Sequence record: PP418985.1
Direction: 5' to 3' (one strand)
Source of the DNA: Escherichia phage UPWr_E1
Length of the DNA: 64,000 nucleotides
Part shown: positions 1-64,000 of the stretch, piece by piece
Layout of the letters: each line of letters opens with the position of its first letter
Numbering within the stretch: position 1 is the stretch's first letter
The notes under the pieces: model-generated
The model's database searches: none
What the model saw: only the letters and a program-made list of their open reading frames with translations
What the model was told of the DNA's origin: nothing
Translations under genes and position numbers: made by a program

Positions 1-2301
1 CGTAGCGTCATCTTCTCCTGCGTCCGTAAGCTGAGTAGTTGCAACTTTCGCGACACCTTTTGTATCTTCGGTTGCATCAAGACCGCTGATCATGATACCC
101 TGCCACAAGTCACCAGTAAGGTTAAGCCCCTGAGTCGGATCTACTTTCAAACGCTGTGCATTCTCAAAGAAGGTTTTAATCTTCAATGGGGTAGAAATGC
201 GAGCATCGTCACGACCTGCGTCAAACTCCGGTTGAGTTGCAATTTCTGCTAAACCGTGTAAAGTTTCAGTTGCACGGCGAGTATGTAGCTTTTTAGGCGT
301 GATGATATGGTTATCACTTTGACCTAAGTTTGTTTCTTCCTGAGTTGCAATTTCAGCGATACCAGTACGGGATTCGGTAGCAGTACGCTTGGTTAACGTG
401 CGAGTAGTGATCAGCAATGCATCTTGCGGGGTTGATTCAGTAGCCCCTTGCACTTCCGCGTCAGTTGCCAGATACCCAACACCACGAGAAGTTTCAGTAG
501 CTTTAACTTCGTTGATGTTTTGCGGAGTAACGATTTTAGCGTGGTCGTTGATGTTATAGATCCCCGTACCAGCTTCACCCCTTCGAGCGGCAGCATTACC
601 GCCTACCTGAACAATTTCAGCGATACCAGCAAGATCCTCGGACGCGCGACGCTCTTCTAACTTCTTAGGAGTGATTGCGCGAGTATCGTCTAAACCTTCG
701 TTGGTTTCATGTTGAGTTGCAATTTCCATCACACCACGACGGTCTTCGGTAGCAACACAGTCATTTAACTTTTTAGGTGTAACGATAACATCATCCAGGA
801 AGCTGGAACCAGTATCTTGATGCGTTTCCGCTTGAGTTGCAATGCGAGCAATACCGCGTCGAGTTTCGTTGGCTGTTTTATTAGCCAGAACCTTTGGAGT
901 CACCGCAACTTCGTCGCTAGGATTATCTTCATGGTTTTTGTTTGTTTCATCCTGGGTAGCCAGTGCAATTACACCAACACGATCTTTACGAGTCGGATCT
1001 ACTCGTTCTACAATCGGGTGAGCATGTGCCACCAACCAGTGTTTCTTACCATCATCACCTTCTGAATAAGAGAACTCCAGATAAGGTACATAATCATTTG
1101 CAGCGTTGAAAGACAATTCAGACACTTCCGTCCATGTATCGGTCCCATTGAATGGGTACTCGCTACGCTTAGGAAACTGAACCATGTTTTTCTGCATAAG
1201 AATTTTTGTATCTTCTGCGGCGGTAATGATTCGGCAGGTCTGGTTTCCGTGCATATACTGCATAGAAACTTGGATACGATCGCCAGGCTCGACGTTAGAC
1301 GGTAAGGTCAGAGTAACATCATGATCACCAAATACAGCAACATAGCTATTAGGAGATAAGCGAGTATCATTAATGATTGGATTCAAGCGAACTGACTGAT
1401 CACCATCCCACACACGCCATAAGTTTTCCGGCTTGTCAAAGATGAATACTCCGTGACCGCTACGCTTACCAACAATTTCTTTTAACCCGAAAGTACCGAT
1501 TGATTGTTCTTGCGCACCTTCATGCACTTTTACCGTAACATGGTTGGTTGCAGTCAATCCGTCAAGGTCGGTAGTCTGAATCATATCACCGTTATTAGCA
1601 AACTTAGGAAGCATCAAAACGATGTTACCTAAAGAACTACGACGGAATACCTGATCACCGTTTTGCATCTGAATCGGATCAATAGACGGCTGTGCATATA
1701 CCCCGCGCGGCTCTGTTCCCGTCTGGTAAACGTGCCAGCGATTGCGAACAAAAATGAAGTAGTTCATTGCATAAGGGGTAGTACAGTACCATTTGCGGTT
1801 GTTTACCACACCGTTATGATAGAACTCATGACCAGCCGCAAGGAACGATAACTCATTAACACCGCACTTGCCACCGATATCTTTCACTGTTATAGTGTCG
1901 CCCTCTGCCGGATTAGTAGGCATTGAGAATGTTAAGTTTGCAAACTGACAGTCCGCTGCGATATAATCACCGGACTTTAAAGGAGTATCGCCGGAAGTTG
2001 CTGCAACATAATCCCAACGTGGGTCCGTGCGCAGTGCTTGCCATTTAGTCGGGTCAAAATCACCTGCTGGCTTTGTGATATCTTCTTTTGCATAATACGG
2101 ACGGTTTTGATAGATTGTAGTTCCGTATTGATCATAACCGCGAGTTGTGTCATACTGAGTAATACCATTATGGTAATTGAAAAATTCAACGTTGACCGCA
2201 TCGGTGTTGACATTCTTATCAGCCAATGCTACATTGACGACCTTTTCATTACCAGCGTCAAAGCCAAATGTGGCCTTGAAATGTTGAGAAAAATCTGCCA
2301 T
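1..2301 (-). CDS. 34: Long tail fiber proximal subunit gp34, N-terminal part; 3' end lies beyond window start
   Basis: Minus-strand start at 2301 with RBS AAGGAG; N-terminus MADFSQHFKA..DAGNEKVVNVALADKNVNTD resembles T4 gp34; frame spot-checked open to position 1; not in ORF track because no stop in window. Confidence 0.75.
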   Translation of the reverse strand, partial: MADFSQHFKATFGFDAGNEKVVNVALADKNVNTDAVNVEFFNYHNGITQYDTTRGYDQYGTTIYQNRPYYAKEDITKPAGDFDPTKWQALRTDPRWDYVAATSGDTPLKSGDYIAADCQFANLTFSMPTNPAEGDTITVKDIGGKCGVNELSFLAAGHEFYHNGVVNNRKWYCTTPYAMNYFIFVRNRWHVYQTGTEPRGVYAQPSIDPIQMQNGDQVFRRSSLGNIVLMLPKFANNGDMIQTTDLDGLTATNHVTVKVHEGAQEQSIGTFGLKEIVGKRSGHGVFIFDKPENLWRVWDGDQSVRLNPIINDTRLSPNSYVAVFGDHDVTLTLPSNVEPGDRIQVSMQYMHGNQTCRIITAAEDTKILMQKNMVQFPKRSEYPFNGTDTWTEVSELSFNAANDYVPYLEFSYSEGDDGKKHWLVAHAHPIVERVDPTRKDRVGVIALATQDETNKNHEDNPSDEVAVTPKVLANKTANETRRGIARIATQAETHQDTGSSFLDDVIVTPKKLNDCVATEDRRGVMEIATQHETNEGLDDTRAITPKKLEERRASEDLAGIAEIVQVGGNAAARRGEAGTGIYNINDHAKIVTPQNINEVKATETSRGVGYLATDAEVQGATESTPQDALLITTRTLTKRTATESRTGIAEIATQEETNLGQSDNHIITPKKLHTRRATETLHGLAEIATQPEFDAGRDDARISTPLKIKTFFENAQRLKVDPTQGLNLTGDLWQGIMISGLDATEDTKGVAKVATTQLTDAGEDDAT

Positions 2302-2329
2302 TATTGGGTCTCCTTTTATAGTATGTTCA

Positions 2330-2337
2330 TATTTATA
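2330..2337 (-). promoter_or_regulatory. T4-type late promoter TATAAATA upstream of gene 34
   Basis: Plus-strand tatttata about 30 nt upstream of the minus-strand start codon. Confidence 0.55.
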
Positions 2338-2375
2338 AAATGAGGCTTGATAGAAACAAAAGAGGATGATATATT

Positions 2376-2561
2376 ATGGTTAAAGTTGATTTGTCAGACG
2401 GTGCAAAATGGATAGTTGACAGAATCCCAGATAAGGATTACAATTATTTCCGTGCCGAATTAAACAATGCAATTCTGCGAGTTATGGAGAAATACGGGTA
2501 TGATCGTGAAGTATCTAACTCGTTTGGCGAATATGTTGTTGTGAGAGTGGAGAGAACTTAA
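2376..2561 (+). CDS. Hypothetical protein, 61 aa
   Basis: ORF with RBS agagga upstream of ATG; no recognisable motif. Confidence 0.45.
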   Translation: MVKVDLSDGAKWIVDRIPDKDYNYFRAELNNAILRVMEKYGYDREVSNSFGEYVVVRVERT

Positions 2562-2563
2562 TT

Positions 2564-3511
2564 ATGACGTATAACCCGTTTACAAAAACTACCGCTACAC
2601 TTAATGATTTCTTCGATGATCCAGAAGATAAACTGCCGGAAGGTGTGCATTTGATTGATATGTCGCAGCTTATGATTGCTACTATCTCGCATACCTTTAA
2701 ACCGGAAGACCCTATTAATGAAGGCATGATTCGTCATCTTATCCTTGACACCATGCGTTATAATATGACAAAATTCAAAGAGCAATACCCAATTACGGTA
2801 CTTGCCTTTGATTCAAGTAAAGGTTACTGGCGACGTGATATCGCACCTTACTATAAACGCAACCGTAAGGAAAAACGAGACGCAGATCCGCGTGATTGGG
2901 AGATGATCTTTGCTGCGATCAATAAGATCACCGAAGAGTTTAAAGAGAACATGCCTTATCACGTTATTAAGGTTGACAAAGTTGAAGCAGATGATATAAT
3001 CGCTGTATTAACTAAAAAGTTTTCTGTAGAAGGTCGCCAGGTGCTGATCAACTCCGGCGATGGTGACTACACACAGTTGCACAAATACAAAAACGTGAAA
3101 CAGTGGGCGCCAGTACAGAAAGCATGGAAGAAATGCAAATATGGTAGCCCTTACAAAGACCTTATGGTAAAATGTGTTAAGGGTGACGCAAAAGACGGTG
3201 TAGCTTCTGTCAAATGTCGTAGTGATTTCATTATCTCACGACTGGAAGGGGAACGAGCTAAACCAATTGCGACCAAATGGTTAGAGCAAATTTTCGATGC
3301 CGAAGATCCAAAGTCTTTGATGACAGAGGAAGAAGCACGACGCTTTGACGAAAACCGCGAACTTATTGATTTCGATTACATCCCAGATGATATTCAGAAT
3401 CAAATTCTGGAGTCATGGGAAAAATCTAAACCAGCACCACGCGGTAAAATTTATAACTATTTTGTAACAAATGCGTTAGTTAAAATGTTGCAGAAAATTG
3501 GTGAGTTCTAA
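2564..3511 (+). CDS. rnh: RNase H / 5'-3' flap exonuclease
   Basis: 315 aa; T4 Rnh-like size and motifs; position next to gene 34 as in T4. Confidence 0.8.
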   Translation: MTYNPFTKTTATLNDFFDDPEDKLPEGVHLIDMSQLMIATISHTFKPEDPINEGMIRHLILDTMRYNMTKFKEQYPITVLAFDSSKGYWRRDIAPYYKRNRKEKRDADPRDWEMIFAAINKITEEFKENMPYHVIKVDKVEADDIIAVLTKKFSVEGRQVLINSGDGDYTQLHKYKNVKQWAPVQKAWKKCKYGSPYKDLMVKCVKGDAKDGVASVKCRSDFIISRLEGERAKPIATKWLEQIFDAEDPKSLMTEEEARRFDENRELIDFDYIPDDIQNQILESWEKSKPAPRGKIYNYFVTNALVKMLQKIGEF

Positions 3512-3521
3512 GGGTTGACAT

Positions 3522-4121
3522 ATGAAAGAACTTGAATTAAAATACTATGCCCATTCGCAGGATGGTGTAGAAACAATCTGTGATTTGTGGGTGGCAATGT
3601 ATGACGGTTATAATATCGTAGATCGAGATAACATATTAAAACACGAATTTTATTATGATACCGAAGATCATGCGCTACGTCAAAAAGGAATTTATGCACG
3701 ACTTGACTGTAGAAAATCAGAGATCATGGTCAAAATGGGTGATAATGAATCTGGACTATTCAACCGAGAGGAAATTACATTTTCAAATTGGGATGAGTTC
3801 GTCCATTTTATTGATAGTCTAGGGGTAAACTCCGACTATATCACTACAATAATGCAAGTAATGACATATCGCAAGTCATTGACTCTAGATATGGATTGTG
3901 GTATAGTGGAAATGTGCAAAGACACTTTCTATTATGGCAAAGTAGGCGAAGGAATTGGCGACACTGCTCATTATGAACTTGAGTTCGAGTTAAAATCAGG
4001 TGATGAAAAAGCACTTGACATTATCCGAGAAATGATGCTAGAATATATCGGCGATGATTTACGTCCTAGCGAAATCTCAAAAGCTGAACGCGGTTTTCAA
4101 TTAATGACGAAAGAGGGTTAA
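3522..4121 (+). CDS. CYTH-like protein (triphosphate tunnel metalloenzyme / class IV adenylate cyclase-like)
   Basis: 199 aa; N-terminal ExExK (MKELELKYY) and C-terminal acidic strand YELEFELK typical of CYTH fold; assignment by motif only. Confidence 0.45.
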   Translation: MKELELKYYAHSQDGVETICDLWVAMYDGYNIVDRDNILKHEFYYDTEDHALRQKGIYARLDCRKSEIMVKMGDNESGLFNREEITFSNWDEFVHFIDSLGVNSDYITTIMQVMTYRKSLTLDMDCGIVEMCKDTFYYGKVGEGIGDTAHYELEFELKSGDEKALDIIREMMLEYIGDDLRPSEISKAERGFQLMTKEG

Positions 4122-4125
4122 TATT

Positions 4126-4401
4126 ATGACTGAACAGAAAAAAGAAAAAGTAGTATTCGATGAAAATGTACACGGAAATACCCTGGCACAACTGATTAAA
4201 GAAGCCAGCGATCAGAAAACCATTCAAGAAGCATATGGCGATAAGATCAAAGAGATCAAACAGCGTGCTAAAGAAGAATTAGGCGTAGATGGTAAAATGT
4301 GGGGCATTCTGTTTAAACTGTATCACCAGCAACAGCGCGAAACCTTCGAAGCAGAACGCGACGAAGCGGTAGAACTCTATGATCGGGTGTTCAATGCTTA
4401 A
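4126..4401 (+). CDS. dsbA: Small protein at the T4 dsbA position (dsDNA-binding late transcription factor-like)
   Basis: 91 aa, size and position between rnh and gene 33/59 as in T4; sequence identity not verified. Confidence 0.4.
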   Translation: MTEQKKEKVVFDENVHGNTLAQLIKEASDQKTIQEAYGDKIKEIKQRAKEELGVDGKMWGILFKLYHQQQRETFEAERDEAVELYDRVFNA

Positions 4402-4648
4402 TGAACATGCGGTAAAAGCCGCGAACAAAACAGCAAACGGTCTTGCAATCGAAAAAATGGTTGTTGAAGAGGGATTGACTTATCTTGAAGCAACAACGCA
4501 GTTTGTAGAGGAAAACTCTATAGAATATGGTCACTATCAGAAATATATTCCGGTGTCCATTATTGACAAGATCACACAAGAATGTATAGTAAATAGAACG
4601 CTCAGGAAGGGAGTGATCGACGAACCGACCAACACTCTCGATATTTAA
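4379..4648 (+). CDS. 33: Small protein at the T4 gene 33 position (late transcription accessory-like)
   Basis: 89 aa (or 84 aa from the ATG at 4394); synteny only. Confidence 0.35.
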   Translation: MIGCSMLNEHAVKAANKTANGLAIEKMVVEEGLTYLEATTQFVEENSIEYGHYQKYIPVSIIDKITQECIVNRTLRKGVIDEPTNTLDI

Positions 4649-4657
4649 GGGGTATGT

Positions 4658-5338
4658 ATGATCAGAAACCGTCTTCCTCCAGATCCAGATATGCGAATTA
4701 ATGCTAAATCTGTGTATATGTTATATTGCATGATGAAAGCTCATATGAACGGGCGTTATGATTGCGTAAAATATAATTGGAGGATGCGGTTATCTGATGC
4801 CGCATTCAATAAACGCAGAGATAAGTATTATTTCGCGAAATTAGCGGAAAAGTACAATCTAAGAGAATTATACTTCCTATTCCTAAGCAATCTGGTAGCT
4901 AATACCGATGCATGGGTAGGTGAAATCACTGATGTTGACGCATACGGATTTTACATGGAGTATATCGGTAAGATCACTGATGCGGCAACAAGATTTGACG
5001 ACGATATCAAAAGTCTGGTATACTTCTCAGAGAAACGCGGGGTTACTCTTAAAGAGCTAATTACATATAATCCCGCAACCGAAACTAGCGGTATCTTTAA
5101 ACTGCTGCAAAATCGGATTATATCGTTTGAGTCGTTTATGTTGTTAGATAGCTTTCTAAATATAATCGACGAACACGACAAGGTAGCCAAAGACTTGATT
5201 TGGCAAACTTATAGTGTTAAAATGAAGGCGTACAAGAAACTACTTGTTATTGACGCCGCAAAAGCAAGAGCATTATTTGTTAAAGTAGTTAAAGAGTGTA
5301 AAGAAATATCTCAATTAAAAGCCGAAACAAATAGTTGA
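4658..5338 (+). CDS. 59: gp59 helicase loader
   Basis: 226 aa; strong resemblance to T4 gp59 (KSVY.LY.M.K.HMNG.YD..KYNW.MR.SDAA..KRRDKY.F.KL.EKY); RBS aagggg. Confidence 0.85.
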   Translation: MIRNRLPPDPDMRINAKSVYMLYCMMKAHMNGRYDCVKYNWRMRLSDAAFNKRRDKYYFAKLAEKYNLRELYFLFLSNLVANTDAWVGEITDVDAYGFYMEYIGKITDAATRFDDDIKSLVYFSEKRGVTLKELITYNPATETSGIFKLLQNRIISFESFMLLDSFLNIIDEHDKVAKDLIWQTYSVKMKAYKKLLVIDAAKARALFVKVVKECKEISQLKAETNS

Positions 5339-5362
5339 CAAGTAAATTTAAATCTGTATAAT
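5335..5362 (+). promoter_or_regulatory. Sigma70-type early promoter upstream of gene 32
   Basis: TTGACA, 16-nt spacer, TATAAT; followed by AT-rich leader. Confidence 0.5.
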
Positions 5363-5398
5363 AGTCTAGTAAATTAATCAAAAGAAGGAATAGTGAAT

Positions 5399-6367
5399 AT
5401 GTTTAAACGCCAAGATTCTTCCAAACTGCAAGCTCAACTGGCCGCACTGAAAGGTGGCAACGGTTTCTCCAAAGAAGATCCGAAAGAGTGGAAGATTAAG
5501 ACTGATGCAGCAGGTAACGGTGAAGCCCTGATTCGCTTCCTGCCGTCTAAAACAGAAGACGGTCTGCCGATTGTGAAACTGGTAAACCATTCCTTCAAAG
5601 TTAATGGTAAATGGTATTGGGAAAACTGCTCAAGCACCCACGGTGATTTTGATTCTTGCCCTGTGTGCAAATATATTAACGAAAAAGATCTGTACAATAC
5701 CGATAAAACCGAATGGCAACTGATTAAGCGTAAGGCATCTTACTACGCAAATATTCTGGTACTGAAAGATCCTCAAGCACCGGAAAATGAAGGTAAAGTA
5801 TTCAAATTCCGCTTCGGTCAGAAAATTTATGATAAGATCGTTGCGATGGTGAACGTGAATACCGATATGGGCGAAGTTCCGGTCGATGTAACTTGTGTGT
5901 TCTCCGGTGCTAACTTCCTCCTGAAAGCTAAGAAGGTTGATAAACACCAGAACTATGATGATTCTCGTTTCATGCAGCAATCACAGCTTCCGAAAATTGA
6001 AGACGAAGCATATCAGAAATATCTGATGGAAAACATGGTTGATCTGGGCGAGATTGTAGCGCCTAGCCAGTTTAAACCGTTCGATGAACTGGAAACCAAA
6101 TTTAAGAAAACTATGGGCGTTTCTATGGTAGCTGGTGCTGCGGCTTCCAGTGCTGCGGCAGCGATTAACAGCCAGCTTGACGATTTTGACGCTGCTTTAA
6201 ATGCATTCGATTCTGGTATTACCGCAGCTAGCACTGTAGTTGGTATTAACGCAGCTAACACGGCGTCAGATTCTTCCGCTGATGATCTGATGGCATCTCT
6301 GGACCTGGGTGGCGGTACTTCCTCCGCTTCTGATCTGGATGACCTGGACTCTCTGTTAGCGATGTAA
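5399..6367 (+). CDS. 32: gp32 single-stranded DNA-binding protein
   Basis: Start MFKRQDSS at the ATG 6 nt inside track ORF 5393; LIRFLPSK, zinc-binding [11 protein letters not shown], acidic S/D-rich C-terminus; T4 gp32-like. Confidence 0.9.
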
Positions 6368-6378
6368 TGAATTTTACA

Positions 6379-6402
6379 GCCTCCCTTCGGGGAGGCTTTT
6401 TT
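6379..6402 (+). terminator. Rho-independent terminator (UUCG tetraloop hairpin plus T-run)
   Basis: gcctccc-ttcg-gggaggc followed by tttttt. Confidence 0.7.
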
Positions 6403-6429
6403 ATTGCCTAAAAATTTATGAAAAAGGTG

Positions 6430-6457
6430 TTGACATGTTGGCGAGGTAATGTATAAT
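6430..6457 (+). promoter_or_regulatory. Early promoter
   Basis: TTGACA-16-TATAAT then conserved leader catcgaaac and RBS. Confidence 0.55.
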
Positions 6458-6486
6458 GAACTCATCGAAACAACGGAGGATTAACA

Positions 6487-6816
6487 ATGTTTTTGAATGC
6501 TACCCTTTCCCAGAAAAGTGATAAAATCGAACTTCTGTATGTCATTGCTGATGTAGACGTACAACGAAGAAATATAGATTTAAAAATTCACAAATATTAT
6601 ACTATGAGCGAATATCACGAAATCGAGATCCCACATAGTGTGTATCCCGCATTATTGTTAGGAAAAGGAAATCTAAGTGAATATTCTTTGAAAGTCATCA
6701 AAGATTCTAAATCAATGCTTGCTCATATGGAAAAAGATTTTCTTGATGAAGTTTCCGCGCTAGTTATCAAACTGAAAGAAGAAACAGCACCGCTTTTCAT
6801 GGAACAAAAAGGTTGA
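6487..6816 (+). CDS. Hypothetical protein, 109 aa
   Basis: ORF with RBS ggagga; between gene 32 and frd. Confidence 0.55.
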   Translation: MFLNATLSQKSDKIELLYVIADVDVQRRNIDLKIHKYYTMSEYHEIEIPHSVYPALLLGKGNLSEYSLKVIKDSKSMLAHMEKDFLDEVSALVIKLKEETAPLFMEQKG

Positions 6817-6840
6817 CACCGAATACAGATGATGTATAAT
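6813..6840 (+). promoter_or_regulatory. Early promoter
   Basis: TTGACA-16-TATAAT overlapping the stop of the upstream ORF. Confidence 0.5.
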
Positions 6841-6871
6841 ACAAACATCGAAACAAAGAGAGGATTATATT

Positions 6872-7201
6872 ATGTGGACTGTAGAACAAATCGTAGATGG
6901 AACAGTAAGTATTATCTCGTGTGGCACTATTGAAGAATGCCTTAAAGCCGCTAACCGTGAATGTATTACGGTTTATGAAGCCCGTCGCGGTGATGGTACT
7001 GTGTTAACCAGCGACTATCGATATGAACCAAAAATGATTACCTTTCGTTTCTGGGAAAATGGTGTTAATGTTGGGGTATCTCACTTAAAACGTTTTCGTG
7101 ATTATTCTGACCGTTATTTCATCACACCGGATAACGGTCAAGAATTTAAGACAGCAATCACCGAAGAAAATGTAAACGAAAACTTCTTTAAACTGATTTG
7201 A
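6872..7201 (+). CDS. Hypothetical protein, 109 aa
   Basis: ORF with RBS agagagga. Confidence 0.55.
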   Translation: MWTVEQIVDGTVSIISCGTIEECLKAANRECITVYEARRGDGTVLTSDYRYEPKMITFRFWENGVNVGVSHLKRFRDYSDRYFITPDNGQEFKTAITEENVNENFFKLI

Positions 7202-7215
7202 CAGGAGATTATATT

Positions 7216-7797
7216 ATGATTCAATGTGTATTTGCGATTGGTAACACTAAAATGTCGGATGAAAATTGGGCGTTTGGTTTTAAAGGCGGTTTACCGTGGG
7301 GTCGTCCAATCAAAAAAGATATGGAAAACTTTAAAATCCGCACCATTGGTGAGGTTGATTTTGCTGCGGTAGTAATGGGACGTAATACCTTTGAAAGTCT
7401 GCCTAAAGCACTTTGGGGACGTTTGAATGTGGTTGTTAGTACCGATACCAGCAAGCCAGAACCGAAAACAAAAAACGGCGACCAACCCGATGTGTATACC
7501 GCAATTACTAATGATGATGAATTAAAGGATCTGTTAAAAGTCCTGGAGAAAACGCAAGGTTTGGTAAGTGTTATCGGTGGACCTTCCCTGATTGAAAAAG
7601 CGGTTGACTTTGCGGACCGTATTGTGTTAACGTATGTTCAACGTTCAGGAATCAACGATCCATTTGAATATGATGTTGGTATCTCTAAGGAAATGATTCA
7701 TGAATTATATTTTGACTTTGCAACAAAAGAAGAACATAATTACTTCCTTGATAATTACCTGATCAGCGAACAAATTTTAGAACGTAAGAAGGCGTAA
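7216..7797 (+). CDS. frd: Dihydrofolate reductase
   Basis: 193 aa from the ATG after RBS ggaga; DHFR motifs GLPWGRPIKKDMENFK and VMGRNTFESLP. Confidence 0.85.
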   Translation: MIQCVFAIGNTKMSDENWAFGFKGGLPWGRPIKKDMENFKIRTIGEVDFAAVVMGRNTFESLPKALWGRLNVVVSTDTSKPEPKTKNGDQPDVYTAITNDDELKDLLKVLEKTQGLVSVIGGPSLIEKAVDFADRIVLTYVQRSGINDPFEYDVGISKEMIHELYFDFATKEEHNYFLDNYLISEQILERKKA

Positions 7798-7798
7798 C

Positions 7799-7891
7799 AT
7801 GAAAATTCTGACAGATTATGAGTGCAAACATTGTGGTGAATCTTTGATGTTTGCTGGTAGTCGGTGTTTACATTGTGGACGGGAACAATAA
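7799..7891 (+). CDS. Tiny zinc-ribbon peptide, 30 aa (CxxC-x12-CxxC)
   Basis: MKILTDYECKHCGESLMFAGSRCLHCGREQ; start 1 nt after frd stop, stop overlaps next start (TAATG); below ORF-track size cutoff. Confidence 0.3.
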   Translation: MKILTDYECKHCGESLMFAGSRCLHCGREQ

Positions 7892-8160
7892 TGAAAATAA
7901 CCATTATTCAATTATGGTCAGCTACCAGTGAAAACTACGCAGTAGCCGTAGATTATTACGGTTTACAATATCTCTATGATGAAGCTAAAGCGTCATGGCT
8001 TCCAGTACAGGAAAATAGCGACATTTCAAGACCTGTCACTGTATTCGACCCGGGCGTTGTCTTTATCGATATTGACGAGACAGTAGCAAAACTGCGTAAG
8101 AAAGCAATCAACAAGAAAAAGGTGAAGTGGGATGAAAGAATATTTGAAACTGTTGCGTGA
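7891..8160 (+). CDS. Hypothetical protein, 89 aa
   Basis: In-frame ATG at TAATG junction; overlaps td start by 29 nt. Confidence 0.45.
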   Translation: MKITIIQLWSATSENYAVAVDYYGLQYLYDEAKASWLPVQENSDISRPVTVFDPGVVFIDIDETVAKLRKKAINKKKVKWDERIFETVA

Positions 8161-9364
8161 TGTTCTTGATAATGGCTGGCCTCGTGAAGACCGAACGGGT
8201 GTAGGTACGCTCTCTAAATTCGGCGCAGAGATGCGAATCGATTTAAGCAAGGGTTTCCCCTTACTGACCACTAAAAAGATGGCTACAGCCTCTGTAATTG
8301 GCGAGTTGCTATGGTTTATGGAAGGGTCACTTGACCGCCGTCGCTTACAGGAAATTACACGCGGTAAGTTTGACGAAGAAGCCTTTGATATTTGGCGCGG
8401 TAACTGTCTTGATATGAAAGAAAAGAATCCTTTGCGATTCAATGGTTATAATGTCGGCAATATGTATGGTATGGCATGGCGACGCAAACCGATTCATCCA
8501 CACGGGGAAGTCAAAATTAAGCGCGTTAAAAGCAAATACACGCATACATTTAAGCACCCGTGGGTAGAAGACTTTACGCCAACCAATGACACAGAAGACC
8601 GTTTATGTGCTATCTGGCGTGGTATGCGTTATGAAGAGTTTGATTCTGAATATAATCTATTCTTAGTAGCAGACCACTGGAAGACTCAATCTAATTTTGT
8701 TAATGATGCATATTGCTTGTGGGGATTCCAGGAATGGGTAGATGATGGTTATTTCGGTTATCTGCTTGATAGTGATTATCTGGGTGGGGATATGTTCGCA
8801 CCGGATACCACGATCTTTGTTAGTATGGACGTAGACACATCAAGCCATAAAGACGATGAAGAATATGTCTATCGCCCGAAGATTTGGGAAGACCAGTTAC
8901 AAAACGTGATTGAACAAATTAAAAACAATCCAACGGATCGCCGGATCATTATTGACTCATGGAACGTACAAGGAACACATAATGCTGTATTGGGTGTATG
9001 TCATCCGTTCGTACAATTCTACGTCAATGAAGGTAAACTGTCTTGTATGTGGTTTCAGCGAAGCGTAGACAGCTTTTTGGGCTTGCCCTTTAACGTCGCC
9101 AGCTATGCGCTGTTAACTCACATCATAGCGAAAATGTGTGATCTTGAGGTAGGAGAACTGATTTTCTCTGGTGGAGATACTCACATTTACAAAAACCATT
9201 TTGATCAAGTTACGGAACAGTTAAGCCGTGTTCCTTTTGATAAACCAACAATTGAGTTGCCGGAATTTAAATCTTTAGATGAGGTATTGACAAAGACTCC
9301 GAAAGACTTTAAAATTCACAACTATCAAAGCCATCCAGCAATCACCGCTCAAATGGCAGTATAA
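8132..9364 (+). CDS. td: Thymidylate synthase with large internal insertion
   Basis: 410 aa; motifs DRTGVGT, LWFMEG, catalytic Cys in LGVCHPFVQFYV, DRRIIIDSWNV, QRSVDSFLGLPFNVASYALL; about 120 extra residues between the YG.AWRR and DQLQ motifs; no intron. Confidence 0.85.
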   Translation: MKEYLKLLRDVLDNGWPREDRTGVGTLSKFGAEMRIDLSKGFPLLTTKKMATASVIGELLWFMEGSLDRRRLQEITRGKFDEEAFDIWRGNCLDMKEKNPLRFNGYNVGNMYGMAWRRKPIHPHGEVKIKRVKSKYTHTFKHPWVEDFTPTNDTEDRLCAIWRGMRYEEFDSEYNLFLVADHWKTQSNFVNDAYCLWGFQEWVDDGYFGYLLDSDYLGGDMFAPDTTIFVSMDVDTSSHKDDEEYVYRPKIWEDQLQNVIEQIKNNPTDRRIIIDSWNVQGTHNAVLGVCHPFVQFYVNEGKLSCMWFQRSVDSFLGLPFNVASYALLTHIIAKMCDLEVGELIFSGGDTHIYKNHFDQVTEQLSRVPFDKPTIELPEFKSLDEVLTKTPKDFKIHNYQSHPAITAQMAV

Positions 9365-9433
9365 ACAAAGGGGGTCGAAAGCCCCCAATATGGAGGATAA
9401 ACTTGTTCCTGCTAAAATATGAAGTGAGGTAAT

Positions 9434-11677
9434 ATGATTAAAAATGTTGTTAAGTCTTCCGGTCTGACTGTTCCGTTTGAAAAAGAAAAAGTAATGAAAA
9501 TTCTGGAAGCGGCAGCCGAAGGTCATAACGTTGATCCATATGAATTGTTTGATATGGTTGAACCACTTCTGACAGAAGGTATGTCTACCAATGATATCCA
9601 GAAAGTATTGATTAAGGTCGCCGCAGATAACATTACTGTAGAAACACCTGATTATCAATATGTAGCAAGTAACCTTGCAATGTTCGCGCTTCGTAAATCA
9701 GTATACGGTCAATTCCAACCTATTGATTTTTATAGCCATATTGAGCGTAATATTGCAACCGGAAAATATGATCGCGAAATTCTGCAAAAGTATTCCCGTG
9801 AAGAAGTGGAATATCTGGAGAAATTCATTGATCATAAACTTGATTTTAAAATGACCTATGCTGGTGCGATGCAGTTAAAAGAGAAATATCTTGTTCAGGA
9901 TCGCAGCACTAAGAAAATCATTGAAACACCGCAATTTGCGTATATGTTGATCGGTATGTGCTTACATCAAGAAGAGACAGAAAATCGACTTGAACATGTG
10001 ATTGATTTTTATAATGCTGTTGCGAATAAGCAAATCTCTCTGCCTACTCCGATTATGGCGGGTGTGCGTACTCCAACACGACAATTTAGTTCGTGTGTGG
10101 TGATCGAATCTGATGATTCATTGCAGGGTATTAATGAAACCGCAAATGCAATCATCAAGTATATTAGCAAGCGTGCTGGTATCGGTATCAACGCTGGCAT
10201 GATTCGCGCGGAAGGATCTAAGATCGGGCATGGTGAAGTTCGTCATACTGGCGTTATCCCATTCTGGAAACATTTTCAGACTGCCGTTAAGTCATGCTCA
10301 CAAGGCGGTATTCGTGGCGGGGCGGCGACTCTCTATTACCCAATGTGGCATTTAGAATTTGAAAGTCTTATTGTGTTGAAGAATAACAAAGGGGTAGAAG
10401 ACAACCGCATTCGCCATCTTGATTACGGCGTACAGATTAATAACCTGATGGTAGAGCGATTCCTTAAACGGGATTACATTACTCTGTTTAGTCCAGATGT
10501 TGCGGGTGGCTTGTTGTGGGATCTGTACTTCCGAGATGAGGAAGGTTTCCGCCAGCTTTACGAAAAACTGGAAAAAGATCCGAGTGTTCGTAAAACTCGT
10601 GTTAAAGCCGAAGACCTGTTTTTAGCGGTGGCAATTGAACGTTTTAACACTGGTCGAATCTATCCAGCGTTCACAGACAACATGAACAATCACGGGGCGT
10701 TTATTCGCAATGTAGCACCGATTAAACAATCTAACCTGTGTTGCGAAATTGCACTGCCTACTAAACCAATGGGGCGTGATGATTCAGAGATCAGCCTATG
10801 TACTTTGGCAGCATATGTTTTAGGTAATTTCGATATCGAAAACATGGAAGAAGTAGAACGCATTGCTATGGTTATGGTGCGTGCACTTGACAACTTGTTA
10901 GATTACCAGGATTATCCCGTAGAACAAGCTCTGACAGCAAAAAAACGTCGCTCTCTGGGTGTTGGTGTGACTAACTTTGCATCATATCTGGCGGATAATT
11001 TCTTCACATATGAAGACGCCAACGAGTTTACGCATAAAACGTTTGAACGCTTGCAATATGCTCTGATTAAGGCTAGTGTGCAACTGGCTAAAGAGAAGGG
11101 TGCTTGCGAACTGATGCACGAAACACGTTATGGTCGCGGTGAACTGCCTATCGACTGGTACAAAAAGACAGTAGATGAACTGGTTGACCCGGTGTATGAG
11201 ATGGATTGGGAAGAACTGCGCGAAGACCTGAAAAAATATGGCATTCGTAACAGTACGCTTTCGGCGCTGATGCCTTGTGAGTCGTCTTCTCAGGTGTCTA
11301 ACAGCACAAACGGTATTGAACCGCCTCGCGGGATTGTATCGGTTAAAGGATCGAAAGAAGGGCAATTTAATCAGGTTATTCCGAACGTAGAGAATAATGC
11401 TGATGTTATTGACTTGCTTTGGACACTGATCAAGAAAGGTAACAAGCCTTATCTGACACTGGCAGCGATTATGCAGAAGTTTGTCGACCAGGCGATTAGT
11501 TCCAATACATCCTATGATCCAAGCACTTATAAGACTGGTAAAGTCGATATTGCTGATGTATTAGATGATATGTTATTTGCTCAATATTACGGCCTCAAGA
11601 CACTGTATTACGCTAACGTGCGTGATGGTGCTGATGGTACGGAAGACGCTAGCGAATGTTCATCTTGCAAACTGTAA
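9434..11677 (+). CDS. nrdA: Ribonucleotide reductase large subunit
   Basis: 747 aa; class Ia NrdA-like with ATP-cone N-terminus and C-terminal CxxC tail; synteny td-nrdA-nrdB. Confidence 0.9.
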   Translation: MIKNVVKSSGLTVPFEKEKVMKILEAAAEGHNVDPYELFDMVEPLLTEGMSTNDIQKVLIKVAADNITVETPDYQYVASNLAMFALRKSVYGQFQPIDFYSHIERNIATGKYDREILQKYSREEVEYLEKFIDHKLDFKMTYAGAMQLKEKYLVQDRSTKKIIETPQFAYMLIGMCLHQEETENRLEHVIDFYNAVANKQISLPTPIMAGVRTPTRQFSSCVVIESDDSLQGINETANAIIKYISKRAGIGINAGMIRAEGSKIGHGEVRHTGVIPFWKHFQTAVKSCSQGGIRGGAATLYYPMWHLEFESLIVLKNNKGVEDNRIRHLDYGVQINNLMVERFLKRDYITLFSPDVAGGLLWDLYFRDEEGFRQLYEKLEKDPSVRKTRVKAEDLFLAVAIERFNTGRIYPAFTDNMNNHGAFIRNVAPIKQSNLCCEIALPTKPMGRDDSEISLCTLAAYVLGNFDIENMEEVERIAMVMVRALDNLLDYQDYPVEQALTAKKRRSLGVGVTNFASYLADNFFTYEDANEFTHKTFERLQYALIKASVQLAKEKGACELMHETRYGRGELPIDWYKKTVDELVDPVYEMDWEELREDLKKYGIRNSTLSALMPCESSSQVSNSTNGIEPPRGIVSVKGSKEGQFNQVIPNVENNADVIDLLWTLIKKGNKPYLTLAAIMQKFVDQAISSNTSYDPSTYKTGKVDIADVLDDMLFAQYYGLKTLYYANVRDGADGTEDASECSSCKL

Positions 11678-11686
11678 AAATAAGTG

Positions 11687-11715
11687 TTGACGCGGGGAGA
11701 AATCCCCGCTATAAT
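11687..11715 (+). promoter_or_regulatory. Early promoter with spacer hairpin (PeSL-like)
   Basis: TTGACG, spacer hairpin gcgggga-gaaa-tccccgc, TATAAT. Confidence 0.5.
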
Positions 11716-11746
11716 ACAACCATCAAAAACAAGTGAGGATTTTATT

Positions 11747-11914
11747 ATGACCAAATTAAAATGTGTTGCTGTAGATTTTGAACTAGCCGATAGCTTTGTT
11801 GTCGGTGATGTATATGATGCTCGACATGATGGGACTTGCTACTACGTTGAGGATGAATACGGCGTAGAATGGGCTATTCTTCCTGATGATAAATGCTTTG
11901 AGGTTGTCGAATAA
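11747..11914 (+). CDS. Hypothetical protein, 55 aa
   Basis: Start at internal ATG after promoter and RBS gagga. Confidence 0.45.
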   Translation: MTKLKCVAVDFELADSFVVGDVYDARHDGTCYYVEDEYGVEWAILPDDKCFEVVE

Positions 11915-12087
11915 TGGCTACTGTATGGTTATTGATTGCAATCAGCAATTCAATGTATAATTACGGAAATATGTCAAGCATTGAATTTGCAACAAAGCAG
12001 GATTGCGTTAAAGCTCGCGAGATTATCCGCGAAGACAATAAACGCTTTATGAATCTGTACTGTGTTGAAAAGCAGAAGGTGAACTAA
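11914..12087 (+). CDS. Small hydrophobic-N-terminus protein, 57 aa (paralog 1)
   Basis: TAATG overlap start; MATVWLLIAISNS...; paralog of next ORF. Confidence 0.4.
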   Translation: MATVWLLIAISNSMYNYGNMSSIEFATKQDCVKAREIIREDNKRFMNLYCVEKQKVN

Positions 12088-12254
12088 TGGCTACAATATG
12101 GTTATTGCTTTCCGTTAGCGTAGGCTCATATAATAAAGGAACTGTTACCAGCGTGGAGTTTTCATCACATCAAAGTTGTTTTGAAGCCGTGCAGGAATTG
12201 CAACAGGATAACGAAATAAACAGAAATACTAAGTTCTTTTGTGTTAAAAAGTGA
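12087..12254 (+). CDS. Small hydrophobic-N-terminus protein, 55 aa (paralog 2)
   Basis: TAATG overlap start; MATIWLLLSVSVG...; paralog of previous ORF. Confidence 0.4.
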   Translation: MATIWLLLSVSVGSYNKGTVTSVEFSSHQSCFEAVQELQQDNEINRNTKFFCVKK

Positions 12255-12269
12255 TAGTGAGGTGAATTA

Positions 12270-13430
12270 ATGAGCGTATTTAACCGCGAACATGTTGATA
12301 TTATGAACGAACCGATGTTTCTGGGTAGTGGGTTGGGTATCGCTCGCTATGATATTCAGCGTCATCAAGTATTTGAAGAACTGATCGAAAAGCAATTGTC
12401 ATTTTTCTGGCGTCCAGAAGAGATTTCACTTGCAACTGACCGCATACAATATCTTAATATGGGTGACGTTGAAAAGCGTTTCTTTACCGAAAACTTGAAG
12501 TATCAGACATTACTTGATTCTATTCAAGGTCGCGCACCGTCCGCAGCATTTGGTCCAATTGTATCTGATCCGACTCTTGATACATGGTTGCAAACATGGA
12601 CATTCAGCGAAACGATTCATAGCCGCAGTTATACTCACATTATGCGTAACTGTTTCATTGATCCGGCTAGTGAGTTCGACCAGATCATCGATAACCCTGC
12701 TATCATGAAGCGAGCAGAATCTATCGGGCAATATTATGATGATGTTCTCTATTGGATTCGTAAGTACGAGAACACAAAAGAAGATCTCCGCTATTGGGAA
12801 GAACGAGACGACCCGACAGCATTAGATGATGCAAGAAGATTTTTTGAAGATACAAAACGAGATCTGATGGCTTCGATTTATCTGTGTGCACACTGCGTCA
12901 ATGCACTGGAAGCAATCCGTTTTTATGTGTCCTTTGCATGTACTTTCAGCTTTGCCGAACGTGGTTTACTGGAAGGCAACGCGAAGATCATGAAATTTAT
13001 TGCGCGTGATGAACAACTTCACTTAAAAGGCACACAATACATTATTCGTCAATGGCAAACAGGGGCTGATGGTGATGAGTGGAAACAGATTGCGGAAGAA
13101 CTTGAAGACGAAGCAACGAAAATCTTTCTGGATGTTGTCGAGCAAGAAAAAGAATGGGTAGATCACTTATTCGCAATGGGGGCAATTCCTAATCTGTCAC
13201 CGGAAATTCTGAAAACCTATGTAGAATACCTGGCAGATTCCCGTATGCGTGCTGCCGGACTGAAAAACCCGTTTAGTGTTCGTCGTCATCCTTTACCGTG
13301 GATGCGTAAATGGTTAAACTCTGACGAAGTTCAAAACGCGGCGCAAGAAGTAGAGATCATGTATCTGGTATCTCAGGTTAATACCGATTTAACAGACGAC
13401 GACTACAACCGATTCGGGAAATATCTATGA
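12270..13430 (+). CDS. nrdB: Ribonucleotide reductase small subunit
   Basis: 386 aa; di-iron/tyrosyl radical R2 motifs (EEISLA, SETIHSRSYTHI, FACTFSFAERG); continuous, no intron. Confidence 0.9.
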   Translation: MSVFNREHVDIMNEPMFLGSGLGIARYDIQRHQVFEELIEKQLSFFWRPEEISLATDRIQYLNMGDVEKRFFTENLKYQTLLDSIQGRAPSAAFGPIVSDPTLDTWLQTWTFSETIHSRSYTHIMRNCFIDPASEFDQIIDNPAIMKRAESIGQYYDDVLYWIRKYENTKEDLRYWEERDDPTALDDARRFFEDTKRDLMASIYLCAHCVNALEAIRFYVSFACTFSFAERGLLEGNAKIMKFIARDEQLHLKGTQYIIRQWQTGADGDEWKQIAEELEDEATKIFLDVVEQEKEWVDHLFAMGAIPNLSPEILKTYVEYLADSRMRAAGLKNPFSVRRHPLPWMRKWLNSDEVQNAAQEVEIMYLVSQVNTDLTDDDYNRFGKYL

Positions 13431-13903
13431 TATATTTTGTCGATTTAGATTTTACGATCACAGATCCAACGCATCGACTAGCAAAGATGCCAACCGAAAA
13501 TCTTGATAAAGTCGAGTCATGGATCGAATATAACAAGGCATGTGGGGGAGATTCCCCCATTTACGATGTAATCCGTGTTATCAATGCTCTTTCCGACAAC
13601 GGGCATTTGATTTACATCCTCACCGGACGAAGTTCACATGCTTACATGGAAACTGTGGAATGGTTGATCGCTAATGATGTGTGTTTCGATAAAATCTTTA
13701 TGAGAGGTCGCAATGATTCCCGTAAAGACTATCACATCAAATTAGAGGTAATTAAATCCTTTGATAAAGATGAAGTTGTCGGAGTCTTTGAGGATAACCC
13801 AGAAGTGATTAAAGTTCTCAGAGAAAACGGTTATCGTGTCTTTGACGTAGGAAATCACAAAGACAAGACACGAGCGGATATTGCAAATCACGGTCATGAT
13901 TAA
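13427..13903 (+). CDS. HAD-superfamily phosphatase-like protein
   Basis: 158 aa; motif I DLDFTIT (DxDxT), ILTGRS, KDYHIK; ATGA overlap with nrdB stop. Confidence 0.5.
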   Translation: MIYFVDLDFTITDPTHRLAKMPTENLDKVESWIEYNKACGGDSPIYDVIRVINALSDNGHLIYILTGRSSHAYMETVEWLIANDVCFDKIFMRGRNDSRKDYHIKLEVIKSFDKDEVVGVFEDNPEVIKVLRENGYRVFDVGNHKDKTRADIANHGHD

Positions 13904-13915
13904 TGTTTGTTCAAA

Positions 13916-13939
13916 GTCGCCCATAGTGGCGACTTTTTT
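13916..13939 (+). terminator. Rho-independent terminator
   Basis: gtcgcc-hairpin-ggcgac followed by tttttt. Confidence 0.6.
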
Positions 13940-13950
13940 GTTATTGGGTG

Positions 13951-13979
13951 TTGACAATCGGATCTTGCCATAGCATAAT
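13951..13979 (+). promoter_or_regulatory. Early promoter
   Basis: TTGACA-17-CATAAT then conserved leader catcgaaacgg. Confidence 0.5.
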
Positions 13980-14003
13980 ACGCACATCGAAACGGAGGGA
14001 CAT

Positions 14004-14222
14004 ATGGAAACAGAAGAACAAGTTATTGCATATTTTCATCGTAAAAAGATGAAACTTAGAATTGAAAAGCAGTACATCAATCACTACATTGACCGAGTTC
14101 ACTTAACAAATACACCTTACCTATTCCGGTTGATAAACCCTCGAAAACGGTGGGATAAGTTGGACAGAAACACAAAAATAATTGATAAACTCACCCAATG
14201 GTGGAATGAATACAACAAGTAA
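14004..14222 (+). CDS. Hypothetical protein, 72 aa
   Basis: ORF with RBS ggaggga. Confidence 0.5.
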   Translation: METEEQVIAYFHRKKMKLRIEKQYINHYIDRVHLTNTPYLFRLINPRKRWDKLDRNTKIIDKLTQWWNEYNK

Positions 14223-14231
14223 AAAAAGTAG

Positions 14232-14261
14232 TTGACACTGAATAACGGGGGGTAGTAATAT
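14232..14261 (+). promoter_or_regulatory. Early promoter with -10 inside hairpin (PeSL-like)
   Basis: TTGACA; hairpin ggggg-tagtaatata-ccccc containing TAATAT. Confidence 0.5.
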
Positions 14262-14294
14262 ACCCCCATCGAAACGAAACAAAGGAGAATCAAA

Positions 14295-14513
14295 ATGAAA
14301 TTTACTTGCACCGACTCTATCAACAAACACTTTGTAGTAGGCGAAGTATACGAATCTACTACCATTCGCCAGCGTGACCTGATGGGTCGCCTTTACAATC
14401 AGCCAGTATTCATTATTGGCGAAGAATTGTTCTACATTGAAAACCGTCCGTGGGTTGCTTTCAATAAACGAGGACGCAAGGTAGCAAAATTCGAACTTGT
14501 CATTAAAAAGTAG
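14295..14513 (+). CDS. Hypothetical protein, 72 aa
   Basis: ORF with RBS aaggagaatcaaa. Confidence 0.5.
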   Translation: MKFTCTDSINKHFVVGEVYESTTIRQRDLMGRLYNQPVFIIGEELFYIENRPWVAFNKRGRKVAKFELVIKK

Positions 14514-14542
14514 TTGACAGCATGAAACGGGGGTAGTAATAT
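14514..14542 (+). promoter_or_regulatory. Early promoter with -10 inside hairpin (PeSL-like)
   Basis: TTGACA-17-TAATAT, near-identical to the cassette at 14232. Confidence 0.5.
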
Positions 14543-14583
14543 ACCCCCATCGAAACGAAACTAACTTACTAAGGAGTATCAAG

Positions 14584-14982
14584 ATGATTAAATTTCAAAC
14601 TCGCAAAGACGTTCTGGATTTCGTTAAAGTTTTCGGTTACGCTGCATTGCAACATGCAATGGACAAAATGACCATCTCCCCAGATCAGACTATGCTGATC
14701 CGTATGGTTAAAGCAACCGCCTACAAAAACGACATTACCCTCTCAGAAATCAACGACGGTAATACTGTCCGCGAGGTAATTGTTTCTTTCGAATCACCGA
14801 AAATTGGCGGTTTTCATACCACGATGTTAGGTGAAATCACTGTCACTGTATACGGGCAAGGTGGAGGAGTGTTTACCGTCAAAGAAGCAATGGAAAACGG
14901 AACACTGAACAAAGAAAAACTGGAATTTGTCCTGAAAATCATCAAGGAGCGTAACGAAGCTCGCGATATTCTGGAAAGTTAA
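14584..14982 (+). CDS. Hypothetical protein, 132 aa
   Basis: ORF with RBS aaggagtatcaag. Confidence 0.55.
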   Translation: MIKFQTRKDVLDFVKVFGYAALQHAMDKMTISPDQTMLIRMVKATAYKNDITLSEINDGNTVREVIVSFESPKIGGFHTTMLGEITVTVYGQGGGVFTVKEAMENGTLNKEKLEFVLKIIKERNEARDILES

Positions 14983-14989
14983 TAAGGTG

Positions 14990-15015
14990 GGCGGGAGAAA
15001 TCCCGCCTTTGTTGT
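14990..15015 (+). terminator. Rho-independent terminator
   Basis: ggcggga-gaaa-tcccgcc followed by tttgttgt. Confidence 0.6.
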
Positions 15016-15032
15016 GACGTGAGGAAAGGATA

Positions 15033-15494
15033 ATGATTAATGAGCTAATAGAAAACTATGGATTCGTTAAATATTCATGTTTAGAGTGTAAAGATGGTGA
15101 TGTGATTCTACCGCCTCAGAAGAACCGTTTAAATGTTCTTTACGCTATTGTGGTTGCTGATGAACTGGTATATATTGGTCAGACTGTTAATCTCAGAAAG
15201 CGGATCAATTATTACCGGACTAGCATTAACAGACAGACACCAACGGCGGATACTCGCAAGAGTAAGAATATTCATAAGGCGCTAGAGGAAGGGAAGACAG
15301 TAACATTCTATTACCGCCAGTGCTTTGAGTTGTACATAGAGAATCCAACGGGTAAAGATATTATAAGCACTGCCGATATCGAAGAACCTGTTTTGATCAC
15401 CAAATTTAAACCAGAATGGAACACAAATTATGTCAACAAAAGAAAACAACAAAAAAGTTTTAGCATTGTTCAAAAATCTGATGGCACTATGTGA
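15033..15494 (+). CDS. denA: Endonuclease II (GIY-YIG family)
   Basis: 153 aa; NVLYAIVVADELVYIGQTVNLRKRINYYRT resembles T4 EndoII GIY-YIG core; 3' end overlaps rnlA start. Confidence 0.65.
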   Translation: MINELIENYGFVKYSCLECKDGDVILPPQKNRLNVLYAIVVADELVYIGQTVNLRKRINYYRTSINRQTPTADTRKSKNIHKALEEGKTVTFYYRQCFELYIENPTGKDIISTADIEEPVLITKFKPEWNTNYVNKRKQQKSFSIVQKSDGTM

Positions 15495-16599
15495 CGGATC
15501 TGATACGTTCTATTACAAAGATGAAATTACGGCGATGCAAACCCGTATGCGCATTTTTAGCTATCTGTACTTGAGCAAACCGGAAATGTGGAATAAACCA
15601 GATGCGTTAGAGTGTCGCGGGATCATGTTTGAAATTGACGATAAAGGTCGTCCGGTCCGAATTGCATCTCGTCCTATGGAGAAGTTTTTTAATTTGGGTG
15701 AGAATGATCGCGCTCGCTTTAAGCCGGAAGATGTGGAAATGGTCATGGACAAAATGGACGGTAGTCTAGTAAGCACATACATTGATAACGGCTATGTTCA
15801 GTTGAAGTCTAAAGCGGCCTTGTACTCAAGCCAGGCAGAGAGAGCAAACGGTCTTCTGTATTCAGAGAAGTATGCGGATCTACGCGCTAAGATCGCCGAT
15901 ATTGGATCTGATTATACTTTCAACTTTGAATATACAGCACCCAGCAACCGAATTGTTGTAGAATATTCTGAACCGTCGCTAACACTTCTGAATGTACGAC
16001 ATAACGTCACAGGAGAGTATGTACCGCATCAAATGCTATTTGCTGATGCAATCCTACGTCCTCATCTGGTAAATGCGTTACAGGTTGATTCAGCGCGGTT
16101 TAGCAATATTCTTGATGAAGTTCGGGTGGCGGAAGGTATCGAAGGAATTGTTGCACGCACTAAAGACGGTCAAATGTTCAAGGTGAAGAGTGAATGGTAT
16201 ATTGGTGTGCATAACATTAAAAACACATCGATGTTTCCTAATAACCTGATCTACTATGTCGTAGAAAGTGAAACCGATGATTTGCGTGCTGCATATGAAG
16301 GCGAACCGGAAGCACTGGAACGAATTGAGCTATTCGAGGAAGCATTCAGGTCTATTCTTCGCAATGCTTTCACGACGGCAACAGAATTTTATAACGCACA
16401 CGCGGGAGAAGACAGAAAGACATATGCATCCAATGCGACTATCGAATCACGTAAACATGGTGATGCACAAGCATATATTTTCATGTGTCTGATGATTGCA
16501 TTTGATGGTCTTGATTATGACCGTATTCTGGCTTCAATGAAAACTTACTATCTACGGAATTATAAGAAACTGATTCCGGCTGATAAGATTGATTGGTAA
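15430..16599 (+). CDS. rnlA: RNA ligase 1
   Basis: 389 aa; PDALECRGIMFE, RIASRPMEKFFNLGEN, nucleotidyltransferase motif KMDGSL; T4 gp63-like. Confidence 0.85.
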   Translation: MSTKENNKKVLALFKNLMALCDGSDTFYYKDEITAMQTRMRIFSYLYLSKPEMWNKPDALECRGIMFEIDDKGRPVRIASRPMEKFFNLGENDRARFKPEDVEMVMDKMDGSLVSTYIDNGYVQLKSKAALYSSQAERANGLLYSEKYADLRAKIADIGSDYTFNFEYTAPSNRIVVEYSEPSLTLLNVRHNVTGEYVPHQMLFADAILRPHLVNALQVDSARFSNILDEVRVAEGIEGIVARTKDGQMFKVKSEWYIGVHNIKNTSMFPNNLIYYVVESETDDLRAAYEGEPEALERIELFEEAFRSILRNAFTTATEFYNAHAGEDRKTYASNATIESRKHGDAQAYIFMCLMIAFDGLDYDRILASMKTYYLRNYKKLIPADKIDW

Positions 16600-16605
16600 T
16601 AATAA

Positions 16606-16630
16606 GCGGGGCTAGTTCCCCGCCTTTTGT
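16606..16630 (+). terminator. Rho-independent terminator
   Basis: gcgggg-ctagtt-ccccgc followed by cttttgt. Confidence 0.6.
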
Positions 16631-16644
16631 CGTTGGGGGGTAAT

Positions 16645-16968
16645 ATGTCAAAGCTGATATACATTGTTATCATATCTGTGTTGCTGGGGGTAGGTGGCAA
16701 TATGTGGTGGGAAAATAAAAAGGAGGTAGAACGACTGAATCAGGAATTTACAGAGTATAAGAAAAAGACAGATGAGAAGATGAAGATTGTAGACTCGCTA
16801 CAAAAGGAGATGTACGGAATAAGAACTAAGTTTGCCGAAGAACAAAACAAAGCAATGAAAGACGCTACACGAGGCTATGTAGTAGCACAAAAACCCAAGT
16901 TGGTAGAGAAACAGCTTAATGATTCATTTAAGGAGTTTACCGAAGAATTAAAGGAGGCTACTAAATGA
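16645..16968 (+). CDS. Putative i-spanin (N-terminal TM helix plus coiled coil)
   Basis: Start at internal ATG of track ORF 16627; hydrophobic N-terminus LIYIVIISVLLGV then charged helical region; next to pseT as T4 pseT.3. Confidence 0.4.
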   Translation: MSKLIYIVIISVLLGVGGNMWWENKKEVERLNQEFTEYKKKTDEKMKIVDSLQKEMYGIRTKFAEEQNKAMKDATRGYVVAQKPKLVEKQLNDSFKEFTEELKEATK

Positions 16969-17417
16969 GCATAGAAATATTGCCTACACAAGAGCAGATA
17001 AGCAATTTTAATCTGGTTGATTATCTGGGGATAGGCGCAAGCATTATTATCCTGATGGTGTTTTCAATTTTCGTGATACACTGGATGTTTAAGAAAGCGC
17101 ATAAGAATTTTCAGACCGCCATAATCCATGTCTTCGCTGTACCTATTGTATTTGCTCTTTCTTCGTGTACAATGGACCATTATTCACAGGAACCGAAATT
17201 ACATCCTCCACTACCAGCACCAATAGAAAAAGTTGACATTGACCTGAAAGTGGATACAATAGACGGTAAACCTAGAGTTTCTATGTCGTGGGAGGACTCC
17301 CAAAAATTTAGAGTCTGGTTGGCTGATATTAAGAGATATACACTTGAAAGTAAGTTGATCATGTGTTATTATCGCAAAGAACTTAATGAGGAACGGTGCA
17401 AACCGAAGGAGAAATAA
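16965..17417 (+). CDS. Putative o-spanin lipoprotein with N-terminal hydrophobic extension
   Basis: Strong RBS aaggagg; internal lipoprotein signal MFKKAHK..AVPIVFALSSC (lipobox LSSC), proline-rich PKLHPPLPAP; an alternative start at the ATG near 17085 would give a 110-aa lipoprotein. Confidence 0.4.
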   Translation: MSIEILPTQEQISNFNLVDYLGIGASIIILMVFSIFVIHWMFKKAHKNFQTAIIHVFAVPIVFALSSCTMDHYSQEPKLHPPLPAPIEKVDIDLKVDTIDGKPRVSMSWEDSQKFRVWLADIKRYTLESKLIMCYYRKELNEERCKPKEK

Positions 17418-18295
17418 TGCCGAAATGTGAAGTGATTTTAACCGTTGGTTGTTCTGGGTCCGGTAAAACTACATGGGCTATGGAAACATGTAAACGGTTT
17501 AGTAATTATCGTAATGTGAATCGTGATGATCTTCGTCTTATGTTGTTTGGTGTTGACTCACTTTTGAAATACAAATATACTAAGGAAAAGGAAAAGTTGG
17601 TAGAGTCTATTCAGAGAATGATTGCTCGTGAGACTCTATCACGCGGATTAAGTATCATTATCTCTGATACTAACCTGAAAGAAAAACATCGTGTATTCTA
17701 CAAAGAACTTGCAAAAGAATTTAACGCAGTGTATACTGAACAAGTGTTCAATGAATCATTTGAGACACTAAAGAAACGTAATTTCTATCGCGGTGAGAAA
17801 GCAATTCCACTTTCCCATCTGCGCAACCAATTTTATCTGATGCAGGAATATATGGGTCAAGAAGTATACAAACCGAATACCATGCTACCGAAAGCGGTGA
17901 TCTTTGATATTGATGGAACATTAGCGGATAAGGGCGGTCGTCATCCGTTTGACTGGACAAAGGTCAAAGAAGATAAACCGCGTCCGCAAGTGATCGAAAT
18001 GCTTAAACTGTATCGTGATAATGGTTATCGTATAATTACATGTTCAGGGCGTGAGGATGTTTGCGAAGAAGATACTCTGCAATGGCTGCGTGAACAAGGT
18101 ATTGAACCTAGCGATCACTTCCAGCGTGAAACTAATGATCGACGTCCAGACCATGAAGTGAAGAAAGAGATCTTCTTCTCGGAAATTGCACCGCGTTATC
18201 ATGTTGTTTTGGCGGTAGATGACCGTGATCAAGTGGTTGACATGTACCGCTCAATTGGTGTAGAATGTTTTCAGGTTAACTACGGAGACTTTTAA
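17417..18295 (+). CDS. pseT: Polynucleotide 5'-kinase / 3'-phosphatase
   Basis: 292 aa from the ATG after RBS aaggaga; P-loop GCSGSGKTTWA, phosphatase DIDGTLA; T4 PseT-like. Confidence 0.85.
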   Translation: MPKCEVILTVGCSGSGKTTWAMETCKRFSNYRNVNRDDLRLMLFGVDSLLKYKYTKEKEKLVESIQRMIARETLSRGLSIIISDTNLKEKHRVFYKELAKEFNAVYTEQVFNESFETLKKRNFYRGEKAIPLSHLRNQFYLMQEYMGQEVYKPNTMLPKAVIFDIDGTLADKGGRHPFDWTKVKEDKPRPQVIEMLKLYRDNGYRIITCSGREDVCEEDTLQWLREQGIEPSDHFQRETNDRRPDHEVKKEIFFSEIAPRYHVVLAVDDRDQVVDMYRSIGVECFQVNYGDF

Positions 18296-18498
18296 TGTTT
18301 ACCGATAAACTCAAGCAATTAGGCGAAGCACTTGCTAAACGTGGTTTTAATGTTGAAATTGAACCAGCACCAGTTAACCCGTTTAGTGATGAGCGTCGCA
18401 GTGTATATGTCATTATGAGCAATAATCATGGTGTGAATACATTCAATGTAAAACAGTATAGCGACGGATCAGTAGAATACTTTCGCGTATACGGTTAA
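18295..18498 (+). CDS. Hypothetical protein, 67 aa
   Basis: ORF overlapping pseT stop. Confidence 0.45.
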   Translation: MFTDKLKQLGEALAKRGFNVEIEPAPVNPFSDERRSVYVIMSNNHGVNTFNVKQYSDGSVEYFRVYG

Positions 18499-18519
18499 TT
18501 AATATGTGAGGATTATATT

Positions 18520-19026
18520 ATGTTGTCACAGACTTACATGCAGATCGCCTATCTGATCGCAAAGAACTCTAAATGTGTTTCGTGGAAGGTAGGCGCACTA
18601 ATTGAAAAAGACGGGCGAATCATTTCTACTGGATTTAATGGCACTCCAGCAGGGCAAGTAAATTGTAGCTGTCATGCACATAAAAGCGGTTGGCTGGATG
18701 ATGAAGGTAAAATGATCCCAGAAAAACGACCAGAACATAGTGCATGGTCACAGAAAAACGAGATCCACGCTGAATTAAATGCTATTTTGTTTGCTGCCCG
18801 TAATGGTGTATCGATTGAAGGCGCTAGTATGTGGTGTACTGCTTCACCTTGTCCAGATTGCGCTAAAGCAATTGCAAACAGTGGTATTAAACATCTATAC
18901 TATTGCGATACATACGACCGAAATGGTGGGCGTGATTGGGCTGATATTTTGGATAAAGCCGACATTACGGTTACGCGTATTCCAAAAGCATTATTGACTG
19001 ATTTGAAGGGTATTGATAATGACTGA
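18520..19026 (+). CDS. cd: dCMP deaminase
   Basis: 168 aa; zinc motifs HAELNAI and CTASPCPDCAKAI; RBS gtgagga. Confidence 0.8.
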   Translation: MLSQTYMQIAYLIAKNSKCVSWKVGALIEKDGRIISTGFNGTPAGQVNCSCHAHKSGWLDDEGKMIPEKRPEHSAWSQKNEIHAELNAILFAARNGVSIEGASMWCTASPCPDCAKAIANSGIKHLYYCDTYDRNGGRDWADILDKADITVTRIPKALLTDLKGIDND

Positions 19027-19333
19027 ACAAATTGATAATATCGCACTTCGTGAAGCACTAAAGAAAATGTTTGCTGTAGGTACTCACTCTTTACAGTTTA
19101 CTAAGAAAGATGGTACTGTCCGTGACATGATCGCTACGCGAGATCCGGCGCTAATGCCTTTCGAAACATACGAAAAATGGTTAGTGCCGAATGCTGAAAA
19201 ACCGCGTAAAGAATCAGAAACATCGTTGCCAGTATATGAAATTGCAGTTGAAGGTTTTCGTAGCTTTGGTCTTGATAACCTGATTCATGTAGACGGATTG
19301 ACTCCAGCGCAGATCGTCGAAATTTATAAATAA
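19019..19333 (+). CDS. Hypothetical protein, 104 aa
   Basis: ATG inside track ORF 19013; overlaps cd stop (ATGACTGA). Confidence 0.45.
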   Translation: MTEQIDNIALREALKKMFAVGTHSLQFTKKDGTVRDMIATRDPALMPFETYEKWLVPNAEKPRKESETSLPVYEIAVEGFRSFGLDNLIHVDGLTPAQIVEIYK

Positions 19334-19373
19334 TCCATTATTTTATTGTATTGATTTGAAGAGGTAAGAAATT

Positions 19374-19697
19374 ATGACCGTTAAGACTCCTAAAGCACTT
19401 GGTGACTATGTGATCATTGAAGCTAAAGCAGAAAGCGCAGGGACCGAAGTAAAAAGCTCTATGGGGATCATTATTGAGCAAAAGCGCACTATGGGCGAGA
19501 TTCCTTTAGTCGGTAAGATTATTGATATCGGTGATAACGTTGATAAAGAATTGCTGGGCAAGACTGTATTGCTTCCTCATGGGAAACTTAATAAAGTTCC
19601 TCATCCAGACGTTATTAACGGCGTTAAGAAGGAAGAAGAGATCGACCTGAAATGGACTGTAACGCACAAACAGAATATTGTGGTAGTTTACGGTTAA
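19374..19697 (+). CDS. 31: gp31 head-assembly co-chaperonin (GroES-like)
   Basis: 107 aa; GroES-like; T4 gene 31 position next to cd. Confidence 0.7.
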   Translation: MTVKTPKALGDYVIIEAKAESAGTEVKSSMGIIIEQKRTMGEIPLVGKIIDIGDNVDKELLGKTVLLPHGKLNKVPHPDVINGVKKEEEIDLKWTVTHKQNIVVVYG

Positions 19698-19708
19698 TGA
19701 TTTTAAAC

Positions 19709-19735
19709 GGCGGGAAATAATCCCGCCTATATTTT
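19709..19735 (+). terminator. Rho-independent terminator
   Basis: ggcggga-aataa-tcccgcc followed by tatatttt. Confidence 0.6.
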
Positions 19736-19779
19736 GGCTATATGATTTTGTAAGTTATTGATTATTAAGGAATTTTATT

Positions 19780-19944
19780 ATGAAAACTATGAATGTAAAC
19801 ATCCACGAAATCCATACCGAAGTATTCACCGAAGAAGACCAGTTTGGTGTATGGGTAAATCCTCATTCGATTACTATCGATATTCCTAATGACGATTATG
19901 ATCCGTTCTCTCTGATTAGCGAGATTAGTTTCAATGACTTCTGA
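19780..19944 (+). CDS. Hypothetical small protein, 54 aa
   Basis: ATG to TGA, overlaps next ORF start; below track cutoff. Confidence 0.3.
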   Translation: MKTMNVNIHEIHTEVFTEEDQFGVWVNPHSITIDIPNDDYDPFSLISEISFNDF

Positions 19945-20413
19945 AATTGATATCTATGCGGGTGGACCTTATCCATCGGGTGAATTGAGTAATTTCAATA
20001 AAAGACCATTCCGTCTATTTGGTTGCGATATTAACAGCACAGAAGGATTTTTACAGGGGCTAAGATTTAAGAACCCTCAGAGACAAAGAGAAATCTTTTT
20101 GATGCACGGTGGCAAAGCAAAAAGAACCGGAAGAACTGAAAAGATTGAGAATCACATGTTATATTTTCAGGGTCGCCAGATTCATCGAATGAGTGAGCAT
20201 TATTACAGACTGGTACATCTGGCATTTGTTACGATGGCACGGAATAACCCAGAATTTTGTAAAGCATTACTCGCTACAGGAAATAAGAAATTACGTCATA
20301 GTATAGGTGGAACTGATCCGTTAAAGACCATATTGACCGAATCGGAATTTTGTAGTATCCTCAATGATATTCGTGAACGTTTAACAAAACGAGGTGAAAA
20401 TGTCAATTCTTAA
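19934..20413 (+). CDS. NADAR (YbiA-like) domain protein, putative ADP-ribose processing enzyme
   Basis: 159 aa; IYAGGPYPSGELSNFNKRPF..STEGFLQGLRF matches NADAR core pattern; motif-level call only. Confidence 0.45.
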   Translation: MTSEIDIYAGGPYPSGELSNFNKRPFRLFGCDINSTEGFLQGLRFKNPQRQREIFLMHGGKAKRTGRTEKIENHMLYFQGRQIHRMSEHYYRLVHLAFVTMARNNPEFCKALLATGNKKLRHSIGGTDPLKTILTESEFCSILNDIRERLTKRGENVNS

Positions 20414-21896
20414 TATCATTAATCAGCTTGCAGCAACAGACAAAACATCTCTGAAAGAAAAGATTCTGAAAGAATCTGCAAGCAATGAAACACTGAAAGA
20501 ATGCTTTTATCTGGCATATTGCAAACAGGTTACGTTTGGCGTAAAGAAATACGATAAACCATCGCGTTATTCGTCTGTATTGTCTTTATCTGGTGCATTA
20601 CAGGTCTTTAAAAATAAACTTGCCACGCGTCAAGTAACTGGTAATGCAGCATTACAGCTAGTTACCGATACTCTGACTTGCTTGTCAGAAGATGATGCTA
20701 AAGTTGCAATGATGGTCCTGAATCGCGATCTAGAATGCGGTTGTTCCGCTACCACTGCAAACAAGGTATGGAAGAAACTGATCCCCCAGCAACCATGCCA
20801 CCTTGCATCGTCATATTCTGATAAGGCTATTGCTAATATCAAATATCCGGCATATGCACAACTTAAAAGTGATGGCGCTCGTGGTATGGCTGATATTGAC
20901 GGGGAAACATTAGCAATCTATACCCGTTCAGGTAATACCTATCAGGGACTTGATGATTTGTTTGCTGTTTTAGAGCGTCTACGAGGCCGTGGAATTGTTC
21001 TAGATGGCGAATTGGTATATATGCCTACCCTTTCGCAAACACCAGCGCAGAACTTCGTTGAAAGCGTTTATGATGGTACTCTGTCATGGATATTTGAAGA
21101 AGAGGAAATGCCATTAACGCCAGTAGCGGAAGCAGTAAAAGAATCCGTTGTTGCAGATCGTCAGACCGGAAATGGTATCCTCAACAAATCACTGAAAGGA
21201 ACTATTCCAAAAGAAGAAGCCCAATGTATTGTTTACACTGTCTGGGATGTTATCGACCGTGATGTGTATTACGGAAACGAGAAAGCAACGAAGCAATATA
21301 AAGATCGATTCGAAGAACTAAAACAGATTGTTGAAGAACTTAACGATCCTCGTGTGCAGATAATCGAAAATACTGTAGTTAACAATATCGATGAAGCTCG
21401 CGAAGTATATCATCGCTATGTAAACATGGGCTTAGAAGGTATTATCCTTAAAAATTTACATGGTGTATTTGAAGATCGTCGCAGTAAAGATCAGGTTAAA
21501 TTTAAAGAAGTGATTGACTTCGACGCGGAAATTGTTGATGTATATCCGCATAGTAAAGATCCTAATAAGGTAGGCGGTTTTACTGTCCGTAGCGCGTGCG
21601 GACGAATGATGACTAACACCGGATCGGGATTGACAGACACCACAACCGAAAAAGGTGATGATGGTATCGAACGTGTGATTCCGTTAGATCGTCGAAATGA
21701 ACTTGACCGAGAAATGTTATGGGCTGACCGTCATAACCTGATTGGAAAAGTCATCGAGATGACATGCAACGGGTATATCCGCAGCAAATCACGTAAAGAA
21801 GATGAACCGGAGTTCTCTTTATTTCTCCCGATCATCAAACGTATTCGCTACGACAAGACCACTGCAAATACAGTAAAAGAGGTATTCGATGTGTGA
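20400..21896 (+). CDS. 30: ATP-dependent DNA ligase
   Basis: 498 aa; adenylation motif KSDGAR, LDGELVY, EGIILKN; strong similarity to T4 gp30. Confidence 0.9.
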   Translation: MSILNIINQLAATDKTSLKEKILKESASNETLKECFYLAYCKQVTFGVKKYDKPSRYSSVLSLSGALQVFKNKLATRQVTGNAALQLVTDTLTCLSEDDAKVAMMVLNRDLECGCSATTANKVWKKLIPQQPCHLASSYSDKAIANIKYPAYAQLKSDGARGMADIDGETLAIYTRSGNTYQGLDDLFAVLERLRGRGIVLDGELVYMPTLSQTPAQNFVESVYDGTLSWIFEEEEMPLTPVAEAVKESVVADRQTGNGILNKSLKGTIPKEEAQCIVYTVWDVIDRDVYYGNEKATKQYKDRFEELKQIVEELNDPRVQIIENTVVNNIDEAREVYHRYVNMGLEGIILKNLHGVFEDRRSKDQVKFKEVIDFDAEIVDVYPHSKDPNKVGGFTVRSACGRMMTNTGSGLTDTTTEKGDDGIERVIPLDRRNELDREMLWADRHNLIGKVIEMTCNGYIRSKSRKEDEPEFSLFLPIIKRIRYDKTTANTVKEVFDV

Positions 21897-22365
21897 TAAT
21901 GAAGGGGCGAAAGCCCCTAAACCTAAAAAATTGTCAAAGAAAGAGCAACGCCAGATCCTGAAAATGAAATACGGTGGACGTTGTGCCTATTGTGGCGAGG
22001 AACTAGGGGATCGCTGGCACGCAGACCACATCAAACCAGTATTACGACGCTCAAAAGTAGTCTATGATGAAAATGGACGAATTGCCCGTAATGATGATGG
22101 ATCGTGGAAGTATAAGGTTGTAGGAATGCATAAACCGGAGCATGATATACTTGATAACATGAATCCGGCGTGTGTGCAATGCAATCTTTATAAAAGCTGT
22201 ATGGGCTTAGAATACTGGCGTAAGTGTATACGCGAGAACTTCCAGAAGTACATTCAGCGCAATATGGGATTGCGAGCGGCTAAACGCTTTGGCTTACTGT
22301 CAATCCACGATCAGCCAGTAGAATTTTATTTCGAAAAGTACGAGCGCGAGCATCAAGAAAAATAA
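21889..22365 (+). CDS. HNH endonuclease
   Basis: 158 aa; CAYCG..HADHIKP..N..CVQCN HNH/zinc-finger motif; overlaps ligase stop. Confidence 0.6.
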   Translation: MCDNEGAKAPKPKKLSKKEQRQILKMKYGGRCAYCGEELGDRWHADHIKPVLRRSKVVYDENGRIARNDDGSWKYKVVGMHKPEHDILDNMNPACVQCNLYKSCMGLEYWRKCIRENFQKYIQRNMGLRAAKRFGLLSIHDQPVEFYFEKYEREHQEK

Positions 22366-22378
22366 TTCAAAAAAGTTG

Positions 22379-22407
22379 TTGACAGGGGATCACCGATCCC
22401 CTATACT
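22379..22407 (+). promoter_or_regulatory. PeSL-type early promoter (hairpin spacer)
   Basis: TTGACA, 17-nt palindromic spacer ggggatcaccgatcccc, TATACT. Confidence 0.55.
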
Positions 22408-22441
22408 ACACACATACCGAAACGAACTAGGAGAATCAATT

Positions 22442-22621
22442 ATGAACTTCAACGAAATCATCGCTAAAATCCGCTACAACGAAGAAACCATTGAACTGAT
22501 GCAAAACAATATCACCAATGGCTATATGATTGCAGCGTCACAAGAAATCATTGATTTGACAGTAGCAGAAAATGCTCAGTTGAAACATCAACTTTCTACG
22601 GCTGGCGTGATTGTGATGTAA
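22442..22621 (+). CDS. Hypothetical protein, 59 aa
   Basis: ATG after conserved RBS aggagaatcaatt. Confidence 0.45.
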   Translation: MNFNEIIAKIRYNEETIELMQNNITNGYMIAASQEIIDLTVAENAQLKHQLSTAGVIVM

Positions 22622-22640
22622 TTTAACGAGAGGTAACTAA

Positions 22641-22907
22641 ATGAAGACAGTAAAAGATATCGTAGACAATCGCAAAGATGCAGTGGGTAAAATTTTTCAA
22701 TTACCAGAATCACCGATTGGACTTATTATCTACGTAACAGAAGATGATGTGTATGCTATTTGGAACGGCAACGATACATTCCACCCAGGAAACGGTCATC
22801 TGATCAATACTATGGAAGGTGAAGAACCACAACCAGTACACTTACTGGCACACAGTGTCACTATCGACGAACTGGAAGATGCAGCTAAACATATTCGGAG
22901 CATGTAA
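22641..22907 (+). CDS. Small protein, divergent member of HxHW paralog family
   Basis: 88 aa; IIYVTEDDVYAIW strand and His-rich segment. Confidence 0.45.
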   Translation: MKTVKDIVDNRKDAVGKIFQLPESPIGLIIYVTEDDVYAIWNGNDTFHPGNGHLINTMEGEEPQPVHLLAHSVTIDELEDAAKHIRSM

Positions 22908-22908
22908 C

Positions 22909-23229
22909 ATGGCAAAAGTTCAGGTAGGTGAAGTATTCAAAATGGCGGACCATACCGTAGAAGAGATGAAAGGTGCGGTACTGAAAGCAACCAATTCTAT
23001 GATGCGTAGTGTCCTTTACATCAACTTTATCGATGGTGATGTGTGGTGGGCTAGCGATAGTTGCAAATGGGATGAAGATTGTAACTTGGTTATCAAGTTC
23101 GGCAAAGGTCATAATCACTGGCTAGGAACAGAGGATGTTGTAGAAGTGCTGGCGGTTGATATTATGCCTAGCGAGATCGATAATCTTACTGGAACTGCAA
23201 ACGAAGTATTGACACGACATTTTGTGTAA
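22909..23229 (+). CDS. HxHW-family small protein
   Basis: 106 aa; YINFIDGD..GHNHW..VLAVDI. Confidence 0.5.
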   Translation: MAKVQVGEVFKMADHTVEEMKGAVLKATNSMMRSVLYINFIDGDVWWASDSCKWDEDCNLVIKFGKGHNHWLGTEDVVEVLAVDIMPSEIDNLTGTANEVLTRHFV

Positions 23230-23286
23230 TGTAATATAACAATCATTGGGAGGGGCAATACTCTCCCACAAATTGAGGATAATATT

Positions 23287-23589
23287 ATGGAACGTACCAA
23301 TTTGTTTGTAACCGAACCTTTCGTTGAAGGCAACAAGAACCTTGCTAATACGGTTATTCTTTACGAAGATTGGATCTTTTACATCGATGAGAATTTAGAT
23401 GTATATTGTCGTCCAACTCCAAATGACTCATTCTATATCGAAGAAAACGATACCCATAATCATTGGTATGACGGAAACGACGAAACCGATCTTGCTATTG
23501 TTCTCGAATCCGGCGTAGAATCGGAACATGCCGATGAAGTAGCAGACAAATTTATGAAATACGCATATAAAGATAAAGATGAAGAATAA
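23287..23589 (+). CDS. HxHW-family small protein
   Basis: 100 aa; FYIDENLDVY..THNHW..LAIVLE. Confidence 0.5.
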   Translation: MERTNLFVTEPFVEGNKNLANTVILYEDWIFYIDENLDVYCRPTPNDSFYIEENDTHNHWYDGNDETDLAIVLESGVESEHADEVADKFMKYAYKDKDEE

Positions 23590-23596
23590 AAAGTTG

Positions 23597-23625
23597 TTGA
23601 CAGGGGATCGGTGATCCCCTATAAT
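23597..23625 (+). promoter_or_regulatory. PeSL-type early promoter
   Basis: TTGACA, palindromic spacer ggggatcggtgatcccc, TATAAT. Confidence 0.55.
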
Positions 23626-23659
23626 GCACACATACCAACGAGATATAGGAGAATCAAAA

Positions 23660-23827
23660 ATGTTCCAGACTAAAGCAGAATGCGAAGCATACATTGTAGC
23701 AAACCACGGTGAAGACTACCTGAAATTCGATATCGTAGTAGCACAGAAGATCACCGGAATGGTTGCAAAATATCTGGGTGTTAAAGAAGGTTACTATCCA
23801 AGCAACGCACCGGAAATTAACAAATAA
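23660..23827 (+). CDS. Hypothetical protein, 55 aa
   Basis: ATG after RBS aggagaatcaaaa. Confidence 0.45.
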   Translation: MFQTKAECEAYIVANHGEDYLKFDIVVAQKITGMVAKYLGVKEGYYPSNAPEINK

Positions 23828-23830
23828 TAG

Positions 23831-23859
23831 TTGACAATGATTAAAGGGAGTAGTAAGAT
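23831..23859 (+). promoter_or_regulatory. PeSL-type early promoter
   Basis: TTGACA; hairpin gggag-tagtaagata-ctccc containing -10. Confidence 0.5.
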
Positions 23860-23892
23860 ACTCCCATCAAGACAACAAACGGAGAATCAAAA

Positions 23893-24072
23893 ATGAAAGC
23901 TATCGAAGTTCAGAAGTACATGGAAATCATCGTTGAAGGTAAAGCACATACAGTATTGACTACTCACGTAGGATATGATAAAAATGTGCATATGCTGGTA
24001 GACAATATCGGTTGGATGAAGTTTAATCCTAACGAGAATGTACAAGCTCAAGAAATGACCATCCCTTTCTAA
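23893..24072 (+). CDS. Hypothetical protein, 59 aa
   Basis: ATG after RBS ggagaatcaaaa; below track cutoff. Confidence 0.4.
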   Translation: MKAIEVQKYMEIIVEGKAHTVLTTHVGYDKNVHMLVDNIGWMKFNPNENVQAQEMTIPF

Positions 24073-24084
24073 GAGGAATATATT

Positions 24085-24363
24085 ATGATGCGAATTACTG
24101 CAACACTGGATAAGACACACAAAGAAAGATTTTTCGGTATGATCTTAAAAACGCCGATTTTCGATAATTACCTTTATGTTGACTATGAAGGTCACATTAG
24201 CTATAAATGTAAAAATGATATTCGTGATTCCTTTGGTGATAAATCACAAGCTGATATTCATGACCACTGGTGGACCTTCGACGAACCTTTACGGATTATC
24301 GCAGTTGATGTAAAAACAATAAAAGAAGCTGATAAGGTAGTTAACAATTATGAGCAAATTTAA
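24085..24363 (+). CDS. HxHW-family small protein
   Basis: 92 aa; LYVDYEGHISY..IHDHWW..IIAVDV. Confidence 0.5.
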   Translation: MMRITATLDKTHKERFFGMILKTPIFDNYLYVDYEGHISYKCKNDIRDSFGDKSQADIHDHWWTFDEPLRIIAVDVKTIKEADKVVNNYEQI

Positions 24364-24559
24364 AGATTATAAAGCATATCAACAGATCCTGCGAGTATAC
24401 GAACCAGAGTTCGCCGAAAAGATGATGGAAGATGCATCAAAATGCCCGTCCTTTTCTGGAAACAAAAACCATTATTCGACTGGTATTGTGTCATGGAAAG
24501 AAACCGCATATACTCAACAATGGATAGATGTGTTTTCAAAAACTCTTGAGTGGTGTTAA
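24350..24559 (+). CDS. Small protein, 69 aa (MSKFKDY paralog 1)
   Basis: MSKFKDYKAY...MMEDA...W.VF; tandem paralog of next ORF. Confidence 0.5.
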   Translation: MSKFKDYKAYQQILRVYEPEFAEKMMEDASKCPSFSGNKNHYSTGIVSWKETAYTQQWIDVFSKTLEWC

Positions 24560-24561
24560 TT

Positions 24562-24777
24562 ATGAGCAAATTTAAAGATTATCGAGCATATAAAGCGATC
24601 TGCGATATATTCGATGAAAAGACCGCTCATGCAATGATGGAAGATGCAGAACAATATGAATCATTCGTCAATTCCAAAGATTGCACAGTAAACGGGATTG
24701 TGTGCTGGAAAGATACAAAGTATGAAGAAAAATGGATTACCGTGTATTACGGAGAACTAGAATATGAAATTAACTAA
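24562..24777 (+). CDS. Small protein, 71 aa (MSKFKDY paralog 2)
   Basis: MSKFKDYRAY...MMEDA; tandem paralog of previous ORF. Confidence 0.5.
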   Translation: MSKFKDYRAYKAICDIFDEKTAHAMMEDAEQYESFVNSKDCTVNGIVCWKDTKYEEKWITVYYGELEYEIN

Positions 24778-25066
24778 AAAGATTTTCCCAGAATTGCGTA
24801 ACTGTCTGTTATTGGTTACTGAATATAAGCCGTATACGATCTACTTGTATGTTGATGAAAATCTGAAAATCCGTTACTATGATTATACGTCTCCAGTGAT
24901 GAAATCATTTGCTCACTCGATAGCAAATAACTGTATGAATCATAATCATTGGGTATCAGAAACGGATGACGATGCGTCAGAAGTTGTAGTGGTTGCATGG
25001 AATCTATCACCAGCGGAAGCAGATCAAGCACGCATTAAGCATTATGCGAAAAAACAATTGGTTTGA
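24764..25066 (+). CDS. HxHW-family small protein
   Basis: 100 aa; LYVDENLKIRYY..NHNHW..VVVVAW. Confidence 0.5.
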   Translation: MKLTKKIFPELRNCLLLVTEYKPYTIYLYVDENLKIRYYDYTSPVMKSFAHSIANNCMNHNHWVSETDDDASEVVVVAWNLSPAEADQARIKHYAKKQLV

Positions 25067-25089
25067 CCTTATAAGTGAGGACTAATATT

Positions 25090-25368
25090 ATGTTCAAAGT
25101 AGGTGATAAGTTTATTCTTAGTCGTGATATTCTCCCTAATCTGAAAGGTTGTATCATCAATCCTAGTAAAAATTCATGGTTTTATCTGTTTATCGACGAT
25201 TCTCTAAATGTACGCGCCGAATATAAAGAAGGTCTTCGTACTGGCCTCGGTTTCTTTCACGATCACGATCATAGCCATTGGCTAAACGGTGGATTCGAAG
25301 CAACGGTGCTAGCGGTTGATGTGACCTACACAAACATCATAGAAAAATACCAAAAAATTATTTTATAA
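25090..25368 (+). CDS. HxHW-family small protein
   Basis: 93 aa; LFIDDSLNV..HDHDHSHW..VLAVDV. Confidence 0.5.
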   Translation: MFKVGDKFILSRDILPNLKGCIINPSKNSWFYLFIDDSLNVRAEYKEGLRTGLGFFHDHDHSHWLNGGFEATVLAVDVTYTNIIEKYQKIIL

Positions 25369-25374
25369 AAAGTG

Positions 25375-25403
25375 TTGACATAAGATCGGGTGTATAGCAT
25401 AAT
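25375..25403 (+). promoter_or_regulatory. PeSL-type early promoter
   Basis: TTGACA; hairpin gggtgtat-agcataa-tacaccc containing CATAAT. Confidence 0.55.
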
Positions 25404-25449
25404 ACACCCATCGAAACGAGATACACTTTCTAACTAGGAGAATCAAATT

Positions 25450-25737
25450 ATGGCATACATCACTATCACGCTGAAAGTTAACAAATTTGCTCACGCTGCA
25501 CACGAAACCGATAATGCAATCCGTAACAACAAGTTTGCACGTCTGGTACGCGATGCAGTAGCTAAAGAGTTCAACTTCAAATTTGCAGATGGTAAAGTTA
25601 TCACTAAATGGACTCATGGCGGCGAAACTAAAGTAGAACTTGCTGATAACTTCGCAAATCAGGAATATGCACACCGTCGCATTAATGAAATTATCAGCGA
25701 CGAACTCTACTACGGTGTACAGGAAGGACTGTTTTAA
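25450..25737 (+). CDS. Hypothetical protein, 95 aa
   Basis: ORF after conserved leader and RBS. Confidence 0.5.
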   Translation: MAYITITLKVNKFAHAAHETDNAIRNNKFARLVRDAVAKEFNFKFADGKVITKWTHGGETKVELADNFANQEYAHRRINEIISDELYYGVQEGLF

Positions 25738-25743
25738 TATATG

Positions 25744-25764
25744 GGGGCGTTAACGCCCCTTTTC
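25744..25764 (+). terminator. Rho-independent terminator
   Basis: ggggcg-ttaa-cgcccc followed by tttt. Confidence 0.6.
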
Positions 25765-25787
25765 ATCCAACTATTGAGGATAATACT

Positions 25788-26093
25788 ATGAAAGATAATA
25801 TCTTTGAATTTACCCGCGAAAATCTCCCAATGTTCCGAAAGTCTCTGCTTAAACTAGATAACAGTAATTATGATGTATATTTTTACATCACAGAAGACCT
25901 AGAGATCCTTTACGCTGATTACCCTGGTCCGATCCGTACTTTCGAAAAAGCATCAAAGTATAAAAATGTGCACGGTCACACGCACTGGCTACGAGAAAAT
26001 TCAGTCAAGAAAGCGCGCGTTAAAGTGATTGCAATTGACGTAACGCCGGAACATGCTGACCGGATTGCACAGAATGATTATTTGTCTAAATGA
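25788..26093 (+). CDS. HxHW-family small protein
   Basis: 101 aa; YFYITEDLEILY..HGHTHW..VIAIDV. Confidence 0.5.
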   Translation: MKDNIFEFTRENLPMFRKSLLKLDNSNYDVYFYITEDLEILYADYPGPIRTFEKASKYKNVHGHTHWLRENSVKKARVKVIAIDVTPEHADRIAQNDYLSK

Positions 26094-26101
26094 TTTTATT
26101 A

Positions 26102-26124
26102 GCCGACCTTAGTGTCGGCTTTTT
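26102..26124 (+). terminator. Rho-independent terminator (copy 1 of repeated cassette)
   Basis: gccgac-cttagt-gtcggc followed by ttttt; identical hairpin at 26607. Confidence 0.65.
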
Positions 26125-26151
26125 ATTGCCAAAAATTTTTTAAAAAAGGCA

Positions 26152-26180
26152 TTGACACCAGATCCTGTATATAGCATAAT
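26152..26180 (+). promoter_or_regulatory. Early promoter
   Basis: TTGACA-17-CATAAT then acacccatcgaaacga leader. Confidence 0.5.
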
Positions 26181-26207
26181 ACACCCATCGAAACGAGATT
26201 GAGGGAA

Positions 26208-26393
26208 ATGAAGATGAAGATTTTATACAAGCATGGATGGTATAAAGTAAAAGCTATCGCCGATGGAGTCAAATATGAAGTGATTGTATTTGACGGATTC
26301 AACACTTATTGCGAAGATGTTAAATTGCCTTCAATGGGATGTGCTTATGATTATTGCAAACAAAGAATTGATAATAAAGCCAACTGCTTCTGA
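26208..26393 (+). CDS. Hypothetical protein, 61 aa
   Basis: ATG after RBS gaggga; 4 Cys residues. Confidence 0.45.
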   Translation: MKMKILYKHGWYKVKAIADGVKYEVIVFDGFNTYCEDVKLPSMGCAYDYCKQRIDNKANCF

Positions 26394-26606
26394 CCCGCTA
26401 AATGACGTAGAACCGCCAACTTGCAAAGCGGACTGTCCTTATAGACAAGAATTTAGGGGGGTATGATTTGCAAAGAAATGCTCTAAGAACCGAAACGGTT
26501 AGCATGGTCAGCAAATATCGATGCGGTTGGAATATTAAGCCTGGTAGGATTGGCGGTCATCCTCTAGATTATGAGGCTTGCATATATAGCAAGAATTTTA
26601 AAATGT

Positions 26607-26630
26607 GCCGACCTTAGTGTCGGCTTTTTT
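26607..26630 (+). terminator. Rho-independent terminator (copy 2 of repeated cassette)
   Basis: gccgac-cttagt-gtcggc followed by tttttt. Confidence 0.65.
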
Positions 26631-26654
26631 ATTTCCAAAAAATTAAAAAAGTTG

Positions 26655-26683
26655 TTGACACCTGATCACGCCTATAGCATAAT
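26655..26683 (+). promoter_or_regulatory. Early promoter
   Basis: TTGACA-17-CATAAT. Confidence 0.5.
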
Positions 26684-26723
26684 ACACACATCGAAACGAG
26701 ATACCACTTAGGAGAATCAAACA

Positions 26724-26993
26724 ATGGCACTGACTAAAACCACTACCAGCTTTGCAAAACGTCACGGTTTCGACCTTGAAATCAATAGCTTTGAAGATTA
26801 CACCCTTCTGTGTGTATATGAAATCGAAAATGATTGCGAGTGGATGTTCAGCTATCGCGTAAACGAAGACGGATCTTTCACTTGGAACGGAAATATCTAT
26901 CTTGCACAGGAAGTAAAAGAAGAACTTCCGGCGACTATCAAAGATGAGAAACATTTACGTCAAGTTTTAAAATTTATTTCTGAAAATATCTAA
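26724..26993 (+). CDS. Hypothetical protein, 89 aa
   Basis: ORF after RBS taggagaatcaaaca. Confidence 0.5.
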   Translation: MALTKTTTSFAKRHGFDLEINSFEDYTLLCVYEIENDCEWMFSYRVNEDGSFTWNGNIYLAQEVKEELPATIKDEKHLRQVLKFISENI

Positions 26994-27002
26994 AAAAAGT
27001 TG

Positions 27003-27031
27003 TTGACACCAAAGTAAGAACATAGCATAAT
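27003..27031 (+). promoter_or_regulatory. Early promoter
   Basis: TTGACA-17-CATAAT. Confidence 0.5.
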
Positions 27032-27064
27032 ACACCCATACCGAAACGAACGGGAGAATCAAAA

Positions 27065-27346
27065 ATGAAATTCATCAAAGCAACCGAAATCCTGAAAAAC
27101 AAAGAAGCATACATCGGAAACATCGTTGGTATGAACATTCGCGGCGCGGGTAGCCAGTGGACCAAACTGGTTGATGTTAAAGCTAAAGGCGATAAAATCG
27201 AGTTCACTGTAAAAATGCTTACTCATAACGCACATATGGGTATCAAGACAAAAACTATGGCAGCAGATAAAAGCATCAACTATCAAGACCTGGGCGATTG
27301 GCTGAACTGGTGCAAAATGTACAACATCGAAACTAATCACGAATAA
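27065..27346 (+). CDS. Hypothetical protein, 93 aa
   Basis: ORF after RBS gggagaatcaaaa. Confidence 0.5.
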   Translation: MKFIKATEILKNKEAYIGNIVGMNIRGAGSQWTKLVDVKAKGDKIEFTVKMLTHNAHMGIKTKTMAADKSINYQDLGDWLNWCKMYNIETNHE

Positions 27347-27360
27347 TTTTAAAAAAGTTG

Positions 27361-27390
27361 TTGACGGGGGATCGGGAGATCCCCTATAAT
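27361..27390 (+). promoter_or_regulatory. PeSL-type early promoter
   Basis: TTGACG, palindromic spacer ggggatcgggagatcccc, TATAAT. Confidence 0.55.
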
Positions 27391-27430
27391 ACACACATCA
27401 AGACGAGATACTACTTAGGAGAATCAAACA

Positions 27431-27682
27431 ATGGCTAACATCGAAACCGCAAAGAAAATCGCTAAAGACCTGAACGTTAAAGGCTTCCGTAAACTGAAAT
27501 TACAGCGTGTACGCTACACCATCGGCAAACAGTGCTCTTTCATGAGCGAAGAAGTTGCTAACAGCCTCATCGATAATCTGATTGCGGCTGGCTGGGAAGT
27601 TGCGGATCTGAAAACTTGCCGCGAACTGGCTAACAAAGGTCTTTTAGATTCTGTTACTATCAAACCAATGGGGGCAGCGTGA
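27431..27682 (+). CDS. Hypothetical protein, 83 aa
   Basis: Starts MANIE, sharing its first 16 nt with ORF 29565. Confidence 0.5.
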   Translation: MANIETAKKIAKDLNVKGFRKLKLQRVRYTIGKQCSFMSEEVANSLIDNLIAAGWEVADLKTCRELANKGLLDSVTIKPMGAA

Positions 27683-28395
27683 AACAAAAATTAATATTCT
27701 GCAACTTTGACGGATCGGGGATAATGGGGCTAGAATGGGCTAAAGCAGGTCATAAGGTGATCTGCTTTAATGCTGACGATGGCGACCACGGTACATACAA
27801 AAAATATAATACCCGATTTGAACATCCAAACATTACCTATGTAAACACATGGATTGATTTGAACTGGCTGGAAAGAGCAATGGACCTTGAATGGGGGAAA
27901 CCGGATATTATATTTGCATTCCCACCGTGCACCAATTTAGCTGTTAGTGGCGCTGCACACTTTGAACGAAAGAAACGAGAGCAAGGACCATTAATTCAAG
28001 TTCATGATGTAAGGGCAGCTAAAATAACCGCTTATTTGGGCGAATGGTTAGGAGTTCCCTACATGATAGAGAATCCTGTAAGCGTTATCTCTAGCATGTG
28101 GCGTAAGCCTGATTATATGTTCCATCCGTGGGAATATGGCGGTTATTTGCCGGAAGATGATAAACATCCTACGTTTCCTGAGTATATTGCCGCCCGTGAT
28201 ATGTACCCGAAAAAGACTTGCTTATGGACCGGACAAGGCTTTATAATGCCAGAAAAGAAACCGTTGCAGATTAATAAAGGGTACAGTAAACAGCATTCTA
28301 AGCTAGGCGGGAAAGGAACCAGAACAAAGACTATCAGGTCACTTACACCGCGAGGATTCGCAAAGGCAGTATTTGAAGCCAATAAGGATCTATGA
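27679..28395 (+). CDS. DNA (cytosine-5)-methyltransferase-like protein
   Basis: 238 aa; motif I-like FDGSGIMGLEWAKAGHKVICFNADD, motif IV-like FPPCTNLAVSG, motif VI-like ENP; short for a complete C5-MTase. Confidence 0.4.
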   Translation: MKQKLIFCNFDGSGIMGLEWAKAGHKVICFNADDGDHGTYKKYNTRFEHPNITYVNTWIDLNWLERAMDLEWGKPDIIFAFPPCTNLAVSGAAHFERKKREQGPLIQVHDVRAAKITAYLGEWLGVPYMIENPVSVISSMWRKPDYMFHPWEYGGYLPEDDKHPTFPEYIAARDMYPKKTCLWTGQGFIMPEKKPLQINKGYSKQHSKLGGKGTRTKTIRSLTPRGFAKAVFEANKDL

Positions 28396-28724
28396 TGAGA
28401 TTGTTTAAGTATTCGCTAACGTCAAATTACGATAAACAAGGTCATTGCATCCGTTGCCCTGATTGCCATAGCCATAACATCGAAAGCAGGATCACCGATC
28501 ATATTGATGGACTTTGGTCGCCAGCAAGCGAGATAGAATACTATTGCGCTGATTGCGGAATTGTAGTAGCATATTGGGCATACGGATCATATGATCCCTA
28601 CTTCCAGATGGGAGAGCGTTCAATCCCTGCGCTTATCTGGAGAATTAAGAACAATATCCGCCATTCATGGGATGAGTTCTTAAAAGATATTGATTTACGT
28701 GATGATCCATTCAGGAGACTATAA
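28392..28724 (+). CDS. Zinc-ribbon protein, 110 aa
   Basis: CIRCPDCHSH ... CADCG cysteine pairs. Confidence 0.45.
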   Translation: MMRLFKYSLTSNYDKQGHCIRCPDCHSHNIESRITDHIDGLWSPASEIEYYCADCGIVVAYWAYGSYDPYFQMGERSIPALIWRIKNNIRHSWDEFLKDIDLRDDPFRRL

Positions 28725-28725
28725 C

Positions 28726-29244
28726 ATGAACCGTTTAACACCTAAACGCCGTTACTATACCAATACTAAAAACTTTGTCATCTCTGTTTATGAGGCGTGG
28801 TTAGAAGATGGCTATATCAACATGAACCCAGATTATCAGCGTCCTTTAGTATGGGACACCGAAAACAAACGTATGTTTATCGAAAACCTGATTAATGATT
28901 TTCCGGTTGGTGCTATCGCAATGGCTAAGATTGATGATGGCTCTCGCTATGAGATCGAAATCGTGGACGGTAAACAGCGTTTAAACGCAATATTCTCCTT
29001 TATGAAGGATGAGTTTAGCATTGCTGGTAATGATGATTCTATGCTGTATTACAGTGATTTTACGCCAGCAGAAAAGCGACGTTTCCGAAATCTCGGACTA
29101 CCCGCGATCATGATGGAAGAGAGCACAAGAGAAGACCGATTAGAGTATTTCTACAAAACAAACTTTTTCGGTGTTCCTCAATCGGAAGAACATCGCCAGC
29201 ATGTGATTGCCCTATTGCAAGATGAGCAATTAAAAAATAACTAA
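28726..29244 (+). CDS. DUF262 / ParB-like nuclease-domain protein
   Basis: 172 aa from ATG after RBS caggaga; NPDYQRPLVW and VDGKQRLNAI match the DUF262 signature (compare DGQQR). Confidence 0.45.
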   Translation: MNRLTPKRRYYTNTKNFVISVYEAWLEDGYINMNPDYQRPLVWDTENKRMFIENLINDFPVGAIAMAKIDDGSRYEIEIVDGKQRLNAIFSFMKDEFSIAGNDDSMLYYSDFTPAEKRRFRNLGLPAIMMEESTREDRLEYFYKTNFFGVPQSEEHRQHVIALLQDEQLKNN

Positions 29245-29252
29245 AAAAGTTG

Positions 29253-29281
29253 TTGACAGGGGATCATCGATCCCCTATAAT
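29253..29281 (+). promoter_or_regulatory. PeSL-type early promoter
   Basis: TTGACA, palindromic spacer ggggatcatcgatcccc, TATAAT. Confidence 0.55.
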
Positions 29282-29313
29282 ACACACATACCGAAACGAA
29301 AGGAGAATCAAAC

Positions 29314-29493
29314 ATGAAACACTTAACCATCGAATCGGCAATCATCGCAATCGCTAAAGTTCAAGCGGCTTATAATTGCACTGACATTGAAGCCATTTCA
29401 AAAATGCAAGCAGAAGCCGCAAAAGCAGGTGACGAGAAATCTTTAGATGTTCTCTGCGAAATCAAAGCAGAATTAATTTCAAAAATGTTCTAA
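29314..29493 (+). CDS. Hypothetical protein, 59 aa
   Basis: ATG after RBS aaggagaatcaaac; below track cutoff. Confidence 0.4.
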   Translation: MKHLTIESAIIAIAKVQAAYNCTDIEAISKMQAEAAKAGDEKSLDVLCEIKAELISKMF

Positions 29494-29499
29494 AAGTTG

Positions 29500-29528
29500 T
29501 TGACATAACAGAGGGTGTATATCATAAT
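29500..29528 (+). promoter_or_regulatory. PeSL-type early promoter
   Basis: TTGACA; hairpin gggtgtat-atcataa-tacaccc containing CATAAT. Confidence 0.55.
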
Positions 29529-29564
29529 ACACCCATACCGAAACGAACTACTAAGGAGTATCAA

Positions 29565-29777
29565 ATGGCTAACATCGAAATCATCGTTACCGACGTAACT
29601 TATGACCGCATCAATGAAATCGGTACTGCTTTGCTAGAAGATGGAACAACTCGCACCATCAACTACGCAGAATACGTTGAAATGCGCGGTTGGATTAAAC
29701 GAGTAGGAAAATATATCCTGATTGAAAAAGACTATTCAGGATACACCTTAGAGCAATTGCTTGATGGTGCATTATAA
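29565..29777 (+). CDS. Hypothetical protein, 70 aa
   Basis: Starts MANIE; RBS aaggagtatcaa. Confidence 0.5.
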   Translation: MANIEIIVTDVTYDRINEIGTALLEDGTTRTINYAEYVEMRGWIKRVGKYILIEKDYSGYTLEQLLDGAL

Positions 29778-29782
29778 TTTAA

Positions 29783-29802
29783 GGGGCGTAAAGCCCCTTT
29801 TT
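29783..29802 (+). terminator. Rho-independent terminator
   Basis: ggggc-gtaaa-gcccc followed by ttttt. Confidence 0.65.
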
Positions 29803-29843
29803 CATAAATATAGGTTTATAGGTTATCAACTAGAGGATATAAA

Positions 29844-31895
29844 ATGTTTAACTTAGAAATCGACGATCTAATGATTGAATCTTTCGAGAAATGGCTGTTG
29901 ACGGAAGAGGAAGAAAACTTTGGTAGTATTGCTCCGGTACAGTGCTTAAAGCCTAAGCAGAACCCTAAACAGCTTTTTGCAGTACAGACACGCGATAAAG
30001 ATGTGATTGTCCGTCTTTGTAACTTCACCAACAAAACACCTAAAATCATTCGTCTTGGTGACAAGACCGCACATGTTGTACTGTGCGAAATGAACAAAAG
30101 CGGTCGTATTGTACAGCTTAAAAATGGTCTAGGCGATAACCCGATTGCAGTTATGGCAAGTGCTTTTGATGTGGTTATGGAAACAGCCCGTAAAGCGCAA
30201 TTAGACGCTGTTATGTTCCGTTTTAACGTATCCCGCATGAAAGGTAAGACCGAACTGGTTAAGCGCGTTATAGAGCGTTTGGTGCGTCGTACACCTAAGT
30301 TTGAAGTATTCCAGCAGGAAGTAATGACCAGCAAAAAGATCGCTTTAGTTGTTGTCAAGCGTCGCGGGATGGCGATTGATAAGATTAAAGGGATTAAACT
30401 TGATGATTCCCTGTTCACTAAAGTAGAAAGTGATTTAGGTGATCGCTGGGTATCTAAAGCTACTGGCGAATCTCTGACTAAAGATGAAGCGTATGCGGCT
30501 AGCCTTGCATCAGAAGAAGAACGAAACGCAGAAGCGGAACAACGTGTAGCGGCTAAGTCTCGTTTGACTAAAGAAGAAATGCTGAAAACTCAAGCGACCT
30601 ATAACAGCGACTATGTGAATCATCCAGAAAAAATTAATCTTAAACCGGAAGAAGATATCACCGAAGCCGAACCTAAGAAACAGTTTAATACTCTGATTGA
30701 TCGTCAAGCCTTAGAACGTTCAACCGCTCGTTCTCTGAATGACTGGACAAGTGATATTATCACTCGCTACGGTTTCATGCGTACTATTTTTGAAAGCGAA
30801 GCCGATGCAAAATACGCAGTAAGCGAACTGGTAAAAGTTCAGGACCAATATGATCCGTTGTCTGCGGAAGTTATTGCAGCATCAATCAAACGCTTAAAAG
30901 AAATCATGAGCGAGGAAGTATTCGAAAACAAGATCACCGCCCTGGCAATGGATCGAGTAGACCAGTCTATGCCAGCAGATGTAAAAGCTGAAATGCTTCG
31001 TAGTCACATCACACAGATTAAAACCGATGCCCTACGTAATGTTGCTTCCGGTATGTTTGAAGCAATTGCTAGCAACATGGGTGAAATGATGGCAAATATT
31101 GATCTTGATCTGCCGGGCGCGGAAGGTTTTGTGTTGAGCGAATATGCCGATGCAGCATACATCAATATGAACAACTTCCTAACCGACCGTAAGCTGGAAG
31201 AGTTTGACGGCATCGCAGATCCAGAAGAATTGGTCAAGATGTGCGATGCACTGGATAATGCCTTCTCTAACTATGGCGTTAAACTTGATCCGGGTACTAT
31301 TCTGTATCGTGGTATGGACTTCCGGTCTCAAATGTGGGAAACTGCACGTAAGCAAAAAGCGTTTTACTTTAAAAACTATGTGAGCACTTCCCTTGCACCT
31401 AACATTTTTGGTGGCTGGAATGCAAACGTGGCTAGTGCCGTTGCTGGTGTAGATTCTATGGCTGGATCTCGCGGTGAAGGTGGCGCTAATGTTGCTTTCT
31501 CCATTGCTGGCGCGGAAAACATCCCTGTATTGCCAGTAGGTAACAAGGCATTTGCTTACAAAGAATGCGAGATTTTACTTCCTCGCGGTGTTGTGTTATC
31601 CTTTGATACGGTAACTCGTGCTACGGCATCGACGGATTCACAAGAAACTTATTACATTGAGGCACATATTATGAACAAAAATGAACTGGCAGCATTACAA
31701 GAATCTGGCGAGATGATCGCGGACGGTGATGCATTCATCCGTGAAGGTGTTGTTAAACCTGCTTCTGACCTGTCTTTCTCCAGCTTTATTACCGAAGCTA
31801 AAACCGAACGTAAGAAAGCAGATAAGGCAACTCTACGTCAGCTTATCGCTGATCTGGTATCTGTAGACGCAATGCCAGATAAATTTAAAATGTAA
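29844..31895 (+). CDS. alt: Alt-like ADP-ribosyltransferase (packaged, modifies host RNA polymerase in T4)
   Basis: 683 aa (T4 Alt is 682 aa); C-terminal R-S-E type ART motifs LYRG, YVSTSL, ECEILLP. Confidence 0.7.
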   Translation: MFNLEIDDLMIESFEKWLLTEEEENFGSIAPVQCLKPKQNPKQLFAVQTRDKDVIVRLCNFTNKTPKIIRLGDKTAHVVLCEMNKSGRIVQLKNGLGDNPIAVMASAFDVVMETARKAQLDAVMFRFNVSRMKGKTELVKRVIERLVRRTPKFEVFQQEVMTSKKIALVVVKRRGMAIDKIKGIKLDDSLFTKVESDLGDRWVSKATGESLTKDEAYAASLASEEERNAEAEQRVAAKSRLTKEEMLKTQATYNSDYVNHPEKINLKPEEDITEAEPKKQFNTLIDRQALERSTARSLNDWTSDIITRYGFMRTIFESEADAKYAVSELVKVQDQYDPLSAEVIAASIKRLKEIMSEEVFENKITALAMDRVDQSMPADVKAEMLRSHITQIKTDALRNVASGMFEAIASNMGEMMANIDLDLPGAEGFVLSEYADAAYINMNNFLTDRKLEEFDGIADPEELVKMCDALDNAFSNYGVKLDPGTILYRGMDFRSQMWETARKQKAFYFKNYVSTSLAPNIFGGWNANVASAVAGVDSMAGSRGEGGANVAFSIAGAENIPVLPVGNKAFAYKECEILLPRGVVLSFDTVTRATASTDSQETYYIEAHIMNKNELAALQESGEMIADGDAFIREGVVKPASDLSFSSFITEAKTERKKADKATLRQLIADLVSVDAMPDKFKM

Positions 31896-31912
31896 TTTTT
31901 AAGAAATAATGG

Positions 31913-31941
31913 TTGACTCAAACGGGGACTAGTTTTATACT
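31913..31941 (+). promoter_or_regulatory. Early promoter embedded in terminator-like hairpin
   Basis: TTGACT-17-TATACT; hairpin cggggactag...ctagccccg followed by tttt may also terminate alt transcripts. Confidence 0.45.
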
Positions 31942-31973
31942 AGCCCCGTTTTCTGTTATATGGGAGGTTTAAA

Positions 31974-32798
31974 ATGTTCAAACAATTACAGGATTTTCGT
32001 CTTTCAGAAGAATCACGCGAATCAATGATGGAACGTATGGATAATTACATCGAAACATATGGCATTGAGGGGATTAATGGTTACATGATCACTGAGATGA
32101 TCAGCGATCAGATTAACTTTGATGATTATGTGAAGATTATCCGCTTCCTTGAGCGCGAGACACAAGATTATGGATTTGTCAAGAAAATCATTAATGTGAT
32201 GTATGAAGTACACTCCGAAGATTTTGGAGATAATGTATTCAAATATTACAAACATAACAACATAACCCCCGCAGAATATAATGCAATCTGTGATTATGTG
32301 TCTGAACAATACGAATGGGTAAATGGTGCTCTCTTAGGCGAGGAAGACATGACCGACGAGATATCAGAGATTGTCGATTTGATGGATTGTGTCATGGATA
32401 AAACCGAAAAGTTAAACGGTACTCTTTATCGTGGTCAACATCTTGACATTCAAACAATAGAGCGTATTATTGAAGATAAGGAATTTACCTTTAAAAACTT
32501 TGTGTCGACCAGCATGACACCGATCATTTTTGGAGGATGGCTTTCAAACAGCACTAGCCTTTATTGTGAGAATCGATATGAATCGATGACCGGAAAGATG
32601 CAACATTCTTGTAATGTATCATGGGTAATTGACGTAAAAGATCATAAAGGTTTTGTTGTTGGGTCGATTGCATGGAATCCTTGCGAATGTGAAGTAATTT
32701 TACCGCGCGGGACTTGCATAAAGGTAAACGACGTAGTAGAATCCTTCGGCGATGAGAATCGTAGACAATTTACAATTTTCGGTGAGGTGACTAAATGA
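31974..32798 (+). CDS. ADP-ribosyltransferase, Alt C-terminal domain paralog
   Basis: 274 aa; GTLYRG, FKNFVSTSMTPIIFGGW, CECEVILPRG aligns to Alt catalytic domain. Confidence 0.6.
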   Translation: MFKQLQDFRLSEESRESMMERMDNYIETYGIEGINGYMITEMISDQINFDDYVKIIRFLERETQDYGFVKKIINVMYEVHSEDFGDNVFKYYKHNNITPAEYNAICDYVSEQYEWVNGALLGEEDMTDEISEIVDLMDCVMDKTEKLNGTLYRGQHLDIQTIERIIEDKEFTFKNFVSTSMTPIIFGGWLSNSTSLYCENRYESMTGKMQHSCNVSWVIDVKDHKGFVVGSIAWNPCECEVILPRGTCIKVNDVVESFGDENRRQFTIFGEVTK

Positions 32799-33280
32799 AA
32801 ATGATTAAACTGATTGGTCTTGCGGCTGCATTCATGCTTACTGGTTGTGCTAACATGGAAGCTATGATGAATGCTAAATCAGATCCGGTTTTCTTGCTTC
32901 GTGAATGTAAAGCAGCATATGCAAGCGATGATCAGATCGAATCGTGCTTTATTTCTAAAATGGAACGTCGAGACGTGGATCGCGTTAAAGTTGGTTTAGC
33001 ACCACAGACGCAGATGTTCAAGGATGCAATCAAAGAAGCGCGGGAAAAGAAAGCACGAGAAGAAAAGAAGCGTCAAGAAGAATTGCGCAAGCAGAAAGAA
33101 GAGTCTATACAACTTGAGAAGATGAAAGCACGCGATCGTTGTATTATCATGTCTGACATGCAGATAGAGCAAGAAGCAAGAAAGGCAGCATTAAACGGTG
33201 ATTATGACCGTTATGAAGAACTTAACAGCGCAGAATTTCAAGCTAAGGCACTAAAATATTGCAATGATTTAGCAAAATAA
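32795..33280 (+). CDS. Putative lipoprotein
   Basis: 161 aa; signal peptide with lipobox LTGC; lysine/glutamate-rich helical C-terminal half. Confidence 0.5.
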   Translation: MKMIKLIGLAAAFMLTGCANMEAMMNAKSDPVFLLRECKAAYASDDQIESCFISKMERRDVDRVKVGLAPQTQMFKDAIKEAREKKAREEKKRQEELRKQKEESIQLEKMKARDRCIIMSDMQIEQEARKAALNGDYDRYEELNSAEFQAKALKYCNDLAK

Positions 33281-33282
33281 AA

Positions 33283-33301
33283 AGGCGGGGATAATCCCCG
33301 C
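33283..33301. terminator. Bidirectional terminator between convergent genes
   Basis: ggcgggga-taa-tccccgcc flanked by A-run upstream and T-run downstream. Confidence 0.6.
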
Positions 33302-33311
33302 CTTTCGCTTA

Positions 33312-34244
33312 TCAGAACCAGTTAGTGACAGTATTCACCACACGCCCACCAACGCCATTTAGACGCGATAAAGCATTACCAGCAGCAGATAACCCACTAT
33401 CAAGTAAATTGTTCCCGAAAGTGTTTGTTATTGCGTTTATGGCCTTATCCTCAATCCATTCCCGCGCGGCTTGCTCGCCTACTGCACCAGTTTGCATAGA
33501 ACGATATGCAAAAGTAACATCGAATGTTGTGATTTCGTTGTTATTTTCATAGGTTAATTCCGGTGCACTCACACCAACAGGAACACAACCACTAAACATC
33601 ATGATCGTGTGAGGAACACCCATCCTATTATGCAAATTGACCTGAATATCTGCTTCAACGTCAACAGGAAGCGCACGAAGCCCTGTAACGGGGTCTTCTA
33701 CTGAGTTAACCCAATCCTGCATTGCTCTATAGTTTGATGCGCTAGAGTCCATTCTAAAGCTCAATACAAGAGGATCAAAATCACGTCCGGTAATTCGAAT
33801 GTTTGGCGCATTGTGGTTACGGTCCATTTCATAACTCAATCTGTTTTCTGGAACCTTAACTGCATACACCAGAAGACCGCTTGTCTTATATGCCATATTG
33901 AACCAATCAAGAGCATATGTACCAACATCAAATTGCCCCAGAAGAGATTGAACTACGCGGGATGACATTGCACCCAAAAGATATTTTTTGACACCGGATG
34001 AATCAACCGCACGCCTAACGCCCTGTACAGCAAGATTAGTCAATGCGTCAGTATAATCACCACGAGTAATCCCGAAATAGTCATTTAATGCATTTGGTAT
34101 AATATCATATACCGCACCACCCATACTTTCTAGGATCGCTTGTGTCTTATTACTTGGTGTGGTGGCAAATGCCACGCTGAATAAGTTAGATCGCTGAAAG
34201 TCAAGGTTAGCGGCTTGTTCGTTAAAATCATTTAAATCAAACAT
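33312..34244 (-). CDS. 54: Baseplate tail-tube initiator gp54
   Basis: 310 aa; size and order 51-27-28-29-48-54 as in T4. Confidence 0.6.
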   Translation of the reverse strand: MFDLNDFNEQAANLDFQRSNLFSVAFATTPSNKTQAILESMGGAVYDIIPNALNDYFGITRGDYTDALTNLAVQGVRRAVDSSGVKKYLLGAMSSRVVQSLLGQFDVGTYALDWFNMAYKTSGLLVYAVKVPENRLSYEMDRNHNAPNIRITGRDFDPLVLSFRMDSSASNYRAMQDWVNSVEDPVTGLRALPVDVEADIQVNLHNRMGVPHTIMMFSGCVPVGVSAPELTYENNNEITTFDVTFAYRSMQTGAVGEQAAREWIEDKAINAITNTFGNNLLDSGLSAAGNALSRLNGVGGRVVNTVTNWF

Positions 34245-35302
34245 TATGCCGCACTCCCAAATATAGTACCACGGGAAAGTGTCAAGATCTCCCTAAATGA
34301 TACTTCCAGAACAAAGGTACTAGGCAAGTTAGGAGAAATAGCAAGGCCATTAAACTTACCATCAGGCGACTTGTCCAGACGTACACTTGAGATCTGAGCG
34401 GGACCAAATGCATCGCTACGCCCTTCAAATGATGTACGCTTACCGAAGTTAGAGATCATCCATATTGTCGGGTTAGATACAGTAATCACGTTGGATAGGA
34501 AATCAGTGATCCCCTCAAAAAGAGTATCATTTTTCTTTGCTTCGGCTGGCGTCGATTTGCTCAACAGCGTATTTTTATACCATGCATCAACTTCCGCTTT
34601 TAATTCTTTTGCGGTGCTGGAAATACCGCTAGAACCATAAGACAATTCTAAAAACGTTTCGTATATGATCAGAATATTGCGAAGGTCTTCAATACTACGT
34701 GGGGTTAGATGCCATACATAGTTTTTAGTTCGTGCGTCAGCACCAGCATACATGCTTCGAGCAGTATTATAAATCTGTTCACCGTGATCGGCAAGGTATC
34801 CACCAGTAATACTTTCTATACCACCAAAAACGGCAGTAGATGCCATATTTGATAGAGCGCCACCTAAAGTACCGCCACCACGAGAAATAACAGATTCGCC
34901 AACATCATTAAACTTATGGCTTGCGGCGTCAACGTCAGATTGACTACGAGGAAGAAGAATATTAGCAATTGCCTCGCGGTCAAATGCAGTATTTCTTCCG
35001 CCCAGATTTAAATCAAAACCAGCAATATTAACGCTACCACCAAAACCACTAGCAACATTTTTCTTTTTTCTGAAATCACGCAATGATCCAGTTGTGCGAG
35101 ATGTATAATCATATGCAGTGAATAACAGACCATTATTATATAAGTCGTTGATATAATAACCGCTAGCATCATTACCGCTAGCACGTTCAGCGGGGAATTG
35201 AGCGGTTAATGTTTTCCCTTTATTTTTTGAGGTAAAACCAGCGGAGGTTTTAACCCCCGCTTTAAAGCTATCAACGGCATCATTGATAACACTAATTTTC
35301 AT
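34244..35302 (-). CDS. 48: Baseplate tail-tube cap gp48
   Basis: 352 aa; synteny and size. Confidence 0.6.
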   Translation of the reverse strand: MKISVINDAVDSFKAGVKTSAGFTSKNKGKTLTAQFPAERASGNDASGYYINDLYNNGLLFTAYDYTSRTTGSLRDFRKKKNVASGFGGSVNIAGFDLNLGGRNTAFDREAIANILLPRSQSDVDAASHKFNDVGESVISRGGGTLGGALSNMASTAVFGGIESITGGYLADHGEQIYNTARSMYAGADARTKNYVWHLTPRSIEDLRNILIIYETFLELSYGSSGISSTAKELKAEVDAWYKNTLLSKSTPAEAKKNDTLFEGITDFLSNVITVSNPTIWMISNFGKRTSFEGRSDAFGPAQISSVRLDKSPDGKFNGLAISPNLPSTFVLEVSFREILTLSRGTIFGSAA

Positions 35303-37035
35303 TAAAAGATCCCCATATTAATTGTACCGGGTGCATCAATTCGAGTTGTAGGCGCGCCCTGTTTAATAGTTCTATTGTTTGTTACAATTTGTGTATTATT
35401 TACATTTGCCGTCTGGTTTGTCGTTTGTTGCTGGATTGCAGCTTGTTTCTGCATTTGTTCAGTACGGTCCGCTTGTCTTGCTGTTTCCGTTTCAGTTGCA
35501 GGAACAGGTTTAGTTTGAATCACACCCTTAGTTTTATCAGCATACATCTCATCAAATTTTTCAATAAGACGCTCTAACTGAGAACGATCACTTTCAACTA
35601 ATGTAGGATCTTGAACTTGCTCACGGTAAACATCAATATCCTTTTTCAACTCTCCCATTTTTTCTTTGTCATAATCACCGCTCAAGTTCTCCATAACTTC
35701 ATTAATATTATTGATCGCACCCTCGCTTTTAATTCTAAGTTTACGACTAGCAGATCGTTGTTCAGCAGAAACAGACTCATATTCCCCGCGCTTTAATTCT
35801 TCTTGTCGCTTCTCTGCGTCAACATCCTTTTGATCTCGCCAACCCAGACTAACAAGTCCTTCATTAACTTTATCTTTAATGGAGTCACCGATAGCCTCAC
35901 CAATATCACGGGCTTTTCCGGTCCAACCAGTACGCTCTCCGTATTTGTCCTCTTCATGCTCGGATTCAACTTTATCCATCAATTCAAGTTCTCTTTCGGT
36001 TGGCGTATATCCCTGTGAAACAGCAGACTTCAAAGCACCATATTCTAACTGATCAGCATAATCACCCATACCAGGGATCATGCGAAGAATTTTAGCAATA
36101 CCGGTAGTGATAATTCGATCAAGTTGGATAAAGGTTTTATAGAATGCATCACCAATACCCATAACAAGAGATTTAATTAATTCTCCATATTCACCCTTAG
36201 ACCAATAATCTCGAACTTGACGAATAGTTGTTAAAATATCGCTAATAGGACCAGCCCATTCTCCGGCCTTATCCATAAATTCATCGAATTTTGTTTCGAA
36301 TAAATCACTCCAATATCTGAAATGAATCATCAGGGTATCAATGGCAAAAACAACACCCATCAAAATAGCACCCCATTTTGCGGCTTCTGCCATAGCGGTC
36401 AAGGTGATCTTAAATAACATCCCTAAGACCTTATTAGAGATACCTATGGTTTCTTTAAATCCTCCACGAACAACTTTAAGAAGATTTTCCATAGAATCCG
36501 CATTGCGCTTATCTGCGGCGTTCTTTTTCTTCCGTTCCTCAACATCTGGTTTTTTCTTTGGAAGACCTTGATAGTTGTCATTATTAGGCTGTTCCGGTAC
36601 AGTAGGCAAAACTGGCTGAGGTGATGGCATTGTTTGCGGTTGTTCCGGTTTTTTCAGTGCTTCTTCAATCGCACCAATACCGCTAGCCATTTTACTGACA
36701 ACACCAAATCTACGTTCCATCATAACACCAAAACCACGTAATTTCTCATTCATCTGAGAAGAGAAATTATTGAGTTTTTGCAATTCTTCATAAGTTTTTT
36801 GGGTATTGCCAGCGGTAGATTGTGTATTTTCTGCCGTCAATTCATTGGCTGCGGTGTTATCCTCTACCGCACCAACAACTTCATTAGATTTTTGTTCTAC
36901 TGTCTCCGCCACCAATTCGGTAGCGGCTTGCAAATTATCAATAGAATCAAGTTTATCTAATTTGTTAAGTTTATCAATCGGATTTTCTTCCGCTTCCTTG
37001 CGCATCCCGCGAAATGATGTTAATGCGTCATTCAT
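35302..37035 (-). CDS. 29: Baseplate hub / tail length determinator gp29
   Basis: 577 aa; extended helical protein; synteny and size (T4 gp29 590 aa). Confidence 0.6.
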   Translation of the reverse strand: MNDALTSFRGMRKEAEENPIDKLNKLDKLDSIDNLQAATELVAETVEQKSNEVVGAVEDNTAANELTAENTQSTAGNTQKTYEELQKLNNFSSQMNEKLRGFGVMMERRFGVVSKMASGIGAIEEALKKPEQPQTMPSPQPVLPTVPEQPNNDNYQGLPKKKPDVEERKKKNAADKRNADSMENLLKVVRGGFKETIGISNKVLGMLFKITLTAMAEAAKWGAILMGVVFAIDTLMIHFRYWSDLFETKFDEFMDKAGEWAGPISDILTTIRQVRDYWSKGEYGELIKSLVMGIGDAFYKTFIQLDRIITTGIAKILRMIPGMGDYADQLEYGALKSAVSQGYTPTERELELMDKVESEHEEDKYGERTGWTGKARDIGEAIGDSIKDKVNEGLVSLGWRDQKDVDAEKRQEELKRGEYESVSAEQRSASRKLRIKSEGAINNINEVMENLSGDYDKEKMGELKKDIDVYREQVQDPTLVESDRSQLERLIEKFDEMYADKTKGVIQTKPVPATETETARQADRTEQMQKQAAIQQQTTNQTANVNNTQIVTNNRTIKQGAPTTRIDAPGTINMGIF

Positions 37036-37550
37036 GATAGGCGATCCAATATGTTAATTCCACCATAGATAGTGCCTTCCGGCGTATCCAGCGCAATAGT
37101 TTTTCTTAATCCGGTAGCCCAATCCATAATAAAAGCTGGAAAATCATGGAAGTCTACGCTAGGATCGTGATAATGATGACTCAAGAAATCAGCGTCATCG
37201 ATAATGGGGTCAGAAGTGTACATTGGATTTTTAAATTTAAAGACTTTACCATTTAAAGTAAATTCCGTCTCTGTACAAATATACACATCACACAACTTAA
37301 GACCATCCTTTTCTTCCAGACATTTACCATTAAACGCACAAAGGTTAAGCATAACCAATTCAGACTCGGCAGCGTTTAACCCAGGACAGATTGAATCAAG
37401 AAGAATCTTTAATGTTTCATCACAGCTACGAACATCTTTTAATAATCGATGTTGCTTAATCCCCATTTTTGGGATCTTGATATGTTTCCCGTTTATCTCT
37501 AATTTTTTTACAGGAACAACAAATTTTAACATAGGTTTAGTTTCTGTCAT
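37032..37550 (-). CDS. 28: Baseplate hub distal subunit gp28
   Basis: 172 aa; synteny and size. Confidence 0.55.
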   Translation of the reverse strand: MTETKPMLKFVVPVKKLEINGKHIKIPKMGIKQHRLLKDVRSCDETLKILLDSICPGLNAAESELVMLNLCAFNGKCLEEKDGLKLCDVYICTETEFTLNGKVFKFKNPMYTSDPIIDDADFLSHHYHDPSVDFHDFPAFIMDWATGLRKTIALDTPEGTIYGGINILDRLS

Positions 37551-38659
37551 TATATCTTACCTTCAAATTTGACTTCCTGCAATTCTTCGCTGTTACCGAT
37601 CATATACAGGTGAGTTAATGATTGCTCTCGGCTAATTTCATGCACAACTTCGTCAACAATAAAATCATTGCGTGCTTGTTGCTTCTCATCAAAGAATCGA
37701 ATAACCATACCGGGGCGCAACGAAAAATTACCGTGACACACGGCGGTAGCATACGAATCATATTGTTCTATTGTGGCAAGTTTAGAACCTTCCAAAAACG
37801 CATTCTTATAAGTTAAATCGCCGTAAGCGCCACCATGAGCAAAGTGTGCAATATTATCCCCATTACCAACAACAATTTTATTATACTGCTTAGTAACAAA
37901 ATCAATAGCTGTGTATGTCACATTGCTAAATGAATTTTTAACTTTAGCATTGCTCTTAGTCTGCCACTCGAAATTAAAAACCATCAGATTAGGCGACATA
38001 TCAATAAATTGCCCCATGAGTCTAGGCTCACAGATTATAGCTGGTATTGGCTCATTTTTTAATATTGTATCGTGTCCAGCGATCGTTATACCATCAAAAT
38101 CTTCCCAGCAATACACGAAAGACTCGGTTTCTACGCTTTGCCCGTATGCCCTCACAAAATCCATATAGTCATTTATGGTACTAACCCACGGACAACGAGG
38201 AATAACAACGTTATCACCCTTTATACTAGGTTTCCATAAAGGAACTTCCTTATAGATGGCATCAATCATGCTAGTTACGTTATTAACAGCGTTATTTGTT
38301 AATGAGCGAGAAAATTTAAGGTTTAGTGTTTCGTGATAGCTCTTTAACTGGAATGTTAAAATGTTGTCGGATTTTTGGTCAATTGTTACATTACTATGAG
38401 AGATCCCATAGATTCGGTTAAACACTTCATCTGTATTAGCAGTGGATAGCGAAATCTGAATGATCTCTCTCCCGTTTAATTTTGTATGCATCGCCTTATT
38501 ATCATAGAATTGCAACAATCCTTCGTTCACCCCACGAATCGAATCACGCAGAGTCATTGTAACAAAGGTAGCACCCAATTCTATAAAGCGATGATTTAGA
38601 AATGCCTCATAATCCTGATAAAGTTTTATTGAGACATTAGGAAACCCCGTTCTTTGCAT
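37550..38659 (-). CDS. 27: Baseplate hub subunit gp27
   Basis: 369 aa; N-terminus MQRTGFPNVSIKLYQDYEAF resembles T4 gp27. Confidence 0.7.
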   Translation of the reverse strand: MQRTGFPNVSIKLYQDYEAFLNHRFIELGATFVTMTLRDSIRGVNEGLLQFYDNKAMHTKLNGREIIQISLSTANTDEVFNRIYGISHSNVTIDQKSDNILTFQLKSYHETLNLKFSRSLTNNAVNNVTSMIDAIYKEVPLWKPSIKGDNVVIPRCPWVSTINDYMDFVRAYGQSVETESFVYCWEDFDGITIAGHDTILKNEPIPAIICEPRLMGQFIDMSPNLMVFNFEWQTKSNAKVKNSFSNVTYTAIDFVTKQYNKIVVGNGDNIAHFAHGGAYGDLTYKNAFLEGSKLATIEQYDSYATAVCHGNFSLRPGMVIRFFDEKQQARNDFIVDEVVHEISREQSLTHLYMIGNSEELQEVKFEGKI

Positions 38660-39407
38660 TGTTTGCCTCTTTTACGTCTTTCTCGACCAGTGTCAGTGCA
38701 ATGTTTCTCTCGACGGGTAACATATCCATAAGATCACTGATAGAATAATTTGATTTTGCCAATAGATGGTTTATTCGATAAAAGATGAATAACTCATCTG
38801 GATTCAACAACAATTTGAATAATGGAAGAAGACCTATGTATTTCAGGTCATGACTTTCACAACAAGATATCTTTTGTTCGATCTTGATCGTGTGCATCTG
38901 CTTAACAACTTCTTCAAATTCAGCAAATGAGATTGAATCGATAACCTGTTCTCTAACTTCTTCCGGTAATTCAGTCCATAGATAATCATTAATACCATCA
39001 GATACACGCTCTATCGCATCCAGAAACGTTTTTGCATAGTCGGTTGATGGTTTAACATACCGGAAAGTTATTTTAAGCCCTGCGGCCTCCAGAACGATTG
39101 GTTTTAGTGCTTCGACCTGTAAGTTGAGCAACATTTTTCTTTCTTTGTTGCAAGTCGGGCAAGTAAAGCAAAGCGGTATCTTAGTTTTACCAATTGAGCT
39201 AGTAAAAACGTTCAGGAAAATGTATTCACGAAATGCAGGGTCTACATCTGGATATATTTCTTCTAGTAGCTCATCCAGAATCGTTTGTTCTTCTTCTGGA
39301 TTCATCTTAATTTCAGTTGACACCAGAAGGAAATCTCTATAATCTTTTACCGTGAATGGTTTAAATCTCTGCACACCTTCCGGCAGTTTTATTCGGATAA
39401 TATTCAT
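38637..39407 (-). CDS. 51: Baseplate hub assembly catalyst gp51
   Basis: 256 aa; synteny; CFTCPTCNKERK motif shared with gp26. Confidence 0.6.
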   Translation of the reverse strand: MNIIRIKLPEGVQRFKPFTVKDYRDFLLVSTEIKMNPEEEQTILDELLEEIYPDVDPAFREYIFLNVFTSSIGKTKIPLCFTCPTCNKERKMLLNLQVEALKPIVLEAAGLKITFRYVKPSTDYAKTFLDAIERVSDGINDYLWTELPEEVREQVIDSISFAEFEEVVKQMHTIKIEQKISCCESHDLKYIGLLPLFKLLLNPDELFIFYRINHLLAKSNYSISDLMDMLPVERNIALTLVEKDVKEANNAKNGVS

Positions 39408-39427
39408 GGTATAATCCCCCTTTCGGG

Positions 39428-39435
39428 TATTTATA
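39428..39435 (-). promoter_or_regulatory. Late promoter TATAAATA for gene 51
   Basis: Plus-strand tatttata about 20 nt upstream of the gene 51 start. Confidence 0.5.
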
Positions 39436-39477
39436 AAATACTAAATAATTCTATGTGTTTATAAAGGGTGTTTTATT

Positions 39478-40107
39478 ATGCAATACTTTTTCAAGATCCA
39501 ATTAGGCGAAAAGTTAATACACGCCCGTGCTTTCACCTTCGGCGAATTTCAAAAACTGGTAGCAGCAAAAGAGACTGGCAAGCTGTCAGATGTTGTTATC
39601 GAGATCATATACGAATGTACGGGGATCAATGCATTAGAGCTAGAGAAATGCGAAGCAGAATATATTTTTCTTCTCTTATGGTGTCACAGCCTCAATAAGA
39701 TGAAAATTGATGCTACTTGGGTATGTGGAGTATGCAATAAAGAGAAAGTATATTCTCTTGATGTTTCACGCACACAGATACCAGAAGTAGAACCGTATAT
39801 TCTGGACTTAGGCCAAATAAAAATCAAATTTCGTCAACCTAAGTTTACAGAAGATGTTGATATTATGCAGATGGTAATTGCATGTATCGAATATATCGTG
39901 ATCGGCGATCAACAATTCAATATAGACGACCTGAACGTACAGGACTTTGACCGCGTGCTGGATATGCTTACCACGGATAAAGTGGAAGAAGTGATCGACG
40001 AGCTAACAAGAAATCAAATCACGCTGGCAGTACCGATCAAGTGCGAATGCGGGGAATCTGGTGTATATTCATTATCAGGTCTATCCAGTTTCCTTAAAAT
40101 TCTTTGA
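39478..40107 (+). CDS. 26: Baseplate hub subunit gp26
   Basis: 209 aa; synteny; VCGVCNKEK motif. Confidence 0.6.
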   Translation: MQYFFKIQLGEKLIHARAFTFGEFQKLVAAKETGKLSDVVIEIIYECTGINALELEKCEAEYIFLLLWCHSLNKMKIDATWVCGVCNKEKVYSLDVSRTQIPEVEPYILDLGQIKIKFRQPKFTEDVDIMQMVIACIEYIVIGDQQFNIDDLNVQDFDRVLDMLTTDKVEEVIDELTRNQITLAVPIKCECGESGVYSLSGLSSFLKIL

Positions 40108-40115
40108 GGTATAAC

Positions 40116-40502
40116 ATGGCAACTATTAATCAGATGTATACTGATTTGGATCTCAATATATCCAGATCGTGGAATAACGACGTTAAAAAGAACATAGGGA
40201 TTAAAGCGGTTAAGGATTCTATTCTACTGATCGTTACTACTCGCAAGGGATCTCGTCCATTTGATCCACTGTTTGGATGTGATCTCAATAAATCACTGTT
40301 TGAGAACATGAACCCACTGACAGTGGATACCTTATCAAAAAACATCAATGAGGCGATCCGAAACTATGAACCACGGGTCCGAAACCTGACAGTAGAAGTA
40401 ACCCCGCAGTACGACGATAATTCAATCATAGTATCAATCTACTTTTCGGTAATAGATAACCCAGATGATCTTGAACAACTACGCATAAGACTTGCAAAGT
40501 GA
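40116..40502 (+). CDS. 25: Baseplate wedge subunit gp25
   Basis: 128 aa from MATINQMY; TTRKGSRPFDP.FGCDL and SVIDNPDD closely match T4 gp25. Confidence 0.85.
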   Translation: MATINQMYTDLDLNISRSWNNDVKKNIGIKAVKDSILLIVTTRKGSRPFDPLFGCDLNKSLFENMNPLTVDTLSKNINEAIRNYEPRVRNLTVEVTPQYDDNSIIVSIYFSVIDNPDDLEQLRIRLAK

Positions 40503-40549
40503 TTTTGTGTGTGATATGATATAGGTCTTAGTGTGAATAAGGGGATATT

Positions 40550-40957
40550 ATGGACCTAAACGATTTGAAAGAACAATTAGAAGCTGACATGAAGATCGAT
40601 GCGACTAAATTGCAATGGGAGGCGCTGAATAATCCGGTAGTATACTCAAAGTGGTTAAGGATTTACAGCGAGGCGAAGCGAGAGACGATTGCTCTTGAGG
40701 CTAAAAAGAAAAAGGCTATGAAAAATCGTCTTGACTTTTACACTAACCGTAGTGATGACTGGTGTCGCGCTGAATATGAGAAATCAGAATTGAAAGTTGT
40801 TATGGCAGCAGACGACGAGATATTACCACTTGATACGAAAATTGCATATTACCAGATGGTAATGGATTTCGCTGGTCGCGCACTTGATATCGTTAAATCT
40901 CGTGGATTTGCGATCAAGAATGCTATAGAATTGCGTATGCTGGAATCTGGTCGCTAA
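40550..40957 (+). CDS. uvsY: Recombination mediator UvsY
   Basis: 135 aa; YSKWL and KSRGFAIK motifs as in T4 UvsY. Confidence 0.85.
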   Translation: MDLNDLKEQLEADMKIDATKLQWEALNNPVVYSKWLRIYSEAKRETIALEAKKKKAMKNRLDFYTNRSDDWCRAEYEKSELKVVMAADDEILPLDTKIAYYQMVMDFAGRALDIVKSRGFAIKNAIELRMLESGR

Positions 40958-40977
40958 ATACATGCAGGAGGAATTTT

Positions 40978-41154
40978 ATGAAAATCTGTATTTGTTGTAA
41001 ACAACCTGTCGAGGATGCGTTAGCCGTCCAGACAGAAAACGGCGTTGTTCACACTGGCTACTGCTTACAGCTAGTAACAGAACGTTCGATTAGTGAAAAT
41101 GCGAACGGCGAAGAACAAGAACAACTCGTAGAGCAAACAATGCTGTTAATGTAA
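40978..41154 (+). CDS. Hypothetical Cys-rich small protein, 58 aa
   Basis: RBS caggagga; MKICICCKQP...; below track cutoff. Confidence 0.4.
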   Translation: MKICICCKQPVEDALAVQTENGVVHTGYCLQLVTERSISENANGEEQEQLVEQTMLLM

Positions 41155-41187
41155 TTTGTTGATAACCGATTTTAATTGGTTTATTTT

Positions 41188-41212
41188 GCCCCATCATTGA
41201 TGGGGCTTTTTT
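41188..41212 (+). terminator. Rho-independent terminator
   Basis: gccccatca-ttga-tggggc followed by ttttt. Confidence 0.6.
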
Positions 41213-41217
41213 ATATC

Positions 41218-41454
41218 TTAAAAATCCTCTTCTGGCTCTTCTTCTGGCTCGTTGTCCGCTTCCAATTGCTTACGGCGTCCAGCGATGGCGTCACGGATCG
41301 AAATATCATCAGCAGGTTTCAATTCTGTTTCTTTCTTGCGCTTCTCATAATATGCCTCAAGTTCATTTAATCCCTCGATAGTATTACAAGAATAAATCTT
41401 ACTCATGAAACCATCAATAGCGGCCTCAACCAAAAAACGTTTAAAGCTAATCAT
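41218..41454 (-). CDS. uvsW.1: UvsW.1-like small protein
   Basis: 78 aa immediately downstream of uvsW on the same strand; acidic C-terminus. Confidence 0.5.
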   Translation of the reverse strand: MISFKRFLVEAAIDGFMSKIYSCNTIEGLNELEAYYEKRKKETELKPADDISIRDAIAGRRKQLEADNEPEEEPEEDF

Positions 41455-41468
41455 TTTTTAATCTCCGT

Positions 41469-41492
41469 AGAATAAAGGGGCATTAAAGCCCC
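41469..41492 (-). terminator. Hairpin with T-run downstream of uvsW (minus strand)
   Basis: ggggc-tttaat-gcccc followed by tttatt on the minus strand. Confidence 0.45.
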
Positions 41493-41498
41493 TATTTA

Positions 41499-43001
41499 TT
41501 AAATCTCGATTGTTTTCGTGGCATATTCGAATCGATCGGTGTTGTAAATTTTTATTCTTTCAAGCGCGTGTTTAAGAGCATAATTAAGGTGGCTAAACTG
41601 TTTCTTAGCATTCTTGCTCTTTGTCTTAACCGCCAAATGATCGATAAGATCCCAAACGGTAGCAATATCCTTAGAACCATGTTTACGCAATGCACGACCG
41701 ATACTCTGACGAACGATAGTTGATTCCTTCACTGGATGACCGAAAATAACATGATGCAAGTTCTTGATGGAAACACCAGTAGAGAACACACCATAAGACG
41801 CAACACAAATGATCCCTGTTTCCCCTTCCGCTAATTTCTTAAATTCATCACGTTCTTCTGTCTTAACTCCACCGTCAATATAATAAACCTTGTCGTGTAC
41901 CTTCTGCAACGCATCATACATAAGTTTTCCGTGCTTAGTATTGCGGAACATCAGGAATACGTTTTCGCCCTTCTTAGCGAGTTTTAGCGCCAAATTGCAA
42001 GCAAACTTATTTCGTCGTGGGTTAGACGTAATATACTTGATCTCTTCCGCATATTCTCTCCCCTTAACCGCGCTACATTCCTCATCGGTATAACGAAGGA
42101 AAAGACAGTTAATTTTCAGTTTTGTCACTTGGCCTTCTTCCATCAGGCGGTCAATACTCACGATCTTAGAAATATCACCGAAAAGCCCGACATACTGCAT
42201 CATGTTAGCTTTCCCGTCACGAGGGGAACCAGTCATGCCGATCTTAAATTGGCAATGATCCATATCAGTAACGATGTTTAGCAGGTTTTTAGCAGTGGCC
42301 TTGTGACATTCATCAACAATCACCATCCCGAATTGTTTAAACCATTCACGAGGTTGTTTACATGCTGATTGCCACGTACTAACAACGATCAGGCGATCTC
42401 CTACATTCTTAGTAGTACCACTCATGATAGTATGAATTGCCTCATAAGGAAACTGGCGATAATCAACAAAATCATCACGCATTTGCAGCACTAGCGACGT
42501 GGTAGGAACGATGATCAGCACTTTCCCTTCGTAGTTCTCTAAGTACCAGCGAGACAACATACAAGCAATCGCAGATTTACCAGCGGACGTAGGCAAAACT
42601 AACATACGGCGTTTATGATGAATACCTTCAAAGACAGCCTTTGATTGATACCAATGCGGGGTGATCCTGTTAGCACCGGAATATAATTCTAAGTCGTTAC
42701 ACCATTTTGTAATTTCTTCTTCTGTAACCTGTTCTTTCTCGAATAAGCGAGGGTCTACCCATACGCTATAGCCCATATTTTTAGCGAATATTCCCACGGT
42801 TTTAGTTAGGCCGATTGGCAACTTTCCATTGTAATCTAAAAGACGAATACGCCCATCCCATCCGCCGTATTTTACTCGTTTTTGAAACCGTGCACCTTCA
42901 ACTTCAAAGCTAAAATAATCCCTCATTTCTAATAAAATTGAATCGCTACATTCAATTTGAACATGGGAGTAGTTCAGAAAGTGAATTTTAATATCTTGCA
43001 T
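41499..43001 (-). CDS. uvsW: UvsW DNA helicase (SF2, DExH)
   Basis: About 500 aa from MQDIKIHF (track ORF begins at an upstream GTG); Walker A LPTSAGKS, DECH box, RKHGSK; T4 UvsW-like. Confidence 0.85.
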   Translation of the reverse strand: MQDIKIHFLNYSHVQIECSDSILLEMRDYFSFEVEGARFQKRVKYGGWDGRIRLLDYNGKLPIGLTKTVGIFAKNMGYSVWVDPRLFEKEQVTEEEITKWCNDLELYSGANRITPHWYQSKAVFEGIHHKRRMLVLPTSAGKSAIACMLSRWYLENYEGKVLIIVPTTSLVLQMRDDFVDYRQFPYEAIHTIMSGTTKNVGDRLIVVSTWQSACKQPREWFKQFGMVIVDECHKATAKNLLNIVTDMDHCQFKIGMTGSPRDGKANMMQYVGLFGDISKIVSIDRLMEEGQVTKLKINCLFLRYTDEECSAVKGREYAEEIKYITSNPRRNKFACNLALKLAKKGENVFLMFRNTKHGKLMYDALQKVHDKVYYIDGGVKTEERDEFKKLAEGETGIICVASYGVFSTGVSIKNLHHVIFGHPVKESTIVRQSIGRALRKHGSKDIATVWDLIDHLAVKTKSKNAKKQFSHLNYALKHALERIKIYNTDRFEYATKTIEI

Positions 43002-43036
43002 AGCGAATAGCCTCACTCAATAAATACAGTATACAA

Positions 43037-43044
43037 ATATTTAT
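43037..43044 (-). promoter_or_regulatory. Late promoter TATAAATA upstream of uvsW
   Basis: Plus-strand tatttata about 35 nt upstream of the uvsW start; coordinates +/-1. Confidence 0.45.
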
Positions 43045-43071
43045 ACAAACACCCCCAATCAGGAGAATAAC

Positions 43072-43797
43072 ATGTTTGATAAAGAATATTTCGAAGAACT
43101 CCGCGCTATTGCGGCGTCCGACGACAAAGAAGCACAGAAAACAGCTAAAACAGAATTAGCTGACTACGCAAAACAATTTGATATCAAGGTCAAAAAGACG
43201 TTATCACTAGAGAACATGATCGAGTTCGTAGAAACCGAATTAACTAAACTGGCTTCCGAAATGGAAGAAGAAACTCCGGCAGAAGGAACCAGTATTAACG
43301 ATCTTATTCTGGCAGCAGATACCGCAGATGATAAAGTGGTATTCGACGAAGTTGATCCGTCTCTGGTTGAAGCAATGAAAGAACCCGAGATCGTCATTGA
43401 AGAAACAAAAGAAGAATCTCCAGCAGTTGAACCAGTGGTCGAAGAAGTTAAGTCAGTTGTTGAAGAAGCGCCGGAAGTTAAAGTGGAATCTCCGGTAGCC
43501 AACATTTTCTCCGACGAAGCAGAGCATCGTTCCCCAGCACATGACACTGATTCATTTTGTGATCTTACTGGTTTCCGTCCGACCATTTGCTTGATCGGTG
43601 GCGGTCGTGGTTACTACTCCTGCCCGTGGTGGATTTTCGACTGGATTGTTAATACTCCAGATTGGAAGAAGTACCCAGAGCGTTTCCCGCACGCGTATGT
43701 ACACGACACCCTCAAGTCACTGATCTATTATATCAAACGCGATGGGTCTGTCAAGGTGCGAGAGACTAAACACAGCCAATTCCACACTCTTAAATAA
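43072..43797 (+). CDS. Hypothetical protein at the T4 inh position (acidic N-terminal half, Cys/Trp-rich C-terminal domain)
   Basis: 241 aa; located upstream of hoc-like gene as T4 inh; identity not verified. Confidence 0.5.
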   Translation: MFDKEYFEELRAIAASDDKEAQKTAKTELADYAKQFDIKVKKTLSLENMIEFVETELTKLASEMEEETPAEGTSINDLILAADTADDKVVFDEVDPSLVEAMKEPEIVIEETKEESPAVEPVVEEVKSVVEEAPEVKVESPVANIFSDEAEHRSPAHDTDSFCDLTGFRPTICLIGGGRGYYSCPWWIFDWIVNTPDWKKYPERFPHAYVHDTLKSLIYYIKRDGSVKVRETKHSQFHTLK

Positions 43798-43875
43798 TAA
43801 GAGTGTAAAAGTTGTGAAATATTTGTTATGTTTTTAATTGTAGTTCCGTTATGCAATTAAAAAAGAGGATATTAC

Positions 43876-46419
43876 ATGTCTAACAAAATCAATGTATTAC
43901 ATCAAACAGAAGGTCCGGTTTATGGTTCCGTTGGTCGTCCACTTCTGTTAAAGATTGTTGTCAGTACAGCAGATTTTAAAGATTTTATAGCAGAATGGAA
44001 GCTGAACGGTGTAAATGTGCCAGCAGAACAAATTTCCGACGCGGATCAGTCTCTGTATATTGAGGAAATGCGAGAAAATCAATTTGGTACATATACATGT
44101 CACATTAAACTGAAAGACGAACCACAGGTCGGTGTAGATATTAAGCCTATTCTTGTACAGCGTAGATTTTTTATTGCACCGCAAGATCAGTCTCCGACGT
44201 ATATTAAAAAACGAATCGGCGAAGAATTAACCCTATTCGCAACACCAGCAATTGAACTAGGTCAACACCCAGAGTTTCAATGGTATCGAAATCATATTCC
44301 GGTAGAACCAGAAAAAATCGAGGACAACCGAACCGTTCATATTGCCCGTGTTGGTCTTATTGATTTTGGCAATTATACGTGTCGTGTTACTGTCCGTGGT
44401 GAACCAGCATCACAATATTGGATTAATCCAATTATTGTAGAAAAGAATGATACCCCTCCTGTAGTGCATCTTAGCGAAGAATATCCTAGCTCTATTACAG
44501 TAGCAGAGGATTCAGCGGTACATCTCAATGTACTTGTTACATCAGATGATAAAGTATCGCCTATTGAGTATACGTGGATTCATAACGGTAGGATTGTTAT
44601 CGAAGAAAACGGAAACTCTTTGGCAATTCCGCATATTCGAAAAGATCAGGAAGGTATCTGGCGTCTTGAGGTAAAACAAGGTGACACTACGGTGTATTCT
44701 AAAGATTGTCATATTGAGGTTGATAGTCAACCATTCTTTAGGATCACACGTCAACCGCAAACTCTTAACGTGTCTGGCGGTGCTTTGGGTTTATTCAGCG
44801 TTGATTATAGAACAAACTATTCACCTGTAAAGATCCAGTGGTATCGTAAAAAGAATACAGAACAGGAGTTTACACCAATTGTAGGTGAGACTAATAAAGA
44901 TCTTCATATTACACCAGCTACTACTGAATTAAACCGAGCACGCTACAAAGCTCGTATCACGTATGGCACAGACCAATACAGAGATTCAGAAGAAGCTGAA
45001 TTGCTAGTAGGTGAAGCATTAACTATTAGAATCACCAAACAACCACAAGCTCTACAAAACGTCCGAGTTTCTTCCTCACAGACGATCACTTGTGAAGCTG
45101 AAACAAACTATGAACATTATCGCTTAGATTATCAGTGGTATAAAGATAACGAATTAATGCCAGGCAAAACATCTAATGTATTGCACTTCTCATCAATCAA
45201 AAAGACAGATGAGGGGCAATATAAGTGTATTGCATCAATGGGTATTTCTGGTCATCGAATTACCGCAGAATCATCACCAGCACAGGTGACAGTAGACAAT
45301 TCAAAGGCATCACTGACTATCACTAAACAGCCAACTGGTGCAACAATTCGCACTGGTGGGTCGTGGTCTATTTCGGTCGAAGCAACATCAAACGATGCAC
45401 TACCGATTCGCTATCGCTGGTTTAAAGACGGCGAAGATCTATTCCCACAAGGCGTTGAACAAAAAAACGTTTACGGTGAAGACCATGCTCAACCTGATTC
45501 GACTGGTGTATATACTTGTCGCGTTTCGGTTGGTTTTGGTGATCACCGAGCGTCTCAAATGTCACATCCAGCAAGGGTGCTAATTAGCGATAATGTGGAA
45601 ATTGTGCCGAATGACTTACAGGTCACCGCACATCCTCATGATAATGACGTTAAGTATAATCAGCGTGTTATCTTAACAGCAAGATCTCAAAATAGCATCG
45701 GGTTAAAACCACATATTCAATGGAAAAAGGATGGTGTTGCTATTCCGGGTGCAAATTCAGAGACTTTAGTCATTGAGCACGCGAAACCATTGGATGCAGG
45801 GGTTTACACCGCAGATATTACCGCAGCAGAAAAAACGGTAACAACCAATCCGGCTACAGTTACTGTAGCAGAGCACAGCAATATTAATATCTTAAAACAT
45901 CCAGTGGATGTGGTTGCAAAAGAAGGACAAACCACCGACATTGTATTGGAAGCTCATGCGGAACATTCTGACGGTGAAACCGAAGTTAGTTATCAGTGGC
46001 ATAAAATTAAAGATGGCGTAGACACTGAAATAAGAGATGCAACAAATAAAACTTTAGTTATCCCTCATGCACAGATCAGCAAGCAAGCTCATCAAGCGAC
46101 CTATTACGCCGAGATAAAAGAAGAGAATGGACACGTTAAACATAGCGAAAAAGTTCGAGTGGTGTTTACTACCGCGAAATTAAAACGCTATGTTCACCCG
46201 ATCCCGTGGCGACGTACATCCTTCCAGTATCAAGGCTATTGGGTTATGGATGAGATTGATCGCTGTAATCGTGAAGGGCTTAACTGGCTTGAGGACTTTA
46301 CGCACACCAAATATCCAGAAGAGATCGAAACTATTGCTGCATCATTGCATCATTATTCAAATACTCATGTATTAGAATCTCGTAATGGTTATCTGGTTGA
46401 TGGTACTCAACTATTTTAA
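43876..46419 (+). CDS. hoc: Hoc-like capsid decoration protein with multiple Ig-like domains (long form)
   Basis: 847 aa; repeated I-set Ig-like units (W[YF]K[DN]G...Y.C); C-terminal capsid-binding-like YVHPIPWRRTSF domain shared with next gene. Confidence 0.65.
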   Translation: MSNKINVLHQTEGPVYGSVGRPLLLKIVVSTADFKDFIAEWKLNGVNVPAEQISDADQSLYIEEMRENQFGTYTCHIKLKDEPQVGVDIKPILVQRRFFIAPQDQSPTYIKKRIGEELTLFATPAIELGQHPEFQWYRNHIPVEPEKIEDNRTVHIARVGLIDFGNYTCRVTVRGEPASQYWINPIIVEKNDTPPVVHLSEEYPSSITVAEDSAVHLNVLVTSDDKVSPIEYTWIHNGRIVIEENGNSLAIPHIRKDQEGIWRLEVKQGDTTVYSKDCHIEVDSQPFFRITRQPQTLNVSGGALGLFSVDYRTNYSPVKIQWYRKKNTEQEFTPIVGETNKDLHITPATTELNRARYKARITYGTDQYRDSEEAELLVGEALTIRITKQPQALQNVRVSSSQTITCEAETNYEHYRLDYQWYKDNELMPGKTSNVLHFSSIKKTDEGQYKCIASMGISGHRITAESSPAQVTVDNSKASLTITKQPTGATIRTGGSWSISVEATSNDALPIRYRWFKDGEDLFPQGVEQKNVYGEDHAQPDSTGVYTCRVSVGFGDHRASQMSHPARVLISDNVEIVPNDLQVTAHPHDNDVKYNQRVILTARSQNSIGLKPHIQWKKDGVAIPGANSETLVIEHAKPLDAGVYTADITAAEKTVTTNPATVTVAEHSNINILKHPVDVVAKEGQTTDIVLEAHAEHSDGETEVSYQWHKIKDGVDTEIRDATNKTLVIPHAQISKQAHQATYYAEIKEENGHVKHSEKVRVVFTTAKLKRYVHPIPWRRTSFQYQGYWVMDEIDRCNREGLNWLEDFTHTKYPEEIETIAASLHHYSNTHVLESRNGYLVDGTQLF

Positions 46420-46426
46420 TATTATT

Positions 46427-46446
46427 GGTCGCCCTTCGGGGCGACC
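46427..46446 (+). other. UUCG-tetraloop RNA hairpin between the two hoc-like genes
   Basis: ggtcgccc-ttcg-gggcgacc; no clear T-run. Confidence 0.35.
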
Positions 46447-46463
46447 TTAACGGAGTTATTTTT

Positions 46464-47696
46464 ATGGCATTTACAGTAGCACTAAAATCAAATAAAAAAT
46501 GTTTCCTTGCTGGCGATACATTTAAATTAACGGCTACATTAGCTGGGGTGGAAGATGGTCCGGTCCCATCAAATGTTACCTATGCATGGACTAAAAATGA
46601 TCAGCCAATTGAAAATGAATCAAATGTATTAACGGTCTCTAACGCAACAGCCGAGAGCGCCGGAAAATATAAAGTATCCGTTACTGACACAGACACACAA
46701 GAAGTGGTAGAATCTGCGGTTGTGTCAATGGCAGAAGCAGAATTAGTAGTTAAAATTAATCATCCATCTAGCTACGTCGCATTCGATGAGGCGGTAGAAT
46801 TAACAACTACGGTTTCATATTCAACCGGATTTGCACCGTCTAGCAATTACCAGTTGCATTATAAATGGGAACAAGATCAAACAAATTTAAACCATAGCGA
46901 AAGCACATTATCGATCAGCAACTTCGTCGATGACAACAATGGCGTTTATAAGGTTACTGTATGGGGCGAGTCAGAAACATCAGCGGACAGCGCCAGTGTT
47001 AAACTTGCAGCAATCTCTATATCTGTAGTTGAAGATGTACCACTGGCAAAAACCGTCGCAATGGGTAAACCGATCACACTACCTTATCGCACGATGGGTG
47101 TTTCTATCGGTGACACGTCAGGTCTTCCGGCATTATCAACTAAACAGTCATGGTATTTGCAGCGAGAAGGACAACCGCGCCCGACACTGATCGGGAGTGA
47201 GGTTGGGGAGGCATTGGAAGGGTTTTCTATCATGCCTAACGGCTATTTGCACAAAGAAGCTGCAACAATGGACGACACCGCTAACTTTTGGTGTATCGTA
47301 GAGTTGCTTCAAGAAATTGACGGGCAGCCAGTACCAATCGAAGAAAAAGGTAGCTCTCATTGCGCACTGGAAGTTGTAGAATCACTTCATAAGATGTTCC
47401 GGTATGTGCACCCGATCCCGTGGCGCAAAACTTCGTTTATCTATATTGGATGGTGGGTATTCGACGAGATCGTTAAATTCAATGAGGCAGGGTTAGAATG
47501 GAGAAACCGTGAAGTTTACGAGGATAGCAAATATGCAAGCGACATCGAGACGATCGCGGCAGCGGAAGAAAAATATAGTGATTGCACTTGCATGGAATCT
47601 CGCAATGGTTTCATGTATCAGTCCAAAGAGTTCCATAAACTGGACCGAGAGACATTAGAGCGTGTCCTGCGCATTCGTGAAACGCCTCCTGCTTAA
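46464..47696 (+). CDS. Second Hoc-like protein (short form)
   Basis: 410 aa from MAFTVAL; Ig-like repeats plus the same C-terminal YVHPIPWRKTSF domain. Confidence 0.6.
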   Translation: MAFTVALKSNKKCFLAGDTFKLTATLAGVEDGPVPSNVTYAWTKNDQPIENESNVLTVSNATAESAGKYKVSVTDTDTQEVVESAVVSMAEAELVVKINHPSSYVAFDEAVELTTTVSYSTGFAPSSNYQLHYKWEQDQTNLNHSESTLSISNFVDDNNGVYKVTVWGESETSADSASVKLAAISISVVEDVPLAKTVAMGKPITLPYRTMGVSIGDTSGLPALSTKQSWYLQREGQPRPTLIGSEVGEALEGFSIMPNGYLHKEAATMDDTANFWCIVELLQEIDGQPVPIEEKGSSHCALEVVESLHKMFRYVHPIPWRKTSFIYIGWWVFDEIVKFNEAGLEWRNREVYEDSKYASDIETIAAAEEKYSDCTCMESRNGFMYQSKEFHKLDRETLERVLRIRETPPA

Positions 47697-47707
47697 TGAA
47701 ATCTATC

Positions 47708-47732
47708 AGCCATCCTTCGGGGTGGCTTTTTT
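47708..47732 (+). terminator. Rho-independent terminator
   Basis: agccatcc-ttcg-gggtggc followed by tttttt. Confidence 0.6.
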
Positions 47733-47743
47733 GTTTTTAGTGC

Positions 47744-47771
47744 TTGACAGTGTGATTTAGTGGCTTATAAT
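47744..47771 (+). promoter_or_regulatory. Early promoter
   Basis: TTGACA-16-TATAAT. Confidence 0.5.
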
Positions 47772-47811
47772 GACACACATCAACAGGGCGTTACCCTATG
47801 AGGAAAATATT

Positions 47812-47883
47812 ATGAATATGGGGTTGAAAATGGCTTTAATAACTGTTACTGTCCTATTCGTTGTTGTGTTTATGAATGTATGA
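47812..47883 (+). CDS. Tiny hydrophobic peptide, 23 aa
   Basis: RBS gaggaaaa; MNMGLKMALITVTVLFVVVFMNV. Confidence 0.25.
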   Translation: MNMGLKMALITVTVLFVVVFMNV

Positions 47884-47891
47884 GGTGAAGT

Positions 47892-48089
47892 ATGAATGAG
47901 ATTGTACGATTGATCAAAGAAACACCAATCGAGATGTATTTTCTGGCTTTGGTTGCAACAATGGTCTATCAGCTAGTCGCATGTCATGTATGGAAATCAG
48001 AAAATGCGTTTATCCGGTTTTTTGGTACTGTCATGATCCAGTTTCCGGTACTGATCACTATCCTGTTAATCGTCAATGAGGCGAAGTAA
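47892..48089 (+). CDS. Small membrane protein, 65 aa
   Basis: RBS gaggtgaag; two hydrophobic segments. Confidence 0.5.
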   Translation: MNEIVRLIKETPIEMYFLALVATMVYQLVACHVWKSENAFIRFFGTVMIQFPVLITILLIVNEAK

Positions 48090-48364
48090 TGGACAAGAAA
48101 ACAGCGTTAATGGTTTACATGCTACGCGAAGACCACGGTCTTAATTTTGTTGATATTGCTAAAAAGATTGGCGGGTTCAGCGGACAAGATGCGGCTAAGG
48201 CATGGTTGATGGTAAAAGATGCACGAGAGGCTTACGCCAACCGTGAAAAGGTTGTTTATCGTAAACACCACATCAACAAAAAATTTAAAAATAAAGTTCA
48301 AAAACGTGTTGACAAGCCAAATAACACTGTTATAATGGACGCATTCAAACGGGCAATGTCCTGA
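48089..48364 (+). CDS. Small basic protein, possible helix-turn-helix DNA-binding protein
   Basis: 91 aa; LNFVDIAKKIGGFSGQDAAKAW segment; lysine-rich C-terminus. Confidence 0.4.
   Translation: MDKKTALMVYMLREDHGLNFVDIAKKIGGFSGQDAAKAWLMVKDAREAYANREKVVYRKHHINKKFKNKVQKRVDKPNNTVIMDAFKRAMS
48309..48336 (+). promoter_or_regulatory. Early promoter inside 3' end of upstream ORF
   Basis: TTGACA-16-TATAAT. Confidence 0.45.
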
Positions 48365-48410
48365 TTTGTAATTAATATTCTGAATAACTAATCAATAGAG
48401 GTGACTAATT

Positions 48411-48848
48411 ATGAAATTCCGCAAAAACCACGTAGCAATGAAAAAAGCAATGTTTGAAGCATTCAAAGCAGTTGATCAGGGCGGTGTTACTCTGATTGAG
48501 CAAATTAATGTTGATGTTTGGCAGTCTCCGGCGATCACTTGCTCACGTCTGGCGACGGCTGGTCTTCTGAATGTTCACAGCTCTACAGCATACGACGAAG
48601 CATTGCAAGTTATTAAGGCTTTCGCTGGCGACGTTACCAGCAAGTGGGTCTATGAGAATAAAGGTGAAATTGCGGTTGCTCACGTAGGCAACAATATCCA
48701 GATGGAAATCAAGATTAAGGAAGGGTCTAAACGCAATCAGATGCTTGTTCGCTTCCAGCCATACAAAACTAACGTAGTGCCGGATGATCTGGTCATCTCT
48801 AAGAGTAATGTTACCATTCGCCGAAATCAGATCGTTATCAACAAATAA
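48411..48848 (+). CDS. Hypothetical protein, 145 aa
   Basis: ORF with RBS agaggtga. Confidence 0.55.
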   Translation: MKFRKNHVAMKKAMFEAFKAVDQGGVTLIEQINVDVWQSPAITCSRLATAGLLNVHSSTAYDEALQVIKAFAGDVTSKWVYENKGEIAVAHVGNNIQMEIKIKEGSKRNQMLVRFQPYKTNVVPDDLVISKSNVTIRRNQIVINK

Positions 48849-48857
48849 TTAACATTA

Positions 48858-48881
48858 GCCGTCCTTCGGGGCGGCTTTTTT
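48858..48881 (+). terminator. Rho-independent terminator
   Basis: gccgtcc-ttcg-gggcggc followed by tttttt. Confidence 0.6.
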
Positions 48882-48934
48882 GTATATATCATTAACATAA
48901 TTTTAGTTTACATATGCACATTATTAATACAGTT

Positions 48935-48960
48935 TGATTAAATTATGATCAAAACGAAGA
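48935..48960. repeat. 26-bp direct repeat, copy 1, in AT-rich intergenic region
   Basis: tgattaaattatgatcaaaacgaaga; same 26-mer at 49084. Confidence 0.7.
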
Positions 48961-49083
48961 AAGATCTTTAGAACATAGAAAATGTATCTTTGATTAATTA
49001 TTAATCACCACATATTGTAACGCAAATGTTATACTCCGTAGGAGTTCGCGAAGCGATATCCTTTTGTGTAGTTTTTACATATA

Positions 49084-49109
49084 TGATTAAATTATGATCA
49101 AAACGAAGA
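49084..49109. repeat. 26-bp direct repeat, copy 2
   Basis: Identical 26-mer; flanks also similar (tttacatat). Confidence 0.7.
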
Positions 49110-49262
49110 CTTATCTTATAGAATAATAAAAATTTGTTTCGAACATTTATTAATCAATTACTAGAAGTGTTTTATTGCTCGCTGTGCTCGCTTCCGCTAC
49201 GCGGATACTTGTATTTGTTATTAACTTGTAGTATGATATTGCTTTCTATGGAGGAAAATATT

Positions 49263-49850
49263 ATGTTTGACCAGTTACAAGATCTATTTGGAGTAAAACC
49301 ACTTCGTAGATGTGCTTTAATCGGCTCTAGAAAAGCGCCTAGCGACATTTTGATAATGGCTAGTACCATTGGGAGGGTATTGTCAGAAAATCGCGTTGTA
49401 GCGCATTCTGGAGGGGCTTACGGTATGGACAATGCTTTCATGAAGTATTACGATCCAGATTATAGAAAAATTTTCATTCCAAATTGGAAGTTTTATGACC
49501 ACAAGCATAACGGTCATGATGTGATTGCATGGCAAACCTTAGAACAAAAGAATCTGGCGATGGATGAATTAGAACACGTTTATGATAATCCTCGTTCTAT
49601 ACCGTTATACATGCAAAATTTATTTTCTAGAAATGTTGCTCAAGTCTTAGGTGAGACACTTGATGATCCTGTAGATTGTGTGTTATTCTGGGCGAAAGAA
49701 GTTAATGGAATCGTTTCGGGAGGAACTCGAATTGCTGTTTATGTTGCCCGTAGACATGGGATACCATGTTTTAACTTATATCATCAAGAAAATAGATCCG
49801 CCGTCGAAAAAATCTTGGGCGGATCTGATTTGTCTTGGTTAGATATTTAG
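49263..49850 (+). CDS. DprA/Smf-like Rossmann-fold protein
   Basis: 195 aa from ATG after RBS ggagga; ALIGSRKAP..VAHSGGAYGMD and NLFSRNV..SGGTRIAV match DprA core motifs. Confidence 0.45.
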   Translation: MFDQLQDLFGVKPLRRCALIGSRKAPSDILIMASTIGRVLSENRVVAHSGGAYGMDNAFMKYYDPDYRKIFIPNWKFYDHKHNGHDVIAWQTLEQKNLAMDELEHVYDNPRSIPLYMQNLFSRNVAQVLGETLDDPVDCVLFWAKEVNGIVSGGTRIAVYVARRHGIPCFNLYHQENRSAVEKILGGSDLSWLDI

Positions 49851-51092
49851 TTAAGCGTTGTCAATCTCAAGTGGTGGCAGTTCGATTCCTAAAATGTAGG
49901 ACATTTCAGAGCGTCCAGCCATTTTACCCCAATCGTCACCCTTGATGATCTGGTGTTCTTCCTGATCAACTTTTGATGTATATGGGTTGACAGAGAGTGA
50001 ATAACGATTCATAATAGCTACATGATGCTGGAAGCTATTAGGATCAATTACGCTCTTATACGCGCCAGCGCCATCGGCTTCTGTGTATGGGGAGTAGAAC
50101 AGCGAACCTACGCTCTCCATATCACCGATCATGTGCTTACAGCCAACTAGCATATAATCGAACGGCGTTACCGTGTCTGCGTACACTTCCAGACCGCAAC
50201 GTAGACGTCCTTCGCTTAGAGCGTTGTCGGTTTCTTCCATCCATCCGGTAGACTGCAACAGACCAACTACGCGAGAAGATGCTAAAACGTATGTGCCAGC
50301 AAAGGAGGAAGTACGCAACATTTGATTGCTCATTTCGCAAGCATAGCGGTAAAGTTCACGAGCTTGTTTTGGTGCATCCTGAACGCCAACGAGAGAAAGT
50401 ACACCATCAGTGGTGATTCCTTTAATTTTATAGCGAGTTGATACAGTGATCAACTTCTGCATAATATCTTTGTTGATCTCTTCGGAAGCGACAGTAGCCA
50501 GAAGGTCGATCACAGAATTTTCAGAATTGATTTGGCTTGCCTCAAGATCCTGCATTAATTCAGTGGTGAACGAGGTTTTCAGTTTACGAGAACCTACATT
50601 AACTTGCCACTTGTCAAACTGCATAGAGGTAGACGCAATTTCGGTGTTTTTATCTTCAAAGTATTCTACCGATGCACAATCGCTATAGAAACGAATTTTG
50701 TTTGTCATTACGCCTTTAAAGATCGCAGCTTCTGGAGTTGCGGAATCTTCGCTAACTCGACCAGCAACAACAGCTTGATAAACTACGTCGCCAGATTTAA
50801 ACAGATCACCGATCTTGTATTCTTTTTCCTGTGAAAATTCTTCGATCTCTGTACGATCACCAGCCGCGCCACCGTAGGTTGCAGCAGTTCGGAAAGTCAT
50901 CTGACCATCACGATTAAGATAACGTAGGCCGTACAATGCAGATACTGGTTGATCCGTTGGCTGGATTGCTACCAGATCAGAGAAAATCAGGTTGTTTACC
51001 GCGCGAGTTAATGATAATAGTTGCGGTCGCGCTGTCTGGTTAGCTACTGAGGAAGTAGATTCCCGCAACAGTTCAGTAAAAATATGAGTCAT
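49851..51092 (-). CDS. 24: Head vertex protein gp24
   Basis: 413 aa from MTHIFTELL; gp23-like capsid fold; position downstream of gene 23. Confidence 0.75.
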   Translation of the reverse strand: MTHIFTELLRESTSSVANQTARPQLLSLTRAVNNLIFSDLVAIQPTDQPVSALYGLRYLNRDGQMTFRTAATYGGAAGDRTEIEEFSQEKEYKIGDLFKSGDVVYQAVVAGRVSEDSATPEAAIFKGVMTNKIRFYSDCASVEYFEDKNTEIASTSMQFDKWQVNVGSRKLKTSFTTELMQDLEASQINSENSVIDLLATVASEEINKDIMQKLITVSTRYKIKGITTDGVLSLVGVQDAPKQARELYRYACEMSNQMLRTSSFAGTYVLASSRVVGLLQSTGWMEETDNALSEGRLRCGLEVYADTVTPFDYMLVGCKHMIGDMESVGSLFYSPYTEADGAGAYKSVIDPNSFQHHVAIMNRYSLSVNPYTSKVDQEEHQIIKGDDWGKMAGRSEMSYILGIELPPLEIDNA

Positions 51093-51129
51093 GTTTATGA
51101 ATCCTGTATTTGCCTTAATGGATATATCA

Positions 51130-51137
51130 TATTTATA
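51130..51137 (-). promoter_or_regulatory. Late promoter TATAAATA for gene 24
   Basis: Plus-strand tatttata about 40 nt upstream of the gene 24 start. Confidence 0.55.
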
Positions 51138-51140
51138 CAA

Positions 51141-51168
51141 AAAGAAAAGGGAATCCCGAAGGATTCCC
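51141..51168 (-). terminator. Rho-independent terminator (minus strand)
   Basis: gggaatcc-ttcg-ggattccc followed by tttt on the minus strand. Confidence 0.6.
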
Positions 51169-51176
51169 AAATAAAA

Positions 51177-51329
51177 TTACTTCTTCCTAGAAACATTATC
51201 AACGCTACGGTTAACTTTGTTTACAAGATTAATTGCATGATCAGAACGAATAATTGCATAAGCTAATGCTAACATCAATTCGTCGTATTCCTTACGAGTC
51301 ATAACATAGCTGTTTTCTTTCTTACTCAT
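51177..51329 (-). CDS. Hypothetical small protein, 50 aa
   Basis: Strong RBS AAGGAGG; MSKKENSYVMTRKEYDEL...; below track cutoff. Confidence 0.4.
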   Translation of the reverse strand: MSKKENSYVMTRKEYDELMLALAYAIIRSDHAINLVNKVNRSVDNVSRKK

Positions 51330-51339
51330 GCATTCCTCC

Positions 51340-52272
51340 TTATGGAGAATTTGGGGTTAATTCAGGGAACAGCGTGCCAAAACCAAAATTACCGCTAGCG
51401 TCACGCTGGAATGTCATAACAAGGTCGACATAAACCGGATCTGTAAATCTATCAAATCTATCCGACCCAATATCAACCATGAACGCTAATTTAATCTCAT
51501 TAGAATTTGAGATCGCAGCGTCAGCACATGCACCAAAAATTACCTGAGTATCTTTTGCCGTATATGCATTGACCTGTATGTTGGTTGGTTTCATTACATC
51601 GTTAGACAAACCAGATAGTTCTACTCGTCCATTAAATGACGCCAGACTTTGACCACCGCCTAGATAATGAATATGACCACCTTGTGAAGATTGTGTCCAG
51701 TCCATTAGCATAACCTTAAATCTAGCCTCAAAACGCCCTTCCACGTAATATCGACCAGTTTCAAAGTTTTGTCTAATTGGTGTCCATGTGATGTGTGGTT
51801 TTCCGCTTACAGGATCGACAAGAGTCACACCTACGGCTGGCTTAATACTGACACTATCAAATGAACGTGATAGCCAATTCCATGTTTGATTGTCTAGGTT
51901 TGGCAATTGTGGAATATTCAATCCATCTAATCGGCTGTGTGCTCGTGCTGCTTCCGATTCTGCGGTAGTCGCTTTAGTCAGTGCATCAGTTGCTTTGCTC
52001 ATGGATTGCCCTGCCGTTCGATCGGCAACATCAGCAGTTGATTTTGCAATCTCTGCCGTTCGATGTGCTGAACTTGCTGTTTCTGTTATTACGTCATCGC
52101 ACGCAATAACAAAATCAATTACAGGATCGATCAATTGAGTGTTGATTGAGTTGGAAATTCGTTCAACATCACTTTCCATTAGAGCATTAGATTCATTTCC
52201 TGTGAAATGAGTAATTTCACCTTGAACAAAATCATTTTGCAACTTGCTGATCTTTGCTTTAATATCGGTCAT
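51340..52272 (-). CDS. Fiber-like protein (helical N-terminus, beta-rich C-terminal domain)
   Basis: 310 aa; Ala/Thr-rich helical N-terminal third then globular domain; RBS GGGTGA. Confidence 0.55.
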   Translation of the reverse strand: MTDIKAKISKLQNDFVQGEITHFTGNESNALMESDVERISNSINTQLIDPVIDFVIACDDVITETASSAHRTAEIAKSTADVADRTAGQSMSKATDALTKATTAESEAARAHSRLDGLNIPQLPNLDNQTWNWLSRSFDSVSIKPAVGVTLVDPVSGKPHITWTPIRQNFETGRYYVEGRFEARFKVMLMDWTQSSQGGHIHYLGGGQSLASFNGRVELSGLSNDVMKPTNIQVNAYTAKDTQVIFGACADAAISNSNEIKLAFMVDIGSDRFDRFTDPVYVDLVMTFQRDASGNFGFGTLFPELTPNSP

Positions 52273-52287
52273 GAATCACCCCGCTAA

Positions 52288-54006
52288 TTATTGTGCTTGC
52301 TCTGGAAGTGCTTGTATATTTTCTATAGTAGCACCCCATTTAACGGCATTTAAACGAGCTTTGTGCATATCGTCTTCTCCGACTATTGCCGCAAAACCCT
52401 TTTTAGCGTGGAAATTCGCCCATGTGTTATATGCTAGTGCACCTACGCGTTTTGCTGTGTCGTGTTCAACTTCATCAACCATCAGCATTGTGCGGAAAGG
52501 TGCAAATGCTACATCTGGGTTATCGTCTTGTGTCCATGAACCACCATTAAACGACACCTGCCACCTGAACATCTCACCAGACGGAATTTGATTAATTCTC
52601 AACTTTAGAGATCTTGTTTTCTGGTTTTTCTGAGTTACGTCTAGTGGAACCTGATATCTAGCCGCTTGTCGTTCTCTACCATCATTCATCCTATGCCATG
52701 CGGTAACAACAAGCATAACCGGAATTGTGTTTGATGTTTTAATAAAACTAACATCAACTAAAAGTTCCATATCATAGCTACCAGATTTAGGCGCAACCCA
52801 CCAATGGTCGGCATCAGCTTGTCGATCTGGCTCTTTAATCTGTGGTGTGCATCCATAGTTATCATGAATGACATACTTCCACGGAATGTAAAAAGCACCA
52901 CCGCCAGTTCCTGGATTTGTAACTTCGAGTAGATTTTGTGCAGTGGTAAACACGCTTGACACGCGAGGGAAAGCATAAATGGTAGCACCACCAGTGTGAT
53001 CGCTGATCTGTAACCATTCGGTCCATCGATCAGTTCTCTTTGTATAGGAACGGTGATACATTACGCCATCAATGCTTGTTGCGATCTGCAATACATGATC
53101 TTTACATGCATGAACATCTACAGAACCATGTGTTTGTGTTCCATTTGGACGGTTTGCCGACCCCTCAAAGTAACAGAAACGGCCTTGTTTAGTCAAGGTG
53201 TTTAGGTCTAGCGTTTCTGGCGAAATTTCCGGTAGACGTTTACCCAGACTGGTTAACATCGCCTCCTGATCACCATTTAAACCACCGCCACCACTTCCTT
53301 CCCCGCTTTGAGAGTTCCACTCACGCCATGCACCATTGTGTCGGATGCGAGAGTAAACACCACCATCAATAGAACGGACCACTTGAAGAATGCTACCATC
53401 GACGACATATACATCTGCGGACCCCTTATTCGCCATCATTGGAGGTTTGCCATAGGTTGCATCACCTACCGGATAGCGTCCGGGTGATGTGGTTACATCC
53501 AGATTGTTAATTGGATTCGTCGTAGTCCATTTTACCTCAATTGCAGATAGACGCTGCGCAACGTTCGCTAATACTTCTGGTACTGGAAATACAAGAGATT
53601 CCTGTGTTCCGTCTGAGTACGTGACTTCTAGAGTCCAGTTGCGATCGTCCTCGGACAAATTCGCTTCGATTCTAGCAATGCCACGACCATTTTCGCCCTT
53701 CTCACCAGGAATACCCTGTTCACCCTGAATAACCCAGGTCATATCGACCCATTTTGATTTATCGTAGGGAGATTGTGCTGTTTTACCAGTCCATAATTGG
53801 AGTTTTTCGCCACAAACAATAATTGTTTTTAGTCTTTCCAATTCTGGAAAATGTTCGGTAAAATATTCATCCCTAGCTTCTTCATTTTCGAAACGGTGAG
53901 TATTTTTAATTCCGCTAGGTACGTTAGTTCCGATCTGAATACCACCACCAGAACAACCACCACTCACGGAACCAGCATTAATGATAGCTTGTGGATTTAG
54001 CTTCAT
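52288..54006 (-). CDS. Fiber/receptor-binding-like protein with short collagen-like G-X-Y stretch
   Basis: 573 aa from ATG (track ORF begins at an upstream TTG); GEQGIPGEKGENGRG triplets, glycine-rich linkers SGGCSGGG and GEGSGGGG. Confidence 0.55.
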   Translation of the reverse strand: MKLNPQAIINAGSVSGGCSGGGIQIGTNVPSGIKNTHRFENEEARDEYFTEHFPELERLKTIIVCGEKLQLWTGKTAQSPYDKSKWVDMTWVIQGEQGIPGEKGENGRGIARIEANLSEDDRNWTLEVTYSDGTQESLVFPVPEVLANVAQRLSAIEVKWTTTNPINNLDVTTSPGRYPVGDATYGKPPMMANKGSADVYVVDGSILQVVRSIDGGVYSRIRHNGAWREWNSQSGEGSGGGGLNGDQEAMLTSLGKRLPEISPETLDLNTLTKQGRFCYFEGSANRPNGTQTHGSVDVHACKDHVLQIATSIDGVMYHRSYTKRTDRWTEWLQISDHTGGATIYAFPRVSSVFTTAQNLLEVTNPGTGGGAFYIPWKYVIHDNYGCTPQIKEPDRQADADHWWVAPKSGSYDMELLVDVSFIKTSNTIPVMLVVTAWHRMNDGRERQAARYQVPLDVTQKNQKTRSLKLRINQIPSGEMFRWQVSFNGGSWTQDDNPDVAFAPFRTMLMVDEVEHDTAKRVGALAYNTWANFHAKKGFAAIVGEDDMHKARLNAVKWGATIENIQALPEQAQ

Positions 54007-54013
54007 ATAATAA

Positions 54014-54322
54014 TTACCCCCGTTTAGCAAGATACACGGTTACAGTAGAATCATTGGAAACAGATTTTACTTTTGCCCTAATAAATGACCATAATGTTTC
54101 AAACGCTCCACCATCAGTTGCATATTCATTACCATCAGCTTTCAATTCTGAAATAGTGAACCAACCTTTGCCATCTAAGGAACCTTCTAACGAGGCTTCC
54201 GCAATGACTTTTTGCCCTTCCCGTGCACCCTCTACGGTCATCTGTACTGTCATGTGCGTACTATGAACGCAGTTTACCGACGCGGAAACGGCTGGAGTTT
54301 TGGTCTTTATAAGTGTGTGCAT
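54014..54322 (-). CDS. Hypothetical protein, 102 aa
   Basis: RBS AAGGGGAG; preceded by a late promoter. Confidence 0.55.
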   Translation of the reverse strand: MHTLIKTKTPAVSASVNCVHSTHMTVQMTVEGAREGQKVIAEASLEGSLDGKGWFTISELKADGNEYATDGGAFETLWSFIRAKVKSVSNDSTVTVYLAKRG

Positions 54323-54360
54323 CTAATTTTCGCTCCCCTTAGAATATAGGCTTGCAACCT

Positions 54361-54368
54361 TATTTATA
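54361..54368 (-). promoter_or_regulatory. Late promoter TATAAATA for the three-gene insertion
   Basis: Plus-strand tatttata about 40 nt upstream of the start at 54322. Confidence 0.55.
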
Positions 54369-54382
54369 ACGGGATATAATAC

Positions 54383-54413
54383 GCAAAAAGGGAAGACCCT
54401 TTCGAGTCTTCCC
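54383..54413 (-). terminator. Rho-independent terminator downstream of gene 23
   Basis: gggaagac-tcgaaagg-gtcttccc followed by ttttt on the minus strand. Confidence 0.6.
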
Positions 54414-54483
54414 TTTGGAATTAACACTTTACACTGTCATAAGGTTTATGATAAGTCGGGCATTGCACCCGACCGGAGTTTAA

Positions 54484-56082
54484 TTAGCAACCTTTAACCC
54501 ATACACGGCGGAAGTATGCGTTTTTACCTACGCTGTCTTTGCTCAACATACCGGAGGTGATGCGAGCGGACGGTGCCTGGGTTTTGCTGTCTGCAAACGG
54601 GTTAATACCGATGCCGTAGCGAGTCTTGAAGCCCAGAACCGGGTGGAAAGACTGCGGATCGGTTGCACGCAGCGGAGTCAGAGCAACATACGGCGCATAG
54701 TAGATACCAGCATCCATTTCGTTGTCGCCTTTGTAGCCTACGGTGAAGTAGTCCTGACGAGCATACTGGTCGATGAATACTTTGTACTTACCAGCCAGAA
54801 CACCAGCGAAAACAGCTTTAGTGGTGTCGGTATTCAGACCTTTTGCAGCACCCTGCATAGCAACACTGATACCCTGATCAGCAGAAGCCAGAATGTTTAC
54901 AACGTTACGGGAAGCGATAACAAAGTTACCAGCACCGCGACCAGTCTGACGAGCGATTTCAGCAGCTTCTTTGTCGATCTGGTAGATCAGAGATTTGAAG
55001 GATTCACCAGCCCAACGAGCACCGCGAGTATCGATCGGGTCTTGCAGGTCAAATACACCAGCTTTAGAACCAACGGTCTGAGTCATACCAGTCTTACCAA
55101 CCTGTGCGGTAAAGTTGATAACGTCAACGATTTCACGGTTGATTTCCAGCAGAACTTCGTTAGCCAGGATAGCATTCAGTTCAGCGTCAGCATCCATACC
55201 GTGTACAGCACGCAGATCCTGCGCAACTTCGATAGAATAACGAGCTTTCAGTTGGCGAGATTTCGCTTCAACAACCTGTTTGTCAATACGCATCGACATT
55301 TCAGCCCACGGGTTATTGCTGGAACCGTTAAAGCCTTCCTGAATTTCGGCAATGGAAGTAGCCATACCGAAAGCGATTTCAGCCAGTTTACCTTCTTCCA
55401 TCAGCTTCATGACCACTTCATCTTCGGATTCATCACCTGATTTCTGCGGAGTTACTGCGCTAGAAGTTACGTTTTGCAGATATGCAATACCAGTGTCTGC
55501 AAACGTGTGATGTACAATGTCTCCCGGTTGGATCTGGGTAGATAATGCCAGTTTAGCGAATGCAGTACCAGTAGGAGAACCAGTCGTTGCATTTTTTGCT
55601 GCCAGAGAGCTATGGAACACATCTGGCGCATACATCGGGTGGAATGCTTCACGAACATTTTTAGGATTACCACCAGCCAGCGGGTCTGGACCGTATACAG
55701 AACGGATTGCAAAGATCTGGCTAGTCGGGGTGCTCATAGGCTGAACGCCACAAATATCAAATGCAATCAGGTTAGGAATAGCACGGCGAACCATACCGAT
55801 AACAGCCGGACCTACGTTAGTGATTGCACCGCTAGTCTGACCTGCCGCAATCTGGGATGCGTCGTAACCGTGGTCGCCAGCAACTTCGGCTTCGGCGATA
55901 AAACCACCGAATGCTTCAACAACTTTTTCATCCTTATAGATCGGATCTACAGCAAAATCCGCTTCCTGAGATTCCAGAATTTTAGCAACCAGTTTCTGCT
56001 TAGACGCAGTTGCGATTTCCGGCAGTTTTTCGTTCTCCAGCAGCGGGGACCATTTTTCCATCAGTTCTTTGGTAGTTTTCAT
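54484..56082 (-). CDS. 23: Major capsid protein gp23
   Basis: 532 aa; long stretches match T4 gp23 (MVRRAIPNLIAFDICGVQPM, NPWAEM, AKSRQLKA.YSIE.AQDLRAVHGMDADAEL, YFTVGYKG.NEMDAGIYYAPYVALTPLR). Confidence 0.95.
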   Translation of the reverse strand: MKTTKELMEKWSPLLENEKLPEIATASKQKLVAKILESQEADFAVDPIYKDEKVVEAFGGFIAEAEVAGDHGYDASQIAAGQTSGAITNVGPAVIGMVRRAIPNLIAFDICGVQPMSTPTSQIFAIRSVYGPDPLAGGNPKNVREAFHPMYAPDVFHSSLAAKNATTGSPTGTAFAKLALSTQIQPGDIVHHTFADTGIAYLQNVTSSAVTPQKSGDESEDEVVMKLMEEGKLAEIAFGMATSIAEIQEGFNGSSNNPWAEMSMRIDKQVVEAKSRQLKARYSIEVAQDLRAVHGMDADAELNAILANEVLLEINREIVDVINFTAQVGKTGMTQTVGSKAGVFDLQDPIDTRGARWAGESFKSLIYQIDKEAAEIARQTGRGAGNFVIASRNVVNILASADQGISVAMQGAAKGLNTDTTKAVFAGVLAGKYKVFIDQYARQDYFTVGYKGDNEMDAGIYYAPYVALTPLRATDPQSFHPVLGFKTRYGIGINPFADSKTQAPSARITSGMLSKDSVGKNAYFRRVWVKGC

Positions 56083-56115
56083 GTTCTTTAAACCTTGTTT
56101 GTTGTTAACCTAAAG

Positions 56116-56123
56116 TATTTATA
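56116..56123 (-). promoter_or_regulatory. Late promoter TATAAATA for gene 23
   Basis: Plus-strand tatttata about 35 nt upstream of the gene 23 start. Confidence 0.6.
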
Positions 56124-56141
56124 AAGTAGATTTGAATTACA

Positions 56142-56936
56142 TTAGATGAAATTCAGGTAGCGGGATACGCCGGAATCTACAGTTGCCTTTTTCTCTGATT
56201 CTTCGACAGCTTCTGCAATAACATTCAGCTTGTCGGCATCAGTATTTAGTGATTCTTCAATCTTCGCTGGTTTGTCTTCTTTCTTAGCAACCATTTCGAC
56301 AATTGCAGTTAATTTCTTATCGAAAGTTTCGCTATATTCCAGACCTTCAATCAGCGCGGTTACTTTTTCTTTCTGAGTATCGGAAAGATCACGAGTGCTT
56401 TCATTGATCGCTTGTTCGCGCTTCATACCACGAATTTCGCTTTCAAGTTGCAGTTTGGCATCAAAGAGTTCAGAGGTTTTTTCTTTTTCTTCTTTGAGTG
56501 CTTCGTCAAGTTCAGCAACAACGTCTACAGATTCTTCCGGTACTACAACATTGTGAGTAACGAAAACATCTTTCAGAGAACCAATCAGGGATTCGCACAG
56601 ATCCGCTTTAATATTACGGGTAACGGCTTCTTTATTTTCTGCCAGCCATTTAGCGCCTAAGTGATTCAGGAATTTATCCGCATCTTCGTACAGTTTGGTT
56701 TCAATCTCGGTGCGTGCTTCTTCGACCTTTGATTCTACCAGTTCATCGGCTTTAGCGGCGATTTTTTCAATGTGGCTTTCTGCCAGAGCAACAGCATTAG
56801 CTTTCACCGCTTGAGCGTAGATAGTACCAAAATTTTCTTTTACTTCCGGCGACAGTTCGACGGATTCAAACAGGTCATCGAGAGCAACGTCTACGGTGAT
56901 CTGTTTTGCTTCTTCGAGCAGCATTTCTTTAAGCAT
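56142..56936 (-). CDS. 22: Prohead core scaffold protein gp22
   Basis: 264 aa; acidic helical protein; synteny 21-22-23. Confidence 0.7.
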   Translation of the reverse strand: MLKEMLLEEAKQITVDVALDDLFESVELSPEVKENFGTIYAQAVKANAVALAESHIEKIAAKADELVESKVEEARTEIETKLYEDADKFLNHLGAKWLAENKEAVTRNIKADLCESLIGSLKDVFVTHNVVVPEESVDVVAELDEALKEEKEKTSELFDAKLQLESEIRGMKREQAINESTRDLSDTQKEKVTALIEGLEYSETFDKKLTAIVEMVAKKEDKPAKIEESLNTDADKLNVIAEAVEESEKKATVDSGVSRYLNFI

Positions 56937-56967
56937 GGTTATAACCTTCTTGTTGATAACGACGTTA

Positions 56968-57663
56968 TTATTTATAGCGTTTAGATAACGCTTCTGCGAG
57001 CGCCATAAACGCGCTATTATTCGATTCTACGATGTTTTGTTGTGAGGCTGTAGGGTTAGTCACTTTTTCGGTTTTATCGCTTTCTGGTGCGTCTGACGCG
57101 CTAGAATCGCTATCCGTTGACTCAACCACCGGAGTTACCCACGCATCTGGTGCGCTCGGACCCCATACAACATCAACACCAACCGTCAACACAAAACCTT
57201 CCTGTACAATATTGTATCCGCGACCTGAGTCTTTTAAACGACCCAACCCACGGGATGAAACGCCAGGAATCCAGCCAGCGCGAATCAGTGCAGCAAGTTT
57301 ATCACCTGCGCCTTTATCCCCTTCAATAACACGGGCTTTACCCATCACGTTATTACCTTCCCACCACAATTTTTCAATTATGATGCAAGCGTTAGATGGA
57401 TCTGGCATTGCTCTTGCTGGGTGATTAAGTTCGCCTAGAGCTTGATGTGTCTCAACTTGTTCATGTATGTATTTAGTAACCGCATTTTCTAGAACGCTGC
57501 GAGGATACCAGCGTTTATTACGGTTTACTGTTTCGGCTTGCAGGAAAATCCCTTGAATATAGAGATTTCCTGTAGCCTTATCATCAAATGATTCAAGCAA
57601 TGACGAACTACCGCGAGCACAAGGAACGCCCCATTGTTCGATCAGTAATTCGTTCTTTTCCAT
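56968..57663 (-). CDS. 21: Prohead protease gp21
   Basis: 231 aa; LGELNHP and WWEGNN.MGKAR motifs as in T4 gp21. Confidence 0.85.
   Translation of the reverse strand: MEKNELLIEQWGVPCARGSSSLLESFDDKATGNLYIQGIFLQAETVNRNKRWYPRSVLENAVTKYIHEQVETHQALGELNHPARAMPDPSNACIIIEKLWWEGNNVMGKARVIEGDKGAGDKLAALIRAGWIPGVSSRGLGRLKDSGRGYNIVQEGFVLTVGVDVVWGPSAPDAWVTPVVESTDSDSSASDAPESDKTEKVTNPTASQQNIVESNNSAFMALAEALSKRYK
56969..56976 (-). promoter_or_regulatory. Late promoter TATAAATA for gene 22 (inside 3' end of gene 21)
   Basis: Plus-strand tatttata about 35 nt upstream of the gene 22 start. Confidence 0.45.
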
Positions 57664-57674
57664 GTTGTTTCCTG

Positions 57675-58082
57675 TTATAATCCTAACGCCTTACGTTTAC
57701 GCATTGCTTTTTTGCGCTTACGTTCCGCATGACGTTCGATAGATGGATTTGCACGTTTGGTTTTTGCAGCACGACGGGCAATTTGACGGCGTTTAGCTTT
57801 GCTTAGGCCAGTAGTCATGTAAGCATTACGCTCACGGGTTTTGCGATCTTTCTTACGTGCAACTTCCCCGCGTGCGTTTACATGTTTAACCATTGCTTCG
57901 TTTACAGTAATTCCGTCGATAATAGACAGCATTGCTACCGCCAATTCCGGCTCATCCTCGGAGATACCTTCAACGATTTTCAATAGTTCTTCTGACTCAA
58001 ACATAGCCAACATGTCCAATTTTTCCTGTGCTTCCGGCAGAAAAGTTTCCAAGTCAGCTTTAGGAGTAAAATCTTTAATCAT
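57675..58082 (-). CDS. 68: Prohead core protein gp68
   Basis: 135 aa; basic C-terminus; synteny. Confidence 0.6.
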   Translation of the reverse strand: MIKDFTPKADLETFLPEAQEKLDMLAMFESEELLKIVEGISEDEPELAVAMLSIIDGITVNEAMVKHVNARGEVARKKDRKTRERNAYMTTGLSKAKRRQIARRAAKTKRANPSIERHAERKRKKAMRKRKALGL

Positions 58083-58094
58083 GTTGGCTTCCTA

Positions 58095-58319
58095 TTATTC
58101 GTCGTCTTCTTTGTCTTTTTTATCGTCTTTGCGATCTTCGTCTTCGTCGTCCTCATCATCGCGGTCTTTTTCTTCTTCACCTTCGATCATGACACTGGAT
58201 GCGATTTCGACACGCTGGGATTCGATGATCTGGGCTTTTTTAGCCTCCATGATCTTATCAAATTCTTTTTCGATCAGCGTTAGATCGCGAGTTTTAATTG
58301 CTTCGATAAATTGTTTCAT
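58095..58319 (-). CDS. 67: Prohead core protein gp67
   Basis: 74 aa with highly acidic C-terminus; synteny. Confidence 0.6.
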   Translation of the reverse strand: MKQFIEAIKTRDLTLIEKEFDKIMEAKKAQIIESQRVEIASSVMIEGEEEKDRDDEDDEDEDRKDDKKDKEDDE

Positions 58320-59885
58320 TTAAAAATCCTCTATTTCATCGGGAGTTTGTTTAAAGCGCGGATCGTTCGCTTCTTCTTCGATCTGTTTCTTCTCGGTGTC
58401 CATCTGGTCATCGGTATATTTCAGAATGTCACGCATCACTGTCTGGTTAGAGAAATACTTACCAATGTAAGGGGCGATACGTTCGATTAGACCGATTCGA
58501 CGTTCTAAAATTTCCGCGTCTTTAACTTCTGTATAATAAGAGTCCCGATGGAAAACCACCTTGATATTATTTATTTCACGATCCCAATCGTCTTCCGTAA
58601 TTACATTTTTGAGAATCAGATTATATTTAAGCGGATCGCGCAATACTTCCGAAAACTGTGATTGCAGAGTTCTAATGAATTTCGAAAATTCCAACTCATC
58701 GCGAGTAATTTCTGAACCGTCACCGCCAATAACCATATTAGCATCGGAGAGATTGCTACGTGACAATGGCACACGCAACGCTTCATACAATTTACGGTTA
58801 AAGTAGCGAATATCATCGATATCACTCATACCAGATGCACCAGGTAAAGTAGTAACATCGGTGATTGCTTTACCATCTCGACGCTGTAACCAGTAGTCCT
58901 CTGTCATTGATAGGTTTGCTTGCTGGTTTTTAAGTTTACCAGTCGATGCATCATAAACAACGCGGTTTTTAAAAGACTGTGCCACTGAGTTCATGTGCTG
59001 TGCAGCCTTGCGGTTGTTCATGTTTCCGGTATCAATAAAGAATACTCGACGTTCCGGTGCACGCGTGATACGATAAACGACCATTGCGTCTTCAAGCAAT
59101 TTAAGCTGGTTTGCTGGCTTAACCGCCCGATGCAAATAACCAATGATATATTTATCATCGCAATCCATCAAGCCGCTGTGAGCGTATGTAATAGCACTAC
59201 GCGGGATTTTAACGCGACTATTGGGAGAGAATACTTGACCACCCGCGCAATAAGAACTATTGCCTACGGTGTAAATGAAATATTCTTTCGTTGCTTTATA
59301 AATTTTACCTTCCGGTGTGTCTTCTGTAATGATCTCGCGAACATATTCAAGATTTCGTGGATCAAGCTGGCGTAATTCTACGATACCATCTTTTGGATTT
59401 TTACCGATGATTTTATGGAAGAAAATACGCGAATCGACATACCAGCGACGGAACATATCCTGACCGCGCTTATCAAACTGGATAGTGTTTAAAAGATCTT
59501 TAAATTCTTCATGAATGCGCTCTTTCACAGATTCACTAAAACCAGTCGCCTCAAGATTTAATGAAACAACGTCATGACCTTCTTCAAATACAATCGCATC
59601 GTTAACGATATTCTGTACAGCGTTTTCGACTTCATGGTTATTCATCAAACCGCGATATGTGTTAACCAATTGCTTAGTTGTACTGATTTTCTGGTCGGTG
59701 CTGTAAAATTGCTGGGTAAGAGAGTTCCACGCGCTAGCCGGAGAGTTATCATTAATTTCTACTTCCGTAGCACCATCATTGTTTTTAGGTGCGGCGATAG
59801 ACTCTGCTTTATCTTTAATTTGTTCTTCGTATTTGTCGTTGTCAAAATCAGCCCAACGCGCAAGCATTTTTAATCTACTAAACAT
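58320..59885 (-). CDS. 20: Portal vertex protein gp20
   Basis: 521 aa; size and position between 19 and 67. Confidence 0.8.
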   Translation of the reverse strand: MFSRLKMLARWADFDNDKYEEQIKDKAESIAAPKNNDGATEVEINDNSPASAWNSLTQQFYSTDQKISTTKQLVNTYRGLMNNHEVENAVQNIVNDAIVFEEGHDVVSLNLEATGFSESVKERIHEEFKDLLNTIQFDKRGQDMFRRWYVDSRIFFHKIIGKNPKDGIVELRQLDPRNLEYVREIITEDTPEGKIYKATKEYFIYTVGNSSYCAGGQVFSPNSRVKIPRSAITYAHSGLMDCDDKYIIGYLHRAVKPANQLKLLEDAMVVYRITRAPERRVFFIDTGNMNNRKAAQHMNSVAQSFKNRVVYDASTGKLKNQQANLSMTEDYWLQRRDGKAITDVTTLPGASGMSDIDDIRYFNRKLYEALRVPLSRSNLSDANMVIGGDGSEITRDELEFSKFIRTLQSQFSEVLRDPLKYNLILKNVITEDDWDREINNIKVVFHRDSYYTEVKDAEILERRIGLIERIAPYIGKYFSNQTVMRDILKYTDDQMDTEKKQIEEEANDPRFKQTPDEIEDF

Positions 59886-59943
59886 TATTCACCTCGAATT
59901 GGGAGAAATTAAGCGGGGAACTTCTCCCCGCATGATAATATAT

Positions 59944-60438
59944 TTATTCTACCCAATCGATAGCAAAAGTAACTTCAAACGTTTCAACTTCGTTGTTTTG
60001 TTCCCAATCGAGGGTTACTTCACCAACGTTGGTCGGGAAAATACCGTACAATGTTTTTTCGCTAGTTGATTCGGTGTTACGGTTAAGTTGACGAACAATA
60101 GCTTGTTTCTTATATTGTGCAGGAGTTGCACCAGTGATCGCCGATCCAGTACCATGTGTTTGATCGCTCCACGCAACGATAGCATCACGGATCTTGTGTG
60201 CGTCATCGTTGAATACAGTGATGGTCCAGTCGTCATATACACGGTCGCCAGCGATGTTAATTTTACGGTTTTGATAACCTACAGAGATTTTTTCTACGGT
60301 TGCAGCCGGGACAGTTGCCGCTTTACACATCAGCTTAAAGTTTTGCCCCAGATAAGGGATCTCAACTTCAAACAGGTTAGGACGAGCAAAATCGCCAGAC
60401 TCGAAACCGCGTGTAATATCATTCAAATCGAGTGCCAT
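59944..60438 (-). CDS. 19: Tail tube protein gp19
   Basis: 164 aa; size and synteny. Confidence 0.8.
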   Translation of the reverse strand: MALDLNDITRGFESGDFARPNLFEVEIPYLGQNFKLMCKAATVPAATVEKISVGYQNRKINIAGDRVYDDWTITVFNDDAHKIRDAIVAWSDQTHGTGSAITGATPAQYKKQAIVRQLNRNTESTSEKTLYGIFPTNVGEVTLDWEQNNEVETFEVTFAIDWVE

Positions 60439-60680
60439 AATTGATATTCCTTAATAGAGCGGGGATTTTATCCCCGCTTGATTTAACTTTTAATCTATGC
60501 TAATTTACTGATTATGCCTGGTTAGCTGGACCGATAATTTCGTCAAAATCAGCACCAGTTGCAACAGCAGTGAAATTGAGCATGATATAGTTGATCGATT
60601 TTGCTGGTTTGATGAACATACTAGCAACAAATTCGTTACGATCAATTACATCCGGCGTGTTGTTCGTGGTGTCGCATTGT
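60408..60680. repeat. Tandem duplication unit 1 (273 bp): gene 19 5' end, intergenic hairpin, copy of gene 18 3' end
   Basis: Identical to 60681-60953 by eye. Confidence 0.8.
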
Positions 60681-60953
60681 CGCGTGTAATATCATTCAAA
60701 TCGAGTGCCATAATTGATATTCCTTAATAGAGCGGGGATTTTATCCCCGCTTGATTTAACTTTTAATCTATGCTAATTTACTGATTATGCCTGGTTAGCT
60801 GGACCGATAATTTCGTCAAAATCAGCACCAGTTGCAACAGCAGTGAAATTGAGCATGATATAGTTGATCGATTTTGCTGGTTTGATGAACATACTAGCAA
60901 CAAATTCGTTACGATCAATTACATCCGGCGTGTTGTTCGTGGTGTCGCATTGT
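60681..60953. repeat. Tandem duplication unit 2 (273 bp): copy of gene 19 5' end, hairpin, authentic gene 18 3' end
   Basis: Identical to 60408-60680 by eye. Confidence 0.8.
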
Positions 60954-62791
60954 ACTCGGAAGTCATAAATGCCACCCAGAGAGCGAATCGTGCTGAGATA
61001 TTGCGAAACCTCCATACGGAAGGAAGCGCGAGTAAAGTTATCGTTGTTTTCAAACAGTTTGTATTTGCTTGAATCGCCGATATTCTTTTTCAGCATGTTA
61101 AACAGACGACGAACGTTAATGCGGTCAAACGGGCTAGGAACAGTAGTAGCGGTTTTATCACCCATCAGGATAAACCCTTCACCACCAGCACCAATTACCG
61201 GGTTAATTGCAGCCTGATACAGACGATCACGGTGTGCCTTGCGAGGCTCAATAGCCAGTTTAACTACGTTCATGATCTGACCACGGTTATAACCTGCCGG
61301 ACTCATCCACGGTTGAGATACCGCATCAGTGCGAGCACACAAACCAGCAATATCAGCAGCCAACGGAACCCAGCGGTTTACATCGTTGTATTTGTCATAC
61401 TGATATTTGTAGTTACCATCAATAACCGCGTAAGTGGTATTAATGTTCATGTTGTTGTCTGAATAATTGCTCTTTCCTTCTCGCCATGCGATCAGGTTAT
61501 CAATTGCGGTAGTGACCGGAATATTAACAACAGTGCTACGCGGCGGAGAAACCATCACTAAGCAATCCTGACGCTCATCACCGATGGAAACAGCATGTTT
61601 CTGTACGGTGGAGAATGCATCACCTTCACCCGCACACGCACCAGCAATCAGCAGGTTTACATGAATAGACTCACGTTCAGCAAACAGATCCCAGCCTTTC
61701 ATCATTGCGCCAATAAACGGATCAGCACCAACACCAACACCCGCAGTTGCGGATTCGTTAGCAGAAACACCACCAACCAAAGAGATGATACCACTGAAAC
61801 CATCTACCCAGCCCTGAGCGGTTGCATAGATGTACTGACTAGCACCACGAGCAAAGAAGTCGTCCATATAGATAGAATTGCCGTAAACGTCTTTATCCCC
61901 TTTCAGAGTAGACAGTACATAGGATTCTACCACAACACCATCTCGACGAACAATAAACGCATATTGATTATCATTCTGCGGTGCATATGGAATCAGGTTG
62001 CGTGCTGCGGCACGAGTTCCACCGAACGGATACAGTGTCAATTCAGGTGCTGCCGCTCCGCTAAACGCGCTACGTGCCAGAATCTCAACTTCCAGAGAGT
62101 TACCAATCTCACCAGCATAGATTGCACTTACCGCTGGCATATCATACTTTTTGAGCTTAGTCAAAAATTCTTGATTGGTGATATTGGCGCGGGAAGTCTC
62201 CAGATCCGTTAAGAGAAGACCGGAATCGGTAACAATTTTAGAAATGGTGATCGCCGCATTTGAGTTACCAGTGCCGGAAGTGATTTCTACGGTAAACCCA
62301 TCCAGATTAGGATACACGCCAACGGATTTAGCCAGAGCAATGATTTTCCCGGTTGGGATGAAAATACCTTTAATTTTACCTTCTGTATCTACTTTGGTTA
62401 CTTTACCAGCGGTTTCAACTTCCTGACGATTGTATTTTACTTTAATTGAATCGCCTACTTTGTAGTTAGAACCTTCGTTGGTAATATTAAATTCTACGTT
62501 ACCCGCGAGAGTGGTGGAGTTTTTCGCTTTTTCTGTATTCAGTACACGAACAACACGCAGGTCGTTACCATACTGGAGGAAGTTAGCCCCGCTCATGAAA
62601 TAGTCTGCGGTGTTATTATCCGGCTGACCAAATTTATTAACTAATTCAACTTCATTAGTTACTTGAATAATCTGGAAAGCTGGACCCCATTGAAATTTAC
62701 CTACCAGCGCCGCGCGACCAGTCGCAGATTGTACAATGGTAGTGGAGAGAGTAGTTTCTTTCGTTTCGAAACCCGGTGATAATAGAGTCAT
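60785..62791 (-). CDS. 18: Tail sheath protein gp18
   Basis: 668 aa; size and synteny with 17 and 19. Confidence 0.85.
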   Translation of the reverse strand: MTLLSPGFETKETTLSTTIVQSATGRAALVGKFQWGPAFQIIQVTNEVELVNKFGQPDNNTADYFMSGANFLQYGNDLRVVRVLNTEKAKNSTTLAGNVEFNITNEGSNYKVGDSIKVKYNRQEVETAGKVTKVDTEGKIKGIFIPTGKIIALAKSVGVYPNLDGFTVEITSGTGNSNAAITISKIVTDSGLLLTDLETSRANITNQEFLTKLKKYDMPAVSAIYAGEIGNSLEVEILARSAFSGAAAPELTLYPFGGTRAAARNLIPYAPQNDNQYAFIVRRDGVVVESYVLSTLKGDKDVYGNSIYMDDFFARGASQYIYATAQGWVDGFSGIISLVGGVSANESATAGVGVGADPFIGAMMKGWDLFAERESIHVNLLIAGACAGEGDAFSTVQKHAVSIGDERQDCLVMVSPPRSTVVNIPVTTAIDNLIAWREGKSNYSDNNMNINTTYAVIDGNYKYQYDKYNDVNRWVPLAADIAGLCARTDAVSQPWMSPAGYNRGQIMNVVKLAIEPRKAHRDRLYQAAINPVIGAGGEGFILMGDKTATTVPSPFDRINVRRLFNMLKKNIGDSSKYKLFENNDNFTRASFRMEVSQYLSTIRSLGGIYDFRVQCDTTNNTPDVIDRNEFVASMFIKPAKSINYIMLNFTAVATGADFDEIIGPANQA

Positions 62792-62822
62792 TAGAATTTC
62801 CTCATCTTTTTATGCATTATCG

Positions 62823-64000
<1,178 letters not shown>

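Follow-up and report, generated by a model that had tools for sequence, protein, structure and literature searches.

Organization of the locus

Two tandem genes for ADP-ribosyltransferases (ARTs), followed directly by a gene for a lipoprotein, were perceived in a sequence-only reading of DNA from Escherichia phage UPWr_E1 (sequence record PP418985.1; the window, i.e. the whole stretch analysed, has 64,000 nucleotides). This arrangement raises the question of how the three genes are organized and what the second transferase and the lipoprotein do. The three ORFs were found on the + strand at 29844-33280, in the order read. They make up the "alt" locus of a coliphage of the RB49 type (Krischvirus; RB49/Phi1/JSE group), which has already been catalogued: the nucleotide identity of the window with deposited Krischvirus genomes is 97.8%, and the first two genes carry the labels Alt-like ART and ADP-ribosyltransferase there, while the third is called a putative lipoprotein in one of the records. 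The sequence-only reading overlooked this prior annotation, which extends to dozens of Krischvirus genomes, and the partial publication of the locus, as the paralogy of alt was published in 2006.

All three genes are real and under purifying selection. The dN/dS values, determined versus two relatives, are 0.04-0.12 over all three genes, and the locus is kept in 58 phage records with 95-99% nucleotide identity; the ORFs are therefore more than chance. The order alt, PeSL cassette, gene of the short transferase (ART2) and lipoprotein gene is retained in relatives whose proteins are only 40-49% identical, and the neighbours of alt are the same as in T4 (genes 54/48/29). The features are:

29781..29802, + strand: intrinsic terminator hairpin (AAGGGGC-GUAAA-GCCCCUU plus T run); -12.9 kcal/mol, z -3.4
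29803..29810, + strand: late-promoter-like box CATAAATA (T4 consensus TATAAATA); distance to the start codon of alt, 34 nt
29844..31895, + strand: alt, 683 aa, full-length ortholog of T4 Alt (Pfam, PHROG, BLASTP); dN/dS 0.04-0.06
31896..31973, + strand: PeSL-type promoter/terminator cassette (promoter scan, folding, conservation)
31974..32798, + strand: ART2 (homolog of RB49ORF183c), 274 aa, stand-alone ART of the Alt lineage (Pfam, PHROG, BLAST, hhalign, fold); dN/dS 0.06-0.10
32795..33280, + strand: predicted lipoprotein precursor, 161 aa (phrog_16112, function not assigned in PHROG); dN/dS 0.11-0.12
32795-32845, + strand: predicted lipoprotein signal peptide (lipobox LTGC, Cys18 at 32846-32848, +2 Ala)
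33281..33305, both strands: bidirectional terminator that separates the lipoprotein gene from the convergent gene 54 (terminator scan; -19.6 kcal/mol on +, -20.8 kcal/mol on -)
33312..37035, - strand: genes 54 (tail tube initiator), 48 (tail tube cap) and 29 (tape measure), convergent late structural genes, by which synteny with the alt locus of T4 is established

The best explanation as a whole, to which we assign a probability of roughly 60%, is that the locus splits into two transcription units, namely alt and an early operon consisting of ART2 and the lipoprotein gene. New in this analysis are the T4-like layout with a terminator and a late-promoter-like box before alt, the conserved PeSL before ART2 and the lipoprotein gene, the gene order at 40-49% identity, the tiny, phage-restricted lipoprotein family, and the swapping of the mature part of the lipoprotein. 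The locus is ordinary apart from the role of ART2 and of the lipoprotein, which are both candidates for functional work.

Alt and its upstream signals

The 683-aa protein had been read as Alt-like, and this assignment holds for its full length. BLASTP aligned residues 31-681 end to end with T4 Alt (27% identity, E 7e-62), and the PHROG 802 profile (phrog_802) covered residues 16-683 with 4e-180. From the N-terminus onwards, the protein consists of a 'Tevenvirinae_ADPRT' region, the ART domain, and a C-terminal tail. The score for Pfam PF03496 was 37.2 bits (gathering score 23.4); for P0050, which is 99% identical, the precomputed Pfam assignments comprise both PF26846 and PF03496. The motifs are LYRG (487-490), STS (514-516), and ECE (574-576); R489, S514-T515-S516, and E574-C575-E576 align with LYRS, STS, and EME of T4 Alt. 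By its sequence, i.e. the full-length homology and the catalytic R, S-T-S, and E-x-E, the protein belongs to the T4 Alt family.

The hairpin at 29781..29802 closes an early ORF cluster 5' of alt. T4 alt shows the same upstream terminator layout, and a conserved terminator at this site was reported by Nolan et al. 2006 (PMC1524935). The adjoining box CATAAATA occurs only once in the window, a count not above chance, and deviates by one mismatch from the late consensus. At the same position, T4 possesses the hairpin, TATAAATA, and ACTAGAGAGGAT, the window the hairpin, CATAAATA, and ACTAGAGGAT; a hairpin plus (T/C)ATAAATA precedes alt in both. By analogy, CATAAATA would function as a late promoter.

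T4 Alt is expressed late, incorporated into the prohead core, cleaved N-terminally by gp21, and injected (PMC9958956). It ADP-ribosylates Arg265 of RNA polymerase alpha and further proteins of the host. Orthology with T4 suggests that the alt product would be an arginine-specific mono-ADP-ribosyltransferase, which is built into the prohead core, cut by the prohead protease, and co-injected with the DNA. The injected enzyme would then modify RNA polymerase alpha and other host proteins. Note that the orthology follows from the alignments, whereas timing, packaging, and targets are transferred from T4 by analogy.

The PeSL cassette between alt and ART2

The intergenic cassette contains an AT-rich tract, followed by a promoter with -35 TTGACT (31913-31918) and -10 TATACT (31936-31941) at a spacing of 17, which reached 10/12 in the promoter scan. 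A stem-loop (31920-31951; -18.9 kcal/mol, z -5.4), followed by UUUUCUGUU, accommodates the -10 element in its loop and 3' arm, and a Shine-Dalgarno sequence GGGAGG is present. The cassette thus has a sigma-70 promoter, an upstream AT-rich tract, and a G/C-tract stem-loop between or over -35 and -10, the features of the PeSL cassettes of RB49/Phi1, which were described and experimentally validated by Arbiol et al. 2010 (PMC2839356). In the relatives with proteins 40-49% identical, the core is nearly invariant and shows one compensatory change in the stem. The stem-loop would halt a transcript coming from alt; RNA initiated at the PeSL promoter would be devoid of the 5' arm of the stem-loop and would therefore read through.

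ART2, a short transferase of the Alt lineage

As proposed from the sequence, the two ARTs share a catalytic region. PF03496 also matches ART2 (59.2 bits, 4.6e-16; gathering score 23.4), which is 37% identical to the catalytic core of Alt (E 1e-16) and 31% identical to residues 414-594 of T4 Alt (2e-23). The catalytic motifs had been identified correctly, but two of the reported strings have to be amended: Alt reads NYVSTS instead of NFVSTS, and the short protein ECEVILPRG. In ART2, the motifs are LYRG (151-154), STS (178-180), and ECE (238-240). The absence of catalytic residues from the 274-aa protein had been named as a counterargument; R153, S178-T179-S180, E238, and E240 are present and invariant in 8/8 aligned family members, down to 25% identity. 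The complete R-S-ExE set supports the notion that ART2 is catalytically intact. An ExE motif predicts arginine specificity. Foldseek related the AF2 model (pLDDT 79) to C3bot2, Vis, Certhrax, and iota Ia (E 2e-10 to 1e-8, probability 1.0); the alignment with C3/Vis toxins comprises about 205-220 columns. According to Pfam score, motifs, and predicted fold, ART2 is an R-S-E clade mono-ADP-ribosyltransferase.

ART2 is devoid of the N-terminal about 420 aa of Alt (PF26846) and of the C-terminal tail. Profile-profile homology is limited to residues 94-261 versus Alt 420-599 (hhalign 99.8%), and full-length homology with T4 Alt is absent, the aligned residues being 94-261 only. The claim of an unrelated N-terminal domain is consequently supported in part: residues 1-93 have no demonstrable counterpart, but residues ~98-150, which had been assigned to that domain, form the helical section of the ART fold and occur in Alt as well.

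For ART2, the proposed alignment with the T4 enzymes, which matched T4 Alt with the 2e-23 given above, yielded best BLASTP E-values of only 0.41 and 1.1 for ModA and ModB. ModA/ModB match phrog_832, which ART2 does not; it matches phrog_15144 (1.5e-195) and falls in 15144/802. On these grounds, membership of ART2 in the ModA/ModB family (PHROG 832) was rejected. A MAFFT alignment displayed an apparent N-terminal resemblance between ART2 and ModA/ModB, which is without statistical support. The PHROG 802 profile alignment of ART2 starts at residue 10; a remote N-terminal homology is possible.

The short gene RB49ORF183c was described as an alt duplication by Nolan et al. 2006 (PMC1524935). ART2 would represent an old duplicate that retained nothing of Alt but the catalytic domain, preceded by a new N-terminus of 93 residues. 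Most likely, the newly infected cell produces it as a third arginine ART, which is not packaged and would act beside the injected Alt and the one ModB-like enzyme that the genome encodes at another site; in JSE, the ModB-like gene is located next to srd and possesses LYRG and ERE. As the non-catalytic parts differ, a different set of targets is expected for ART2.

If ART2 were instead made late, packaged into the capsid, and injected like Alt, the virion would carry two ARTs. Its descent from alt and its position directly downstream would suit this idea, and in Tequatrovirus Shfl2 there are two full-length alt genes in tandem, whose products could both be packaged; moreover, (L/I)xE, possible prohead-protease sites, occur near the N-terminus of ART2, although they are expected by chance. 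We regard packaging as improbable, given that both the ~420 aa N-terminal region (PF26846) and the C-terminal tail are missing, and that a strong terminator separates ART2 from alt and a conserved sigma-70-type promoter of its own precedes it. A functionless, decaying remnant of the duplication is found in T4 at the same position (alt.-1/alt.-2). For ART2, this explanation is effectively refuted by an ORF that is intact in 58 isolates, the dN/dS of 0.06-0.10, catalytic residues that are all invariant down to 25% identity, the confidently predicted ART fold, and the dedicated conserved promoter. A non-packaged enzyme produced after infection is thus the reading we prefer for ART2.

A predicted lipoprotein with an exchangeable mature part

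The start of the 161-aa protein overlaps the stop of ART2 as ATGA. All ORFs of the window were searched with a PROSITE PS51257-style pattern ([LVI][ASTVI][GAS]C, Cys at 15-35). The lipobox LTGC suggested earlier was recovered: MKMIKLIGLAAAFMLTGC fits the PROSITE-type lipoprotein rule with K/R in the first 7 residues (K2, K5), an uncharged h-region (LIGLAAAFM), and the Cys at 18 (L15-T16-G17-C18). All of 10 cluster representatives, with identities down to 23%, retain G17 and C18, and the mature cysteines C38, C51, C116, and C156 are likewise invariant across about 10 clusters, down to the same identity. In the GenBank record of W115, whose authors used LipoP, the homolog is labelled 'putative lipoprotein', and the KFS-EC homolog is named 'Lipoprotein' in UniProt. 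The sequence thus supports a lipoprotein-type precursor. The model of the mature part (144 aa) is all-helical with pLDDT 88, and the Lys/Glu-rich region, already perceived as helical, is a predicted 62-residue helix (72-133). The model matched no fold of any solved structure in the PDB, nor was there a PDB sequence match. The family is small and confined to T4-like phage contigs.

The protein would be a substrate of Sec/SPase II and, because of its Ala at +2, is expected to reach the inner leaflet of the outer membrane, where it would adopt a helical fold stabilised by disulfides. Between phages with 97-99% identity in both Alt and ART2, the identity of its mature part is only ~25%; this domain is exchanged like a cassette among phages that are otherwise nearly identical. 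Isolates contain at least 3 alleles, and metagenomes about 10 clusters; as dN/dS is ~0.11, this diversity is due to old alleles exchanged by recombination and not to ongoing positive selection.

This exchange also bears on the idea that ART2 and the lipoprotein are a mutually dependent functional pair. Their start-stop overlap and strict adjacency are held from 99% to 40% identity; however, such overlaps are routine in T4-type genomes and therefore barely inform about a functional link. The predicted compartments differ, recombination has cut exactly at the junction of the two genes, with an increase of dS from 0.32 to 0.84, and phages with 99% identity in ART2 have 25% in the lipoprotein. Separate swapping counts against interacting partners, which makes a pair very unlikely.

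Our best guess for the role of the lipoprotein is an envelope-level protection of the infected cell, for example superinfection exclusion, which is plausible. The sequence-only reading had named it a candidate for exclusion; no support was found, yet the proposal is not refuted. In favour of such a role, homologs of Imm and Sp (Spackle) were found neither in the window nor in JSE 1-50 kb. Against exclusion, the lipoprotein resembles Cor, Llp, Spackle, or Imm neither by homology nor in its fold, and no correlation was seen between its alleles and the type of the gp37 tip or of the gp29 tape measure. A more specific variant is masking of the phage's outer-membrane receptor, as known for FhuA with T5 Llp and phi80/N15 Cor, which would stop superinfection and the loss of progeny on cell debris. 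A predicted outer-membrane lipoprotein that is encoded behind an early-type promoter, is allelically diverse, and weakly matches Cor (phrog_1119) is compatible with masking. This match (E 0.006), however, is restricted to residues 1-45, the signal peptide, with no stretch passing alone, and the mature part is twice the size of Llp/Cor, all-helical, and without a PDB fold match. In addition, the three alleles do not track the gp37 tip (Whisky matches ECD7, whereas JK32 resembles GEC-3S and PHB13 resembles RB49). With the match confined to the signal peptide and no PDB match, homology to Cor/Llp in the mature domain was rejected, and we deem receptor masking unlikely.

An outer-membrane lipoprotein signal is a hallmark of o-spanins, and this signal plus the conserved cysteines could indicate a lysis component (o-spanin or u-spanin). 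The window, however, contains an o-spanin homolog elsewhere (17085-17417; phrog_812, 6.5e-33), and RB49, JSE, and Phi1 have been placed in the T4 PseT.3/PseT.2 spanin families (PMC6139136). There is neither an i-spanin or other TMD protein beside the lipoprotein gene nor a C-terminal transmembrane segment in its sequence, and the promoter is of the early type. The protein was consequently rejected as a spanin, and a function in lysis is highly improbable.

Envelope protection remains our favoured role. That the lipoprotein founds a new class of early, outer-membrane-anchored exclusion or envelope-protection factors of T4-type phages, with alleles choosing the excluded phages, is a speculative extension that we consider rather doubtful; if true, swappable alleles would set which competing phages are excluded. 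The family is compact, predicted to be well folded, and phage-only, which makes it a cheap candidate for exclusion and envelope tests. Its functions bear on the design of therapy phage cocktails with Krischvirus.

Comparison with known systems

The ART set of RB49-type phages consists of Alt, a short Alt-derived enzyme, and one Mod, that of T4 of Alt, ModA, and ModB. This contrast offers a natural comparison for the division of targets between injected and newly made ARTs. Alt resembles T4 Alt in length, R / STS / ExE motifs, neighbours, and the upstream hairpin with a late-type box; it differs by strong divergence, an N-terminus that is 15 residues longer, and the box (CATAAATA versus TATAAATA). 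Among T-even phages, Shfl2, T2, T6, RB14, RB32, and RB51 have two full-length alt copies in tandem, and 44RR has ORF187c/188c; alt.-1/alt.-2 of T4 are remnants of a tandem copy. Like these duplicates, ART2 is a second alt-derived gene directly 3' of alt and before gene 54. In contrast to them, it is neither full-length nor decayed, but combines the catalytic domain with a novel 93-aa N-terminus and its own early cassette. With ModA/ModB, ART2 has in common the predicted role of a small ART made after infection, the size class, and the R-S-ExE chemistry, but no significant sequence similarity, and the PHROG differs. The C3-like, Vis, and iota-toxin Ia toxins (PF03496) share the predicted fold and the motifs; identity is 12-20%, and ART2 is predicted to be a cytoplasmic phage enzyme and not a secreted toxin.

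The lipoprotein, like Cor (phi80/N15), Llp (T5), and the periplasmic Spackle (T4), is a small exported envelope protein with predicted early expression; it is larger, all-helical, possesses two putative disulfides, and shows no similarity beyond the signal peptide. The cassette that precedes ART2 shares with the PeSLs of RB49/Phi1 (Arbiol et al. 2010; Comeau et al. 2014) the AT-rich tract after the stop codon, the -35/-10 elements, the stem-loop overlapping -10, and the Shine-Dalgarno sequence.

Identity of the locus

The region 29844-33280 holds three genes, and their ORFs agree exactly in position and length with those called in the sequence-only reading:

29844-31895 (+), alt, 683 residues
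31974-32798 (+), ART2, an ADP-ribosyltransferase (ART) gene, 274 residues
32795-33280 (+), lipoprotein gene, 161 residues

This region is matched by 58 deposited phage genomes at 97.6-97.8% nucleotide identity, each covering at least 80% of the query; all 58 are Krischvirus (RB49, Phi1, JSE, FL04, the MIZ phages, and others). RefSeq labels the three JSE genes 'Alt-like RNA polymerase ADP-ribosyltransferase', 'ADP-ribosyltransferase', and 'hypothetical protein'; next in JSE come gene 54, gene 48, and the tape-measure/hub gene, all in convergent orientation. The W115 record annotates the locus as 'ADP-ribosyltransferase (x2)' and 'putative lipoprotein'. Searches of NCBIfam and Rfam gave no match. 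The dN/dS values of 0.04-0.12, computed against JSE and a more distant metagenomic relative, indicate that alt, ART2, and the lipoprotein gene are functional genes and neither chance ORFs nor decaying copies. The identity of the parts is secure; the original observation is confirmed and its interpretation mostly right, for a locus that is ordinary and previously catalogued.

Two ADP-ribosyltransferases with a common catalytic domain

For the 683-residue protein, the match to the Alt PHROG spans the full length (4e-180), and the alignment with T4 Alt comprises residues 31 to 681 (27% identity, E 7e-62). Pfam PF03496 is matched above the gathering score by Alt and by ART2, and the motifs R, S-T-S, and E-x-E are found in both. 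ART2 aligns with residues 414-594 of T4 Alt (31% identity, 2e-23) and with residues 487-593 of the Alt encoded in the window (37% identity, 1e-16). These motifs are unchanged in all eight aligned ART2-family sequences, at identities down to 25%. The AlphaFold model of ART2 (pLDDT 79) resembles C3bot2, Vis, Certhrax, and iota-toxin Ia, with Foldseek E-values of about 1e-10 over ~205-220 columns.

The N-terminus of ART2 had been regarded as an unrelated domain. This holds for the first ~90 residues; residues ~98-150, however, make up the helical portion of the ART fold and have counterparts in Alt. A comparison of the ART2 family with Alt by hhalign, based on small family alignments, gave a single match, which relates ART2 94-261 to Alt 420-599 with a probability of 99.8%; therefore residues 1-93 are without a demonstrable Alt counterpart. 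The alignment of PHROG 802 reaches ART2 residue 10, and this span would pair the N-terminus with Alt 332-414; such a homology may exist, although hhalign supports 94-261 only. The C-terminal tail of Alt (~80 residues) is absent from ART2. A MAFFT alignment suggested an N-terminal resemblance to ModA and ModB. Orthology to these proteins is supported neither by BLASTP, which was non-significant against T4 ModA and T4 ModB, nor by the PHROG assignment, which places the two T4 proteins in a PHROG other than that of ART2; moreover, Krischvirus possesses a modB-like gene of its own. By these comparisons ART2 is not a Mod protein; among the ARTs of T4-like phages it is a third, uncharacterised type of modest interest.

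Regulatory signals and expression

The following signals flank the genes:

5' of alt: terminator hairpin (-12.9 kcal/mol), directly followed by CATAAATA; ~20 nt further on ACTAGAGGAT, then ATG
between alt and ART2 (31896-31973): promoter TTGACT-17 nt-TATACT
overlapping this promoter: stem-loop (-18.9 kcal/mol, z -5.4), with UUUUCUGUU after it
between the lipoprotein gene and gene 54: bidirectional terminator, which ends the ART2/lipoprotein unit

T4 alt has the same upstream layout, but with the consensus late box TATAAATA; by analogy, this supports late expression of alt. The number of late-box motifs is not above chance. The element between alt and ART2 fits the early promoter/stem-loop (PeSL) cassettes of RB49 and Phi1; in other PeSL instances, promoter and attenuator were both experimentally active (Arbiol et al., PMC2839356). 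Because the -10 box of the ART2 promoter sits in the loop and 3' arm of the stem-loop, RNA started there would lack the 5' arm and should escape termination, and alt transcripts would stop at this stem-loop.

Metagenomic T4-like contigs encoding ART2 homologs of 40-49% identity have the gene order Alt (PF26846 and PF03496), ART2, a protein of 155-167 residues, and convergent genes 54, 48, and 29. The 155-167-residue proteins overlap or abut the ART2 stop codon and are themselves lipoprotein-family members, with 28-38% identity (E 1e-20 to 1e-30). The intergenic cassette, TTGAC..AACGGGG..AGTTTTATACT..CCCCGTTTTCT, is almost invariant in these contigs, with one compensatory change in the stem, although the flanking proteins have diverged past 50%. 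The model with the best support combines a late, injected Alt with an early operon whose products are a short arginine ART derived from Alt and a lipoprotein of the outer membrane; the timing of expression is inferred from the conserved signals.

Upstream of alt, three further elements were noticed:

28690-29244 (+): stand-alone GmrSD_N / DUF262 domain of 184 residues (PF03235, 5e-20) without the nuclease C-terminal half
29253-29281 (+): sigma-70 promoter TTGACA-17-TATAAT
29500-29528 (+): sigma-70 promoter TTGACA-17-CATAAT, overlapping a hairpin

The first corresponds to one half of a type IV restriction enzyme, here carried by a phage; it is located ~600 bp 5' of alt and adjoins a DNA methyltransferase-like gene (27679-28395, phrog_757). 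The consensus and near-consensus promoters precede small ORFs and look like further PeSL cassettes in a hyperplastic region.

The lipoprotein and its possible role

The N-terminus of the 161-residue protein conforms to the lipobox rule, which bears out the proposed lipoprotein signal. According to the E. coli sorting rule, Ala at +2 predicts the outer membrane for a lipoprotein, and this is the predicted location of the protein. Among 5.8 billion proteins searched by word index, 41 relatives were found; none has a Pfam domain, and their contigs are all compatible with T4-like phages. When 1.84 billion cluster representatives were searched exhaustively with a profile, only 11 clusters emerged; ten comprise 103-174 residues (nine of these 155-174), and the eleventh is a borderline match of 1252 residues. 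G17, C18, C38, C51, D60, G67, C116, G135, and C156 are invariant across the clusters, a pattern consistent with export of the protein and the presence of two disulfides. AlphaFold predicts an all-helical structure with confidence (pLDDT 88), in which the central helix is 62 residues long.

Several known functions were considered. The only match to Cor (Cor/Llp) is the signal peptide. Foldseek found nothing in the PDB with an E-value below 0.5, which argues against a Spackle-like, Llp-like, or any other solved fold; among viral models (BFVD) the protein's own family alone was matched, and a PDB profile search returned coiled-coil noise only. A spanin was rejected, since the window encodes an o-spanin homolog and RB49, JSE, and Phi1 have been placed in the T4 spanin families (PMC6139136). 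The homolog is a 110-residue ORF with the lipobox ALSSC (17085-17417, +; phrog_812 Rz-like spanin, E 6.5e-33) and the sole other convincing lipobox ORF within the window. No homologs of T4 Imm and Sp were found by a local search of the window and of JSE 1-50 kb, which includes their syntenic positions. This result is compatible with, but no proof of, exclusion by a non-homologous protein. In the searchable library, literature on ORF182c/183c, on virion proteomics of Krischvirus, and on the lipoprotein was limited to Nolan et al. 2006, and no paper addressed the lipoprotein. Its role is a guess; as a cassette-like, polymorphic phage lipoprotein that is easily testable for exclusion, it is of modest interest.

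Alleles and recombination

In comparison with phage JK32 (L004), nucleotide identity is ~99-100% across alt, ART2, and the signal peptide and 40-50% across the mature lipoprotein. Protein identities are as follows.

Protein identity to JK32 and to the related contig L014
Alt: 99%; 98%
ART2: 99%; 97%
Mature lipoprotein: 25%; 26%
gp54: 87%; 95%
gp48: 76%; no value
gp29: 53%; no value

Among isolates, three lipoprotein alleles occur:

Allele A: 50 phages, including UPWr_E1
Allele B: JK32, Whisky
Allele C: AV108, E26, PHB13, G37-3, 011D4, PTE-Eco09

Relative to a third relative (L013), dS is 0.32 in alt and ART2 and 0.84-1.26 in the lipoprotein gene and genes 54, 48, and 29; the rise begins at the ART2/lipoprotein junction and persists through genes 54-29. 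This sharp break in synonymous divergence marks a recombination boundary at about 32850, just 3' of the signal-peptide coding region. Positive selection on the lipoprotein was rejected, because its dN/dS is about 0.11; the jump of dS at the junction, together with this low ratio, indicates that the diversity is due to old alleles moved by recombination and not to rapid positive selection.

As the lipoprotein and gp54, gp48, and gp29 all diverge in JK32, co-variation with gp29 was considered as well; it is contradicted by E26 and 011D4, whose gp29 type is that of the majority although their lipoprotein allele is C. The alleles showed no pattern of co-variation with the gp37 receptor-binding tip. 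The tape-measure/hub protein gp29 (35302-37035, -) is itself very polymorphic in Krischvirus: it is 53% identical to its JK32 counterpart and 77% identical to that of L013 (Alt: 97-99%), and isolates carry three or more types.

Comparison with other T4-type phages

RB49ORF183c, 44RR ORF188c, and T4 alt.-1/alt.-2 have been described as paralogs that arose by duplication of the neighbouring alt gene, and 44RR ORF187c as a full-length alt duplicate (Nolan et al. 2006, PMC1524935). In T4, the Alt N-terminus is repeated as two short fragments after alt, followed by alt.-3 and gene 54; Alt.-3, which occupies the slot of the lipoprotein gene, is an unrelated, cytoplasmic protein. The Tequatrovirus Shfl2 (L006, 1150-5304) has two full-length alt genes in tandem (697 and 685 residues) at the place where T4 has one and the remnants alt.-1/alt.-2, and many T-even records contain two places matching the ART query. 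Two Alt paralogs of intermediate length, P0048 (415 residues, on contigs of about 166 kb) and P0049 (316 residues), have short N-termini and keep the C-terminal tail of Alt (…YDGDHLMETGE…KFKM); several grades of truncation thus appear to exist among Alt-derived ARTs.

JSE (L005) encodes a single ModB-like ART of 167 residues (9296-9799, -), which adjoins srd and lies beside a homing endonuclease gene. LYRG and ERE are intact; the protein is 33% identical to T4 ModB and ~30 N-terminal residues shorter than T4 ModA and ModB. Since this modB-like gene exists besides alt and ART2, Krischvirus has three ARTs, the same number as T4 but in a different combination.

What the first reader, a model, noticed from the sequence alone, without database searches (positions are those of the whole stretch)
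43876..47696. Two adjacent Hoc-like genes of very different length sharing a capsid-binding C-terminal domain
The 847-aa and 410-aa proteins both consist of Ig-like repeats and end with a conserved domain (YVHPIPWR.TSF.Y.G.WV.DEI...N..GL.W). T4 Hoc is far shorter with three Ig domains. The long form has roughly eight Ig-like units, implying much longer capsid fibres or two alternative decoration proteins. A UUCG hairpin separates the genes.
Basis: partly seen in the sequence, partly recalled or inferred. Interest (0 to 1): 0.5.

Follow-up and report, generated by a model that had tools for sequence, protein, structure and literature searches.

The report
Paired long and short Hoc genes
This RB49-type (T4-like) phage encodes two head-decoration fibres, one of normal length and one about twice as long, that share the same capsid anchor; the pair is real and both genes look functional, but the arrangement is already known in related phages, and the lab phage RB49 has simply lost the long gene.

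Summary
Window 43876-46419 encodes an 847-aa protein and 46464-47696 a 410-aa protein. Both are strings of Ig-like domains (eight and three) ending in a domain homologous to the T4 Hoc capsid-binding domain. A stable CUUCGG hairpin (46427-46446) lies between them.

The window is a Krischvirus (RB49 group). The short protein is the orthologue of RB49 Hoc (PDB 3SHS). Both proteins keep the T4 Hoc residues that contact gp23*, and the gp23 docking loop is conserved. Both evolve under purifying selection (dN/dS 0.04-0.18).

The inh-long-short order was found in five phage records and in all seven metagenomic contigs inspected. The other 53 Krischvirus records, including RB49, Phi1 and JSE, carry only a frameshifted deletion remnant of the long gene.

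The Ig arrays are old, highly divergent alleles. They reassort independently between nearly identical flanks. The hairpin covaries and is broken where the long gene is lost.

Two Hoc genes of unequal length in one phage are already published (Muldoon and PG7; Fokine 2023), and JK32 annotates both genes as Hoc. This is therefore a new member of a known kind. Virion incorporation was not tested.

A fibre-like gene module between gp24 and gp23 was present in all nine loci that keep the long hoc and where that region could be seen.

The parts
43072..43797 (+). inh (prohead protease inhibitor), the gene immediately upstream on the same strand. It is probably the first gene of the transcription unit.
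   Evidence: PHROG 1051, E 6.6e-77. It is 99% identical to Brandy and SSG23 Inh. No TATAAATA late-promoter match lies on the + strand between inh and the end of the short hoc.
43876..46419 (+). Long hoc: 847 aa, 95.9 kDa, pI 5.8, net charge about -21.
   Evidence: Full-length homologues of 841-847 aa occur in 5 phage records and in 13 clusters of the metagenome protein collection.
43876..46170 (+). Long Hoc Ig array: eight Ig-like domains, at approximately aa 1-96, 97-190, 191-284, 285-379, 380-475, 476-571, 572-666 and 667-765.
   Evidence: AF2 secondary structure and pLDDT. Foldseek matches to eight-domain Ig ectodomains. Each unit carries the recurring W...G.Y.C/A pattern. Identity between domains is only 14-33%, and TRF finds no DNA tandem repeat.
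46171..46416 (+). Long Hoc C-terminal capsid-binding domain (aa 766-847). It carries Y772, H774, R779, Y788, W789, D792 and the E834-S-R-N-G838 loop.
   Evidence: Matches T4 Hoc residues 292-366 of 5VF3_Z, E 6.4e-15. The contact residues are invariant in 14 homologues. It is 78-99% identical among alleles, while the Ig part is 53-98% identical.
46427..46446 (+). Intercistronic 8-bp hairpin with a C(UUCG)G tetraloop. It starts 8 nt after the long hoc stop codon and ends 18 nt before the short hoc ATG.
   Evidence: The 71-nt stretch around it folds at -19.7 kcal/mol, z -3.5. It sits at the same position in all 11 two-hoc loci. In 9 distinct sequences, 5 of 8 pairs carry compensatory changes and 95.8% of cells are paired, against 26-56% when the partner is slid. 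The 3' arm is missing in Phi1 and kvi, which lack the long gene. In this window it is followed only by TT, not a T run.
46452..46455 (+). Shine-Dalgarno GGAG of the short hoc, 8 nt before the ATG.
   Evidence: Read directly from the sequence. GGAG or GGGA is conserved in the aligned relatives.
46464..47696 (+). Short hoc: 410 aa, 45.6 kDa, pI 4.75, net charge about -24. It is the orthologue of RB49 Hoc.
   Evidence: Residues 1-305 match PDB 3SHS (RB49 Hoc, three Ig domains), E 5.1e-99. PHROG 1149, E 2.9e-62.
47379..47693 (+). Short Hoc C-terminal capsid-binding domain (aa 306-410). It carries Y314, H316, R321, W330, W331, D334 and the E378-S-R-N-G382 loop, followed by a 26-aa tail.
   Evidence: Residues 285-386 match T4 Hoc 264-363 of 5VF3_Z; whole-protein E 1.6e-17.
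47708..47737 (+). Intrinsic-terminator-like site that ends the unit: AGCCATCC-TTCG-GGGTGGCT followed by TTTTTGTTTT.
   Evidence: A 12/12 sigma-70-like promoter follows at 47744-47771.
55015..55071 (-). The Hoc docking loop of the major capsid protein gp23 (gene 54484-56082, minus strand). Window residues G338-R356 correspond to T4 gp23 G326-R344.
   Evidence: Window GSKAGVFDLQDPIDTRGAR against T4 GSKAGVFDFQDPIDIRGAR is 17 of 19 identical. D336, P337 and R344 of T4 are conserved. The role of this loop is taken from PMC10385173.

Best explanation
These are two paralogous head-decoration (Hoc) genes of a Krischvirus.

Each protein is a monomeric fibre. A string of Ig-like domains points outward from a C-terminal domain of about 80 aa, which docks on the centre of a gp23* hexamer. 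Both C-domains keep the T4 contact residues, and only one Hoc fits on each hexamer. The two proteins therefore most likely compete for the same roughly 155 sites. The result would be capsids carrying a mixture of T4-sized fibres (three Ig domains, about 18 nm) and fibres about twice as long (eight Ig domains, roughly 40 nm by scaling from T4).

The Ig arrays are the variable, adhesin-like part. They exist as old, very divergent alleles. These alleles are swapped by homologous recombination, with the breakpoints seen so far falling in or near the conserved C-domains and flanks, and the long and short arrays reassort independently.

The genes are probably transcribed together, downstream of inh, and read through a conserved CUUCGG hairpin. 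That hairpin most likely marks or protects a 3' end for the long-hoc message, acting as a leaky terminator or stabiliser, and so helps set the long:short ratio.

The long gene is dispensable. One ancestral deletion, later shortened by a further 75 nt, removed it from the RB49, Phi1 and JSE lineage.

Shown here: homology, domain architecture, conservation of contact residues and of the docking loop, purifying selection, allele reassortment, hairpin covariation, and the deletion remnants. Inferred: virion incorporation, competition for sites, fibre length, co-transcription, and the hairpin's function.
For: Homology and architecture
- The C-domains match T4 Hoc 5VF3_Z (E 6.4e-15 and 1.6e-17). The short protein matches RB49 Hoc 3SHS (E 5.1e-99).
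- The T4 contact residues Y293, H295, R300, W310, D313 and the ESRNG355-359 loop (PMC10385173) are present in both proteins. W309 is W in the short protein and Y in the long one.
- The gp23 docking loop is 17/19 identical to T4.
- The AF2 model shows eight Ig-like units (pLDDT 82.8) and matches eight-domain Ig ectodomains.
- Both proteins are acidic, as reported for Hoc proteins.

Selection and conservation
- dN/dS is 0.05-0.14 for the long gene and 0.04-0.18 for the short gene on unsaturated pairs.
- The order inh-long-short holds in 5 phage records and in all 7 metagenomic contigs inspected, down to 56% identity.

Cassette behaviour
- Against Brandy, the Ig parts are 65% (long) and 56% (short) identical in protein, while Inh, gp24.3 and ORF165 are 98-99% identical. 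dS is 1.3-3 inside the Ig parts and 0-0.15 in the flanks.
- Contig L011 carries the window's long allele (98%) but the JK32-type short allele (99% to JK32, 57% to the window).

Loss of the long gene
- 53 of 58 Krischvirus records keep only the first 12 or 35 codons joined out of frame to the last 37-42 codons. Both deletion types share the same right junction.

Hairpin and transcription
- The hairpin covaries and is broken where the long gene is lost.
- No late-promoter consensus lies between inh and the terminator at 47708.
Against: - No virion proteomics, cryo-EM or binding data exist for any two-hoc Krischvirus in the searched literature.
- The two C-domains are only 56% identical, and each has its own invariant residues. 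Different affinities, or different preferred hexamers, cannot be excluded.
- The AF2 model is poor for parts of the long C-domain (pLDDT below 50 at 771-787 and 833-847), so its fold rests on sequence homology.
- Co-transcription is inferred from the absence of consensus motifs. Only the T4 late consensus and a sigma-70 consensus were scanned. The nearest + strand matches upstream of inh each have one mismatch.
- In most relatives the hairpin is followed by 3-4 T, so it could terminate efficiently there.
Confidence: 0.72

Rival explanations
1. Sub-functionalised anchors. The two C-domains have diverged so that the long and short Hoc occupy different classes of site (for example vertex-proximal against other hexamers, or different orientations). 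They would then decorate the capsid in a fixed pattern instead of competing.
For: The C-domain cores are only 56% identical. Each paralogue keeps its own invariant residues across alleles: 78-99% identity within the long set and 67-99% within the short set. The T4 W309 position is Y in every long Hoc and W in the short one. In T4, vertex-proximal hexamers already bind Hoc differently (PMC10385173). The short protein has an extra 26-aa C-terminal tail.
Against: All residues reported as highly conserved contacts are shared, and the central ESRNG loop that touches all six gp23 subunits is identical. The phage has a single gp23 with a single docking loop. RB49-type phages manage with the short form alone.
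Confidence: 0.15
2. Only the short Hoc decorates the capsid. The long protein is made but is not a stable virion component, for example because it binds weakly or acts elsewhere as a free Ig-rich protein.
For: The long gene is dispensable: it is deleted in 53 of 58 Krischvirus records. The W309-equivalent is changed to Y. AF2 confidence in its C-domain is low. There are no proteomic data.
Against: The C-domain of the long protein is its most conserved part (95% aa against Brandy, while the Ig domains are 54-73%). That is expected if anchoring is its essential function. dN/dS is 0.05-0.14. T4 Hoc is also dispensable in the laboratory (PMC10385173), so dispensability says little.
Confidence: 0.08
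3. The hairpin is an efficient intrinsic terminator that splits the locus into two independent transcription units, so the short hoc has a promoter of its own.
For: G2248 annotates the hairpin as a terminator. In 10 of 11 loci it is followed by 3-4 T. A hairpin of the same kind followed by a T run ends the unit at 47708.
Against: In this window only TT follows the stem, and the terminator scan did not call it. Only 17 nt separate the stem from the ATG, and they hold the ribosome-binding site. No sigma-70 or late-promoter match lies there. In RB49-type phages the short hoc sits behind the remnant with the hairpin broken and nothing new inserted.
Confidence: 0.2
4. The long gene is a recent acquisition or a decaying duplicate, a pseudogene in the making, and not an ancestral functional gene.
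For: It is absent from most sequenced isolates.
Against: The 53 records without it carry its frameshifted first and last codons, so they lost it. It is an intact ORF of 841-847 aa in every carrier, down to 56% identity. Purifying selection is strong. Its domains are only 14-33% identical to each other and to the short Hoc's domains, so nothing is recent.
Confidence: 0.02

Closest known systems
T4 Hoc (highly immunogenic outer capsid protein; PDB 5VF3/8T1X chain Z; Fokine et al. 2023, PMC10385173)
   Same: [quoted passage not shown] The protein is an N-terminal string of Ig-like domains, acidic, and encoded next to inh. The gp23 docking loop is conserved.
   Different: T4 has one hoc gene with three Ig domains. 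Here there are two genes, one with eight Ig domains. The Ig parts are barely alignable with T4.
RB49 Hoc (PDB 3SHS, three N-terminal Ig domains)
   Same: It is the orthologue of the 410-aa protein (E 5.1e-99 over residues 1-305). The genus, locus and domain count are the same.
   Different: The window's Ig part is a different allele of the short gene; against Phi1, which carries an RB49-type short Hoc, it is 40-67% identical per domain. RB49 itself has lost the long partner and keeps only a remnant.
Shigella phage JK32 gp170 and gp169 (both annotated 'Hoc head outer capsid protein'), and the same pair in Brandy49, SSG23, SFHK24 and vB_EcoM_G2248
   Same: Identical gene order and sizes (846 aa plus 408-409 aa), the same hairpin position, and the same flanking genes.
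   Different: The window's alleles are only 64-69% (long) and 60-66% (short) identical to them. Apart from JK32, the long gene is annotated only as 'hypothetical protein'.
Phages with two Hoc-like proteins of unequal length: Serratia phage Muldoon (1174 aa with 10 Ig, plus 314 aa with 2 Ig) and Enterobacter phage PG7 (233 aa plus 511 aa), both in PMC10385173; Enterobacter phage CC31, which carries a gene annotated hoc-B
   Same: One genome encodes two proteins that share the Hoc capsid-binding domain but display different outward parts. Very long Ig strings are known.
   Different: The genera and domain numbers differ. PG7's second protein carries a lipase/acylhydrolase domain with the anchor at its N-terminus. 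Whether these pairs descend from the same duplication was not tested.
C(UUCG)G tetraloop hairpins of T4 intercistronic regions (Tuerk et al. 1988; cited from memory)
   Same: A G+C-rich stem closed by C-G around UUCG, placed between cistrons of a T4-type phage. Three such hairpins lie within 2.5 kb here, at 46427, 47708 and 48857.
   Different: This one has no T run in the window. Its function here is not established.

Membership tests
Hoc (T4-type head outer capsid decoration protein) | A C-terminal domain homologous to the T4 Hoc capsid-binding domain (T4 residues about 281-376) | tested here: met
   Long residues 771-845 match 5VF3_Z residues 292-366, E 6.4e-15. Short residues 285-386 match 5VF3_Z residues 264-363, whole-protein E 1.6e-17.
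Hoc (T4-type head outer capsid decoration protein) | The conserved gp23*-contact residues: Y293, H295, R300, W309, W310, D313 and the E355-S-R-N-G359 loop (PMC10385173) | tested here: met
   Short: Y314, H316, R321, W330, W331, D334, ESRNG378-382. Long: Y772, H774, R779, Y788 (W to Y), W789, D792, ESRNG834-838. All but Y788 are fully invariant in 14 long homologues.
Hoc (T4-type head outer capsid decoration protein) | An N-terminal linear string of Ig-like domains | tested here: met
   Pfam Ig_3, Ig_2 and I-set hits. 3SHS match for the short protein. AF2 model with eight beta-sandwich units and Foldseek matches to multi-Ig ectodomains for the long protein.
Hoc (T4-type head outer capsid decoration protein) | A locus in the head-gene region next to inh, between uvsW and gene 24 | tested here: met
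   The order is uvsW(-), inh, long hoc, short hoc, 24.3..., gp24(-), gp23(-).
Hoc (T4-type head outer capsid decoration protein) | Binds as a monomer to the centre of gp23* hexamers, one per hexamer, on the mature capsid | not testable with these tools
   Indirect evidence only: the gp23 docking loop is 17/19 identical to T4, with D336, P337 and R344 kept.
Hoc (T4-type head outer capsid decoration protein) | Dispensable for plaque formation | tested here: met
   For the long gene only: 53 of 58 Krischvirus isolate records carry a natural deletion of it. This was not tested for the short gene.
Rho-independent (intrinsic) terminator | A G+C-rich hairpin immediately followed by a run of T | tested here: not met
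   The hairpin is present, but it is followed by TTAACGGAG and the scan did not call it. Relatives have 3-4 T after it, so the feature is borderline across the family.
Conserved structured RNA element (C(UUCG)G hairpin) | Base pairing maintained through compensatory substitutions in homologous positions | tested here: met
   In 9 distinct sequences, 5 of 8 pairs have changes on both sides and 95.8% of cells are paired. None of 500 shuffles reached the covariation score, and slid controls gave 26-56% pairing. No Rfam family matches.

The most novel reading that the evidence does not exclude
The long Hoc and the unannotated fibre-like module between gp24 and gp23 (window 51177-54322) may form one accessory 'surface-adhesion package' of wild Krischviruses. 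On this reading the RB49, Phi1 and JSE lineage has lost the package.

Its presence would give virions a two-tier coat of short and long Ig fibres plus an extra trimeric adhesin. It would also contribute to phenotypes such as the unexplained O-antigen penetration and broad host range of Brandy49. Among the four phages compared in PMC9569957, Brandy49 is the only one that carries both elements.
Probability: 0.1. Interest if true: 0.6.

Novelty: new member of a known kind. Interest (0 to 1): 0.27.

Why it matters
Hoc is the standard display platform of T4 and the textbook example of Ig-like phage decoration (mucus or cell adherence, particle dispersion).

This locus adds little that is new in kind. 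It does add three useful facts.

1. RB49, the phage whose Hoc was crystallised and which is used as the reference for its genus, is a deletion derivative that has lost an eight-Ig-domain partner Hoc. ORF168.1-type 'hypothetical proteins' and PHROGs 19377 and 32100 are remnants of that gene.
2. The outward Ig arrays of both genes behave as exchangeable cassettes. The breakpoints seen so far fall in or near the conserved capsid-binding domains, and the two arrays reassort independently. This is the behaviour expected of adhesins, not of structural proteins.
3. Natural pairs exist, such as Brandy49 against Cognac49, Whisky49 and RB49. They differ in the presence of the long Hoc, so its contribution to adsorption or host range is directly testable.

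Tried and rejected
- **Pseudogene or decaying duplicate:** rejected. The ORFs are intact in all carriers, and dN/dS is 0.04-0.18.
- **In-situ diversifying (positive) selection as the cause of the hypervariability:** not supported. dS is saturated (1.3-3) in the Ig parts while the flanks have dS 0-0.15, and mean dN/dS is low. The alleles are therefore old and imported by recombination. Site-wise tests were not possible.
- **Recent tandem duplication of Ig units:** rejected. Domain identities are 14-33%, and TRF finds no repeat apart from a 17-nt trifle.
- **A late promoter (TATAAATA) for either hoc gene:** no exact match on the + strand between 42900 and 47800. The one-mismatch sites upstream of inh are not convincing.
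- **A sigma-70-like promoter between the genes:** only a 9/12 match that overlaps the stop codon.
- **Exact-sequence look-up of the long protein in public assemblies:** nothing found. The best match is a 98% metagenomic cluster.
- **Rfam search of 42900-49900:** only two chance-level hits, neither near the hairpin.
- **Literature searches for Hoc in Krischvirus, JK32, SSG23, Brandy or G2248:** no paper discusses the second Hoc and none gives virion proteomics.
- **TTG 46425 as the start of the second gene:** rejected in favour of ATG 46464.
- **Two independent deletions of the long gene:** judged less likely than one deletion followed by a further 75-nt loss, because types A and B share the same right junction.
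- **Co-occurrence of the long hoc with the gp24-gp23 module as evidence of functional coupling:** not accepted as evidence. Each loss appears to be a single event.

Full report
**What is in the sequence**

The window carries, on the + strand:
- inh (43072-43797)
- an 847-aa ORF (43876-46419)
- a 20-nt hairpin (46427-46446)
- a second ORF ending at 47696

The mechanical ORF list starts the second ORF at TTG 46425. The ATG at 46464 is preceded by GGAG and agrees with the annotated starts in related phages.

After the second gene come a hairpin plus T run (47708-47737) and a perfect sigma-70-like promoter (47744-47771). The surrounding genes are uvsW.1 and uvsW on the minus strand upstream, and 24.3, gp24 and gp23 downstream. 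The locus is therefore the hoc position of a T4-type genome.

The window is a Krischvirus. It is about 95% identical in nucleotides to Brandy, RB49 and their relatives over 25 kb.

**Identity of the two proteins**

Both hit Ig profiles and PHROG 1149 'Hoc-like head decoration'.

The 410-aa protein is the orthologue of RB49 Hoc, whose three Ig domains are solved in PDB 3SHS (E 5.1e-99). Its C-terminus matches the T4 Hoc capsid-binding domain in 5VF3 chain Z. The C-terminus of the 847-aa protein matches the same T4 domain (E 6.4e-15).

Fokine et al. 2023 (PMC10385173) list the T4 residues that contact gp23*: Y293, H295, R300, W309, W310, D313 and the loop E355-S-R-N-G359.
- The short protein has all of them.
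- The long protein has all of them except W309, which is Y. That Y is conserved in at least 90% of the 14 long homologues aligned.

The site they bind on gp23 is T4 G326-R344. In this phage's gp23 it is 17 of 19 identical, with D336, P337 and R344 kept.

**Domain count**

An AlphaFold2 model of the long protein was built on 14 homologues and has a mean pLDDT of 82.8. It shows eight beta-sandwich units up to about residue 765, then a helix-containing C-domain that is only partly confident. Foldseek aligns it over about 850 columns with eight-domain Ig ectodomains such as contactin-2, Robo2 and DSCAM Ig1-8.

The units are only 14-33% identical to one another and to the short protein's domains. 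There is no DNA-level tandem repeat. The array is therefore ancient.

In BLASTP the short protein aligns colinearly with long residues 511-840, that is Ig6-Ig8 plus the C-domain.

| Protein | Mass | pI | Net charge |
|---|---|---|---|
| Long Hoc | 95.9 kDa | 5.8 | about -21 |
| Short Hoc | 45.6 kDa | 4.75 | about -24 |

Both are acidic, as reported for Hoc proteins. T4 Hoc, with four domains, is 180 Å long (PMC10385173). By simple scaling a nine-domain protein would reach roughly 400 Å. That figure is an inference.

**Distribution**

Of 50,697 phage records, 58 are Krischvirus records that match this locus.

- **Intact long gene: 5 records.** These are JK32, Brandy, SSG23, SFHK24 and G2248. 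In each the long gene is 846 aa and is followed by a 408-409-aa short gene.
- **Remnant only: 53 records.**
  - 12 records keep the first 35 codons joined to the last 42 or so (type A; for example Phi1, where it is annotated ORF168.1).
  - 41 records keep 12 codons joined to about 37 (type B; RB49, JSE, kvi and others).

Both types are out of frame. They share the same right junction (...CAGAA|CAAATACCCAGA...), so type B is most simply type A with a further 75 nt removed. The long gene was therefore ancestral and was lost once. PHROGs 19377 and 32100, which hit only the first 34 and last 37 residues of the long protein, are families made of these remnants.

In the 5.8-billion-protein collection there are 13 clusters (at 90% identity) of full-length long Hoc. 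They are 841-847 aa long and 56-98% identical to the window's protein. All seven contigs inspected have inh, long, short in that order, including a 153-kb contig at only 56% identity. The window's exact protein is not on record.

**Evolutionary behaviour**

Against Brandy:

| Region | Protein identity | dS |
|---|---|---|
| Inh, gp24.3, ORF165 (flanks) | 98-99% | 0-0.13 |
| Long Hoc, whole protein | 68% | saturated (1.3-3) in the Ig parts |
| Short Hoc, whole protein | 66% | saturated (1.3-3) in the Ig parts |
| C-domains | 93-95% | intermediate (0.57-0.73) |

On closely related pairs where dS is not saturated, dN/dS is 0.05-0.14 for the long gene and 0.04-0.18 for the short one.

Both genes are therefore under purifying selection. 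The divergence reflects old alleles brought in by recombination, not rapid change in place.

The two arrays move independently:
- Metagenomic contig L011 has the window's long allele (98% aa; 100% nucleotide identity over most of the first 850 nt) but the JK32-type short allele (99% to JK32, 57% to the window).
- The window's short allele is closest to that of L014 (78%), whose long allele is only 62% identical to the window's.

The breakpoints fall in or near the conserved long C-domain and hairpin region, and in or near the short C-domain.

**The hairpin**

GGUCGCCC-UUCG-GGGCGACC is stable: the 71-nt stretch that contains it folds at -19.7 kcal/mol, z = -3.5. A hairpin occupies the same place in all 11 two-hoc loci, with at least six different stems. 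Ten of the eleven have the CUUCGG loop.

In nine distinct sequences, 5 of 8 pairs show compensatory changes and 95.8% of cells pair. Slid controls give 26-56% pairing. In the deletion lineages (Phi1, kvi) the 3' arm is gone. This ties the element to the long gene and not to the short one.

In this window only TT follows the stem. In relatives, 3-4 T follow. No promoter consensus lies between it and the short gene's ATG, and no TATAAATA lies on the + strand anywhere from inh to the terminator.

My reading is a read-through hairpin that marks or protects a 3' end for the long-hoc message. I hold this with moderate confidence. No Rfam family matches.

**Comparison with what is known**

- JK32 already annotates both genes as Hoc.
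- Fokine et al. 2023 describe Hoc homologues with up to 10 Ig domains. They also describe phages with two Hoc-like proteins of unequal length: Muldoon (1174 aa plus 314 aa) and PG7 (233 aa plus 511 aa).
- A tblastn search with the long C-domain finds 1,330 phage records and 1,575 places. Up to about 245 records therefore have a second Hoc C-domain, of which 53 are the Krischvirus remnants. CC31 carries a gene annotated 'hoc-B'.

The finding is thus a new member (new alleles) of a known kind. No paper found discusses the second Hoc of Krischviruses, the RB49 remnant, or virion proteomics for these phages.

**A linked observation outside the finding**

Between gp24 and gp23 the window has about 3.2 kb on the minus strand (51177-54322) that RB49-type phages lack. 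It holds:
- a 50-aa ORF
- a 310-aa ORF with an alanine-zipper hit
- a 572/580-aa ORF with a collagen-like GxxGxx stretch
- a 102-aa ORF

The same five records that keep the long hoc keep this region. The other 53 have only remnants (12% coverage; in Phi1, window 51501-54314 is largely missing). Three metagenomic two-hoc contigs also have it.

An AF2 model of the 572-aa protein is of modest quality (pLDDT 62; residues 400-530 at about 80-92). Its Foldseek matches are:
- phi812 baseplate proteins (E 8e-10)
- the R1 pyocin fibre 6CL5 (E 3e-8)
- TNF/C1q-like trimers for its C-terminal domain (TM 0.6-0.7)

It therefore looks like a trimeric fibre or adhesin. Every record that annotates it calls it 'hypothetical'.

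Each loss looks like a single event, so the perfect co-occurrence is not independent evidence of functional coupling.

It is nevertheless notable that Brandy49 (MZ504876) carries both elements, while Cognac49, Whisky49 and RB49 carry neither. In PMC9569957, Brandy49 is the phage with the broadest host range and an unexplained ability to pass the O-antigen layer. The authors attribute this to its divergent gp38 and do not mention these genes.

**Verdict**

The mechanism is very probably ordinary Hoc-type decoration by two competing paralogues. The kind is already known. Interest is modest. It comes mainly from the RB49 deletion history, the cassette-like reassortment, the covarying hairpin, and the accompanying fibre module.

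Noticed in passing
window 51177-54322 (minus strand), between gp24 (49851-51170) and gp23 (54484-56082): An insert of about 3.2 kb that RB49-type phages lack. It holds a 50-aa ORF, a 310-aa alanine-zipper ORF, a 572/580-aa ORF with a collagen-like stretch, and a 102-aa ORF.

The AF2 model of the 572-aa protein (pLDDT 62; C-terminal part 80-92) matches phi812 baseplate proteins, the R1 pyocin fibre and TNF/C1q-like trimers. It is probably a trimeric fibre or adhesin, and it is annotated 'hypothetical' wherever it is annotated.

The insert is present in all 9 long-hoc loci where the region is visible and reduced to remnants in all 53 records that lack the long hoc.
   Followed up: partly
L002 (Phi1) 4880-5044; L007 (MIZ4) 1379-1543; L008 (SAP) 1395-1586: The small 'hypothetical proteins' annotated between inh and hoc in RB49-type phages (for example Phi1 ORF168.1) are frameshifted remnants of the long hoc gene. 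PHROGs 19377 and 32100 are built from such remnants.
   Followed up: yes
L011 (ENA ERZ27254722 k141_101816) 2190-6009, compared with window 43876-47696: This metagenomic contig has the window's long-hoc allele (98% aa) combined with the JK32-type short-hoc allele. Identity also steps down inside the long gene, from 100% to 88-95% after about window 44900. That indicates recombination breakpoints within the Ig array as well.
   Followed up: partly
window 46427-46446, 47708-47727, 48857-48876: Three G+C-rich hairpins, all with the same CTTCGG loop, lie within 2.5 kb on the + strand. The second and third are followed by T runs and look like terminators. The first is not.
   Followed up: partly
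window 47744-47771 and 48309-48336 (+); 43754-43727 (-): Three perfect 12/12 sigma-70-type promoter matches (TTGACA-16-TATAAT). The first lies directly after the hoc terminator and probably drives the small ORFs 47892-48848. The minus-strand one lies inside inh.
   Followed up: no
window 43038-43045 (-): An exact T4 late-promoter consensus TATAAATA lies on the minus strand just upstream of uvsW, in the 55-nt divergent gap between uvsW and inh. The + strand there has only one-mismatch versions: AATAAATA at 43019 and TACAAATA at 43032.
   Followed up: no
Brandy49 (MZ504876; L005) against Cognac49, Whisky49 and RB49: Among the four phages compared in PMC9569957, Brandy49 is the only one that carries the long hoc and the gp24-gp23 fibre module. 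It is also the one with OmpA-independent, O-antigen-independent infection and the broadest host range. The paper attributes this to gp38 and does not mention either element.
   Followed up: partly
window 47892-48089 (65-aa ORF): This small ORF downstream of hoc exists in distinct allele groups. The window is 95-98% identical to Brandy and JK32 but only 81-83% identical to Phi1 and G2248. Its neighbours gp24.3 and ORF165 are 96-99% identical everywhere.
   Followed up: no

What the first reader, a model, noticed from the sequence alone, without database searches (positions are those of the whole stretch)
48882..49262. AT-rich intergenic region of about 380 bp with direct repeats upstream of a DprA-like gene
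An unusually long non-coding stretch for this genome contains two identical 26-mers (48935 and 49084, tgattaaattatgatcaaaacgaaga) with similar flanks, repeated ttattaatca motifs and a GC-rich element gctcgctgtgctcgcttccgc. Each 26-mer holds an ATG opening an 8-10 codon micro-ORF (MIKTKKDL, MIKTKTYLIE). Iteron-like repeats in AT-rich DNA suggest a replication origin, packaging signal or regulatory leader.
Basis: seen in the sequence. Interest (0 to 1): 0.5.

Follow-up and report, generated by a model that had tools for sequence, protein, structure and literature searches.

The report
Repeated non-coding cassette before DprA-like gene
The long AT-rich gap before the DprA-like gene of this RB49-type coliphage holds two tandem copies of a conserved non-coding cassette (host-factor-like binding sites, promoter-like core, tiny hairpins) that the phage also carries before two late genes; it is real and under selection, most likely a regulatory promoter-hairpin unit, and an origin role is not excluded.

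Summary
Window 48849-49262 is a 414-bp gap, the longest and most AT-rich in the window, in a Krischvirus (RB49/Phi1-like) genome. It holds two 73-nt units 149 bp apart whose first 26 nt are identical.

It is not a gene remnant, tRNA, Rfam RNA or conserved micro-ORF. Within the genus the units vary 4-5 times less than synonymous sites. Six divergent uncultured relatives keep 2-3 tandem units at the same place.

New findings:
- The unit is one of four copies per genome; the others precede late genes 36 and 3.
- Copies within a genome resemble each other more than orthologous copies between genomes.
- Both arms of each unit match the E. coli Fis core consensus: 4 of 5 matches in the window, 4 of 11 in Phi1.
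- Each unit is followed by triloop mini-hairpins supported by compensatory changes.
- A separate sigma-70-type promoter and ribosome-binding site serve the DprA-like gene.

Best reading (confidence about 0.4): a PeSL-like promoter-attenuator cassette on a nucleoid-protein platform. A role in replication initiation (about 0.2) or as an sRNA gene remains open. No function was tested.

The parts
48411..48848 (+). Upstream gene ORF165 (145 aa, function unknown), driven by a consensus early promoter at 48309-48336
   Evidence: ORF list. Matches phrog_15652, function unknown. Promoter TTGACA-16-TATAAT corresponds to Pe:98401 predicted for RB49. AF2 model has pLDDT 82.8 and no PDB fold match.
48857..48882 (+). 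Intrinsic terminator of ORF165 (8-bp GC-rich stem, T6)
   Evidence: TransTerm prediction for RB49 at 97821-97838. Annotated as a terminator in several records.
48883..48906 (.). Hypervariable spacer after the terminator
   Evidence: Nucleotide diversity (pi) 0.143 among 11 Krischvirus sequences, against 0.012 in the units.
48916..48930 (.). Near-consensus Fis-type 15-mer (GCACATTATTAATAC, 1 mismatch). It corresponds to the conserved 'ATTAATTATAC' block that precedes units in relatives.
   Evidence: Read. The block is conserved in the alignment of 17 units. It matches the consensus exactly in L013, L014, L017, L046, L048 and L049.
48935..49007 (+). Unit 1: left arm (26-mer 48935-48960, Fis-type site 48936-50), core, right arm (Fis-type site 48992-49006)
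   Evidence: Weak whole-unit hairpin, z = -1.4.
49027..49035 (+). Candidate extended -10 promoter TGtTATACT ('P3')
   Evidence: PWM score 7.0. A -10-like element with A at -11 and T at -7 is kept at the same place in L013, L046, L049 and L017 but is absent in L014 and L016. Not verified.
49034..49056 (+). Two mini-hairpins with GNA triloops: hp1 CTCC-GTA-GGAG (49034-44) and hp2 TCGC-GAA-GCGA (49046-56), followed by a T-rich tract at 49060-49076
   Evidence: 93.6% of cells paired across 7 distinct lineages, with 3 pairs showing compensatory changes; slid controls give 26-62%.
49084..49156 (+). Unit 2: 26-mer 49084-49109, Fis-type sites 49085-99 and 49141-55, -10-like TAGAAT 49119-49124
   Evidence: Hairpin z = -2.0. 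TAGAAT or TATAAT is kept in most units.
49177..49191 (+). GC box GCTCGCTGTGCTCGC (GCTCRC twice, 9 bp apart)
   Evidence: Conserved in L013, L046, L014 and L016. It is a true hairpin, GCGAGC-TTTT-GCTCGC, in L017.
49193..49205 (+). Hairpin hp3, TCCGC-TAC-GCGGA, flush against the -35 of the gene's promoter; terminator-like
   Evidence: Flagged as terminator-like. Inner 4 pairs are 100% paired in 7 lineages, and one pair shows CG:4 GC:2 AU:1.
49209..49237 (+). Sigma-70-type promoter 'P4' of the DprA-like gene: TTGTAT-17-TATGAT
   Evidence: PWM score 6.8. Kept as TTGTTT, TTGATT or TTGTGT, then 16-17 nt, then TATGAT, TATAAT, TATAGT or TATTAT in 6 of 7 lineages. Not predicted by the RB49 promoter HMM.
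49250..49850 (+). Shine-Dalgarno GGAGG (49250-54) and the DprA-like gene (ATG 49263; 195 aa)
   Evidence: phrog_768 at E = 2e-60; Pfam DNA_processg_A below its cut-off. Annotated as ORF164 in Phi1 and RB49.

Best explanation
The gap holds two tandem copies of a non-coding cassette of about 130-150 bp. RB49-type phages carry this cassette four times per genome.

Anatomy of one cassette:
- An AT-rich imperfect palindrome whose two arms are perfect matches to the 15-bp core consensus of the host nucleoid protein Fis.
- A core between the arms with a -10-like TAnAAT hexamer.
- One to three very short GC hairpins with three-base loops, then a T-rich tract.

After the second cassette come the DprA-like gene's own sigma-70-type promoter and its ribosome-binding site.

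Proposed mechanism (inferred, not shown). Each cassette is a compact promoter-attenuator unit of the PeSL kind. A bending protein of Fis type binds the arms. Host RNA polymerase starts in or next to the core and makes a short transcript that stops or pauses at the hairpins. The cassette thereby insulates and tunes the gene-specific promoter just downstream. The identical 26-mers are the upstream and -35 part of that unit, kept alike by gene conversion between copies.

Shown: the anatomy, conservation, copy number, hairpin covariation and motif enrichment. Inferred: Fis binding, transcription starts, termination, and any effect on the DprA-like gene.
For: Identity and conservation:
- The window is a Krischvirus; 58 records carry the region at 96-97% identity.
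- Purifying selection: pi is 0.012-0.013 in the units, against 0.05-0.06 at third codon positions of the flanking genes and 0.14 just after the terminator.
- Syntenic relatives with DprA-like proteins only 49-86% identical keep a 326-574 bp AT-rich gap with 2-3 tandem units.

Conserved blocks and motifs:
- The alignment of 17 units gives conserved blocks.
- Fis consensus GNNYAWWWWWTRNNC (PMC3302801; PMC2816674): 4 of 5 matches in the window, 4 of 11 in Phi1, and 1-6 per relative's gap against 0.02-0.06 expected.
- The promoter-proximal site lies 86-100 bp upstream of the estimated P4 start in 5 of 7 lineages.

Promoter and hairpin evidence:
- In L018 the unit cores are good promoters (TTGAAC-17-TATAAT, score 10.8). 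No other promoter can serve the gene there, because the P4-equivalent -10 abuts the Shine-Dalgarno sequence.
- The hairpins are supported by compensatory changes.
- hp3 is terminator-like and sits flush with the -35 hexamer. This layout is described for PeSLs, whose stem-loops were shown to terminate transcription.

Other copies:
- Cassettes also lie between a terminator and the TATAAATA promoter of gene 36, and upstream of gene 3. They are always co-oriented with the downstream gene.
Against: - In the window's own clade the promoter-like hexamers are weak: PWM scores are at most 7.2, and unit 1 has TAGAAC.
- The RB49 early-promoter HMM of Nolan et al. predicted no promoter in this gap.
- Promoter-like pairs occur on both strands, as expected in AT-rich palindromes. 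The scan of 48300-49900 found 4 sites against 5.9 expected.
- T-tracts after hp2 are inconsistent among lineages, so termination is uncertain.
- Fis-site positions (-86 to -100) are not the classical -71 activating position, and spacing between sites is not helically phased.
- Unit interiors diverge fast between lineages, which a host factor alone does not explain.
- Two copies precede late promoters that need no sigma-70 upstream element.
Confidence: 0.4

Rival explanations
1. The cassettes are replication initiation sites. RB49-type phages lack MotA and so lack T4-type middle-promoter origins. A promoter plus an AT-rich unwinding core, flanked by protein-binding arms, would give an R-loop or a protein-opened bubble. 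The four copies would be three origin loci.
For: - This is the most AT-rich 400 bp of the genome, with a unique cluster of palindromic protein-type sites.
- The element is multi-copy, as T4 origins are (at least five). T4 oriE uses an early promoter and has iterons, and T4 origins lie among late genes.
- All three loci adjoin late-gene clusters: genes 24/23, 36 and 3.
- Copies co-evolve within a genome, as iterons do with an initiator.
- No MotA or middle promoters were found in RB49.
Against: - No initiator candidate was found. The ORF165 model has no DNA-binding fold match.
- The units are composite palindromes, not evenly spaced iterons.
- GC skew only follows gene orientation.
- The loci are about 5 kb from, not at, the positions syntenic with T4 oriE, oriF and oriG. 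This distance estimate rests on my own knowledge and is a post hoc comparison.
- The whole-unit inverted repeat is lost in three lineages.
Confidence: 0.2
2. Each cassette is a gene for a small trans-acting RNA of about 60-95 nt. The right arm would be a single-stranded 5' region, and the two triloop hairpins plus the U-tract would form the 3' end. The four copies would be paralogues.
For: - A -10-like TAnAAT lies in most unit cores.
- Sense-strand asymmetry: GNA loops on the + strand in hp1 and hp2 of all lineages, and a G-U pair in hp2 of the gene-36 copy.
- The hairpins show compensatory changes.
- The architecture resembles Hfq-type sRNAs (my own knowledge).
- Paralogues are homogenised within genomes.
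Against: - Predicted RNAs fold no better than shuffles, with z from +0.1 to -1.9.
- There is no Rfam match.
- U-tracts are poor in several lineages.
- The promoter is weak in unit 1.
- No target was identified.
Confidence: 0.15
3. The cassette acts at the RNA level inside read-through polycistronic transcripts. It would be a processing or stability element, like RNase III sites of T7 or ERIC-like elements, lying between an upstream gene and the next.
For: - Long AU-rich hairpins in L014, L017 and L018, with z from -3 to -6.
- The position between genes 35 and 36 and between ORF165 and the DprA-like gene, co-oriented with both.
- U-G wobble pairs in the left-arm palindrome, read from the sequences.
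Against: - The whole-unit hairpin is absent in L013, L046 and L049 (z about 0 or positive) and weak in the window.
- A strong terminator precedes the cassettes.
- The gene-3 copy lies in a divergent gap with no upstream co-oriented gene.
Confidence: 0.1
4. The region is neutral debris: a decayed gene (for example RNA ligase 2, which occupies this place in other T4-like genera) or empty PeSL cassettes left by deletions.
For: - In Jiaodavirus and Gelderlandvirus, rnlB directly abuts the DprA-like gene with no gap.
- The left part of each unit resembles the usual early 5' leader of this phage, CATC(G/A)AAAC(G/A)A...GGAG.
Against: - tblastn finds no similarity to Rnl2 or to the inserted endonuclease-like gene.
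- Diversity is 4-5 times lower than at synonymous sites.
- The structure is conserved in relatives down to 49% protein identity.
- The hairpins covary.
Confidence: 0.03
5. The region is a leader-peptide (micro-ORF) attenuator or a packaging signal.
For: - Micro-ORFs start in each 26-mer.
- In several relatives the frame contains tandem ATA codons, read.
Against: - No Shine-Dalgarno sequence precedes them.
- The start codon is absent in L013, L046 unit 2, L049 and L017 unit 2.
- Lengths range from 8 to 23 codons. The Krischvirus unit 1 ORF stops at a TAG where L046 reads on.
- T4-type packaging needs no unique pac site (my own knowledge), and the element has four copies.
Confidence: 0.03

Closest known systems
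PeSLs (promoter-early stem-loops) of RB49 and Phi1 (Arbiol et al. 2010, PMC2839356; Comeau et al. 2014, PMC4122927)
   Same: Both occur in the same phages. Both are repeated intergenic cassettes that combine an AT-rich region, sigma-70-type hexamers and a stem-loop. The stem-loop can sit upstream of the -35 or just after the -10, and a Shine-Dalgarno sequence and start codon follow. Both are recombination-prone and homogenised.
   Different: - Typical PeSLs in this window have consensus TTGACA/TATAAT and a polyG/polyC stem between the hexamers.
- The cassette here has weak hexamers, triloop mini-hairpins, palindromic arms with Fis-type sites and a fixed 4-copy distribution.
- It lies next to conserved genes (3, 36, DprA-like) rather than next to ORFans in hyperplastic regions.
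- It is not mentioned in the held text of the PeSL paper.
Fis-binding upstream regions of E. coli promoters (rrn P1, tyrT, the fis promoter itself)
   Same: Both have several consensus 15-mers clustered next to promoters in AT-rich DNA. Sites overlapping the -35 and lying downstream of the start resemble fis autoregulation (my own knowledge).
   Different: Binding is untested. The positions (-86 to -100, or about -37 and +20 relative to the core promoters) are not the classical -71. The sites are far closer to the consensus than most natural Fis sites. I know of no role for Fis in T4-type phages.
T4 replication origins (oriE with 12-nt iterons and an early promoter; oriF/oriG with a promoter plus unwinding element)
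   Same: Both involve a promoter plus AT-rich DNA, repeats, several loci per genome and a position among late genes.
   Different: There are no evenly spaced short iterons, no MotA promoter, no repE genes and no sequence similarity. Origin activity is untested.
Bacterial intergenic palindromic repeats (ERIC, Correia elements)
   Same: Both are dispersed imperfect palindromes of about 100-150 bp in intergenic DNA. Both can carry host-factor sites and promoter-like hexamers (my own knowledge).
   Different: No target-site duplication was seen. There is no presence/absence polymorphism: all 58 genomes have the same loci. The element is in a phage genome and has only four copies.

Membership tests
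PeSL (Arbiol 2010) | Strong sigma-70 consensus promoter with an AT-rich upstream region | tested here: inconclusive
   In the window the best hexamer pairs score 6.8-7.2, and the RB49 promoter HMM found none in this gap. Relatives have near-consensus pairs in the unit core: L018 TTGAAC-17-TATAAT and L013 TTGACA-17-TGTAAT.
PeSL (Arbiol 2010) | Adjacent stable stem-loop acting as terminator or attenuator | tested here: met
   hp1, hp2 and hp3 are conserved with compensatory changes, and hp3 is terminator-like. Their stems are only 3-6 bp with triloops, not polyG/polyC. Terminator activity was not tested.
PeSL (Arbiol 2010) | Located in hyperplastic regions immediately upstream of ORFans | tested here: not met
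   The copies lie upstream of the DprA-like gene, gene 36 and gene 3, in the virion and core modules.
Iteron-type origin (lambda, plasmids, T4 oriE) | Cluster of short, evenly spaced direct repeats bound by an initiator | tested here: not met
   There are two 73-nt composite units, each an inverted pair of 17-19-bp sites. Site spacing is 56, 93 and 56 bp in the window and differs in relatives.
Iteron-type origin (lambda, plasmids, T4 oriE) | Adjacent AT-rich unwinding region | tested here: met
   GC is 0.28-0.29, the lowest 400 bp in Phi1.
Iteron-type origin (lambda, plasmids, T4 oriE) | Cognate initiator gene, and initiation activity | not testable with these tools
   ORF165, always adjacent to the gap, has no Pfam, PDB sequence or fold match. 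No replication data are available.
Fis-dependent regulatory region | Sites matching GNNYAWWWWWTRNNC | tested here: met
   Four exact matches in 414 bp against 0.05 expected. These are 4 of 5 in the window and 4 of 11 in Phi1, and the motif is enriched in every relative's gap.
Fis-dependent regulatory region | Fis binding, and a Fis-dependent change in activity | not testable with these tools
   Requires footprinting or EMSA and infection of a fis mutant.
Known RNA families / tRNA | Match to a curated covariance model or a tRNA fold | tested here: not met
   No Rfam match reaches its gathering score, and there are no tRNA or tmRNA genes.
MITE-like mobile repeat | Presence/absence polymorphism among close genomes; target-site duplication | tested here: not met
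   In the blastn search, 56 of 58 Krischvirus records have 4 places and 2 have 3. The gene-3 copy is also present in a divergent relative. No flanking duplication is seen.
Leader-peptide attenuator | Conserved translated micro-ORF with a ribosome-binding site | tested here: not met
   There is no Shine-Dalgarno sequence, start codons are missing in several units, and stop positions vary.

The most novel reading that the evidence does not exclude
The four cassettes are the replication initiation sites (or replication-coupled enhancers of late transcription) of RB49-type phages, which lack the MotA-dependent origins of T4. Each would be a host-factor-bound, AT-rich, promoter-containing palindrome placed next to late genes. 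All copies would co-evolve with an unidentified phage-encoded partner.
Probability: 0.18. Interest if true: 0.8.

Novelty: new variant of a known kind. Interest (0 to 1): 0.5.

Why it matters
RB49-type phages are used in phage therapy, and they are the reference 'pseudo-T-even' genomes. Their origins of replication are not known to me, and how they time gene expression without MotA is only partly understood.

This work defines a small, conserved, four-copy non-coding cassette with three notable properties:
- It occupies the most AT-rich spot of the genome.
- It carries near-perfect sites of Fis type.
- It changes in concert at loci that lie 36 to 88 kb apart.

That gives concrete targets for deletion, footprinting, transcript mapping and marker-frequency experiments.

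If the cassette is only a promoter-attenuator unit, it extends the PeSL concept to conserved modules and points to a link between phage gene control and host growth state. If it is an origin or a late-transcription enhancer, it would answer where these phages start replication.

Tried and rejected
- Rfam and ARAGORN on the window, on six relatives and on the gene-36 copy found nothing above threshold.
- The gene-remnant idea was tested with tblastn of Rnl2 and of the inserted endonuclease-like protein against all the gaps. No hit had an E-value below 1.
- The micro-ORF idea was rejected because it is not conserved.
- The whole-unit hairpin was considered as the conserved feature and rejected. 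Its z-score is about 0 in L013, L046 and L049.
- ORF165 was considered as a DNA-binding partner. Pfam, PDB sequence search and Foldseek on a confident model gave nothing.
- A scan of viral contigs for the palindrome TGATTAATNATTAATCA gave 23 loci. All but the known Krischvirus contig carried a single site, which I judge to be about chance level (no expectation was computed).
- The one metagenome scan with a DprA-like alignment gave only two near-identical loci.
- GC skew only tracks gene orientation.
- There is no T4 late promoter TATAAATA in the gap.
- One literature search for Krischvirus transcriptomics returned nothing relevant. Desplats et al. 2002 is not held.
- DnaA-box, IHF and ArcA-like readings of the arms were checked by eye and dropped as inconsistent among lineages.

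Full report
**What the window is.** The region 48300-49900 matches 58 phage records at 95-99% identity. All are Krischvirus, such as RB49, Phi1, JSE and GEC-3S. In Phi1 the gene order, in window orientation, is: uvsY, uvsW (opposite strand), inh, hoc, ORF167, 24.3, ORF165, a 414-bp gap, ORF164 (DprA-like), then genes 24, 23, 22 and 21 on the opposite strand.

**Check of the observation.** The 26-mer occurs exactly twice, at 48935 and 49084. There is no third copy at up to 3 mismatches and none in shuffles. The similarity extends to 73-nt units that are 73% identical and 149 bp apart.

The gap runs from the ORF165 stop (48848) to the ATG at 49263, which is preceded by GGAGG. It starts with a strong intrinsic terminator at 48857-48882. 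That terminator was also predicted for RB49. At 414 bp it is the longest true gap in the window, where the median is 57 bp. Its GC content is 0.29. In Phi1 it is the most AT-rich 400 bp of the genome.

**It is functional DNA, not debris.** Among 11 Krischvirus sequences, nucleotide diversity (pi) is 0.012-0.013 in the units. It is 0.05-0.06 at third codon positions of ORF165 and the DprA-like gene. It is 0.14 in the 24 nt after the terminator.

Searches with the DprA-like and ORF165 proteins found uncultured relatives with the same gene order. Their DprA-like proteins are 86, 70, 58, 57 and 49% identical to the window's. Each has a 326-574 bp AT-rich gap with two or three tandem units.

Other T4-like genera (Jiaodavirus, Gelderlandvirus) have RNA ligase 2 directly abutting the DprA-like gene, with no gap. 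The gaps show no similarity to Rnl2. There are no tRNA genes and no Rfam family matches. The micro-ORFs lack a Shine-Dalgarno sequence, lose their start codon in several units, and end at different places.

**Anatomy.** An alignment of 17 units gives this order of blocks:
- a block ATTAATTATAC(T);
- a left arm TG..YA...TCAAACG;
- a core with (G)ATCTTATA or CTCTATAAT;
- a right arm TTGRWTAATWATTAAYCA;
- then CACYAC.

Both arms match one 19-nt pattern in opposite orientation. However, the whole-unit hairpin is strong only in L014, L017 and L018 (z from -3 to -6). It is weak in the window (z -1.4 and -2.0) and absent in L013, L046 and L049. So the palindrome as such is not the conserved feature.

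After unit 1 come two mini-hairpins with GNA triloops, at 49034-44 and 49046-56. After the last unit come a GC box and a third hairpin, at 49193-49205. The stems change by compensatory substitutions between lineages, and 94-100% of cells are paired, against 18-62% in slid controls.

The third hairpin abuts a promoter-like pair, TTGTAT-17-TATGAT (49209-49237). This pair is kept in six of seven lineages, 15-29 nt before the start codon in five of them and 166 nt in L013.

**Fis-type sites.** The arms fit the 15-bp high-affinity consensus of E. coli Fis, GNNYAWWWWWTRNNC (PMC3302801). The refined form is GNtYAaWWWtTRaNC (PMC2816674).
- Four of the five matches in the 64-kb window lie in the gap, at 48936, 48992, 49085 and 49141.
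- In Phi1, four of eleven genome-wide matches lie here, and the other seven are isolated.
- Every relative's gap has 1-6 matches, against 0.02-0.06 expected. The block in front of the units is often a further match.
- The site nearest the gene lies 86-100 bp upstream of the estimated transcription start in five lineages.

Whether Fis or another dimeric protein binds these sites is untested.

**Promoter-like elements.** A simple position-weight scan finds hexamer pairs on both strands.
- Rightward pairs in the unit core are good in L018 (score 10.8), L014, L017 and L016. In the window they are weaker: TAGAAT in unit 2 and TAGAAC in unit 1.
- In L018 the core promoter of unit 2 is the only plausible promoter for the DprA-like gene, because the downstream -10-like hexamer abuts the ribosome-binding site.
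- Leftward pairs (TTGATN, 16-17 nt, TATAAT) score 8-10 in L013, L014 and L017. L046, L048 and L049 show equivalent pairs when read by eye from their sequences.
- An extended -10 (TGtTATACT, 49027-35) lies before hairpin 1 in five lineages.
- The published RB49 promoter model found no early or late promoter in this gap.

All promoter assignments here are tentative.

**The cassette is not unique to this locus.** A profile of the 17 units finds two more copies in Phi1, outside the window.
- One lies between the gene-35 terminator and a TATAAATA late promoter of gene 36.
- One lies upstream of gene 3, followed by AATAAATA.
- Each has a unit plus two triloop hairpins (GTGCC-TAC-GGCAC; GTCGC-GAA-GCGAT) and is co-oriented with the downstream gene.

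Of the 58 Krischvirus records, 56 show four places and 2 show three. A divergent relative, probably the phage of L013, also has a copy upstream of gene 3.

Unit interiors are 76-95% identical within a genome. Orthologous copies of the two genomes are only 63-68% identical, although the flanking proteins are 86-93% identical. The copies therefore evolve in concert. The cause could be gene conversion or co-evolution with a shared partner. The hairpins behind the units stay locus-specific.

**Interpretation.** The data fit a compact promoter-hairpin cassette related to the PeSLs described in these phages. The stem-loops of PeSLs terminate transcription and can sit upstream of the -35 or after the -10. 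This cassette differs from typical PeSLs of the window, which have consensus hexamers with a GGGGATC...GATCCCC stem between them. It has weak hexamers, palindromic Fis-type arms, triloop hairpins, four fixed copies, and positions next to conserved genes.

I take it to be a protein-bound promoter-attenuator unit that makes a short transcript and shields or tunes the promoter downstream. My confidence is about 0.4.

An origin function is a serious rival, at about 0.2. In its favour:
- extreme AT-richness and clustered sites;
- several loci next to late genes, as in T4;
- no MotA in RB49;
- concerted change of the copies.

Against it:
- no initiator candidate;
- no regular iterons;
- no independent skew signal.

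The sRNA and RNA-processing readings are weaker. Nothing here tests function.

**Verdict.** The element is a new variant of a known kind of phage regulatory cassette. It is moderately interesting, and more so if the origin reading proves true.

Noticed in passing
Phi1 (NC_009821) 149927-150053 (+) and 62505-62595 (-); loci L053 and L052: Two further copies of the cassette (unit plus two triloop hairpins) lie outside the window. One sits between the gene-35 terminator and a TATAAATA promoter of gene 36. The other sits upstream of gene 3. They are present in all 58 Krischvirus records.
   Followed up: partly
L013 (1912-2185), L057 (550-660) and the Phi1 copies: Cassette copies within one genome are 76-95% identical, but orthologous copies of the two genomes are only 63-68% identical. 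This is concerted evolution across loci that lie tens of kb apart in Phi1 (about 36 kb from the gene-3 copy to the DprA gap).
   Followed up: partly
window 43876-46419 and 46425-47696: Two adjacent Ig-domain (Hoc-like) ORFs of 847 and 423 aa lie where Phi1 has inh, ORF168.1 and a single 404-aa hoc. L014 and L018 show the same pair of large Ig proteins.
   Followed up: no
L050 1996-2810: In one relative a 197-aa protein (weak DUF723 match, endonuclease-like) and a 73-aa ORF are inserted between ORF165 and a copy of its terminator.
   Followed up: no
window 48883-48906: The 24 nt right after the ORF165 terminator are hypervariable among Krischvirus genomes (pi 0.14, 63% variable columns), next to very conserved units.
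   Followed up: no
L015, L016, L047, L048, L049 (contig ends): Five metagenomic contigs break inside this gap. The likely cause is that the tandem and dispersed repeats confuse assembly.
   Followed up: no
window 6430-6500, 6813-6880, 11687-11750, 22379-22450, 23597-23660, 29253-29320: Typical early promoters of this phage share a leader motif after the -10, (A)CACACAT(A)C(C)GAAACGAA..GGAG. The left part of each unit (ATCAAAACGAAGAAAG) resembles it.
   Followed up: partly
window 48411-48848 (ORF165): ORF165 always sits directly upstream of the cassette-bearing gap in all relatives. Its AF2 model (pLDDT 82.8) is helical at the N-terminus and beta-rich at the C-terminus, with no PDB fold match, so its function is unknown.
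   Followed up: partly
window 13897-13915: An isolated near match (1 mismatch) to the arm pattern TGRTTAANNNNTGAWCAAA. It was not examined.
   Followed up: no
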